In this document: positions 1-40,268 of the stretch, piece after piece
How the letters are laid out: every line of letters begins with the position of its first letter
Numbering within the stretch: position 1 is the stretch's first letter
DNA from: Deltaproteobacteria bacterium
Lineage (GTDB): Bacteria > SAR324 > NAC60-12
Direction: 5' to 3'
Length of the DNA: 40,268 nucleotides
Assembly: GCA_038150265.1 (NCBI GenBank)
Contig: JAYOTF010000021.1
Span: forward strand, 7,537-47,804
The notes under the pieces: model-generated
Databases searched by the model: none
Told to the model about the DNA's origin: nothing
The model's input: the letters and a program-made list of their open reading frames with translations, nothing else
Made by a program: the position numbers and the translations under genes

Positions 1-636
1 ATCCTGATACGAGGCGGAGGAAGGGCTGAAGGTGAGGGAGTCGTTCTCGGCATCAGAAGCGGATGCCCGCGCAGACAGGCTACAGCTGCCACTCGGATTT
101 GAGGCTTCGTTAACGGTACACGTCACATTTGAAACCGTGGGGGCGGTATTGACCGGAGCCTTCAGGTCAATGATGTAATCCGTGGTAGCGCCGTCCACAA
201 CAATGGTCTTGGAACCACTTCCGTTGCCCGACCCGGAGATCGACGGAAAGCCTCCACTTGTCGTGGGATACCCGCTGACCGGCTTATCGTCCAGGTAGAC
301 GGTCCACTGTTGCCCCGGTCTCAACCCCGAAGCGGTCACCGTAATGGTTTCCGATGAGCTATCCTCTCCAGCGGGAATCCCGGCATACTGCGCCGGGCCA
401 TCCACACCACCCGAGTTGCTGGTGTAAGGAATCTGGAAGGAGTCCGATTTCCCGGTGCTGGAACGAATAGAAAAGGATGCGGTCCCGGTGCCCTGTGCCC
501 CCACCACGCTACTCAGGAAGACCGTTCCCCAAAGCAAAAGGATGAGACGGAGCAACACGGCACGCCCCCAGCGCATTCGCTTCAAGGAACTCATCTGCAC
601 CAACAAGGAGCACCGGCTCTCAGGACACACACACAT
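1..636 (-). CDS. Secreted Ig-like/cadherin-like repeat protein, N-terminal part (runs off the window edge)
   Basis: Not in the ORF track. Manual translation is open from ATG 636 (GGAG 8 nt upstream) or ATG 594 to base 1: MSSLKRMRWGRAVLLRLILLLWGTVFLSSVVGAQ (signal peptide), then an S/T/G-rich beta-strand region and NTAPTVSNVTCTVNE...ASDAENDSLTF, typical of bacterial cadherin/Ig-like repeats. Confidence 0.75.
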   Translation of the reverse strand, partial: MCVCPESRCSLLVQMSSLKRMRWGRAVLLRLILLLWGTVFLSSVVGAQGTGTASFSIRSSTGKSDSFQIPYTSNSGGVDGPAQYAGIPAGEDSSSETITVTASGLRPGQQWTVYLDDKPVSGYPTTSGGFPSISGSGNGSGSKTIVVDGATTDYIIDLKAPVNTAPTVSNVTCTVNEASNPSGSCSLSARASASDAENDSLTFSPSSASYQD

Positions 637-641
637 TTCGC

Positions 642-833
642 TCACTCCGCGCCCACCCCATTCATCTGGCGGAGCAGGGCCAGGTCCTTGAGCAGCACCC
701 CCACCTCCTGATCCGGGTTCGTCTTGTGGTGGTTCTCCAGAAACACCAGGAGCTGGTTCAGCTGCTTGGGACAGTACTCCCCCTTCAGCTCGAAGATGAG
801 CGTGTCTTCTGCTTCGCGGCATTGAATGAACAT
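642..833 (-). CDS. Small hypothetical protein, weakly STAS/anti-sigma-antagonist-like N-terminus
   Basis: ORF 642..866; likely start at MFIQCREAEDTLIFELKGE (ATG 833). Its stop lies 5 nt upstream of the ATG at 636, suggesting co-transcription. Confidence 0.45.
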   Translation of the reverse strand: MFIQCREAEDTLIFELKGEYCPKQLNQLLVFLENHHKTNPDQEVGVLLKDLALLRQMNGVGAE

Positions 834-904
834 GAGGCCTGATCCAAAACGAAGGGAGTGGGGCATTGAACAACTGCGAAGGTTATTGCAGGAATGTCCC
901 TGAC

Positions 905-934
905 CAACAAACCCGTAGATGGGAGGTCTACGGG
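905..934 (-). terminator. Putative intrinsic terminator/attenuator hairpin
   Basis: Perfect 8-bp stem CCCGTAGA-N7-TCTACGGG (912-934), followed on the minus strand by TTTGTT. Confidence 0.4.
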
Positions 935-939
935 AATTA

Positions 940-1070
940 ACCGATCAAGCCTTTGATATCAAAACAGATTAATCCGAAACCTCCGAAATGGGAGTTTTTG
1001 GGAGATTTCTTTAATCTATTGATATTGTTTAATTTTTAAAAAACAGGATTTTTGCAGAAATTTTCCCATG
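940..1070. promoter_or_regulatory. AT-rich promoter/regulatory region upstream of the small ORF and adhesin-like gene
   Basis: Sharp AT-rich segment with palindromes TTTGATATCAAA (952-963) and GATTAATC (967-974), direct repeats TCCGAAA (973, 982) and TGGGAG (989, 999). Confidence 0.5.
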
Positions 1071-1225
1071 ACGCGCCTGAAGGAAGGCGGAACCCCCGGA
1101 AGAAGGCCAAGAGCCTAGGGAGAGCGCCCCATCAGGAGGGGACTGGTGCGGGCTGGGTGCGGGCTGAAGGCGCCCGGGGCCTCGACCTGTGGAAGCAGAG
1201 GTCCCTGAGCTTTTGAGGGAGGGGG

Positions 1226-3871
1226 TCAGGAATTCAGGGAGGTGTAGCGCTGCTGCAGTTCAGGAATGCGAGCATCCTCGGCGCAGGCGCGGAAGACGTG
1301 CTGGACCAGCCGCCGAACACGGCGGTACTGGGGACGACGGGGGAATTTTTCAAAGGAAAAGTACTGCTCCAGGCCTCGGCAGCGCCAGGTGTTGCGATCC
1401 AGGTGCACCCCCCATCCGGTCTCCTGAGCCAGATCAATCAGTGACCTCTCCGTCACCTCCTCATAGCAAAGCAGCAGGTCATTCATGAACTGAACAAACT
1501 CGCGCTTGAACGCTTCCTCCCGGTCCTGCGGGGTCTCTTCCTGAAGCTGGAGGTGGTGCCGAACCCGAGCCAGCAGCTCCACTTCCCGGATCGGCTTGCT
1601 CAGGTAGTCGGTTCCTCCCACCTGATACATCGCCTCCAGGTCTTCACGCCGGTTCAGCGCCGACATGAAGAGGATGGGCAGGTGTTCCTCAGGGAAGGAC
1701 TTCCGGATCAGCTCACAGGTTTCCAGGCCATCGAGCCCGGGCATCATCACATCCAGCAGCAGCAGCGACGGCTTCAGCAGTCCCGGGTCTTCCAGGTACT
1801 TCAGGGCCTCCTCTCCGGTGCCAATGAGGGTCACCTGGTAGTGAGCGCGTTGCAGCATCTCCATGAGGACGTACTGAGACGTCGGGTCATCTTCAATGAC
1901 CAGCACCAGCGGGTTTTGCGAATTCGCCGGCAAGGGGGCAGCCAGCACCTGAGGCACCACCGCTTCAACGGTGGGCAGTTCAAAGCTGATGGCCTTCTCC
2001 TGAGGCCCCCGTGTTTCCAGTTGCAGGGTACTGCCGTAATTGGCCAGGAGGTCCTGCACCACACTCAGGCCCACGCCCAGCCCGGGAACACCAGGAGCGG
2101 CTCCTCGCTCAAAGGGGCGAACCAGCCGTTCCCATTCATCTGGCGCAATGGGGGTTCCGGTGTCCACCACCCGGATCTGGATCCGAGTCTCTGAGAGCAC
2201 TTCCACCTCCAGCCGAACGCTGCCCTGGGGGGTGTACTTGATCGCATTGTCCAGCAGGTTCAGCAGGACCTGATGCAGCTCGGCGGCATCCGCCTGAAGC
2301 GGTGGCAGGTCGTCCGGAATTTTGGACATCAGCATCAAGGAACGCTCGGCGGCCTGATGCTCCAGCAGCAGGAGCACCTCCTCCAGCAGGCTCCTCAGCT
2401 CCACCGAGTCTCTTCGGGCCCGCAGCAACTCGCCCCCTTCCACTCGGGTCAGGAGGTCGTCGACCATCCGCGCCATCCGCACGCTGTTGCTCTGAATCAG
2501 GTCAAGCGCCACCCTTCCCTTGCGAGAGAGCGCCTCCTCCCCCTTGAGGAGGTTCTCCACCAAGCCCACAATGCCATGCAGTGGGGTCTTGAGCTCATGA
2601 GATGTATTGGTCAGCAGGCGGTCCTTGAAGGCATCCACTTCCTGGAGCTGCCGGATGGCCTGCTGCTGGGCCTCCAGTTTCTCCTGACGCAGCACCCGCA
2701 TCTGATCCGCAAGGCCCCACGAGAGCAGCAACGACAGCAGCATCATGCTTCCCATCGAGTACCACTCGGAGCGCAAGGCCTCCGGAAACCAGTCGAGGAT
2801 GGCCAGTCCGGTGAGCAAGAACCCCAAAAATGGCGAGAGCGCGGCCCCAAACAGGTAACGCGCCGGACGGTACCCCTGGCCCATGACCCACGCGGCAGAG
2901 AGCAGCAGCAGCAAGGAGCTGATGATGGCAAAGGCGATCCGGAACTGCAGGAACCCCCGCATGCCGCCGTCACTCAACCCAAAGGGCAGCAACCCCATCA
3001 GCAAAGCGACTCCTGCCCCGGTGGAGAGCACCACAAAGCAGAGGCGCGACCGGCGCTTGAGTTCCAGAAACTGAATGAAGAACAGGTAGGCACACACCGA
3101 GCTCAACGCGCCCGCAATGGCAGATCCACGCAGCACCCACCACGGCAGGTCCTGAGTCAGGTAAAGCAGGAAGTTGCTCCGTGAAAAGTAGAGCAGGTGG
3201 GTCAGCAGGAAGAGGCTGTACAGCAGGTAACTGACGTTCTGGAGCCCCCGGAAGAGGAACAGGTTGTACATCGCGAGCGCCAACCCGAATCCCCAAAACA
3301 GGCTCACCCCCCACTGCTGAAAGGTCTGCTGCAGCAACGCCTCCGCAGGAGTCATGGCAGTGAGGGGGAAGCTCAGGGCATTCACCGACCGGACCCGCCA
3401 ATGCAGCACCCGCGTTTCTCCGGGCTCCAGGCTCAGCTGGAACACCGGCGTGGGCAACGCCACGGTTCGAAGAGCCAGCGGCACAAAGCTTCCGGACCGT
3501 TGCAACGAGCGAGCAGCCTGGAGGTCGGGGAAGAAATCGATCTCGTTGGTAAAGAGGCTTTCACTGACCAGCCAGCGTTCCAACCGAGTGGACCCCGGGT
3601 TGTGGACGGTCAGCCGAAACCAAAACGTAGAGCCCGTGAATCCGAGGTTCGAGCCGCCCTCCGGAAGCGCACGGAACGCCGCCTGCGGTTCCGGACGCGC
3701 CAGGTCCTCCCGCGTCAGGGTGCCTTCAGGGTCCTCCAGGACCTCCAGGAAGGGAGTTAACTCCTGCTGAGGAAAACTGGAGGTCAGGTTGACGCGAACC
3801 TGCGCGCCAAGGCTGCCGCTCAGCAAGAAGAGGATTGCTCCCACGACCCCCCACAACCGAACTGTGCTCAA
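1226..3871 (-). CDS. Hybrid sensor histidine kinase: 7TMR-DISMED2 + 7TM-DISM + HisKA + HATPase + REC + C-terminal ChiS-family-like DNA-binding domain
   Basis: Signal peptide; LEDPEG...NLGFTGSTFWFRL (DISMED2); YNLFLF...YLLYSLF plus 7 TM helices; SHELKTPL; NLLDNAIKYT; GLGVGLS; REC IEDD...LLDVMMP...KP; about 100-aa tail with M..LL.YE..T.RS..LA.E..W.V.LD..T.R.R.L..Y.....P.RP..R.V. Confidence 0.9.
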   Translation of the reverse strand: MSTVRLWGVVGAILFLLSGSLGAQVRVNLTSSFPQQELTPFLEVLEDPEGTLTREDLARPEPQAAFRALPEGGSNLGFTGSTFWFRLTVHNPGSTRLERWLVSESLFTNEIDFFPDLQAARSLQRSGSFVPLALRTVALPTPVFQLSLEPGETRVLHWRVRSVNALSFPLTAMTPAEALLQQTFQQWGVSLFWGFGLALAMYNLFLFRGLQNVSYLLYSLFLLTHLLYFSRSNFLLYLTQDLPWWVLRGSAIAGALSSVCAYLFFIQFLELKRRSRLCFVVLSTGAGVALLMGLLPFGLSDGGMRGFLQFRIAFAIISSLLLLLSAAWVMGQGYRPARYLFGAALSPFLGFLLTGLAILDWFPEALRSEWYSMGSMMLLSLLLSWGLADQMRVLRQEKLEAQQQAIRQLQEVDAFKDRLLTNTSHELKTPLHGIVGLVENLLKGEEALSRKGRVALDLIQSNSVRMARMVDDLLTRVEGGELLRARRDSVELRSLLEEVLLLLEHQAAERSLMLMSKIPDDLPPLQADAAELHQVLLNLLDNAIKYTPQGSVRLEVEVLSETRIQIRVVDTGTPIAPDEWERLVRPFERGAAPGVPGLGVGLSVVQDLLANYGSTLQLETRGPQEKAISFELPTVEAVVPQVLAAPLPANSQNPLVLVIEDDPTSQYVLMEMLQRAHYQVTLIGTGEEALKYLEDPGLLKPSLLLLDVMMPGLDGLETCELIRKSFPEEHLPILFMSALNRREDLEAMYQVGGTDYLSKPIREVELLARVRHHLQLQEETPQDREEAFKREFVQFMNDLLLCYEEVTERSLIDLAQETGWGVHLDRNTWRCRGLEQYFSFEKFPRRPQYRRVRRLVQHVFRACAEDARIPELQQRYTSLNS

Positions 3872-4164
3872 TCCTGTCCCTTACCATGAATGAAATCCTT
3901 TCCTGAGAGGCAAAGCCCAGATTGACTCTGTCCCCATGAACCGAGGTCATTATTGAACAATCACCGCTGCTTCTCAAGGTTTCCTCTTGAAAGAAAAACG
4001 ACCGAGCCCTCAACTGATCCACAAAACCGTTCCTTTCCGGAAGGCTTTTTTGCCTTTTCGTTCCCCTTCGTGCCCTTTTTCATTTTCCAGAATCCCCTTT
4101 CTCGTCTGAAGCCTTCACGGCTACAAAGGTCCGGCACCGGGAGCCGTACTTGCTCAGGCTCGTG

Positions 4165-4221
4165 AAGTTTACGTCGTTGTAAAGTTCCTGCCAGAAAGTC
4201 CGGAAAGTCATCGGTCATACT
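4165..4221 (+). promoter_or_regulatory. Putative CopR/CusR-type response-regulator box plus -10 element
   Basis: AAGTTTAC-GTCGTT-GTAAAG (TTTAC-N6-GTAAA inverted repeat, 4165-4184) and CATACT at 4216-4221, upstream of an operon encoding a CusR/CopR-like regulator. Confidence 0.5.
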
Positions 4222-4301
4222 CATCTCCAGAGTGTGACACCGGGGTCACCTCACCTTCTTCATCACTTGGCGGGCCTGCCCCGCGACAACGGACCACCAC
4301 C

Positions 4302-5051
4302 ATGAAACCACCTGCAATTGAAACGCACCACCTCAGCCAGTCCTTTGGCGCATTCGAGGCGGTGACAGACCTGACCTTCTCCGTCGCCGAGGGCGAAATT
4401 TTCGGATTTCTGGGACACAACGGAGCCGGCAAAACCACCACGCTGCAGATGCTGACCACGCTGGCCCTCCCGAGCTCTGGAACCGCAAAAGTGGCTGGAC
4501 ACGACATCCTGACGCACCCGTTAGACGTACGCCGCGCCATTGGTTACGTCCCGGAAAATGTCCGACTCTATGACACCTTGACCACGCGAGAAAACCTGAC
4601 CTTTTTCGCCCAACTTTCTGGGCTCGAAGACACTCAGAAGCCCATCCGCACCGTGCTGGAGTTTCTCTCAATTGAAGACCTCATTGACCGTCGGGTGGGC
4701 ACCTTTTCCAAAGGCATGCGGCAACGAGTGGGACTCGCTCAAGCCATCCTGCACCGCCCGCAGGTGCTGTTTCTTGACGAGCCTGCTTCCGGACTCGACC
4801 CCATGGGCATGAAGATGCTCCGGAACCTGATCCTCCGGCTCAACCGGGAGTGGGGCCTGACGATCTTCATGAACACGCACCTCATCTCTGAAATTGCCAA
4901 AACCTGCACCTCCATTGGTGTGCTGAACCACGGGAGGCTGGTGTTTCACGACACCCTGGAACAGGTCACGGCACGCTATGGAGACGACACTGCGCTGGAG
5001 GAGCTGTACCTGTCGGTGGTGCCCACCACGGCCACCGGGGAGGCGGCATGA
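4302..5051 (+). CDS. ABC transporter ATP-binding protein (ABC-2/DrrA-CcmA-like exporter)
   Basis: Walker A GHNGAGKTT, signature FSKGMRQR, Walker B LFLDEP, H-loop NTH. Confidence 0.95.
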   Translation: MKPPAIETHHLSQSFGAFEAVTDLTFSVAEGEIFGFLGHNGAGKTTTLQMLTTLALPSSGTAKVAGHDILTHPLDVRRAIGYVPENVRLYDTLTTRENLTFFAQLSGLEDTQKPIRTVLEFLSIEDLIDRRVGTFSKGMRQRVGLAQAILHRPQVLFLDEPASGLDPMGMKMLRNLILRLNREWGLTIFMNTHLISEIAKTCTSIGVLNHGRLVFHDTLEQVTARYGDDTALEELYLSVVPTTATGEAA

Positions 5052-6007
5052 AGCACCCCTCGCCTCCTCATCCGGTCCGGCCAGCATGGACGATTGCCCA
5101 GCAGTCGCTGCGGTGCCTGTTGCAGGACCGAACGGTCGCGCTGCTGGCGCTGCTGTTTGTCGTCCTCGTGATGCTTTCCGCCTACCTGGGCTGGTCAGCC
5201 ACCCACACGATCAACCAGATTTACGACGATGCCGTCGGTTACTTCCGGGCACAGGGCCAGCCGATTCCGCCGAATCCGGTCCAGGAGCTTTCGTCGCTCG
5301 GCCTGATGCGCAACCTGTCGATTTACGTCAGCCTCATTGGCGCTCTTGCGGCCATCGTCATCGGTTACGAGTTGGTGGCCACCGACCGGAAGGCCGCCGT
5401 GCTGCCCCTGCTGGGGTCTCGCCCCCTGCCTCCCAGGGCTTACGCGTTGGGAAAGATCACGGCGCTGCTGAGCGCAACTGGACTGCTGAGCGTTGTGGCC
5501 GCCGTGATTGTGCTCGCGACCTTTCTGGCCCTGCCGCAGGTACACCTGAGTGCAACGGAGTGGGGCAAGCTGTTCCTCTTCCTGGGGCTGGCCTATGGCT
5601 ACCTCGCCCTCTTTGGGTTGCTGGCCATGGGCATCGCCGCTCAGGCAGAGTCCGAATCCGTGGGGCTGCTCCTTCCCGTGACACTCTGGCTGACGCTGAC
5701 CTTCATCTTTCCGTCCCTGACCGCCAACATTCACCCCACTGCGGCCATCAATCCCATCTCGGCGTTGGCCCTGCCTCCGGACTCCGCCTTCTTTCACGGA
5801 ACCCGCGCCCTCATCGGTTCCCTCTCGTTGGCTGACGATTTCAAGTACCTCGCCGCCGGCTTGCTCGACTACCGGCCTGCTGGAGTGCCAGCGCCAGGCG
5901 GGGTGCCTCCGCTACCGGGCCTGATGCTCGCCCTGGGGCTGGTCACCGGTTATGCCGTCTCGGCCCTGAACGCCATGAATCGCTCACCAGGAGGTCGCCA
6001 TGCTTAA
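5048..6007 (+). CDS. ABC-2 type transporter permease
   Basis: Multiple TM helices; DRKAAVLPLLGSRP...ALGK motif; ATGA overlap with the ATPase. Confidence 0.85.
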   Translation: MKHPSPPHPVRPAWTIAQQSLRCLLQDRTVALLALLFVVLVMLSAYLGWSATHTINQIYDDAVGYFRAQGQPIPPNPVQELSSLGLMRNLSIYVSLIGALAAIVIGYELVATDRKAAVLPLLGSRPLPPRAYALGKITALLSATGLLSVVAAVIVLATFLALPQVHLSATEWGKLFLFLGLAYGYLALFGLLAMGIAAQAESESVGLLLPVTLWLTLTFIFPSLTANIHPTAAINPISALALPPDSAFFHGTRALIGSLSLADDFKYLAAGLLDYRPAGVPAPGGVPPLPGLMLALGLVTGYAVSALNAMNRSPGGRHA

Positions 6008-6977
6008 GCATCCCCTTCTCGCCATCGCGCGCAAGGACCTTTCCGACGCACGTCGCGACCGGTTTCTGCTGATTCTCACCGGGTGCCTCGCCCTCGCAGC
6101 GCTGGTGTCGCTCATCACAGGGGCCATGGCGCTTTCCGCTGAGGTCGCCAGCTACCACGAGGCCAAGGCCCTGCTGCTTTCTCTTGGGAAGCCGATCGAC
6201 TCCATTGTGGCTCCAGAGTTTCACCCGCTCAAACTGCTGCGGGGTGCCATTGAGCAGATTGAAATCCTGGGCGCCGTGCTCGGCATTCTGGCTGGATTCC
6301 GGACCGCGGCCAGTGAGCGAGGACGGCAAACGCTTGCCCTGATCATGACACGTCCCGTGAAGCATTGGCACTTTCTGGCCGGGAAGTATTTGGCAGGAGC
6401 GCTCTTGCTTTCCTTCAGCTTCCTGACGGTCTTTGCCCTCGCCACGCTGGCGCTGCAGGGGCTCTCTGGAGTTGGCCTCGTTGCCGATGACCTGCTCCGG
6501 ATCTTCATCGTCTGGGGGGCGGCCTCGCTGTACGTGCTGACGTTTTACAGCCTCACCTTTGTCCTGACCCTTGGCCTGAAGCACCCGGCCCATGCGCTAC
6601 TGATCGCCTTCACCGCCTGGCTGCTGGTGGTCCTGGTTGCACCCCAGATCGGGGACACGCTCGACCCAGACAACCAGGTGGCCGGAGGAGTCTTCAAGCA
6701 GCTGAGTGTTCCCAAAGCGGAACAGGACCGCATCCTGGCCAGCTATGCCGCCTTTGAAACCATCCGGAACGGCATTGAAGCCTCGTCCATCACCAAGCAC
6801 TTTGAGCGTTTTTCCTTCGCCGTGTTGGGAATCAAGGATTCCTACACCGGCAAGCCCCTCGGTCCGATCCTGACCGAGAAGCAGGGTGATTTTCTCTGGA
6901 TCCTTTTCACCTCCCTCGGGTTGACGGTGCTGCTGCTCGTCCTTCCCATTCATCCCAATCGACTCACCAAGGAATGA
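6000..6977 (+). CDS. ABC-2 type transporter permease (NosY-like)
   Basis: IARKDL N-terminus, SERGRQTLALIMTRPV...FLAGK motif, about 6 TM helices. Confidence 0.9.
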   Translation: MLKHPLLAIARKDLSDARRDRFLLILTGCLALAALVSLITGAMALSAEVASYHEAKALLLSLGKPIDSIVAPEFHPLKLLRGAIEQIEILGAVLGILAGFRTAASERGRQTLALIMTRPVKHWHFLAGKYLAGALLLSFSFLTVFALATLALQGLSGVGLVADDLLRIFIVWGAASLYVLTFYSLTFVLTLGLKHPAHALLIAFTAWLLVVLVAPQIGDTLDPDNQVAGGVFKQLSVPKAEQDRILASYAAFETIRNGIEASSITKHFERFSFAVLGIKDSYTGKPLGPILTEKQGDFLWILFTSLGLTVLLLVLPIHPNRLTKE

Positions 6978-6980
6978 CTC

Positions 6981-7610
6981 ATGTTGACCTTTCCCCAAAA
7001 GACCACCCTTGCTTCTGCCTGCGCGGCCCTCATTCTGGGAACAACGGCCCCGGCTTACGCCACGTCTGACACCGATGGCGATGGCATCCCGGACTCGGCA
7101 GAAGCTCTGATGCACACGGATCCGCAACAGCCTGACACTGACGGCGACGGCGTCAATGACCTCCAGGACGACAACGCCGCCTTTGCGCCCACTCCTCTGC
7201 CGCACACAGGCCAGCCTGCGCCCTTCCGGATTGGTGAGGCGCTCGTTGAAAACAACTACGATCCGGTCGCGCGTCAGGATGTTTCGGATCACCTGGAACT
7301 CCAGGTCCTCAACTCCAGCAACACCGCGCTGACGGACTTCACGGTTTACTATACCATCAAGGATGGCGACAATGGAGCGACGGAAGCGTACCGCAAGCAG
7401 CTCTCCGGCTTTACCGTTCCCGCTCACGGCGAGGCTCGGCTGCACTTCGATGACGGCACCCAGCCCCAGCACTTTCGCGCCAATCCGAACTCGATCTACG
7501 TGACCAGTTCAGCAGCAAAGACCTTCACGGTCACGCTGCAGGCCTCCGGGTTTCAGCCTGTCACGGTGAGCCTTGACAAAGACGCCGGGGGCGCAGAAGT
7601 CGCAGACTGA
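6981..7610 (+). CDS. Secreted protein with two Asp-rich DxDGDG (TSP3-like) putative Ca-binding repeats and a beta-rich C-terminal domain
   Basis: Signal peptide ending ...[16 protein letters not shown]...[23 protein letters not shown]. Confidence 0.8.
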
Positions 7611-7697
7611 CTCCTGCTCGCCCTGTTTTTCCACAGCGTGGAGCCTCCGGATTCCGGACAACTCCACCTGTCGCCCTTTCCTCCGAAGGAGTTCCTG

Positions 7698-8369
7698 ATG
7701 AAGATTTTGGTCGCGGAAGATGACCGGGAAACCGGAACCTTCATCCGCAAGGGCCTCACTGAAGAAGGGCACCAGGTCGATCATGTGGTCACCGGACGAG
7801 AGGCGCTCGTCCAGGCATCCGGAGGCACCTACGACCTGCTGATCATCGACCGGATGATGCCGGAGTTGGACGGCCTGACCCTGGTGAAGTCACTCCGGCT
7901 GGCCCGCATTGAGGCGCCGATCATCTTCCTGACCGCCCTCGGAAGCGTCAATGACCGGGTGGACGGCCTGAAAGCCGGTGCCGATGATTACCTCGTCAAG
8001 CCCTTTGCGCTGGTGGAACTCTCCGCCCGCATTGCCACCATCGCCCGGCGGCCCAAGCTGCAGCAAGAGGTTACGGAACTCACTGTTGGTCCGCTGCAAC
8101 TTGACCTCCTGACCCGCACCGCGACCCGCAATGGTGAACGGATTGAGCTGCACCCCAAGGAGTTTTTGATGCTGAAGCTGTTCATGGAACACCCCGGACG
8201 CATTCACACCAAGACCATGCTGCTGGATGCGGTTTGGGGCATTCACTTTGACCCGCAAACCAGTGTGGTGGAAACCCACATCAGTCGCCTCCGGAACAAG
8301 ATCGACAAGCCCTTCGACACGCAACTTCTGAAGACCCTCTATGGCGTCGGCTACGTTCTGGAGCCATGA
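7698..8369 (+). CDS. OmpR-family response regulator (CusR/CopR-like)
   Basis: MKILVAEDD, IIDRMMP, GADDYLVKPF, winged helix VVETHISRLRNKIDKPF...GVGY; AAGGAG RBS before ATG 7698. Confidence 0.95.
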   Translation: MKILVAEDDRETGTFIRKGLTEEGHQVDHVVTGREALVQASGGTYDLLIIDRMMPELDGLTLVKSLRLARIEAPIIFLTALGSVNDRVDGLKAGADDYLVKPFALVELSARIATIARRPKLQQEVTELTVGPLQLDLLTRTATRNGERIELHPKEFLMLKLFMEHPGRIHTKTMLLDAVWGIHFDPQTSVVETHISRLRNKIDKPFDTQLLKTLYGVGYVLEP

Positions 8370-9817
8370 CGTCGTTTCCTGCCCTTCGCGTCTGGCAACA
8401 GGTGCGCCGCTCATCCGCGCTCCGTTTGGCATTGTGGCTTTCCGGCCTGTTCAGTGTGACTGGATTCGTCGCCGGACTGATTTCCTGGTCGATTCTTGGC
8501 CATGAACTGGAGCAGCGTCTGATCGAAGACGCCCAGGCCCTCGCAAACGGGCTTCAGGTCAACCTCGAACGGTCCGGACCCGAGGCGCTTTCCCGCTCCG
8601 TTCAGGCCCTCAGCCAGATCAATGAATCACACGAGACGCTGTACTTCTTCTCTGCTCCCGGGCAGGAATCCGTTGGAGATATCAGTTGGGTGACACCTTT
8701 TTCCGGGATCCGGACGCTCCTGCCAGACAAGGATTTTGGCATCGTTGGAGAACCTGCAGGAACTCCGGAGCCCGAGAGGGACGAGGAAATGGGAGGAGGG
8801 CAGGAGGAAAGTTACCTCGCGTTTGGCATCTGGACCCCACAGGGGCAGATCGTGGTGGCACGAGACCGACAGCGCGTCCTCAACAGCCAGCAGGTGCTGA
8901 TGGAATCAATTGGCTGGGGACTCGGGGGCGCCTTTGCCATCACCATGCTGCTCGCCTTCGCGATTGCACGACGCGATGCCCGCCGGGTTGCACAGCTCAA
9001 TGACGTCTTGCACACCGTGGCCTCCGGAGACTTTCAGGCCCGGGTTCCGGGAATCGACCGGATTGAAGACGACCTTGGGCAGGTGGGAACTGGGCTGAAC
9101 CAGATGCTCGAACGGCTGGAGACCAACGTGGAACGACTGGCTCAGGTCTCCGCTGACATTGCCCACGACCTGCGTTCCCCGCTGACTCAGCTCCGGTTGC
9201 GACTGGAGCCTCATGCCCTGCGGAGTGACCTTCCGCACGACACCCGGATGGCCATTGCCGCCTCGCTGGAAAGCCTCACGCAGATTGCCCACAGCTTTGA
9301 CGCCATCCTCCAGCTGTCGCAACTGGAAACAGGAAACCTGGTGCTGGAGACGGTTCCGGTCAACCTGAACCCGTTGGTGCACGACCTTCTGGAAATGCTG
9401 GCTCCGGTTGCTGAAGAAATGGGGCACGTGCTACACGGCACGGTGCCGACGGCTCCGGTTTGGGTGGAGGGAAATGCGGGGATGCTGTCGCAGGCCCTCG
9501 TGAATCTGATCAACAACGCGCTGCTGCACTCTCCGGAGCCGACCCCGGTTCAGATGAACCTGACTCGGGAGGCGTCCCAAGCGGTGCTGTCGGTTTCCGA
9601 TCATGGCCCCGGCATTCCTCTGGAAGAGCAGGAGAAGGTGCTCCAGCGCTTCTATCGCCTCGACCGAAGCCGCTACCGTCCGGGGGCGGGCCTGGGATTG
9701 AGCCTGGTGAACGCAATCGTGCAGTTGCACTCCGGACGCCTGGAGCTTGCTGACAATGCCCCGGGATTGCGCGTCACGCTGCACCTGCCCGTGTCAGCTC
9801 AGCCATTGCCTGAATGA
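8366..9817 (+). CDS. Two-TM HAMP sensor histidine kinase
   Basis: Two TM helices, HAMP, IAHDLRSPL, NLINNAL, DHGPGI, FYRLDRSR, GAGLGLS. Confidence 0.95.
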   Translation: MTSFPALRVWQQVRRSSALRLALWLSGLFSVTGFVAGLISWSILGHELEQRLIEDAQALANGLQVNLERSGPEALSRSVQALSQINESHETLYFFSAPGQESVGDISWVTPFSGIRTLLPDKDFGIVGEPAGTPEPERDEEMGGGQEESYLAFGIWTPQGQIVVARDRQRVLNSQQVLMESIGWGLGGAFAITMLLAFAIARRDARRVAQLNDVLHTVASGDFQARVPGIDRIEDDLGQVGTGLNQMLERLETNVERLAQVSADIAHDLRSPLTQLRLRLEPHALRSDLPHDTRMAIAASLESLTQIAHSFDAILQLSQLETGNLVLETVPVNLNPLVHDLLEMLAPVAEEMGHVLHGTVPTAPVWVEGNAGMLSQALVNLINNALLHSPEPTPVQMNLTREASQAVLSVSDHGPGIPLEEQEKVLQRFYRLDRSRYRPGAGLGLSLVNAIVQLHSGRLELADNAPGLRVTLHLPVSAQPLPE

Positions 9818-10005
9818 CCCCTCAGCGCTCACGTTGGGGGAAGTGAGTGTCTCAGGGAGGAAGTCAGAGTTGGTGAAGAAACCAGTCGTGGGGCATCCCG
9901 CAGGATCACCCAAGTGGGTGGGGGATGATGGGGGATCGGGAACGAGTTGGGCCACAGCTCTTGCGCTGTGATCCGCTTAAGTCCCTGATTTTCAAAAGGA
10001 GCCCT

Positions 10006-10082
10006 TGGTAGCAGGGGAGAGATTTGAACTCTCGACCTCGGGGTTATGAATCCCGCGCTCTCACCAACTGAGCTACCCTGCC
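10006..10082 (-). tRNA. tRNA with CAT anticodon, most likely elongator tRNA-Met
   Basis: Reverse complement GGCAGGGTAGCTCAGTTGGTGAGAGCGCGGGATTCATAACCCCGAGGTCGAGAGTTCAAATCTCTCCCCTGCTACCA folds as a cloverleaf with encoded CCA. G1-U72 pair argues against initiator; no C4:G69/C5:G68 argues against Ile2. Confidence 0.93.
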
Positions 10083-10112
10083 AAGGAAACCGTTAATTAT
10101 GGCGACCTTGCT

Positions 10113-10577
10113 TCATTTCGCAAGTAATTTTTCGCGCCGGCTCGCATCCCGGAAGGCCTGAGCCTGCTCAATGACCCGCACCGTCTCGCCCCACAGCCCG
10201 AGCGGGGCCAGCTCCTGCAGGGGCACCCACTCGGCGTGCTGGGCGTCATCTGCCGCCTGAGGGGTTCCGGAAGCCCACTCGGCCCAGAAGTCTACCAGCG
10301 TGTAGTGAAAGCGAGGCGTCCCTTCTGCGTCTCGGGTGATGGAGTCGATGACCTCAAGGAACTGCAGCTCCTGCAGCTCGACTCCGGTTTCTTCCTGAAC
10401 CTCGCGCCGAGCGGTCTCCCGGACGGTTTCCCCCACCTGCTGGGCACCTCCGGGGAGGCTCCACTCGTCCTGGCGCGGAGGGCGTCCCCGACGGATCAGG
10501 AGCACGGTGTCTTCCTTCAGCACCACCACTCCGACTCCGATGAAGGGACGGCTCGGGTATTCTCGTGATTCAGCCAT
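10113..10577 (-). CDS. NUDIX hydrolase (ADP-ribose pyrophosphatase-like)
   Basis: Nudix box GGAQQVGETVRETARREVQEETG; likely start MAESREYPSRP. Confidence 0.92.
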   Translation of the reverse strand: MAESREYPSRPFIGVGVVVLKEDTVLLIRRGRPPRQDEWSLPGGAQQVGETVRETARREVQEETGVELQELQFLEVIDSITRDAEGTPRFHYTLVDFWAEWASGTPQAADDAQHAEWVPLQELAPLGLWGETVRVIEQAQAFRDASRREKLLAK

Positions 10578-10666
10578 AAATTGCAATTTAAGTTGTGATT
10601 CAGGCGCAGATCCCGTACCCTGAAGGGGTGTTCGTTGCCCCGCACCCTTACCCAATGAAGCGACCC

Positions 10667-10882
10667 ATGGCCTTTCCCGGACTGCACGCCACCGATGAAG
10701 CACAGCGAGAGCAGGTCCTCAATGACCTCACGGCCATTCAGCTCATGACCGAGTGGCTGGACACCCCCAACCTCAGCCCACGCCAGCAGCAGCTCTGCCT
10801 GCGTGCCATTCAGGAGCGCGTCCAGGCGCTCGCCCTCCGGGCTCAGTCTCCTTCCTCCAGAGTCTGCAGCAACCCGGCATAA
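10667..10882 (+). CDS. Small helical protein resembling a stand-alone, His-less HisKA (DHp) hairpin
   Basis: LNDLTAIQLMTEWL-DTPNLSPRQQQLCLRAIQERVQAL pattern; fills the gap between NUDIX and the ABC gene; 40-nt convergent overlap with the ABC gene. Confidence 0.4.
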   Translation: MAFPGLHATDEAQREQVLNDLTAIQLMTEWLDTPNLSPRQQQLCLRAIQERVQALALRAQSPSSRVCSNPA

Positions 10883-12663
10883 ACGCCGTTTTGTGCCACC
10901 AGCGCATCGTGTGTGCCGCGCTCCACGACCTCTCCAGACTGCATCACCAGGATCTCGCTCGAGTGCCGGATCGTGCTCAGGCGGTGGGCAATGGCGATCA
11001 CCGTCTTGTCTCGGAAGATGCGCTCAATGGCGCGCTGAATCAGGTTCTCGGTCACGGAATCCACTGAGCTGGTCGCTTCATCGAGCACAATCAGGTCACT
11101 CTGAGCAGCAATCGCCCGAGCAAACACCACCAGCCGTGACTCTCCTGCCGAGAGGTTCTTCCCATTCTCCAGCAGCCCATACTCGTAGGTGCCCGGAAGG
11201 CGCTCAATGAACTCACTGGCATAAACGTACTGCGCCGCCGCCCGGATTTCTTCCGGACCGACCTCCTCGCGTCCCAACGCAATGTTGAAGGCAATGGACT
11301 CCTCAAAGAGGTAGGTGTCCTGCTGCATCATCGCGACCAACCGGTTCAGCGCCCGTCGAGGAATGTCCGAAAGCTCCACGCCATTGAGCTGCACCGACCC
11401 CTCGTAAGCGCCGTACATCCGGGTCAGGATCCGCACAATGGTCGACTTTCCGGAGCCCGTTGTTCCGACAATCGCCAGGCGATCGCCCTTCCTGACCTGA
11501 AACGACACGCCCTTCAGCACCCACGGACCCGTCGGGTCGTAACGGAAGCGGACGTTGCGGAACTCCAGGGACTCGAAGGTGTCAAAGCGTGGGTCTTCCG
11601 GAGCCCAGGCCTCGGCAGCCGTTTCCTCCGGAGCCTCCCGGAAGAGGGCGTCGATGTTTTCCAGAGACGACAGGGACCGCTGAAAGACCGAAATCTGCTG
11701 GGTGAACTCCCGGATCGGCACAAAGATCCGGTGGAGCGTATTGATGAAGCCCACCAGGGTGCCGATGCTGACCACCCCCGCCAGGATCTGGCCCGATCCA
11801 TACCAGAGCATGAAGGCCAGTGCCACCGAGGTGATGCCTTCGATGACACTGAAGAGCGCCGCGTCATAGAAATTGGAGCCCGACTGCGCCTTGAAGAACC
11901 GCCGGGTCTTCGCCTCGTAGCGCGCCTGCACCTTCAGCTCGGCCGCATACAGCTGAACCGTCTTGACCCCGTTGAGGCACTCCTGCAGGTAGCCGGTCGC
12001 ATCGGCCAACGCCTCACGGGTCAGGTTGTAGTAGTGCCGCAACCGCGCCCGGAGGAAGTTGCTCACGAGGTAAATGGGCGGCAGGATCAGCAGCACCACC
12101 AGGGTCAGCTTCCAGCTGATGCTGAAGAGCAGAATCAGCAGCGCCGTTGTCTTGATGGCATCGGTAAAGATGGACAGCACCCCAACGGCCAGGGACTCAT
12201 TGAGGGCCTCCATGTCGCTGGTGATGCGTGTCAGGATGACACCGACCGGGCGCTTGTCAAAGAAGGAGCGGGGCATGGAGAGGACGTGCTGGTACAGCTC
12301 GCTCCGCATGGAGCTGATTGCCAGCTGCCCTGCCCGTTGCAAGGAGAAGGTATACAGGGAGTCCGCGAGGTATCCCCCGAAAATGGCCCCACCCAGTAGG
12401 GTCGACATCCACACCAGCCCTTCGAGGTCACGCGGCACAATGGTGTCGTCAATGATGCGGATGATCAGCCAGGGAATCAGGAGGGTGGCTCCGACCCCAA
12501 ACGGGATGGAGCCGAGGCCCATGACGATCCACCGCCAGTGGGGCTTGAGGTACACCAGGTAACGCTGAAGCAGCTGCCAGTCGGTCACCTGCTTTTCGGG
12601 GGTGGAGGCTCCGGCCTCTTGAGCAGGAGCCTTTTGCGTCAGCGTTCCGGGAGCGGAAGCCAT
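10843..12663 (-). CDS. ABC exporter, fused permease + ATPase (MdlB/TM288-like half transporter)
   Basis: About 6 TM helices, GTTGSGKST, degenerate signature LSAGE, IVLDEATS, IAHRLST. Confidence 0.93.
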   Translation of the reverse strand: MASAPGTLTQKAPAQEAGASTPEKQVTDWQLLQRYLVYLKPHWRWIVMGLGSIPFGVGATLLIPWLIIRIIDDTIVPRDLEGLVWMSTLLGGAIFGGYLADSLYTFSLQRAGQLAISSMRSELYQHVLSMPRSFFDKRPVGVILTRITSDMEALNESLAVGVLSIFTDAIKTTALLILLFSISWKLTLVVLLILPPIYLVSNFLRARLRHYYNLTREALADATGYLQECLNGVKTVQLYAAELKVQARYEAKTRRFFKAQSGSNFYDAALFSVIEGITSVALAFMLWYGSGQILAGVVSIGTLVGFINTLHRIFVPIREFTQQISVFQRSLSSLENIDALFREAPEETAAEAWAPEDPRFDTFESLEFRNVRFRYDPTGPWVLKGVSFQVRKGDRLAIVGTTGSGKSTIVRILTRMYGAYEGSVQLNGVELSDIPRRALNRLVAMMQQDTYLFEESIAFNIALGREEVGPEEIRAAAQYVYASEFIERLPGTYEYGLLENGKNLSAGESRLVVFARAIAAQSDLIVLDEATSSVDSVTENLIQRAIERIFRDKTVIAIAHRLSTIRHSSEILVMQSGEVVERGTHDALVAQNGVYAGLLQTLEEGD

Positions 12664-13946
12664 TAGCCGCGGACCTGCTGCAGGCGTTGCTCAACGGCTG
12701 CCAGCTGCACGCAGTTGACAAAGACCTTCATCGCCTGATCAAGCTCGTCCTGTTCCGGAAAGGACGGAGCCAGGCGGATGTTGGAGTCCTTTGGATCCTT
12801 GCCATACGGGAAGGTGGCGCCTGCTGGAGTCAGCTTCACCCCCACTTCTGCAGCCAGGGCGACAATCCGCTGGGCCGTTCCGGCAGGAGCATCAAAGCTC
12901 ACAAAGTACCCGCCTTCCGGGCGGCTCCAGGTTCCCATTTCCCGTCCATCCAGCACACTGAGGTGCTGCTGCACCAGCTCAAACTTCGGACGCAGGATTT
13001 CCGCATGCTTCTTCATGTGTTCCAGCAGGCCCTTGAAGTCCTTGAAGAACTGCATGTGGCGTTGCTGGTTCACCTTGTTCGGGCCAATCGCCATGATGCT
13101 GTAGCGCTTCTTGAAGTGATCCAGGTTGTGTTTGGAGGCACCCAGGAAGCTGACTCCGGCTCCGGCGTAGCTGATCTTCGAGGTCGATCCAACCTGAATC
13201 ACCGAGTCCTCGGTCCCGTGGTGCCGGCAGCGTTCCATGATGTTCGAGAGCACGGGTGGGTTGTCATGCAGGTCATGAACGGAGTAGGCGTTGTCCCAGA
13301 TCACCCGGAAGTGAGGCCCGGCGATCTTCCCCAGGGCCGCAATGCGGTCCACGGTTTCATCGGAGTAGACATGCCCCGTCGGGTTGGAGTACTTGGGCAC
13401 ACACCACATTCCCTTGATGCTCGGGTCCTTGCTGACCAACTCCTCAACGGCGTCCATGTCGGGTCCCTCTTCATTGAGGGAGACGTTGATCATCTCAATG
13501 CCCAGCTCTTCGCAGATGGAGAAGTGGCGATCGTATCCGGGCACCACGGCCAGGAACTTCACGTCTCCTTCGTCACGCCAGGCGGTGCCCCGGCCCATCG
13601 GCCCCACGTTCATGGCCCAATTGAGGTAGAGGTACATGAGGGAGAGGCTGGTGTGGTCGCCGGCAAAGACCTCGGACACATGAACTCCCAGCAGGGCGGC
13701 TCCCAGCTTCCGGGCGGCAGGGATGCCATCGAGGCCACCGTAGTTGCGCAGATCCGTTCCATCTTCCAGAAACAGGTCCGCGCGTGACAGGCCCTCCATG
13801 CCATCGGCCAGGTCCAGCTGCGCAGTGGCCGGCTTGCCTCGGGTCACATCCAGCTTCAGGCCAGCCTCACGAAAGGCCTCATGCTGACTGGTTAAGGCGC
13901 GGGCCTGGGCAATCAATTCCGATTCATTCATCTCACTCAGTTTCAC
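12663..13946 (-). CDS. PLP-dependent class I/II aminotransferase (Rv3722c-like aspartate aminotransferase family)
   Basis: LDVTRGKP, RNYGGLDGI, PGYDRHF, VPKYSNPTG, WDNAY, STSKIS (PLP Lys), NIRLAPS; start taken at GTG 13946 after GGAG. Confidence 0.9.
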   Translation of the reverse strand: MKLSEMNESELIAQARALTSQHEAFREAGLKLDVTRGKPATAQLDLADGMEGLSRADLFLEDGTDLRNYGGLDGIPAARKLGAALLGVHVSEVFAGDHTSLSLMYLYLNWAMNVGPMGRGTAWRDEGDVKFLAVVPGYDRHFSICEELGIEMINVSLNEEGPDMDAVEELVSKDPSIKGMWCVPKYSNPTGHVYSDETVDRIAALGKIAGPHFRVIWDNAYSVHDLHDNPPVLSNIMERCRHHGTEDSVIQVGSTSKISYAGAGVSFLGASKHNLDHFKKRYSIMAIGPNKVNQQRHMQFFKDFKGLLEHMKKHAEILRPKFELVQQHLSVLDGREMGTWSRPEGGYFVSFDAPAGTAQRIVALAAEVGVKLTPAGATFPYGKDPKDSNIRLAPSFPEQDELDQAMKVFVNCVQLAAVEQRLQQVRG

Positions 13947-14280
13947 GATGCTCCATCTACCATGCTTGAGGGTTGGGGGATTTGCTTGAAAGCGCATCAA
14001 AGTAGTCTAGGTTTTCCCAACAACAACGCAATCGGAATTCCCAGCACGAAGCCGGGGCCAGGCCCCTTCCACCCGATTGCCGGGGCCACCCGGTCGAGAA
14101 AAACTTACGTCTTTCTCCACAATGCGGCACGATACCCACCTGATTCCGATGCCGCTTGAGTCAAGCCGTTTGCTTCATCGGTGAACCAATCCCTAGCGGA
14201 CGTGGCGACCGAATTCCGCACTATCGTCCCCACACCCCCCAATTTAGGGAATTTCCTCATCACCCATGCCCAGGAATGGT

Positions 14281-14907
14281 ATGCCCCCCTTCAAACTTGC
14301 CCCCTCCATCCTTTCTGCAAACTTTGCCCGCCTCGGAGACGAGGTCCAGGCTGCAGAGGCAGCCGGAGCCGACTACATTCATTTCGATGTAATGGACGGT
14401 CATTTTGTTCCGAATATTACCATCGGCCCCCTGGTTGCCCGCTCGCTCTTTCCCCTCACCCAGCTGGCCCTGGACGTCCATTTAATGATTGAGGCCCCAG
14501 ATCGCTACCTTGAGGATTTTGCCGAGGCAGGCGCCTCCATTTTGACCATCCAGCGGATCAAGCAGCTCGGGGTTCGGGCCGGCGTTAGCCTCAATCCAGC
14601 CACGCCGATTTCAGTGCTTGAGGAAATCCTCCCCGACCTCGATCTGGTGCTCCTGATGTCGGTTAATCCCGGATTTGGCGGGCAGTCCTATATTCCACAA
14701 AGTACACGGAAGATCAAACAGTTACGGAAGATGATGGAGGCCGTTTCCAGCTCTGCGGAACTCGAGGTCGACGGGGGCATCAATGTCCATACCCTCCCTG
14801 AAGTGATCGCGGCTGGAGCCGATGTCGTTGTTGCCGGATCGGCGGTCTTTAACCACGAACGGAGCATTGCCGAGAACATCCAACTGCTGCGTCAAAGCGC
14901 CTCCTAA
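14281..14907 (+). CDS. rpe: Ribulose-phosphate 3-epimerase with apparent internal in-frame deletion
   Basis: APSILSA, IHFDVMDGHFVPN, DVHLM, MSVNPGFGGQ, EVDGG, VAGSA; the usual H-x-E...H-R segment after ASILTI is missing. Confidence 0.92.
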   Translation: MPPFKLAPSILSANFARLGDEVQAAEAAGADYIHFDVMDGHFVPNITIGPLVARSLFPLTQLALDVHLMIEAPDRYLEDFAEAGASILTIQRIKQLGVRAGVSLNPATPISVLEEILPDLDLVLLMSVNPGFGGQSYIPQSTRKIKQLRKMMEAVSSSAELEVDGGINVHTLPEVIAAGADVVVAGSAVFNHERSIAENIQLLRQSAS

Positions 14908-14995
14908 TCCGCTCCTCTCTTCATGCTCCGCCAGCCTCCTACTTACCTCCGGCTGGCGCTCTCCCAGCCCCTTGCCCCACTGGATTCTCCCTTCA

Positions 14996-15199
14996 TTACA
15001 AATTTATACATTTGTAAACTAACCTCGCTCTCCATGCGGGTTTCCAACGATTGACTCTAAAAGGCCCGCCTTCAATTTCTACTCAATCTCCTCATTGAGT
15101 AAAATAATACTTGAACCTGATAGACCTTATCAGGTAATAACTGTTTCTAGAAGTTGCCATGGCAACCCCAGGTTGCTTCTATACGAACTGAAACAGTTA
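14996..15199. promoter_or_regulatory. AT-rich intergenic region with multiple inverted repeats (operators and/or structured leader)
   Basis: TTACAAAT-N6-ATTTGTAA (14996-15017); TACTCAAT-N6-ATTGAGTA (15080-15101); ACCTGATA-N5-TATCAGGT (15115-15135); GTTGCCATGGCAAC (15153-15166); TAACTGTTTC/GAAACAGTTA (15138-15147/15190-15199). Confidence 0.6.
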
Positions 15200-15224
15200 A
15201 TGATTTCCCAAAGGAGATTTTGAA

Positions 15225-15581
15225 ATGGAAATGACGCAGAAAGAAGCCCAAAAATTTATGGATGAAGTGGAAGCGCTGGCCGAGCAAATGACCGAAGGGG
15301 CGACGGCTCGGACCCTGAAAATGACTCCGGCGAAGCTCAATCGGAAGATGCTTGAAGCCTGCCGCATGCTCAAGAAATTCCCTCCCACCTTCTCCAGCAA
15401 GCGCAAGCCTCGGGTTTCCAAGCGTGGGCACTACGATCAGATCCGCACCTCCGGACGCGGGGGCGCTTCCAAGCGGGTTCCGATCCCTTCTTACGTTTTT
15501 GATTCCCTCGGTTGGGATGCCGGTGATCGGGTGAAGATTTACAAGTCCGGTAAAAGCAAGATTGTCATCGAGAAGCTCTAA
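15225..15581 (+). CDS. AbrB/MazE/SpoVT-family DNA-binding domain protein with helical N-terminal domain
   Basis: AAGGAG RBS; C-terminal IRTSGRGGASKRVPIPSYVFDSLGWDAGDRVKIYKSGKSKIVIEKL fits the swapped-hairpin pattern. Confidence 0.75.
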   Translation: MEMTQKEAQKFMDEVEALAEQMTEGATARTLKMTPAKLNRKMLEACRMLKKFPPTFSSKRKPRVSKRGHYDQIRTSGRGGASKRVPIPSYVFDSLGWDAGDRVKIYKSGKSKIVIEKL

Positions 15582-15659
15582 CCCGCCTCGGATCTTGTCG
15601 CTCAGTACGGGGCCACGGCTCCGTACGGATCCCCCCTCTTTATTTTCAAGTGTACCTCC

Positions 15660-16661
15660 ATGAACCTTGTGCATCGCCCCCGTCGTCTGCGCCGGACGGC
15701 CCCCATCCGTTCCCTGGTCCGGGAAACTCAGCTGGTGCCCCAGCAACTCATCTACCCCATCTTTGTCACCGAAGGCTCCAGCGTCCGGGAGCCGATCGCC
15801 ACCATGCCCGGACAGTTCCGCCTTTCCATTGATGAGGTGGTCCGGGAGTGCGAGGAATTGATCCAGCTCGGCATTGGCGCTGTGAACCTCTTTGGCTACT
15901 CCCCCATGAAGGACAGCACCGGAAAGTCCGCATGGGATCCGGCCGGGCTGATCCCCAGTTGCGTCCGAGCCATCCGCCGAGCCCACCCGGACTTCTGCAT
16001 CCAGACCGATGTGGCCCTTGACCCCTACACCCCCCACGGACACGATGGCCTGGTCCGTAACGGAGAAATCGTCAACGACGAAACCGTGGACGCGCTCGCT
16101 CGCATGGCCCTCTGCCACGCTGAAGCCGGTGTGGACTGGGTGGCGCCTTCTGACATGATGGATGGACGCATCGGAGCCCTTCGGGAGACGCTGGATGCCA
16201 ACGGCTTTGAACAGGTCGGCCTGCTGGCCTACTCCGCCAAGTACGCGTCCTGCTTCTATGGCCCCTTCCGGGGCGCCCTCGATTCCGCCCCCAAAGCCAC
16301 GGGCGCTCCCAAGGACAAGAAGACCTACCAGATGGACCCGGCGAACCTCCGGGAAGCCATCCGAGAGGTCACCCTCGACCTGGAGGAAGGGGCCGATGTC
16401 GTCATGGTGAAGCCGGCTCTGGCCTACCTGGACGTCATCCGGACCATCCGGGAGGAGTTTGATGCCCCCGTTGCGGCGTACAACGTCTCCGGCGAGTACG
16501 CGATGATCCTCGCCTCTGCCGAACGCGGCTGGGTCGAAAAGGACCGCGCCATGATGGAAGTCCTCCTGTCCATCCGTCGCGCCGGCGCTGACATGATCCT
16601 GACGTACTTTGCCAAGGACGCCGCCCGGCTCCTCTGTGACCACTACACCGACTTCGCCTGA
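15660..16661 (+). CDS. hemB: Porphobilinogen synthase (delta-aminolevulinic acid dehydratase), Zn-independent type
   Basis: RPRRLR, DVALDPYTPHGHDG, APSDMMDGR, SAKYASCFYGPFR, YQMD, MVKP, YNVSGEY. Confidence 0.97.
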   Translation: MNLVHRPRRLRRTAPIRSLVRETQLVPQQLIYPIFVTEGSSVREPIATMPGQFRLSIDEVVRECEELIQLGIGAVNLFGYSPMKDSTGKSAWDPAGLIPSCVRAIRRAHPDFCIQTDVALDPYTPHGHDGLVRNGEIVNDETVDALARMALCHAEAGVDWVAPSDMMDGRIGALRETLDANGFEQVGLLAYSAKYASCFYGPFRGALDSAPKATGAPKDKKTYQMDPANLREAIREVTLDLEEGADVVMVKPALAYLDVIRTIREEFDAPVAAYNVSGEYAMILASAERGWVEKDRAMMEVLLSIRRAGADMILTYFAKDAARLLCDHYTDFA

Positions 16662-16665
16662 CCCC

Positions 16666-17979
16666 ATGCCTGCCACCCTCACCATCCGTAATGCCCAGGT
16701 CGTCCTGCCCGGACAGGTTCACGCCACTGACGTCATCGTCGAAGCAGGACGCATCGCCGCCATTGGCTCCGGACTTCCGGACCGGGGGGACGTGATCGAC
16801 GCCTCGGGCCTCCACCTGCTTCCGGGCGTGATTGACCCACAGGTCCACTTCCGGGAGCCGGGCAATGGCCACAAGGAAGACCTCCGCTCCGGATCCCGAG
16901 CAGCCGCGGCGGGCGGCGTGACCGCCTTCCTCGACATGCCCAACAACACTCCGTCGGTGATCACCCGAGAGCGCATGGCCGAGAAAAAAGCCCGGGCCGC
17001 CGAGCAGTGCGTGGTCCACTACGGTTTCTTCATGGGCGCCACCTGCGACAACCTCGAAGAGCTCAACGCGGTGGAAAACGTGTGCGGCATCAAGATCTTC
17101 ATGGGCGCGTCCACGGGTGACCTGCTGGTGGATGATCCGGAGGCCCTGGAACGCATCTTTGCCAATGGCACCCGCCTCATTGCGGTTCATGCCGAAGACG
17201 AATCCGTGCTTCGCGACAACAAGGCCCTCCTCGGGGACTTTGCAGACGTCCGGGCGCACTCGCGGATCCGGGACGAAGCCGCAGCGCTGCGGGCCACTCA
17301 GCTCGCGGTCGGCCTCTCCCTCAAGTACCAGCGCCGGCTTCACATCCTCCACCTCACCACTGAGGAGGAGTGTGTCTTCCTGCGGACGCTGCCTCAGGGC
17401 CACCGCATCACCACCGAAGTCTGCCCCCAGCACTTCACCCTCACCGTTCCGGAGTGCTACGAAGAACTGGGCACCCGCGCCCAGATGAACCCTCCCGTCC
17501 GGACCCGTCGGCACGCCGATGCCCTCTGGAAGGCGCTCAAGGAAGGCACCATCGCCTGCATTGCCACCGACCACGCTCCTCATACCCTGGAGGAAAAGAA
17601 CCAGCCCTACGGCAAGGCGCCCTCCGGCATGCCCGGTGTCGAAACCTCACTGCCGCTGATGCTCGACCGCCACAACCGCGGAGACTGCACCCTCCCGGAG
17701 ATCGCCCGCTGGATGTCTGAGGCCCCAGCCGAGCTTTACCAGATCCGCAACAAGGGACGCATTCAGGTCGGATACGATGCCGATCTGGTTCTGGTCGACC
17801 TGGCTCAGCGCAAGACCGTCACCAATGGTGAACTCTTCACCAAGGTCAACTGGTCGCCCTACCACGGCCGGACCTTCCAGGGCTGGCCCGTCCGGACCTT
17901 CATTCTCGGCGAAACCGTCTTTCAGGACGGGCAAGTCGACGACTCTCGCCGCGGACAGCCCCTCCAGTTCGGCGGATGA
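16666..17979 (+). CDS. pyrC: Dihydroorotase (cyclic amidohydrolase family)
   Basis: PGVIDPQVHFREPG, DMPN, KIFMG, VHAED, EVCPQH, MNPP, ATDHAPH, KGRIQVGYDADLV. Confidence 0.88.
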   Translation: MPATLTIRNAQVVLPGQVHATDVIVEAGRIAAIGSGLPDRGDVIDASGLHLLPGVIDPQVHFREPGNGHKEDLRSGSRAAAAGGVTAFLDMPNNTPSVITRERMAEKKARAAEQCVVHYGFFMGATCDNLEELNAVENVCGIKIFMGASTGDLLVDDPEALERIFANGTRLIAVHAEDESVLRDNKALLGDFADVRAHSRIRDEAAALRATQLAVGLSLKYQRRLHILHLTTEEECVFLRTLPQGHRITTEVCPQHFTLTVPECYEELGTRAQMNPPVRTRRHADALWKALKEGTIACIATDHAPHTLEEKNQPYGKAPSGMPGVETSLPLMLDRHNRGDCTLPEIARWMSEAPAELYQIRNKGRIQVGYDADLVLVDLAQRKTVTNGELFTKVNWSPYHGRTFQGWPVRTFILGETVFQDGQVDDSRRGQPLQFGG

Positions 17980-17989
17980 AATCGGGGGG

Positions 17990-18059
17990 ATTGTTCTCGA
18001 TTTGAGAACAATGAATTGAAAGATCCCCCGGTTGTTCTCTCAAATTTTTGCCTCATACT
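17990..18059 (+). promoter_or_regulatory. LysR-type operator plus promoter of the DoxX-pirin operon
   Basis: ATTGTTCTC-GATTT-GAGAACAAT (17990-18012, contains T-N11-A); repeated half-site TTGTTCTC at 18032; CATACT -10 at 18054-18059. Confidence 0.6.
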
Positions 18060-18124
18060 ATTCAGGAAGATCGCTTGAGCCTCTCCGGAGGCTCCACTTG
18101 TTTCCCTCTTCCTGAAAACACATT

Positions 18125-18523
18125 ATGGTGCAAAAATTCCCCATGATTGCCCGCATCGTGCTGGGCCTCATCTACACGGCCAGCGCCCTGGGCAAACTCT
18201 TCGGCGCCGCCCCTCCCCCTGAAGGCGAACAGGCCCTCCAGTTCATGGAGGTCCTCATGAGTTCCGGAATCATGCTGGTGGTCGCCGTGGTTGAGCTGCT
18301 CGGTGGCGTGGCCCTCCTTTCCGGCTTCTTTGCGCCGCTGGCTCTGGTGATGCTCGCTCCGATCACCATCATGATCTTCCTCTACCACACGACCATGGAT
18401 CCCATGGGCCTCCCCGTCGCGATGCTGATGATCGCCTTGACGCTGGTGGCCGCCCACGGATTCCGGAACCTCTACCTGCCCATCATGCAGCCTCGGCTGC
18501 CGCAGCCCAAACAGGAGGCCTGA
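18125..18523 (+). CDS. DoxX-family membrane protein
   Basis: ARIVLGLIY...VELLGGVALL...FLYH; four TM helices. Confidence 0.85.
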   Translation: MVQKFPMIARIVLGLIYTASALGKLFGAAPPPEGEQALQFMEVLMSSGIMLVVAVVELLGGVALLSGFFAPLALVMLAPITIMIFLYHTTMDPMGLPVAMLMIALTLVAAHGFRNLYLPIMQPRLPQPKQEA

Positions 18524-19221
18524 TGCATTCCGTCCGCCGTGCTGATGACCGGGGGCACGTTCAGCTGGACTGGCTGGACAGCCGCCACACCTTCTCATTT
18601 GGCCACTACTACGACCCGCGTTTCATGGGGTTCAGCACCCTCCGGGTCATCAATGACGACCACATTGCCCCCGGAGGCGGCTTTCCCATGCACGGGCACC
18701 AGGACATGGAAATCATCACCTACATGATCTCCGGAACCCTGGCGCACAAGGACAGCATGGGCAATGAAGAGGTCATCCGTCCGGGCGAGATCCAGCGCAT
18801 GAGCGCCGGCACCGGTGTTCGGCACAGCGAGTTCAACGCCTCTCAGACCGAGCCGGCTCACCTGCTTCAGATCTGGATCCAGCCTGGAACACTGGGTCGG
18901 TCCCCCGGATACGAGCAGAAGTTTGTCCGTGATGTGGTCCAGCCCGGAAAGATGGGGCTCGTGGTGGCTCCGGAAGGAGAAGGAGGCGCTCTGACGATGC
19001 ACACGGACGCGCGGCTCTATGCCGGTGTGCTTGATGCGGGAGCGGAACTGCAGCACTCCCTGCCGCCCGGACGCAGCGCGTGGCTGCATGTGGTCCAGGG
19101 AAGTCTGGCCATCTTGGGAGAAATGCTGCACGCTGGAGATGCCTTAGCCCTCAAGGAAGAAGAAGCCCTCTCCATCCGCGCTCATGCGGAAGCAGAGTTT
19201 CTGTTATTTGACTTACCCTAA
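18523..19221 (+). CDS. Pirin-family protein (YhhW-like)
   Basis: WLDSRHTFSFGHYYDP, LRVINDD, HGHQDMEI, HKDSMGN, MSAGTGVRHSE. Confidence 0.95.
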   Translation: MHSVRRADDRGHVQLDWLDSRHTFSFGHYYDPRFMGFSTLRVINDDHIAPGGGFPMHGHQDMEIITYMISGTLAHKDSMGNEEVIRPGEIQRMSAGTGVRHSEFNASQTEPAHLLQIWIQPGTLGRSPGYEQKFVRDVVQPGKMGLVVAPEGEGGALTMHTDARLYAGVLDAGAELQHSLPPGRSAWLHVVQGSLAILGEMLHAGDALALKEEEALSIRAHAEAEFLLFDLP

Positions 19222-19228
19222 TTTTTGA

Positions 19229-19831
19229 ATGGTCATGGAAAAACCCGCTCCCACCTCTGTCTCTCTGATTGATCCCATCCGGAACCGCTGGAGCCCTCGG
19301 GCCTTTGATGCCAACCGTCCGGTGCCCGCAGAAGTCCTGCTGCAGCTTTTTGAAGCCGCCCGCTGGGCGCCGTCGTGCAACAACTCTCAGGCCTGGAACT
19401 TCATTGTGGCCACCCAGGATGAGCCCGAATTTGCAGACCTCCTCGAGTGTCTGGTTCCGGGAAACCGCGCGTGGGCCGAAGCCGCTCCGGTGCTGGTGCT
19501 CGCTGCCGCTGAGCTGAACTTCAGCTTCAACGGCAAGCCCAACGCCTTTGCTCGGCATGACGTCGGCCTCGCGCTGGGGAACCTCCTGGCCCAGGCCACC
19601 GCCCTTGGCGTCCAGGGGCACCTGATGGCCGGTTTTTCGGCAGACACCGCCCGTGAAAAGCTGGGCCTTCCCGACACCCATGAACCGGTGACCATGCTGG
19701 CTCTGGGCTACCCCGGAGATCCGGAATCCCTCTCCGAGCCCCTGCGCGAACGAGAGCTCGCGGAACGCCTCCGCAAGCCGCTGGATGCCTTTGTCTTCAA
19801 GGGACGCTTTGGGCAGTCCCGAAGTTTTTAA
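19229..19831 (+). CDS. Nitroreductase-family flavoprotein
   Basis: RWSPRAF, AARWAPSCNNSQAWNF, HDVG, HLMAGF, ALGY, RKPL. Confidence 0.92.
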   Translation: MVMEKPAPTSVSLIDPIRNRWSPRAFDANRPVPAEVLLQLFEAARWAPSCNNSQAWNFIVATQDEPEFADLLECLVPGNRAWAEAAPVLVLAAAELNFSFNGKPNAFARHDVGLALGNLLAQATALGVQGHLMAGFSADTAREKLGLPDTHEPVTMLALGYPGDPESLSEPLRERELAERLRKPLDAFVFKGRFGQSRSF

Positions 19832-19891
19832 CTCGCTCGGTCGCCTTTGCGGCTGGAGCCCTTTTTGTTCACTCTCTCTTTGAGACCCCCC

Positions 19892-20503
19892 ATGAAAGTA
19901 CTGATCCCGTTTTACTCCACCTACGGACACATCTACCACCTTGCCCAAGCAGTTGCAGAAGGGGTCCAGTCCGTCCCTGGAGCAGAAGCGCACCTGCGCC
20001 GCGTTCCCGAAACGTTGCCGCAGGACGTCCTGGAGGCCCTGTATGCCGTTGAGGCCCAGAAGGCCTTTGCCGATGTTCCGGAAGCAACAGTGGAGGAGCT
20101 TGGAGAAGCCGATGCCTTGATCTTTGGCACTCCCACCCGCTTTGGCATGATGGCCGCTCAGATGAAGCAGTTCCTGGATGCCACCGGATCCTTGTGGATG
20201 CAGGGAAAGCTGGTCGGCAAGGTGGGAAGCGTCTTCACCAGCGCGGCCAACCAGCACGGTGGTCTGGAATCCACAATCCTCAGCTTCCACACCAGCCTGC
20301 TGCACCACGGCATGGTCGTCGCGGGCCTGCCGTACGCGTTTCAGGGGCAAATGGGGGTGGATGAAATCAAGGGCGGATCGCCCTATGGTGCGTCGACCAT
20401 TGCTGGCGCTGACGGAAGCCGCATGCCGAGTGAGGCCGACCTCGCCGGCGCTCGCTTCCAGGGTCAGTATGTCGCCGAGTTGGCCACAAAGCTGACGCGC
20501 TGA
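19892..20503 (+). CDS. wrbA: NAD(P)H:quinone oxidoreductase WrbA
   Basis: YSTYGH, GTPTRFG, QHGG.EST, GGSPYGA, ARFQG. Confidence 0.96.
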
Positions 20504-20565
20504 CCTGCAGCTTGAAAAGAGGGCCGGCCACCCGCTTGAAGCAGGTGACCGGTTCTTGAGGAGGC

Positions 20566-21867
20566 TTAAGCCGGAACCCGCTGAGACGGAGTCGGCTGAT
20601 CCAGGAGCTGCAGCTTGAGCCGCAACCCTTCTCGCCGTTCGGCACAACTGAGGGATTTCTCCAGCTGCCCCTGCAGGCGGTACTGATTTTCCAACAGCCC
20701 CAGGATCACCACCATCTGCCGAGCCTTTTCGAGGGAGCTGCATCCGGCGGTTTTGAGGGCTTCCATGCCGAAGTGCAGGTGCTGCATCGCCTGCTCGTTT
20801 TCCTCGCGGATGGCATGATTCTGGGCCATGTGCGTGTGCGCCCGGGCCACATTCGGAAACCCGGAGGCACTGATGGCATGGGAGTAGTGCAGGTTGGCCA
20901 GCTGCGCCAGGCTCGCTACCGTCTTGCTGAGCGCCACCGGCCCGGTACCACTGAGCGGCAGCAGCGGCTGGTTCGGGTGCCGGAGGTTGTAGCGCTGCAC
21001 AAACGCATTCAGCTTTCCGGAATCCAGCACCTGCTTGCGTTCCTCCTTCCCGGCCACCACGGCCGCATGGAAGTCGATGAGTTGCTGAAACAGCAGCCCC
21101 TTGCGAAACGCCAGCTCCCCCTTCTGCCGACTGGCCAGCGCCTTTTGCTGCTTCTCCAGCACTCGCTCAAACTCCAGCATCTGCACATACGCCTCGTAAT
21201 ACCGCCCGCCCTGCAGATAGAGGCGAGCCAAGCGATTCCGGAAGTTCGGCGTCTCCGAGTCGCGACGCTGCAGCCGGGCCCCCAGCATCTCCTCATGCAC
21301 CTCATGCTCCGTGTGGTACGCCACCGGATTGAGCGGCTTCGTGACCTTGAGGAGGCTCACGCACACGCTGGTTGCCCCCGGATTGATGCGATGCTCCGAC
21401 TGCTCCACCGCCTGCGAGGCCAGGTCGAGGGCCTGAAACAACAAAAAGCGCTGCAGCGTGGGGTTCTGCTGCTCACGGGAAGCAGCCTCCAGCACCAGCC
21501 GTGCGGTGGCCTCAAGCTTCCCGGCGCCTTCTTCCCCATCCTTGAGGTACAGCCGCGTCGTCTCCTGAAACAGGGTCGCCCAGAAGCTCTGCGAGTGGGG
21601 CGTTTCCAGCAGCTGCGCCACCTGGCACAAGGCTGCTCGCGGAGGACGTCCCAGCATCCGGGACTTCTGCTGCAGGTCTCGGTCAATGAGCGCCTGCACC
21701 ATCGGTTTGCTCCGGGCATCATAGGAGAAGGACAGGCAGACGTCCACTCCAGGCCGCAGCGCCACCGCCTTGGATCGCTTCCCCGTTTCCTCCTCTGGAT
21801 CGGTTGGCAGGGGCTGTTCCGTGGCGACCTCCAGCGCCATTCCATCAATTTGTTCGTCCACCATCAT
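20566..21867 (-). CDS. Hypothetical all-helical (TPR-like) protein
   Basis: Long ORF convergent with wrbA; motifs LARLYLQGGRYYEAY and AHTHMAQNHAIREENEQAMQHL resemble TPR helices; start estimated at MMVDEQ. Confidence 0.6.
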   Translation of the reverse strand: MMVDEQIDGMALEVATEQPLPTDPEEETGKRSKAVALRPGVDVCLSFSYDARSKPMVQALIDRDLQQKSRMLGRPPRAALCQVAQLLETPHSQSFWATLFQETTRLYLKDGEEGAGKLEATARLVLEAASREQQNPTLQRFLLFQALDLASQAVEQSEHRINPGATSVCVSLLKVTKPLNPVAYHTEHEVHEEMLGARLQRRDSETPNFRNRLARLYLQGGRYYEAYVQMLEFERVLEKQQKALASRQKGELAFRKGLLFQQLIDFHAAVVAGKEERKQVLDSGKLNAFVQRYNLRHPNQPLLPLSGTGPVALSKTVASLAQLANLHYSHAISASGFPNVARAHTHMAQNHAIREENEQAMQHLHFGMEALKTAGCSSLEKARQMVVILGLLENQYRLQGQLEKSLSCAERREGLRLKLQLLDQPTPSQRVPA

Positions 21868-22021
21868 CGAATTTGCACCATTCTGGAATGATCTTGGCAA
21901 GAGCGATCCTGTAACCAGATGTGCCGGTTGACGCGGTCGCTCGTTCTCGGTGAATGACTGCGAGAAGCGTACCACTGGCACAGTCTTCCTTTCTGTCAAG
22001 GGATTGCCGATAAAGGATTCA

Positions 22022-22270
22022 ATGGAATGGATAAATGGACTGGCAGGCCTGCTCCTGCAGCATCCGGAAGTGCTGCTGGGACTGGGAGTGGTCGCCTGCC
22101 TCGTGATGATGAGGCTGATTTATCAAAAACTGCGGGACACGCTGCTGCTCCGCCAAAGCAAGCAACAGCTGCTCGAAGAGCTGGTGCAGTTTGTGGAGAT
22201 TGAGGAGTTCTTCCGCGACCGTGGAGAGAGCCCCACGGCCCTGAAGCCTCAGGTGCATGAAGCCGCCTGA
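22022..22270 (+). CDS. Small single-pass membrane protein
   Basis: AAGGA RBS; hydrophobic VLLGLGVVACLVMM followed by a coiled-coil-like segment; overlaps the next gene. Confidence 0.6.
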   Translation: MEWINGLAGLLLQHPEVLLGLGVVACLVMMRLIYQKLRDTLLLRQSKQQLLEELVQFVEIEEFFRDRGESPTALKPQVHEAA

Positions 22271-23975
22271 AGCCCTCGCGCTTCCAACCCTCGGTGGCCC
22301 GCATGGCGTCACCGCCGAGTTCCCCACCCTCGACCACATCCTGCGCTGGAAGGAGGGCCACTGCACGTACGCAAACGGCTACTACCGCCTTGTGGAGAGC
22401 CCCTTTCACCAGGTGTTCCGGGAGTCGCTTCAGCGTCCAGCGGGCAGCTCGGTTTCGCTCTTCCCCAGCCTGCGAGCCGCCTGGCAGTGTGCCCTTGAAG
22501 GCCTGCTGCGCCTGCAACGGCCGCACGTGCTGGAAGTCCTGGCGCCGCTCACTCCGGAGCCCTGGGCCGAAGCCCCTGGGGCCCTCGCCGGTTTCCCGCT
22601 CCCGGTCTCCCTCTCCTTGCCGCATCGGCTGCCGGAAGTCACGCCTGCGGCCGTGTGGCTGCTCTTTCACCCGGAACCCGAATCCTGGTTGACCAACCAT
22701 CCCACGGAACTGGACGCCTTCGCGGCTCAGGGCGGGCGGCTCCTCGTGGTCACGCCCCAGCTGCCTCAAGCGCCGTTGCCCCGCTTCGTGCAGGCGTGGT
22801 GTGTCCCTCTGGTTCATGAAGGGGACCTGAGTGCGGTCTTCAGTCCAGACACCCCCCGCGTTCTCAAGGAGCTGGCCGAGGGCCGCAAGAAGCGCGGAGC
22901 CGTGGTGTCAACACGGACGCTGGAGCGGCATCGCCAGGGGCTCCCGGAGCTTCCCACCCGGGCCTCAGCAGCGGTTTTGCAGCAGCTTCAGGAATGGGAA
23001 CACGCCACCGCCGGCGCGCTGTTTCCCTCAGGCATGGCCGCTGTCACCGCAGCACTCGACCTCGTTCGTCGCCCCGAGCGGTCTCGGATTGTGGTGGTTG
23101 GGTTGCTGTACGGCGACACCTACGGCTTCCTGGAAGCGCGTACGGCGACCGGATCCGGACCCGTCACCTACCTGAGCGTGTCCGACGCTGCGCACCTGCC
23201 AGACGTCCTGGGTCCAGACGTGGCCGCGGTGCTGACCGAGACGCTCACCAACCCGCTGCTGGAGGTTCCGGACTTACGGACCCTCGCAGCCGCATGCCGC
23301 TCTCAGGACATTCCGCTCATCGTGGACAACACCTTCGCCACGCCCCTCAACTGCCAGCCCCTGGAAGAAGGCGCCGACCTCGTCATCCATAGCACCACCA
23401 AGTACCTCAGCGGCGGAAACGATCACGGTGGTGGGGTGGTGCTCACTCAGCAACGTGGGCTGGCCCGGATGCTCCAGCGGTATCAAGCGCAGTGGGGATT
23501 GCGGATGGCAGAAGAAGAGGCGGTGGTCCTGCAGCAGCGGCTGCACACCTTTCCGGAACGGCTGGCGCGCTTCAATGCCAATGGGAAGCAGCTGGCCCGG
23601 TTCCTGAAACGGCACTCCGGAACGCAAGCCGTGTTTCATGGGTCGCTGCAGCCCCGGCACCAGCGTCCGGCGCACCTCTCCGGATTCGGCGGCGTCGTCA
23701 GCTTTCAGCTACAGGAAGATTCGTTGGCAGGACTGAGGCGCTTTTACGATGCGCTGGGCCCTCCCCTTCACAAGGCTCCTTCGCTGGGCTCAGACCAGAC
23801 GCTGCTCTGCCCCTATGCCCTGCTGGCGCACTACCACGAGCCCGATGCCTTTTTCCGGGAGCACGGCCTTTCGCGCTACCTCGTCCGGGTGGCCGCTGGT
23901 TCTGAGCCCCACTTCACTCCTGTTCTGGAACAGCTCGACCAGGCGCTCCTCAAGAGCCTTCAGCCAAACAGGTAG
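22257..23975 (+). CDS. Cys/Met metabolism PLP-dependent enzyme (cystathionine gamma-synthase-like) with long N-terminal extension
   Basis: FPSGMAA, ETLTNPLL, VDNTFATP, HSTTKYLSG (PLP Lys), GGVVSF, APSLG, LVRVAAGSE. Confidence 0.85.
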   Translation: MKPPEALALPTLGGPHGVTAEFPTLDHILRWKEGHCTYANGYYRLVESPFHQVFRESLQRPAGSSVSLFPSLRAAWQCALEGLLRLQRPHVLEVLAPLTPEPWAEAPGALAGFPLPVSLSLPHRLPEVTPAAVWLLFHPEPESWLTNHPTELDAFAAQGGRLLVVTPQLPQAPLPRFVQAWCVPLVHEGDLSAVFSPDTPRVLKELAEGRKKRGAVVSTRTLERHRQGLPELPTRASAAVLQQLQEWEHATAGALFPSGMAAVTAALDLVRRPERSRIVVVGLLYGDTYGFLEARTATGSGPVTYLSVSDAAHLPDVLGPDVAAVLTETLTNPLLEVPDLRTLAAACRSQDIPLIVDNTFATPLNCQPLEEGADLVIHSTTKYLSGGNDHGGGVVLTQQRGLARMLQRYQAQWGLRMAEEEAVVLQQRLHTFPERLARFNANGKQLARFLKRHSGTQAVFHGSLQPRHQRPAHLSGFGGVVSFQLQEDSLAGLRRFYDALGPPLHKAPSLGSDQTLLCPYALLAHYHEPDAFFREHGLSRYLVRVAAGSEPHFTPVLEQLDQALLKSLQPNR

Positions 23976-25672
23976 GGCAGCTCCATTCGGAAGATCGCGC
24001 CTGAGCCTTCTGGCCGATTCTGCACCTCAAGGGTGCCGTCAAAACCACTCAGGGTCCGGCGGCAGATCGCCAGTCCCAGCCCGGTTCCCACCGTGGGAGG
24101 CTTCGTGGTAAAGAATTCCTCAAACACCTTGAAGAGGTGCCCCTCCGGAATCCCGGGGCCGTTGTCTCGGATCTCGCACGCCACCCGTCCGCGCTCTGCC
24201 GGCATCACCGACACTTCAACCTCTCGCGGGTCCGGGTGTTCCGCCAAGGCTTCCACCGCATTGTTGAGCAGGTTCTGAAACACCAGGGCGAGGTCTGACG
24301 GCTCCACCATCACCCGAGGCTCCTCTTCCGGAAGCGCCTCCCAGGCGTTCTGGAACCGCACCGACACGTGCTGGTCCCGGAAGCGATCCTGCAGAAAGCT
24401 GAGCATCTGCTGCGCCACTCCCGAGAGGTGCAAGGGCTGGCGTTGCGAGCGCACCCGGGCCTGATCGAGCGTGCGGCTGATGATGTCATTGGCGCGGGCC
24501 AGGGCCTCTTGCGCGTGGTGCTCCACCTCGCTGGCGCGCTCCTCGTCCTCCGGTCTTGCAAAGCGCCGAAGCTGAGCCACCCGTGTGGTGATGAGGGTCA
24601 TGGGGCTTCGCAGGTCGTGGGCCACCTCGGCGGCCAAGCGTCCGACACTGGCCATCTGTTCGCTGCGCCGGATCACTTCCCGCTGCTGGTACTCGGCAGT
24701 GACATCCTGATTGATGCCCAGCATGAACATCCGCGCCCCGTCACTGAAGGTGCTGGCGTACGTTCGGATCCAGCGGCGTGTGCCACTGGGCATCTCAAAG
24801 AGGATCTCGGTCTTGCCCGTGCCCCCTTGCATGGCAACGAGCGTCTCCTCCTGCATCACCGGTAACAGCTGTTCCCGCTGCGATTCCGGAAGGCGCCGGA
24901 TGATGGTCTCAAGCCCCGGAGCTTCGCCGGGCTGCAGTTCCCACAGCTCCTTGAGGAAGTCGTCCCACTCCTCTTCCCCCGTATCCGGATCCTTGATCCA
25001 AAACCCCAGACGGGCCTGCTTCGAGGCAATTTCCTGATGATGCAGGCGCAGCTCCAGTTTGCGTTGCGCCATCACCAGGTCTGTCACTTCCTGATTGACT
25101 CCCACCACCCAGCGTTCGCCATTCAGCTCAATGCTTTTCCCTCGGACCCGAAACACCTTGTGTTGTCCGGAAGGCATGACCAGGTCAAAATCCGTCTCCG
25201 GGTAATCCGCCCCATTCCGGAGCTGCTCGCAGATGGCCTGGTCCTTCTTTTGCGACTCCGGAGTCAGCCGCTGCCGCCAGACTTCATGGATGGGAATGCC
25301 CGGCGGGGCTTCCAGCTGTTGGTTGTCCAGGGTCCGGTAACGCGACTCTTCCTTGTGCGGATGGAACATGAACATGTTCACGCCCTGAGTGGCCACCAGC
25401 GCCTCCAGCACTGCTTCCTGCTCCCGAAGCTGGTCCTGCACCGCCTGCTGCACCGCCTGAGCCTGATCCAGCAGCGTCAGCATCTGCTGCCGATGCTCCT
25501 CCAGCAAGGTCCAGAGCGGAAGCTCCGCCGGGTTGCGTGGACAGGGGACCACGTGTGTCCGTAACGACTCCGGATTCTTGTTCCAGGCTTCCAGTGCTTC
25601 CTGGAGCCATTTTGGCCCGGAAGCTAGCGGGACGTCGGACTCAAGAGGCAGGGATTGGGTCGCGGGTGGCAC
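23960..25672 (-). CDS. Cytoplasmic PAS-domain sensor histidine kinase (orphan)
   Basis: Two PAS/PAC-like segments (ending GVNQEVT, GINQDVT), AHDLRSPM, NLLNNAVEA, DNGPGI, FFTTK, GTGLGL; no TM helix. Confidence 0.9.
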   Translation of the reverse strand: MPPATQSLPLESDVPLASGPKWLQEALEAWNKNPESLRTHVVPCPRNPAELPLWTLLEEHRQQMLTLLDQAQAVQQAVQDQLREQEAVLEALVATQGVNMFMFHPHKEESRYRTLDNQQLEAPPGIPIHEVWRQRLTPESQKKDQAICEQLRNGADYPETDFDLVMPSGQHKVFRVRGKSIELNGERWVVGVNQEVTDLVMAQRKLELRLHHQEIASKQARLGFWIKDPDTGEEEWDDFLKELWELQPGEAPGLETIIRRLPESQREQLLPVMQEETLVAMQGGTGKTEILFEMPSGTRRWIRTYASTFSDGARMFMLGINQDVTAEYQQREVIRRSEQMASVGRLAAEVAHDLRSPMTLITTRVAQLRRFARPEDEERASEVEHHAQEALARANDIISRTLDQARVRSQRQPLHLSGVAQQMLSFLQDRFRDQHVSVRFQNAWEALPEEEPRVMVEPSDLALVFQNLLNNAVEALAEHPDPREVEVSVMPAERGRVACEIRDNGPGIPEGHLFKVFEEFFTTKPPTVGTGLGLAICRRTLSGFDGTLEVQNRPEGSGAIFRMELPYLFG

Positions 25673-25817
25673 TCGGTCTCTTTTGGCTGGGACGGCAGTG
25701 GGTCAAGAAATTCAGGAGCTCAGGAGAGATCCCTCTCATGGACCCGACGAATCGTAAAACATTGTTGCCAAAATGCAACGGGAAACTGCGGCCGAGTTTT
25801 TGTGTCCGAAGAAGGGG

Positions 25818-26594
25818 TCAGAGCACGCCCGGAAAAGCGCCGCCATCGACCAGGAGATTTTGTCCGGTAATGAAGCCGGCTTGCTCGTGCGCCAGCAGGA
25901 TCACCGCATGCGCCACTTCTGCTGGAGTGCCAAAGCGCTGGGCAGGGATTTTTCGGAGGGTTTCCGCAATGAGGGTTTCGGCGGGAACACCGGCACGCGC
26001 GGCACGATGCTCGAAGTTGGAACGCAGGCGCTCGGTGTCGGTGGGACCCGGCAAGACGTTGTTGAGGGTGATGCCCTCGGCCGCAACCTCTCGGGCGAGT
26101 CCGGACACGGCAGAGGTCAGGGCAGAGCGGGCCGCATTGGAAAGCGCCAGAAACGGCAAGGGCGCCTTCACGGCACTGGAGGTGATGTTGACGATGCGCC
26201 CATACCGCTGAGGCGTCATCCGGGCCACGGCTTCTCGGATGAGGAGGAGGGTGCTGATGAGGGACTGATCCAGCGCCTGCTGCCAGTCCTCACGCTCAAA
26301 GTCCCGGAAGCCTCCCGGCCGAGGCCCTCCGGAGTTGGTGACCAGCACCTGCGGTTCCGGGCAGGCGTCAAAGAGCCGCTGCTGGCCTTCTGGAGTGGTG
26401 ACGTCGCTGACGACCGGATGCACCACGCCGCTGCCGTTAGCCAAAGCCTCGGCCGCGACTGCCTCCAGGTCTTCCAGGGTCCGGGCCGCAGCAAACACCG
26501 TGGCGCCCTGCTGCGCAAACGCCAGGGCACAGGCCCGCCCAATGCCCCGTCCGGCCCCGCAGACCAGGACCTTCTGTCCCGTAAAGGCGGCCAT
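25818..26594 (-). CDS. SDR oxidoreductase (atypical SNxxR active site)
   Basis: CGAGRGIG, NSGGP, LSNAAR, NNVLPG, ITGQNLLVDGG. Confidence 0.92.
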   Translation of the reverse strand: MAAFTGQKVLVCGAGRGIGRACALAFAQQGATVFAAARTLEDLEAVAAEALANGSGVVHPVVSDVTTPEGQQRLFDACPEPQVLVTNSGGPRPGGFRDFEREDWQQALDQSLISTLLLIREAVARMTPQRYGRIVNITSSAVKAPLPFLALSNAARSALTSAVSGLAREVAAEGITLNNVLPGPTDTERLRSNFEHRAARAGVPAETLIAETLRKIPAQRFGTPAEVAHAVILLAHEQAGFITGQNLLVDGGAFPGVL

Positions 26595-27508
26595 CAGTGA
26601 CTCGTCCGGGGCCGACGGGTTGTGCCGTCAAACCCCTGCGTCACCGCCCACTCGGCAAAGTTCTCTGGCGTCCGCTCCCACTCCCGGGGCGTCCACGCCG
26701 CAGTGCAGACGTCTTCATCGGCATAGTATTCAGCCGTTGCTCCTGCCGGACAGTGGAAGTACCAGAAGTATGCTGAGGAAATCGGATGCCGCCCGGGCCC
26801 CAGCTGCGTGGTCCACCCCTTGCGGTCGATGTTCATGCCTCCGCCAAACACCTCATGGATGTCCCGGACCGTGTAGGAAACGTGGTTCAGCCCACGCTTG
26901 CGATCCGGAGTCTGCAGCACAAACAGGTCATGGTGGCCGCCTTCCGGACGGCACCGGAGGAAGTAGCCCGCATTCGGGTAGCAGTCTGAGACCACAAAGC
27001 CGAGGTGCTCCTGATAAAACGAAACACACGCCTGCACTTCTGGAGCAAAGAAGACGACGTGCCCAATCTTGTACGGCTGGGCCGCCTCATACACCCGGGC
27101 GCGCTCATCCACCCGCAGGGTCTGGTCCACGGTGTTGCACACGCTTCCGGTGAGTGCCACCGGGCGCCGCCGGGTCTTCCGGAACGCAAGCGTCAGGCCG
27201 TTCGGGTCCACGGCTTCCACGCCATCGGGTCCGGGTTGGGCGCCCGGGAGCTTCTGCTGCAGGCGGGCCAGCTCCGACTCCTCCGAGGTTCCCCAGACGA
27301 CCTTCCGGACGGTAGAGCCCGGCTCAATCGCCTCCGGAAGCGTCGGGTCCGTGGCCAGCCGCAGCTCCACTTCACACCCGTCGAGGGTCGTCAAGCAGGC
27401 GCCTGAGGCCTCTTGTTGCTGAAGCGCCAGGCCCCAGTCGGTAAAGAAGCGGACGCAAGCGTCCAGGTCTTCCACGCCGTAAACGATTTTATCAATTCCG
27501 GTAATCAT
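26594..27508 (-). CDS. VOC-family protein, type I extradiol ring-cleavage dioxygenase-like
   Basis: Two-domain VOC; IGHVVF, HHDLF, LNHVSY, GRH, YFWYF, AEYYAD supply the His/His/Glu metal triad. Confidence 0.85.
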   Translation of the reverse strand: MITGIDKIVYGVEDLDACVRFFTDWGLALQQQEASGACLTTLDGCEVELRLATDPTLPEAIEPGSTVRKVVWGTSEESELARLQQKLPGAQPGPDGVEAVDPNGLTLAFRKTRRRPVALTGSVCNTVDQTLRVDERARVYEAAQPYKIGHVVFFAPEVQACVSFYQEHLGFVVSDCYPNAGYFLRCRPEGGHHDLFVLQTPDRKRGLNHVSYTVRDIHEVFGGGMNIDRKGWTTQLGPGRHPISSAYFWYFHCPAGATAEYYADEDVCTAAWTPREWERTPENFAEWAVTQGFDGTTRRPRTSH

Positions 27509-27526
27509 GAGTGACTTCTGCAGCAG

Positions 27527-28999
27527 TTATCCCAAAGCCCAGGGAATCGGAGTGTCGTTGAGTCCCCAGAGCAGGCTCTTCTGGTTCATGTAGGCCCGGA
27601 GGCTTGCGCGCCCCTTCTCGCGCCCGAGGCCAGACTGCTTGACACCGCCGAAGGGAACGGCGATGGAAAACTGTTTGTAGGTGTTGATCCAGACGGTCCC
27701 GCACTGAAGCTGCCGGGACACGCGCAGGAGCTTTTGGTAATCCGGACTCCAGAGGCCAGCCGCGAGTCCATAGACCGAGTCATTGGCCTGAGCAATCAGG
27801 TCGTCCTCATCGTCAAAAGGCAGGGCCATCAGCACGGGGCCAAAGACCTCTTCCTGGGCCAGGCGCGTCTGATTTCCCAGCCCCACCAGCAGGGTGGGCT
27901 CATAAAAAGTCCCCGCGGCCAACTCGGGAGCCTCCGGAGCCTTTCCTCCGCAAAGGAGGGTGCCGCCTTCCTGCAGTCCCAACTGCACGTAGGCGTCAAC
28001 GCGCTGGCGGTGTTCCGGAGTGATGAGCGGTCCCATCTGCGTGGTTTCCGCAAAGGGGTCGCCCATGCGGAGGTGCTGAATGGCCGCCTGCAGGCGCGCC
28101 ACAAAGGGCTCAAAGAGCGGGCGTTCCACAAAGAGCCGGGAGCCGGCAATGCACGATTCTCCGGAGCTGGAGTAGATGCCAAACAGCACCCCGGCAATGG
28201 CCTGATCGAGGTCGGCATCAGAGAAGACGATGGTCGGCGACTTGCCCCCAAGCTCAAGCGACAGGGGCATGAACTTCGGAGCCGCAAGCTGTGCAATGCG
28301 GGCGCCGGTGGTGGTGCCTCCGGTGAAGGCGACCTTCTTGACCAACGGGTGGGTGACCAGCGTTTCGCCGACTGGGCTTCCGCCTCCGGGCAGCACCGAG
28401 ATCACCCCAGGCGGCACCCCGGCTTCCAGGCAAAGGCGTCCCAGCTCCAGGGCCAGCAGCGGCGTGTTTTCCGAAGGCTTCAGGATCACCGCGTTTCCAG
28501 CCGCAAGCGCAGGCGCCAGCTTCTGAGCCTCACTGGCCACCGGAGAGTTCCACGGAGTGATCGCCGCCACCACGCCCAGCGGTTCATGGAGGCTCATCGC
28601 CAGATGCGGCCCACGCGCCGGGAGGATTTCATCTTCCAGCGTCTCCAGCGCAGAGCCAAAGAACTGAAAGGTCCCTGCGGCACTGGCCACCAGCGCCCGG
28701 GTTTCCATGATGGGTTTGCCGTTGTCCAGCGTCTGGAGCTGCGCCAATTCCTCGTGCCGGGCCCGGATGAGCTGGGCCACCCGAAAGAGCACCCCGGCGC
28801 GTTCGTGAGGCATCAGCCCAGCCCAGGAAGCCTGCCGCCACGCCTGGTCGGCCTCGACAATCGCCTCTTCGACTTCACGGACCGACGGTTCTTGCCACTC
28901 CGCGACCAGCGCGCCGTTGCCTGGATGAAACGACTGGCGCACCGGTCCGGAGCCCGGACGCCACGTTTTGCCAATGAGCAGATCCAGCGGTGCTTTCAT
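27527..28999 (-). CDS. NAD(P)-dependent aldehyde dehydrogenase
   Basis: ITPWN, KPSE, FTGGT, LELGGKS, SGESCIAG (catalytic Cys), EEVFGP, PFGGVKQSG. Confidence 0.96.
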   Translation of the reverse strand: MKAPLDLLIGKTWRPGSGPVRQSFHPGNGALVAEWQEPSVREVEEAIVEADQAWRQASWAGLMPHERAGVLFRVAQLIRARHEELAQLQTLDNGKPIMETRALVASAAGTFQFFGSALETLEDEILPARGPHLAMSLHEPLGVVAAITPWNSPVASEAQKLAPALAAGNAVILKPSENTPLLALELGRLCLEAGVPPGVISVLPGGGSPVGETLVTHPLVKKVAFTGGTTTGARIAQLAAPKFMPLSLELGGKSPTIVFSDADLDQAIAGVLFGIYSSSGESCIAGSRLFVERPLFEPFVARLQAAIQHLRMGDPFAETTQMGPLITPEHRQRVDAYVQLGLQEGGTLLCGGKAPEAPELAAGTFYEPTLLVGLGNQTRLAQEEVFGPVLMALPFDDEDDLIAQANDSVYGLAAGLWSPDYQKLLRVSRQLQCGTVWINTYKQFSIAVPFGGVKQSGLGREKGRASLRAYMNQKSLLWGLNDTPIPWALG

Positions 29000-29790
29000 C
29001 ACAGCACCAGGGTTCCGGAGCGGTTGACCAGGAAGCGGACCGCACACATGGCCGTGAGGGCCGAGGATTTGGGGTTGCCCGGAATGGGAAGGCCGGTGAT
29101 GCGAAATTCGAGCTCACCGAACGCGCCACGGGCAGTGACCTCATGCGTGTTTCCGGTGGCATGCGGATCGGCCACCAGTTCCACCTGCGTGGCATCCAAC
29201 CCCACTCCGGAGAGCGCGACGGTTGCCGCGACATTGGCATTTTTGGGATACCGCAGTGCCGCATCACGGGCCGAGCCAGTGAAGTGCGCGGTCGCGGCTT
29301 CCAGCGTGTCGAGGTTCAGAACCTCCTCCGCCGGGGTGCCCTTCCAGCCCCGAGACGGTTTCCGCGAGCGGTAGGTCACCTGCTCCAGCCCGCCCACCCG
29401 GGCGGAGGCCAGCGCGTCCATGGCCCCGATCGCTCCGGAGAGCGCGTGCACCTGTGCGCCTCCTGCCCGAGCCGCCTCCTGCAAACGATTCAGCGTGGAC
29501 GCATCAGCCAGCGAACCGATGGAGACCATCCCAAAATCGACTCCGGCCTCCAGAAAGGTGGGGCCAAACTCCCGGACCGCCTCATGGCTGGCCAGCTCCA
29601 GCACCACTTCCGGAGTAAAGGAGAAGTCTTCTGGCTGTGCCCCCGACTCCACGCCTTCCGGAACCGGAACCGCGTGCTGCGCCGGCTGCAGGATTCCGGA
29701 CACCCGGAGCGCGGTCTGCGTGTGCAGCGTCTCCACCACGTAGTGGGCCAGGGCGCCGTAGCCGATCAGCAAAATGCGAGGTGCGCTCAT
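28999..29790 (-). CDS. nadX: L-aspartate dehydrogenase family protein
   Basis: IGYGAL, ELASH, SIGSLAD, SGAIGAMD, SRKP, FTGSARDAALRYPKNANVAAT, NPKSSALT. Confidence 0.9.
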   Translation of the reverse strand: MSAPRILLIGYGALAHYVVETLHTQTALRVSGILQPAQHAVPVPEGVESGAQPEDFSFTPEVVLELASHEAVREFGPTFLEAGVDFGMVSIGSLADASTLNRLQEAARAGGAQVHALSGAIGAMDALASARVGGLEQVTYRSRKPSRGWKGTPAEEVLNLDTLEAATAHFTGSARDAALRYPKNANVAATVALSGVGLDATQVELVADPHATGNTHEVTARGAFGELEFRITGLPIPGNPKSSALTAMCAVRFLVNRSGTLVL

Positions 29791-31460
29791 GCAGAGGCCT
29801 TCCGGACCGGAGGCCCTGCAAACGGACGCGCAAACGGCCCAATTGTCGGCATGTTGAATTCCAGCAGCACCGGCCCCGGCAGAGACGTGCTCCACTGGAA
29901 CGCGGAGGAGGTCTGCTGCAGGTCGTCAATCCGCTGGTACGGCAGCTTCAGCGACGCACACACCTGCTCCAGCTCCGGGAGCAGCAGGTCCGTGTAGCAG
30001 TGCCGACCGCCATAAGCGGCATCCTGAATGTTCCTGATGACCTCGTAGCCCCGGCTGTTCATGACCAGCAGCACGAGGTTGGCCTGCTCCTCCACGGCGG
30101 TCGCCAGTTCAGCGAGCCCCAACTGCAGGCCTCCGTCTCCCACCAGCACCCAGGTCTTGCGGTCTGGACTCGCCAGGGCGGCACCAATGCCCATGGCCAG
30201 CCCTTGCCCAATGCCCCCGCCGGTGGCATGCACGCCCTGCCGGGGGGTGGTCAGGCGCGGGAGCCGGTTTCCCCACATGGAGTTGGAAATGGTGATGTCT
30301 CGGACCCACGGGCTGGCGGGGTCCCTCGCTTCTGTGACCTGTTGGACCAGAGACGCATACACGCCCAGGTCTTCCAGAAGGCGGGCCTCGGCCTGCTGCT
30401 TCGCGGCCTGGAGGTCATTGGCAAAACCGGGGTCCACCGACATCCGGCCGACAAGGCGCTCCGCCAGGGCCGTCAGCACCTCGGTCGCGTCTCCCTGCAC
30501 AAAAAGCTCATTCGGGTAGCAGCGGCCATCGGCGTCCGGATCCGCGTCCACTCGGTACAGCGGCTGCGGGAGTTTCAAGCGGTACTTCAGGGTTTCGTTC
30601 CCCCGGAGGCGGGAGCCGACCACCAGCACGGCATCACAGGTTTGGTAAAGGGCTTCCACAGCCGGACTGGCCGTGAAGGTGCCTAGGTTTTGCGGGTCGT
30701 TTTCATCGACAATGCCCCGCCCCTGGGTCGTGTTCACCACTCCAAACCCGAGGCCCTTCAGCTGCTCCAACGCGGCTCCGGCCTCCCGGGCGCCGCCCCC
30801 GACCCAGATGAGGGGACGCCGAGCCTGCGCCAGGGCTTCCACCAGCGCTTCCAGGCGAGCAGGGTCAGTGGGAACGGGAGTTGGCGCCAGCCGGCTCAGG
30901 TGCTCCGGAACCGGAACCTGGGCGCTCTGGACATCAATCGGAATCTCAATGCTCACGGGTCCGGAAGGCGCTGAGTCGAGCTGCTGAACGGCTTCCTGCA
31001 GCACCGGGAGCACCTGTGCCGGATCGGTCACGCGGTAGGCGGCTTTGGACACCGACCGCAGCAGGCCCAGCTGATCCTTGGCTTCATGGATGTAGCCCAT
31101 GTTGCGGTCGAGGTAGTCCACTTCAATCTGACCCGTGAGGTGCAGGACACGCGCACCTGCGGTTTGGGCTTCCACCAGGGCGCCCGCGGCATTGCCACAG
31201 GCGGTTCCGGTTGAAGTCACCACCACGCCCAGGCCTCCGGAAACGCGAGCCGACGCATCGGCCATGTTGGCCGCACCGGCTTCGCCACGAGCCGTCACAA
31301 ACCGGAGCTGTCCGCGGCGCTTGACCGCATCGAGAATCGGCATGTTGTGGATGGAGATCACGCCATAAAGCGTGGACACTCCGCACGCCTCCAGGAACGC
31401 AACAATCAGGTCTCCAACCGTAAAGGAGTCAGAGGGCAAGGAGACGGATGGATCAGGCAT
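29787..31460 (-). CDS. Thiamine diphosphate-dependent enzyme (acetolactate synthase/decarboxylase-like)
   Basis: GVISIHN, RGEAGA (catalytic Glu), GGIGQG, GDGG...N ThDP motif. Confidence 0.93.
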   Translation of the reverse strand: MPDPSVSLPSDSFTVGDLIVAFLEACGVSTLYGVISIHNMPILDAVKRRGQLRFVTARGEAGAANMADASARVSGGLGVVVTSTGTACGNAAGALVEAQTAGARVLHLTGQIEVDYLDRNMGYIHEAKDQLGLLRSVSKAAYRVTDPAQVLPVLQEAVQQLDSAPSGPVSIEIPIDVQSAQVPVPEHLSRLAPTPVPTDPARLEALVEALAQARRPLIWVGGGAREAGAALEQLKGLGFGVVNTTQGRGIVDENDPQNLGTFTASPAVEALYQTCDAVLVVGSRLRGNETLKYRLKLPQPLYRVDADPDADGRCYPNELFVQGDATEVLTALAERLVGRMSVDPGFANDLQAAKQQAEARLLEDLGVYASLVQQVTEARDPASPWVRDITISNSMWGNRLPRLTTPRQGVHATGGGIGQGLAMGIGAALASPDRKTWVLVGDGGLQLGLAELATAVEEQANLVLLVMNSRGYEVIRNIQDAAYGGRHCYTDLLLPELEQVCASLKLPYQRIDDLQQTSSAFQWSTSLPGPVLLEFNMPTIGPFARPFAGPPVRKASA

Positions 31461-31495
31461 GAGGGGCTTTCAGGCAGTTGGGAAAACAGAAGGCA

Positions 31496-32362
31496 TCACT
31501 CGGAATCGTCTGAGCGTTTCTTGGTACCTCCGGACTGGGGACGCCCACGTTTCTTGACGAAGCGCTGGTTTCCGGCGTCACGAGGCAGCCACCGCTCAAT
31601 CTCCTGAACGGCCTCCAGCACCCGGTCCTTCACTGGACCATTGAGGCGGTCCTGCTCAATGTAGGCATCGACATCGGTGACATTGATCGCGGCCACCACC
31701 TGCCCGGAGGCATTGCGGATCGGGGCCGCCACGGCATGCACCCCATGCTCAAAGAACGACTCGCTGATGGCGTAGCCCCGCTTGCGGTCTTCGTCCAGCA
31801 GCTTCATGAAGTCCTTCACCGTCTGGGGCGTCGCTGGCGTAAAGGTGGGAAGCGGCTCTTCCGGAAACAGCTTGCGGAGCTCCTCTTCCGTCAGATCAAG
31901 GGCGAGCATGCGTCCCATGACCGTGGCATGGAGGGGGAACTGGGTGCCCACCTGAACGCTGCTCTGAATGGTCGTCGAGGCGGGGAAGCGGCTCACGTAC
32001 ACAATGCGGCTGCCATCCCGGACGGCCATGTGCGAGGACATCGCCGTGTCGTCCCGGAGCTTCCTCAGAATGGGGTGTGACAGGTCAATGACATCCAGGG
32101 TCGCCAGGTACTCGAACCCGCGGTTCAGCAAAGCGGGTCCGAGCTGATAGTGCCGCCCGTCTTCGGTGTGCTGCAGGTAGCGCATCTCTTCAAGGGTGCC
32201 CAGCAGCCGATAGGTGGTGGCCCGGGGCAGCCCGAGCGTTTGCGACACCTCGGAAGCCGTAAACTTCGGGGTGTTCTTGCTGAACAGGTCCAAAATGGAA
32301 AGGCCCTGCACCAAAGCCGGGACCAGGTAACGTTGTTTCTTTCGGGGGGATGGCTCGCTCAT
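31496..32362 (-). CDS. IclR-family transcriptional regulator
   Basis: YLVPALVQGLSIL, HTH LGLPRATTYRLL, VGTQFPLHATVMGR, VAAPIRN. Confidence 0.95.
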   Translation of the reverse strand: MSEPSPRKKQRYLVPALVQGLSILDLFSKNTPKFTASEVSQTLGLPRATTYRLLGTLEEMRYLQHTEDGRHYQLGPALLNRGFEYLATLDVIDLSHPILRKLRDDTAMSSHMAVRDGSRIVYVSRFPASTTIQSSVQVGTQFPLHATVMGRMLALDLTEEELRKLFPEEPLPTFTPATPQTVKDFMKLLDEDRKRGYAISESFFEHGVHAVAAPIRNASGQVVAAINVTDVDAYIEQDRLNGPVKDRVLEAVQEIERWLPRDAGNQRFVKKRGRPQSGGTKKRSDDSE

Positions 32363-33138
32363 TCCTCAGTTCTCCAAAAAGCGATCAGTTGATGTTCCAC
32401 GACGGGAGTGGCTTCCAGGTAAATGACATGGCCGGCTTGGGGGATCACCGTGAGCGGCACACCGGGACGAAAGGACGCCAGCGTTTGAACCGAAGGGGGC
32501 GGGGTGACCCGGTCTTCGGCGCCCACCAGAAACTGCACCGGGAGCGTTTCCGGAAGCTGCTGCAGGTCGGCCATCAGGTGTCCGTGAGACAGCAGGTGAC
32601 TGGCCTGCGTGTAGCCACGCGGGTGAACCTGCGCCATGATCCGGACCACTTCCTGTCCCCATTCCGGACGAGCCGACGGCCCCAGCAGGTTGGGTCCCCG
32701 CTTGGTGGCCAGCCCCTCCGGACCCAGCGCTTCCAGGTCCTGAAGCCGCCGCTGCAACTTCTGCAGACGAACCGGCTCCGGATCCTCGGCATGTCCCGAC
32801 GCCGGGCTCATCAGGGTCACGGTACGGAGCTCCTCCGGGTGCTCCACGGCCAGGCGTCCGGCCATCAGGGCCCCCAGGGAGTGCCCCACCAGGTGCACCG
32901 GTCGCTCCAGCGTCTGGAGCCACTGATGCAGCACGGTGGCATAGGCGCTGGCATCGGGCACGTCTTCCACCAGCTCCGGTGAGGCCCCGTAACCGGGAGC
33001 ATTCCATGCCAGAACGTGGAAGCGGTCGGCCAGGCGTTCCATGAGCGGACGCCACGACTCGGCACCGGAGCCGATGCCATGCAGCAGCACCACGGTTTCT
33101 CCGGAACCGGCCTCGAGGAACTCGGGAAGCGCCCCCAT
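32359..33138 (-). CDS. Alpha/beta hydrolase
   Basis: LLHGIG, PGYGAS, GHSLG nucleophile elbow, EDRVT, AGH. Confidence 0.93.
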   Translation of the reverse strand: MGALPEFLEAGSGETVVLLHGIGSGAESWRPLMERLADRFHVLAWNAPGYGASPELVEDVPDASAYATVLHQWLQTLERPVHLVGHSLGALMAGRLAVEHPEELRTVTLMSPASGHAEDPEPVRLQKLQRRLQDLEALGPEGLATKRGPNLLGPSARPEWGQEVVRIMAQVHPRGYTQASHLLSHGHLMADLQQLPETLPVQFLVGAEDRVTPPPSVQTLASFRPGVPLTVIPQAGHVIYLEATPVVEHQLIAFWRTEE

Positions 33139-33902
33139 CAGTTCAGCACAAAGCCACCGTTGACGGGAAGCAGCTGCCCGGTCACAAAGCCCGCCTCATC
33201 AGCCAGCAAGAAGAGCGTGGCCCCCACGACATCTTCCGGAAGTTGCTGTCGCGAAAGCGCCCGGTTGTTGACGTACAGCTCATGCCGCTCCTGAGGAACA
33301 TACTCCGTTGCTTCGCAGATGACCAGTCCGGGAGCAATCGCATTGACGGTAATCGCATCCGGACCCAGCTCCCGGGCCAGCGATCGGGTCATGGCGATCA
33401 CAGCCCCCTTGCTGGCCGTGTAGAGCAGCAGCCGTGGAGCCCCCCAGAGCGCGGTATCGGACGCCAGGTTGACGATGCGGCCTCCGCGTTCCGAGCGACG
33501 CAACAGGGGCGCCATCGCCTTGACCATCAGCCAGGTGCCTCGGACGTTGACTTGCTGGACGCGGTCCCAGGTTTCGAGGTCAATTTCCTCAAACGTCTTT
33601 CCGCCGATGCCGGTGGCAATGGCCGCGTTGTTGAGGAGCCCGTCCAGGCGCCCAAACTGCTGCTCCACCGTTGCAGCGAGTTGGGTAATCGATTCCGGAT
33701 CTGCCAGATCGACCGGAAAGAAGTGGGCGTTGGCGCCGGTGGCCTTCAGCGCCGAGACCGTCTCTTGCCCCCACGCCTCGTTGACATCGGCCACGAGGAT
33801 CGCTTCCGCGTGTGCCGCAGCCATGCCTTCAGCAAAGGCCCGCCCCAGTCCTCGGCCTGCGCCGGTGACCAGCAGGATCCGCCCTTCAAGGCCCAGGCTC
33901 AC
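33138..33902 (-). CDS. SDR oxidoreductase
   Basis: TGAGRGLG, NNAA, YTASK, VNAIAPG, VTGQLLPVNGG. Confidence 0.95.
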   Translation of the reverse strand: MSLGLEGRILLVTGAGRGLGRAFAEGMAAAHAEAILVADVNEAWGQETVSALKATGANAHFFPVDLADPESITQLAATVEQQFGRLDGLLNNAAIATGIGGKTFEEIDLETWDRVQQVNVRGTWLMVKAMAPLLRRSERGGRIVNLASDTALWGAPRLLLYTASKGAVIAMTRSLARELGPDAITVNAIAPGLVICEATEYVPQERHELYVNNRALSRQQLPEDVVGATLFLLADEAGFVTGQLLPVNGGFVLN

Positions 33903-34498
33903 GAGGCCGCCTGCAGTGCCGCCTGTGCGGCAATTTCATGCCGACGCTTCCGGAGCTCATTCAGCGGGTGCCCCTCGGGGTAGTCGGGAACCACGGGTTT
34001 GGCCACGCCCAGCATCACGCACATCAGGGCCTCCTCCTGCCCTTCGTTCACGAGCCCCCGGTACACGCCCGGTGGCACGGAGATGACATCCCGGGAGGTC
34101 AGGGTCGTCTCGGCCTGTTCGCCCTCAAGTTCAAACATGAGCTTGAGCCGCTCGGCCTTGAGGACAAAGAACACCTCCTCGGCATCGTAGTGCACATGCA
34201 GCGGGCCCTCGCACCCGGCCGGAAGGATCATGGTCGAGAAGGTGAAGTGCTCCGATGGAATGGTATTCGTGTCAGACGCGACGCCGGTGGCCCCGGTTCC
34301 GATGTAGCGGCACTGCGCACGCCGGTACTTGGGGTCGAAGTCTGCCTGAAACTTCAGGGCATTCCAGTCGTACTTGCGGGCGCTGAAGCGGGCAATCCGG
34401 GTTTCCACCCACTCTCCCAACGGCACCTCGGCAGGCTTTTCCCAGGTGGGAAAGTAGTCGTTGGTGTACTCCGCAATCTTGGCTTTCAGTTCACTCAT
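33899..34498 (-). CDS. Cupin-domain protein
   Basis: GPLHVHYDAEEVFFV and ISVPPGVYRG cupin motifs. Confidence 0.88.
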   Translation of the reverse strand: MSELKAKIAEYTNDYFPTWEKPAEVPLGEWVETRIARFSARKYDWNALKFQADFDPKYRRAQCRYIGTGATGVASDTNTIPSEHFTFSTMILPAGCEGPLHVHYDAEEVFFVLKAERLKLMFELEGEQAETTLTSRDVISVPPGVYRGLVNEGQEEALMCVMLGVAKPVVPDYPEGHPLNELRKRRHEIAAQAALQAAS

Positions 34499-34536
34499 GT
34501 TGGTGTTTTCTTTCTCATGGTTCCAACAAACCGGGA

Positions 34537-35325
34537 TCAGGAATAGTCCCGTTTGCGCGACAGTTGGTAGTGCAGCACCCGGCGTTCCAGCAGCACGATC
34601 AGGCCATACAGGACAATGCCAATGAGGGTCAGCAGCAGGATCACCACAAACACCATGGCCGTGTTCCCAGACCCTTCTCCAAAGGTCAGCAGGTAGCCCA
34701 ACCCGGTGTTGCCGCCGACGAGCTCTCCCACCAGCACCCCAATCACCGCCAGCGTTGCGCCAATGCGCAGCCCGGCAAACAGCGGAGGCAGGGCTGCCGG
34801 AAACTCGATCTTCCAGAAGATCTGCAGCCGGGACGCCGTGAAGGATCGGGCCAGCCGAACGATGTCCGGATCCACCGCCCGGACGGCGCCCAGGACATTG
34901 ACCATGATGGGAAAGAAGACGATCAGGACCGCGACCAGGATCTTCGGATAAACCGTGTAGCCGAACCAGATGATGAACAGCGGAGCAAAGGCCACCTTGG
35001 GGGCAATCTGCAGCGCCAGGATGTAAGGGGAGAGCATGAACTCCGCTGAGGGAGACATGCCCAGAATGAAGCCAAACACCACTCCCAGCAAGGCCCCGAG
35101 GACAAAGCCCACCAGGACCTGCAGGGCCGTGATGCCCGTGTGAAAGAGCAAGGCCTCGTTGTCCAGCATGTAAAAGAACTCCTCCCAGACCTGGGACACG
35201 GGCGGGATGATGAACGCCGGGATGTCAAAGGCCTGGGGCACCCACTCCCACGCCGCCAGGAAGGCGACGAGGAGCAGCGCGCTGCCCAGCATCATGCGTT
35301 GCGTTGAGGGAGGAGCCTTCTCCAT
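34537..35325 (-). CDS. ABC importer permease (SsuC/TauC-like)
   Basis: PKVAFAPLFIIWFG, EAA-loop region LARSFTASRLQIFWKIEFP, GELVGGNTGLG. Confidence 0.93.
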   Translation of the reverse strand: MEKAPPSTQRMMLGSALLLVAFLAAWEWVPQAFDIPAFIIPPVSQVWEEFFYMLDNEALLFHTGITALQVLVGFVLGALLGVVFGFILGMSPSAEFMLSPYILALQIAPKVAFAPLFIIWFGYTVYPKILVAVLIVFFPIMVNVLGAVRAVDPDIVRLARSFTASRLQIFWKIEFPAALPPLFAGLRIGATLAVIGVLVGELVGGNTGLGYLLTFGEGSGNTAMVFVVILLLTLIGIVLYGLIVLLERRVLHYQLSRKRDYS

Positions 35326-35339
35326 GGCAGACAATCAGG

Positions 35340-36335
35340 TTAGCGAATGAACTCGTTGGTGTAGAGGTCTTCCACCGGAGTGGTCCGGCGGATGATGCCT
35401 TCATTCTTGTAGTAGTCCTGCAGCGCAGCAAGGCGCTCGGCGTCCATTTCCCCAAGGGTCTGCTGGCCGCTGTAGACGTACTTCGTGAACATCTTGAAGG
35501 TCTCCTCCATGTCCTTTTCCTTGCCCTTGTGCTGCGGCACGGCCTTGACGTAATCCACCGACGCCGAGGCGGGGTCGTCCATGATGTCCTTCATGCCCTT
35601 CAGGGTGGCCCGGACCAGCTTGCGGATCAGCTCCGGACGCTCCTGAATGACCTCATCCGAGGCGATGATCGCCTGAGCCATGCTCCGGAAGTGGGTATCG
35701 GAAGGAATCACCTCAATCTCCCACTCAGGGCGGGCCTGCAGGGCCAGGTAGGTCCAGTCTGGAACCGAAGCCATGGCATCCGCTTCTCCGGCAATGAACA
35801 TCTTCCAGACATTGAGCGGTCCCACGGCCTGGGCGTTGATGTCATTCTTGGTCAGGCCCTGGGTGGCCAGCATGCCCAGCAGCGCATAGAAGGTGGTGTC
35901 CTGAAACGACAGCGTCGTCACCGTCCGGCCCTTGAGGTCTTGAATCGAGTTGATGCCCTTGCTCTTGTTGATGACAAGCTGCATCAGCGAACGGCCTCCC
36001 AGCACCGCCACGGCCTTGACCGGGACCCCGTTGGAGCGGACCAGGATCGGCGTATCGCCAATGGCTCCTCCGATGAGGGCATTGCCGGCGCCCACCTGCT
36101 TGGCCACATCCACTCCGCCCTTGGCGACCTGAAAGTTCACATCCAGCCCTTCCTCGGCAAAGTACCCCCGTTGCTTGGCCAGCATCCAGGGGGAGAACGC
36201 CGGAAGGAAGTTGGCCGCCGGCAGCAGGTACGTCACCTCCTCTGCAGCCTGAACGGAAGCCGGAAGGCCCAGACCAGAGGCCAGCAGGCTGACTGCCGCA
36301 AATGCAGACAGGATCGCTTTTTTGAAGTGTGTCAT
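35340..36335 (-). CDS. ABC importer substrate-binding protein (NMT1/THI5/SsuA-like)
   Basis: Signal peptide ...VQA, AKQRGYFAEEGLDV, DLKGRTV; AGGAG RBS. Confidence 0.92.
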   Translation of the reverse strand: MTHFKKAILSAFAAVSLLASGLGLPASVQAAEEVTYLLPAANFLPAFSPWMLAKQRGYFAEEGLDVNFQVAKGGVDVAKQVGAGNALIGGAIGDTPILVRSNGVPVKAVAVLGGRSLMQLVINKSKGINSIQDLKGRTVTTLSFQDTTFYALLGMLATQGLTKNDINAQAVGPLNVWKMFIAGEADAMASVPDWTYLALQARPEWEIEVIPSDTHFRSMAQAIIASDEVIQERPELIRKLVRATLKGMKDIMDDPASASVDYVKAVPQHKGKEKDMEETFKMFTKYVYSGQQTLGEMDAERLAALQDYYKNEGIIRRTTPVEDLYTNEFIR

Positions 36336-36377
36336 GTGTATCTCCTTGACAAGAGGAAGGTTGGGAGACCGAAGTGG

Positions 36378-37199
36378 TCAGGCAGACGCTTGATCGATGT
36401 GCAGCAGATCCATCAAGGCGGCTACGTAGTCGTTCACCTTCGGGTGCTTCCGACGGTGCATGGGGCTCTCCCGATCCGGGAGGTCCACCAGGATTTCCTG
36501 CACAATGGTTCCAGGACGCTGACTCATCACCAGCACACGGTCCGAGAGGGCAATCGCCTCCGTCAGGTCGTGGGTAATGAAGAGGGCCGTCTTGCCCTCT
36601 TGCGCCAGGGTCTGTCCCAGATCCTGCTGGAGGACCATCTTGGTCTGGGCATCCAGGGCAGAAAACGGTTCATCCATCAGCAACACCGTCGGGTTCACCG
36701 CCAGGGTCCGGGCCAATGCGGCACGCTGGCGCATGCCTCCGGAGAGTTGATGAGGGTAGTGGTTCTCAAAGTTGCGCAGGTGGCAGCGCTCCAGCAGGCT
36801 CAGGGCGAGGTCTCGCCGGGCCTTGCGCTCGCTGCGCTGAATCTCCAGCCCAAGCTCCACATTCTCCCGAATCGTCCGCCACGGCAGCAGCAGGTCCTTC
36901 TGAAGCATGAAGGCCACGTGGCGGTTGGGCCGGGTGACCCGCTCGGAATCGACCCGGACCTCGCCTTCAGTGACCGCATCCAGCCCGGAGCCGAGGTTGA
37001 GCAGAGTGGATTTGCCACACCCGGAGGGGCCAATCAGCGTCACCACTTCCCCGTCTCGGACCTCCAGGTTGACGTTTTGGATCGCCGTCACCCCCGCACT
37101 TTCTCCACGGGCAGGAAAGCGCTTGAGGACGTTCCGGAACTCCAGACGAAGCGGGCGGTTGGCTGCAGGTTGCGACACGAAAAGCCTCCTATCGGTCAA
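36378..37199 (-). CDS. ABC importer ATP-binding protein (SsuB/TauB-like)
   Basis: GPSGCGKST, LLPWRT, LSGGMRQR, LLMDEPF, ITHD. Confidence 0.95.
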   Translation of the reverse strand: MTDRRLFVSQPAANRPLRLEFRNVLKRFPARGESAGVTAIQNVNLEVRDGEVVTLIGPSGCGKSTLLNLGSGLDAVTEGEVRVDSERVTRPNRHVAFMLQKDLLLPWRTIRENVELGLEIQRSERKARRDLALSLLERCHLRNFENHYPHQLSGGMRQRAALARTLAVNPTVLLMDEPFSALDAQTKMVLQQDLGQTLAQEGKTALFITHDLTEAIALSDRVLVMSQRPGTIVQEILVDLPDRESPMHRRKHPKVNDYVAALMDLLHIDQASA

Positions 37200-38136
37200 T
37201 CACCAAACGGTCCCCCTGGCACCGCGAGATGCAGAGCATGACCGTTTTGTTGCTGGCCCGTTCCGAAGCGCTGAGCACCGAGTCCCGGTGGTCCGGAAGC
37301 CCTTCCAGCACTCGGGTTTCGCAGGAGCCACAAATGCCGTCTCGGCAGGAATTCGGAACCTGGTAGCCGTGGTTGAGCAAGACCTCAAGCATGCTCTGGT
37401 CCGGAGGCACTTCCAGCTCCACGCCTTGCTTCTGGAGCACCAGCGTAAAGGGGGCTTCGGGTCCGGACGTTGCTTGCTGGCGCGCCACAAAGTACTCAAC
37501 GTGCACCTGCTCCGGAGGAAGCGTGGCGGTGGCCTGCTCAAACGCGTTCATCATGCCTTCCGGACCACAGCAGTAGAAGTGGGTGCCGTCTGGCTGCTGA
37601 GCCACCAGCTCCGGAAGGGGCAACACGGCGCCAGCGTGTTCGGCATCGACATGCAGGTGGTAACGCGCCCCCAACGCCGCCAGGGCTTCGGTGAAGGCGG
37701 CTCGGCTGCGTTCCTGAACCGCGTGGTGCACCACAAAGTCCTTCCCCAGCTCAGCCAGCCTCCGAGCGTGCGACAGGATCGGCGTCACCCCAATGCCCCC
37801 GGCCAGCAGCACGGTCCGGGCTGCCGATTCTTCCAGCGGAAAGTTGTTGCGAGGCGGATCGACGTCCAGAACCTGCCCGGGCCGAAGCTGCGTGTGAATG
37901 TAGCGAGAGCCGCCCTTGCTGGACGCATCAAGCCCCACTCCAACGCAGTAGCGGTCACGCTGCTCCGGAAGACTCGTGAGGGAGTAACTCCGGGAAAGGC
38001 CGTTGGGCAGATGCAGGTCAATGTGCGCCCCTGAGGTAAAGGGGGGCAGCTCGGAGGGCCCCCGCAGCTCCACCTCCAGCACCCCTTCCGCCTGCCATTC
38101 AAGACGATGCACGCGCAGCTTGAGCGTTTCGGTCAT
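37189..38136 (-). CDS. PDR/VanB-family flavin and 2Fe-2S oxidoreductase (Rieske oxygenase reductase)
   Basis: RSYSL, GGSR, AGGIGVTP, YCCGP, C-terminal CRDGICGSC...C. Confidence 0.96.
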   Translation of the reverse strand: MTETLKLRVHRLEWQAEGVLEVELRGPSELPPFTSGAHIDLHLPNGLSRSYSLTSLPEQRDRYCVGVGLDASSKGGSRYIHTQLRPGQVLDVDPPRNNFPLEESAARTVLLAGGIGVTPILSHARRLAELGKDFVVHHAVQERSRAAFTEALAALGARYHLHVDAEHAGAVLPLPELVAQQPDGTHFYCCGPEGMMNAFEQATATLPPEQVHVEYFVARQQATSGPEAPFTLVLQKQGVELEVPPDQSMLEVLLNHGYQVPNSCRDGICGSCETRVLEGLPDHRDSVLSASERASNKTVMLCISRCQGDRLVIDR

Positions 38137-38558
38137 GCGTCCTCGCGGGCCTGAAGGTTGACATCAAGGTTGGCAAACGCGTCGATCTCCACCAGCAGCT
38201 CCGGAAAGACGAAGCCGCTCACTTCCAGCAGCGTGGAGCAGGGGTAGAGGTCCTGAAACCAGCGTTGGCGGACGGCGTTCACCTCGTCCTTGCGGCTGAT
38301 GTCGGTGACGTAGATCACGAGCTTGTAGAGGTTCCCTCGGTGTCCACCGGCGGCTTCCAGCTGCGCATCGATCTTCCGGAGGATGGCTTCGGTCTGCCCT
38401 TCCAGGCGATCCCCCCCTTCCGTCACGCCTCCGGGACCCCGGGCGGTCACTCCGGAAAAGACCACCTCGCGTCCAATGACCAGGCAGTTGGACCACGACG
38501 CCTGAGGCGGCTCCGGAACCGTGGCGCTGCGAACCTTCTGGACCGTCACCTTGCTCAT
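38133..38558 (-). CDS. RidA/YjgF-family protein lacking the catalytic Arg
   Basis: VVFSG, QTEAIL, YPCSTLLEV (Cys where RidA has P-A-R), LVEIDA. Confidence 0.88.
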   Translation of the reverse strand: MSKVTVQKVRSATVPEPPQASWSNCLVIGREVVFSGVTARGPGGVTEGGDRLEGQTEAILRKIDAQLEAAGGHRGNLYKLVIYVTDISRKDEVNAVRQRWFQDLYPCSTLLEVSGFVFPELLVEIDAFANLDVNLQAREDA

Positions 38559-39580
38559 GCCGAAGCCTGTTCCAGGGCCTCGAGTTGCTCAACGGCGAGG
38601 TTGCGCATCCGGCGGCGCAAGCGCACAATGCCGAGGTCGTGTTGATAGAGGATTTCATGGTCCCGCACGTCGCCGTCCATGTCTTCCAGCATGACCCGGT
38701 CTTGCTCCAGCACCTTCCAGTGCCGCGCCTCCAGCCGGTTCTTGTAAAGGAAGCGCCAGGTGTCACGCTGCCACCCTTCCACGCGTCGGCACCGCCAGTG
38801 GAAGACCCCTGCCAGGGTGGGCGAAATGGGGGTGTACATGCCAATGATGTGGAAGTTTCCTCCGGGGCCTCCAGTCGCCGGATAGGGAATCTCCAGACGC
38901 ATCCAGTGGATGCCTGTCTCGCCCCACTCGGTCCAGTCGAAGTTGATGCCGCGCTGGCCCTTTTTCTCAAACACGAAGCCTATGTCGGTCTCCCGGATCG
39001 CGAAGTCGGCCTGGGTGTCGCCAAAGGCCATGGAGTGCGACTGCCGGTGCAGGTAAACGCCGTGCATCGGGTCCATGACGTTCTCACAGACAAAGCGGTA
39101 GTCGTTGCCCCACTCGGCGTAGCAGAGGAAGGAACTGAACTCCTCGGACTCCAGCTCTTCTGGAAATTCCAGAGGGGGCGGATCCGGATGCAGCTCATCT
39201 CCCACGTAAGCAAAGATGGCCTCGTGCTTTTCGATCACCGGGAAGGAACGCACACACTGCAGGCCTTCCAGTCGGCACCCCGGACTCCCCGGAACCGCCA
39301 CGGCAGTGCCCGTGTGGTCCACTTGCACGCCGTGGTAGCCACACGCAATGCGGTCATCCATGACAATGCCCCGAGACAGCGGCGCCCCGCGGTGCGGGCA
39401 GCGGTCTTCCAAAATGTGCACCTGCCCCTTCAGGTCGCGCCACAACACCATCCGGATGCCGACACGGCGCAGCGAAATCGGTTTCTCTTGAACAAAGTGC
39501 GACGGGCAGATGGCCCACCAGTTATTGCGCAGCCCCACCTGGAGCAGGTCCTCGATCTGTTGCTCCGACACTTCTGACAT
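38555..39580 (-). CDS. Rieske non-heme iron oxygenase, catalytic subunit (VanA/TsaM-like)
   Basis: CPHRGAPLS...CGYHG Rieske ligands; ENVMDPMHGVYLH and EQD mononuclear Fe ligands. Confidence 0.95.
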   Translation of the reverse strand: MSEVSEQQIEDLLQVGLRNNWWAICPSHFVQEKPISLRRVGIRMVLWRDLKGQVHILEDRCPHRGAPLSRGIVMDDRIACGYHGVQVDHTGTAVAVPGSPGCRLEGLQCVRSFPVIEKHEAIFAYVGDELHPDPPPLEFPEELESEEFSSFLCYAEWGNDYRFVCENVMDPMHGVYLHRQSHSMAFGDTQADFAIRETDIGFVFEKKGQRGINFDWTEWGETGIHWMRLEIPYPATGGPGGNFHIIGMYTPISPTLAGVFHWRCRRVEGWQRDTWRFLYKNRLEARHWKVLEQDRVMLEDMDGDVRDHEILYQHDLGIVRLRRRMRNLAVEQLEALEQASA

Positions 39581-39607
39581 CGTCCTAATCTCCTGAAAAG
39601 TTTCCGG

Positions 39608-39826
39608 TCACTGGCCCAGGCGACGCATTTCCGACTGATACAGCTCGGGGGTCCAGACCTGCCCTCCGGGCGCCGGCACCTGACTGTCGTTCAGGTAGGC
39701 CACCAGCCCCTCCAGGTCGTGAACGCCCTTGGCAAAGGCACGCTCCAGAGAATCAGCCAGCAGGTTTTCATAATCATCAGGGACACGCTTGCGGGCCTGA
39801 TGTGGTTCAAGGTACGGGGGGGTCAT
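39608..39826 (-). CDS. Small recombinase-like HTH-fold protein associated with the Rieske oxygenase
   Basis: YENLLADSLERAF.KGVHDLEGLVAYLN...P.G..WTPE pattern; GGAGG RBS, ATGA overlap with the upstream gene. Confidence 0.75.
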   Translation of the reverse strand: MTPPYLEPHQARKRVPDDYENLLADSLERAFAKGVHDLEGLVAYLNDSQVPAPGGQVWTPELYQSEMRRLGQ

Positions 39827-40155
39827 TGGCCTCCTTGTCGGACACGTTCCCGGATCCGCTCACGAACCGGGACAAAATCATAGGCGGGAAAGCACTCGGT
39901 GGTAAAGACGCCCCATGCCGAACGCTCCAGCTCCACATTCAACTCTGCCAGCTTCGACGGCGGCAGGCGCAGGGTCACGATCTGGCCAAACCCCATCGCC
40001 ACGTACCACGAGACCACCTCCACGCCCTCGACGGGAAAGCGCTCCCACCAGTCTGCTTCCTTGAGCTTGCGCTGAACGGCTTCCAGGTTGTTCGACTGAT
40101 CGTGCTTCAGGAACACCGTCAGCAGCATGGTTTCTGGGGATGTTGGGTCCGGCAT
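39823..40155 (-). CDS. Hypothetical protein, first gene of the catabolic operon
   Basis: 110-aa ORF directly downstream of the promoter; LLTVFLKHDQS...FPVEGVEVVSWYVAMGFGQIVTL...AWG...PAYDF. Confidence 0.75.
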   Translation of the reverse strand: MPDPTSPETMLLTVFLKHDQSNNLEAVQRKLKEADWWERFPVEGVEVVSWYVAMGFGQIVTLRLPPSKLAELNVELERSAWGVFTTECFPAYDFVPVRERIRERVRQGGQ

Positions 40156-40166
40156 CGTCTTTTTAT

Positions 40167-40230
40167 TATCAGATATGATACTTAAGTTTCATATTTGTGA
40201 ATACTAACTTAAGCAGACTCCCCAAGTAAA
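40167..40230 (-). promoter_or_regulatory. Sigma70-like promoter with overlapping palindromic (IclR-type) operator(s)
   Basis: Minus strand TTTACT-N18-TAGTAT (40230-40201); near-perfect 28-bp palindrome CAGATATGATACTTAAGTTTCATATTTG (40170-40197), overlapping TATCA-N4-TGATA and TTCATA-TT-TGTGAA. Confidence 0.6.
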
Positions 40231-40268
40231 GCCTATTTTTATCCAATTTTCGGAAAAAGGGGAAACGG

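Follow-up and report, generated by a model that had tools for sequence, protein, structure and literature searches.

The locus and its hybrid sensor gene

The DNA analysed here (the window, 40,268 nucleotides) stems from an uncultured bacterium of the SAR324 group. On its minus strand, an open reading frame with a TTG start (1226..3871) encodes a hybrid sensor of 881 amino acids, all domains of which are given with their minus-strand coordinates. A signal-peptide-like N-terminus with a hydrophobic stretch at residues 4-22 is followed by a periplasmic 7TMR-DISMED2 sensor domain (aa 40-173, 3353..3754; Pfam PF07696, E 1.8e-24), for which sequence comparison found no solved relative, and by a 7TMR-DISM_7TM membrane domain (aa 190-390, 2702..3304; PF07695, E 7.5e-23). 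The histidine kinase core (1970..2626), assigned by Pfam and by motif reading, consists of HisKA (416-475, with H425) and HATPase_c (528-634, with N542, D570, G572 and P574). In the receiver domain (Response_reg, aa 656-771, 1559..1906) the acidic pocket E660-D661-D662, D707, S737 and K759 are intact. A gap of only 8 residues, with no PAS-containing segment, leads from there to a ChiS-family tail (aa about 781-881, 1229..1531). A full-length AlphaFold model computed from a two-row alignment reached a pLDDT of 41 and was left out of the evidence. The 17 coding differences listed for the gene in strain contigs comprise 15 synonymous and 2 non-synonymous changes, a ratio that indicates purifying selection. 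A promoter-like site of the gene itself (3949..3977, minus strand) agrees with the consensus at 10/12 positions and is weak, 0.6 such sites being expected by chance in the region scanned.

The gene is flanked by an ABC exporter block and by a gene for a giant secreted protein. The preliminary description had stated that no cognate response regulator is adjacent. This needs qualification, as an OmpR-type regulator lies nearby (7638-8369), with a kinase of its own (8366-9817), on the opposite strand; in a sister species, however, the OmpR-type gene does not adjoin the sensor orthologue, and the comparison with that orthologue revealed no conserved neighbouring regulator. The orthologue is cut short at residue 768 by the end of its contig, and none of the 11 tails of that genome belongs to it. 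Searches for an orthologue with an intact tail yielded mostly unrelated receivers in a word-based search with residues 650-881, and 3 distant loci from 212 candidates in a metagenome scan with a two-row alignment.

A ChiS-family domain at the C-terminus

The fusion of a ChiS-type output domain to a 7TMR-DISMED2 sensor behind a complete receiver, as proposed from the sequence in the preliminary description, was borne out at both ends of the protein. Although the tail (778-881) matches no Pfam family at E<=0.1, its sole match among 177,635 PDB sequences (E<=10) is chain A of 7KPO, the ChiS DNA-binding domain, which is of a rare type (E 3.9e-9 over tail residues 8-89, 25% identity). A profile built from the 16 tails of the genome matches the same structure with an E of 7.1e-32 over 99 positions. 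The AlphaFold model of the tail (pLDDT 96) has a two-strand hairpin between helices and superimposes on 7KPO with a TM score of 0.85 and an rmsd of 1.7 A over 101 columns; the Z score is 15.6, the next chain reaching 7.8. A single PDB match, a family-profile match and a predicted-fold match together argue against a chance likeness, and by sequence and model the last 100 residues of the sensor are a C-terminal ChiS-family domain of the helix-sheet-helix fold. Two Logan-derived proteins carry an identical tail, and the tail region is covered by contigs from the runs of other studies, one of which (X1, 451-1501) shows 0 differences.

The basic residues of the tail follow the ChiS pattern only in part. 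R826, R832 and R850 correspond to the basic residues R1068, R1074 and R1092 of ChiS, while Q836 (1364-1366) and Q848 (1328-1330) stand in place of K1078 and R1090, each of which abolishes DNA binding by ChiS when mutated to glutamine (bioRxiv 10.1101/2020.01.10.902320). These are the two best-conserved basic positions of the family, occupied by K or R in 141/149 and 143/149 representatives, respectively. None of the 149 representatives and none of the 15 paralogues in the genome lacks K/R at both, which sets the sensor tail apart from all 164. It also has L855 where 149/149 representatives have T or S, and its deviations at 9/30 conserved columns are the joint highest. Its segment 843-857, on the other hand, is rich in arginine and carries a net charge of +6, a value reached by 0/164 other rows. 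With the orthologue tail and its downstream DNA unassembled, the Gln/Gln state and the candidate sites described below are known from this species alone.

The Gln/Gln change is read here as a re-wired DNA-contact surface in which the neighbouring arginines compensate. It might instead mean that the tail has decayed or binds DNA weakly, the sites nearby being read by a paralogue and the sensor acting as a partner (heterodimer, damper) or surviving as a relic. The loss of both basic residues and of the invariant T/S, the null effect of the same changes in ChiS, the 15 other tails in the genome and a defect in the G1 box of the kinase would all fit decay. This is nevertheless judged unlikely: the fold-determining residues are retained and the model is confident, arginines have been gained in the very segment concerned, both differences listed for the tail in strain contigs are synonymous, and the repeats beside the sensor differ in sequence from those beside its paralogues, as would be the case if every copy had a private site.

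Paralogues and an insert-free lineage

Besides the sensor's own, the genome carries 15 further ChiS-family tails, including those of four soluble REC-plus-ChiS-domain regulators, some of which have kinases of their own as neighbours; four HPt-bearing kinases are also present. Receiver and tail are 8 residues apart in the sensor form as against about 160-230 in insert-bearing forms, and one branch with a support of 97 splits the two (FastTree, on an alignment that omitted 7 strongly divergent rows). On these sequence grounds, the insert-free form belongs to a separate lineage that expanded in SAR324. The insert of the other forms, roughly 200 residues long, would correspond to the PAS segment described for them (PMC8092284); Pfam found no PAS domain at E<=1e-5 in the 2 insert-bearing proteins scanned. 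A link between the number of tails and the abundant TCCGGA word of the genome was rejected, since four genomes with thousands of copies (G044, G048, G056, G069) have no tail and three TCCGGA-depleted ones (G085, G086, G087) have 3-7.

The preliminary description did not register the two glutamines, the missing second glycine of the G1 box or the 15 additional tails.

Kinase core and the probable role of phosphorylation

The H, N and G2 boxes of the sensor are present, and the G1 box reads DxGxP, P574 replacing the second glycine. The sequence DxGxG is found in 47/49 HATPase domains of the genome, the sensor being one of 2 without it, and the sister-species orthologue lacks the second glycine as well. 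Four of the nine long paralogues in the genome have lost the kinase histidine and kept the tail. In ChiS, phosphorylation is dispensable and inhibitory (bioRxiv 10.1101/2020.01.10.902320; PMC8092284). Given these paralogues and the G1 defect, phosphorylation probably merely tunes the output of the sensor, as in ChiS, and the unphosphorylated form is slightly favoured as the active one.

A hybrid kinase of the LadS type, with output by phosphotransfer (for example to the four soluble REC-plus-ChiS-domain regulators) and the tail secondary, would account for the intact H425, N542, D707 and K759 and for the soluble regulators and HPt-bearing kinases encoded in the same genome. The front end of LadS is likewise built of sensor, kinase and receiver, and its signal passes through GacS (PMC4866733). 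Such a route carries little probability here, as the kinase motifs decay in four of the nine long paralogues whose tails persist, the second G1 glycine is missing from sensor and orthologue alike, and certain soluble regulators are served by neighbouring kinases. No stand-alone HPt gene was found in the genome, all 4 HPt matches falling within frames of 736-964 aa.

Candidate operators and the downstream operon

Two candidate operators lie downstream of the sensor gene on the minus strand. Repeat and matrix analysis identified a distal one in which two 10-bp units with the core CTCCCA stand in tandem (987..1007) and a proximal one of two tandem 11-bp units (917..938), 69 bp apart and alike at 14/21 bases. 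Between and around them extends an AT-rich block without assigned strand (945..1065; 29% G+C versus 61% for the genome) that contains a third matrix-scoring site (1042-1062). The proximal site ends about 10 bp before the -35 element of a predicted sigma-70-like promoter (880..907, minus strand; TTG hexamer 907-902, 16 bp, TAnnnT hexamer 885-880), the only pattern of its kind on this strand in 800-1225. The offset between repeat and promoter is the same at other loci: in nine aligned loci the repeats end 8-11 bp ahead of the TTG hexamer. By our own reading, the ChiS probe (Fig. S1) likewise carries tandem units in two clusters ahead of a TTG.

The first frame after the predicted promoter is a small ORF of 63 aa (642..833, minus strand), which has no Pfam family and no match in 30 relatives in a single-sequence search. 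It weakly resembles a small ORF that is conserved at the corresponding place in other loci (20/2000 shuffles score as high; hhalign E 4.5e-4, probability 33%), a kinship that is suggestive only. The candidate target behind it is the giant secreted protein, whose start (1..594, minus strand) shows a signal peptide and Big_9, cadherin-like and NHL repeats. The protein has about 2,700 aa or more and extends beyond window and contig; a gap of 10 N bases immediately beyond the window interrupts its frame. An inverted repeat in the AT-rich block was discarded, 12/300 shuffles being equally good.

A matrix trained on 11 sites from 7 loci, all of other genomes, places the region 867-1225 at the top of 789 intergenic regions when sites are scored in pairs (23.0, next 19.1) and 7th when they are scored singly. 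The tandem and distal-copy values of the window are reached at only 2 of the 895 sigma-70-like sites of the genome, and 3 of the top 4 sit just downstream of such sensors. A model-free four-unit score of >=38 is attained by 8/14 regions downstream of such sensor genes versus 6/755 intergenic regions of the genome, 2 of the 6 being these sensor loci themselves.

Other results count against the two sites as operators of an activator. The top-ranked pair in 867-1225 is formed by the sites at 989 and 1042, without the proximal operator, and a promoter-anchored matrix from 6 other loci gives the proximal site -5.0, a value equalled or exceeded by 805/5006. The window size, spacing range and anchors of the operator scan were picked after the loci had been seen, and the layout was not reproduced in the 18 scorable downstream regions from 20 fresh loci (0/18 at >=38, range 25-37), of which only 3 are complete insert-free 7TM-DISM forms. 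The later choice of scan settings, the fresh loci and the mixed gene neighbourhoods of the paralogues would suit a tail that binds DNA elsewhere, the adjacent repeats being due to chance or to another purpose, such as a terminator hairpin or the sites of an unrelated regulator. A hairpin with a T-run (912-934) does overlap the proximal site; it was rejected as a terminator, being no more stable than shuffles (z -0.34), and it leaves the distal copy unexplained. The first rank of 789 obtained with a matrix from other genomes and the lack of a second strong copy of the window-type site with a promoter behind it in this genome also make distant targets quite improbable. In 5 genomes the window-type pattern gave chance matches only, the best one in a coding region. 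Tails and sites seemed to diverge in parallel across 9 loci (rho 0.41, p 0.012), but the correlation was discounted as driven by orthologous pairs and kin; in addition, the G012 tail closest to that of the sensor prefers other paralogues in the reverse search.

A probable membrane-anchored activator

Direct signalling from membrane to DNA is the best reading and is indirectly supported by the candidate operator repeats and by the kinase-dead paralogues that keep their tails. The sensor is rather probably a membrane-anchored activator of the neighbouring surface-protein operon that acts through the two downstream tandem-repeat sites. The periplasmic domain would read a ligand, dimers would sit head to tail on each pair of 10-11-bp units, and the proximal site may recruit RNA polymerase as ChiS does, whereby expression of the small ORF and the giant surface protein from their predicted promoter would be turned on. 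Tail homology and fold, the ChiS precedent, the repeats, the arginine-rich segment, purifying selection and the want of a free HPt gene speak for this activator, and Q836 and Q848, the same substitutions that abolish ChiS binding, weaken it. A wider proposal is more tentative and stands below even odds: the SAR324 lineage may possess a set of paralogous membrane transcription factors with seven helices that have a common operator-promoter layout, two tandem-repeat clusters abutting the -35 element, every factor having its own version of this layout and its own surface-protein operon and the kinase being optional; the present sensor would have re-wired its DNA-contact surface (Gln/Gln plus arginine cluster) together with its operator.

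Relation to known systems and implications

Hybrids of 7TM-DISM with a ChiS-family domain are already named classes (Klancher 2021, PMC8092284), so that the novelty implied for the architecture in the preliminary description does not hold. The published class has 7TM-DISM, HK, Rec and a C-terminal ChiS-family domain in the same order in one chain, and differs by the long insert that separates its REC from its tail. A PAS-free HK-Rec-DBD layout is missing from the 7 named non-ChiS classes, and three SAR324 proteins appear in the unassigned sheet without an architecture (PMC8092284). Neither the insert-free shorter form nor its likely DNA sites turned up in the published literature. New beyond the 2021 catalogue are the insert-free lineage, the Gln/Gln tail with its arginine cluster and the candidate operator repeats.

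Vibrio cholerae ChiS (7KPO) is likewise a membrane-bound hybrid kinase that ends in a helix-sheet-helix domain and has likely two sites upstream of the -35 element, comparable to the candidate sites here. It senses through a CBP-controlled periplasmic domain and two helices, in contrast to the seven-helix DISM input of the PAS-free sensor, and its target is the chitobiose operon instead of a surface protein with candidate sites 69 bp apart and a 10-11-bp period. The sensor has neither the two-helix chitin/CBP sensor nor the chb-type neighbourhood of a ChiS orthologue. LadS, RetS and NicD of Pseudomonas aeruginosa share the DISMED2-7TM input, and LadS also kinase and receiver, but their output runs through GacS/GacA or c-di-GMP, and none of them carries a DNA-binding tail. 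Calcium is the reported ligand of LadS, and NicD is linked to carbohydrate sensing (PMC8544897); with inputs this varied, the ligand of the sensor cannot be deduced from them. Bacteroides hybrid two-component systems, considered in the discussion of the ChiS paper, also combine a DNA-binding domain with sensor, kinase and receiver in a single membrane protein and have expanded as paralogues, although their sensor and (AraC-type) DNA-binding domains are unrelated.

A 7TM-DISM kinase with a ChiS tail is, as a basic idea, already catalogued. In the literature found, ChiS alone of its domain family has tested DNA sites, and its authors left open how the helix-sheet-helix reads sequence. The sensor and its paralogues offer matched pairs of tail and candidate operator, among them one natural tail with two changes lethal to ChiS binding, so that the recognition code and the role of phosphorylation become testable with short synthetic constructs. 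A tail re-wired with its operator would, if true, be a natural test of the ChiS-family recognition code. The locus also hints at a way in which large surface proteins may be controlled in this uncultured group, which is widespread in the sea and in estuaries.

Architecture of the sensor and identity of its tail

The translated minus-strand ORF at window 1226-3871 specifies an 881-aa sensor, in which Pfam places 7TMR-DISMED2 (residues 40-173), 7TM (190-390), HisKA (416-475), HATPase (528-634) and receiver (656-771) domains and none in the last 104 residues. The preliminary description had assigned this tail to the ChiS family, and the assignment was borne out: among 177,635 PDB sequences at E<=10, the only match was 7KPO (E 3.9e-9), the ChiS DNA-binding domain (PMC8092284). 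An AlphaFold model built from a 16-row alignment (pLDDT 96) shows a two-strand hairpin flanked by helices. In the Foldseek comparison proposed there, 7KPO alone among 92 matches reached E<=0.001 (TM 0.85, rmsd 1.7 Å), and VIA-align superposed 101 residues with Z 15.6 and rmsd 1.6 Å, the runners-up being XRE-type HTH proteins (Z<=7.8). The tail is a homologue of the ChiS domain.

The sensor sequence is genuine, since the tail is identical in two Logan-derived proteins and the gene is covered by contigs of runs from four studies. In strain contigs, 15 of 17 coding differences are synonymous among those listed, 58 further rows lying beyond. The window comes from a SAR324-group bacterium, since G012, a genome of its family, has a gene whose product is identical to a protein named as SAR324. 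Metagenome runs with at least half of the window's words are estuary, lagoon or aquatic, plus one unlabelled.

The 7TM-DISM fusion to a ChiS domain, implied to be new, is already in print. In the accessible part of Data Set S1 (PMC8092284), kinase-receiver-tail proteins without PAS are absent from the named classes and three SAR324 proteins stand on the unassigned sheet. The sensor lies outside the PAS-containing class and misses two residues of the functional signature. A literature search, largely confined to journals outside subscription, found no paper on non-Vibrio or SAR324 members of the domain family.

Residues peculiar to this copy

According to the available portion of PMC8092284, DNA binding is lost in ChiS R1068Q, R1074Q, K1078Q, R1090Q and R1092Q. 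Mapped through the tail-7KPO sequence alignment, R1068, R1074 and R1092 are R826, R832 and R850 in the window sensor, and K1078 and R1090 are Q836 and Q848. Among 149 representatives, which include at least two paralogues from the window's genome and two genes of relatives, K/R occupies the K1078 column in 141 and the R1090 column in 143; it is missing at both in none of them and in none of 15 paralogues. L855 stands where T/S is found in 149/149. Beside these substitutions belongs the unlikely reading that the tail has decayed and a paralogue reads the downstream sites. Decay is argued against because segment 843-857 carries six K/R and no acidic residue, giving a net charge of +6 that none of the 164 other rows attains.

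In the kinase, H425, N542 and the G2 box are retained, but the G1 box reads DxGxP; of the 49 HATPase domains identified in the genome, 47 have DxGxG. The second G1 glycine is likewise missing from the orthologue of a sister species (G002; 69% identical). The intact receiver and retained H425 would suit a phosphorelay kinase, which is improbable; each of the genome's four HPt matches falls inside a frame of 736-964 aa. In ChiS, kinase activity is dispensable and receiver phosphorylation weakens DNA binding, as stated in the accessible text of bioRxiv 10.1101/2020.01.10.902320.

The family in SAR324-group genomes

Of 88 genomes from the phylum, 44 match the tail profile (own family 28/44, sister family 0/19, another family 14/19). 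The window's genome (G000) holds 16 tails, as does a second genome of the family by profile search. Nine are long membrane forms (DISMED2 by Pfam in 8/9); the others comprise four soluble receiver-tail proteins, one cut by a contig end, one with an unknown N-terminus and one stand-alone domain. Phospho-His is gone in 4/9 long forms; in these the tail persists, with K/R at the K1078 position, the R1090 position or both. Two tandem arrays, one of three long forms (C65:655-8752, L019) and one of two (C12:74-5433, L028), have lost kinase and receiver motifs in grades and retained the tail; similar decayed pairs occur in G001 (L052) and G020 (L059).

Where both domains were detected, 8-31 aa separate receiver from tail in G000 long forms, and in the majority of the other kinase forms among the 149 representatives an insert of ~160-230 aa lies between them. 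In a FastTree built on the kinase-receiver core with 51 rows (seven strongly divergent ones excluded), a single branch (support 97) separates 24 insert-free from 27 insert-bearing forms; being unrooted, the tree does not give the older state.

In the soluble proteins (C1:54127-55038, C2:29383-30171, C25:604-1443, C4:38908-39732), two of whose genes adjoin hybrid kinases or CheR, the ChiS-type domain doubles as the output of ordinary response regulators. This architecture is not among the named classes in the available part of the 2021 data set (PMC8092284). The stand-alone domain lies at C8:11623-11979 (L024); the one with an unannotated 90-aa N-terminus (C2:72621-73259, L018) has a CHASE5 kinase on one side and a sugar ABC operon on the other.

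Neighbourhood

The preliminary description saw no adjacent cognate response regulator. An OmpR-type regulator-kinase pair does lie at 7638-9817, within a block (4302-9817) that also encodes an ABC exporter (ATPase, two permeases) and a TSP3-repeat secreted protein and is bounded on its far side by a tRNA (10009-10082). Beside the G002 orthologue this block is replaced by three other genes, among them a GntR gene and one for a glutathione transferase, with synteny beyond; it is thus variable, and no conserved regulator stands beside the sensor.

Downstream, in the same orientation, comes an ORF of 63 aa, followed by a giant secreted protein that bears repeats of Ig-like, cadherin-like and NHL type. 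The latter is broken into two frames by a 10-base N gap just beyond window position 1 (C21:7527-7536), which probably arose during assembly, between repeated domains. Lipoprotein-like or secreted genes, judged from N-termini, also follow several relatives and paralogues. The first downstream gene of several sensors encodes an unnamed conserved protein of ~65 aa with an invariant LDC motif and no Pfam family (L053, L055, L060, L062, L072, L073, L074 and L091, the last at G000 C59:12763-13017); the 63-aa ORF may encode a remote homologue.

Farther away, a minus-strand run of genes (25821-40128) appears from its translations to serve the breakdown of aromatic compounds, with a putative Rieske-type oxygenase, reductase, ABC transporter, IclR-like regulator and aldehyde dehydrogenase. 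The word TCCGGA occurs at 2.86 per kb in the genome (9,711 copies vs 1,639 for the reversed word); its abundance is unrelated to how many ChiS-type tails a genome has.

A candidate operator and promoter

The DNA downstream of 13 long-form genes shares a motif of 15.2 bits, compared with 13.2-13.4 in three shuffled sets. Its window counterpart is a 20-bp repeat that occurs twice, at 919-938 and 988-1007, each copy holding two 10-11-bp units. When paired sites were scored with a matrix from 11 sites at seven loci of other genomes, window 867-1225 came top among 789 intergenic regions; for single sites it came seventh. DNA downstream of the C65 paralogue, outside that list, outscores it. A model-free four-unit score >=38 was reached by 8/14 downstream regions vs 6/755 intergenic regions. 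The pattern TTG-16..18-TAnnnT begins 9-11 bp past the repeats in 4/14 regions by an automatic rule (chance rate 280 of 27,698 15-bp windows) and aligns with them at nine loci when anchors are set by eye; geometry and anchors were picked after the loci had been inspected, and related loci are not independent. The genome has 895 such patterns, of which two reach the tandem and distal values seen in the window; three of the best four lie after ChiS-tail sensors.

Other scores speak against the candidate operator, and there is a slim prospect that the tail has its DNA targets elsewhere. In a promoter-anchored sequence matrix the window's proximal site scores -5.0, and 805/5006 are equally high. 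At 20 fresh loci, with only three complete insert-free 7TM-DISM forms, the four-unit threshold of >=38 was reached downstream in 0/18 scorable cases and upstream in 1/20. The repeat-promoter layout looks real in a subgroup including the window locus, the sequence being particular to each locus. Of the 11 intergenic strain differences listed, one hits a repeat unit and none the hexamers, too few to weigh.

Further layout copies, away or farther from sensor genes (G000 C7:107586, L090; C59:13195; C63:2295), precede lipoprotein-like or secreted genes, which may belong to the regulons of the C65 and C59 paralogues.

Proposed mechanism

The most likely reading, favoured with some reserve, is that the sensor activates the downstream surface-protein operon while anchored in the membrane. 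Ligand binding at DISMED2 would be signalled onward via the 7TM region and the kinase scaffold, dimers would sit on the tandem units and polymerase would be recruited at the proximal site, steps that we infer from ChiS and the anatomy of the locus. The accessible text of bioRxiv 10.1101/2020.01.10.902320 reports that ChiS requires two DNA sites and that its cytoplasmic fragments bind DNA but do not activate. With candidate sites, a candidate target and a natural Gln/Gln variant at hand, the recognition code of the ChiS domain family becomes testable.
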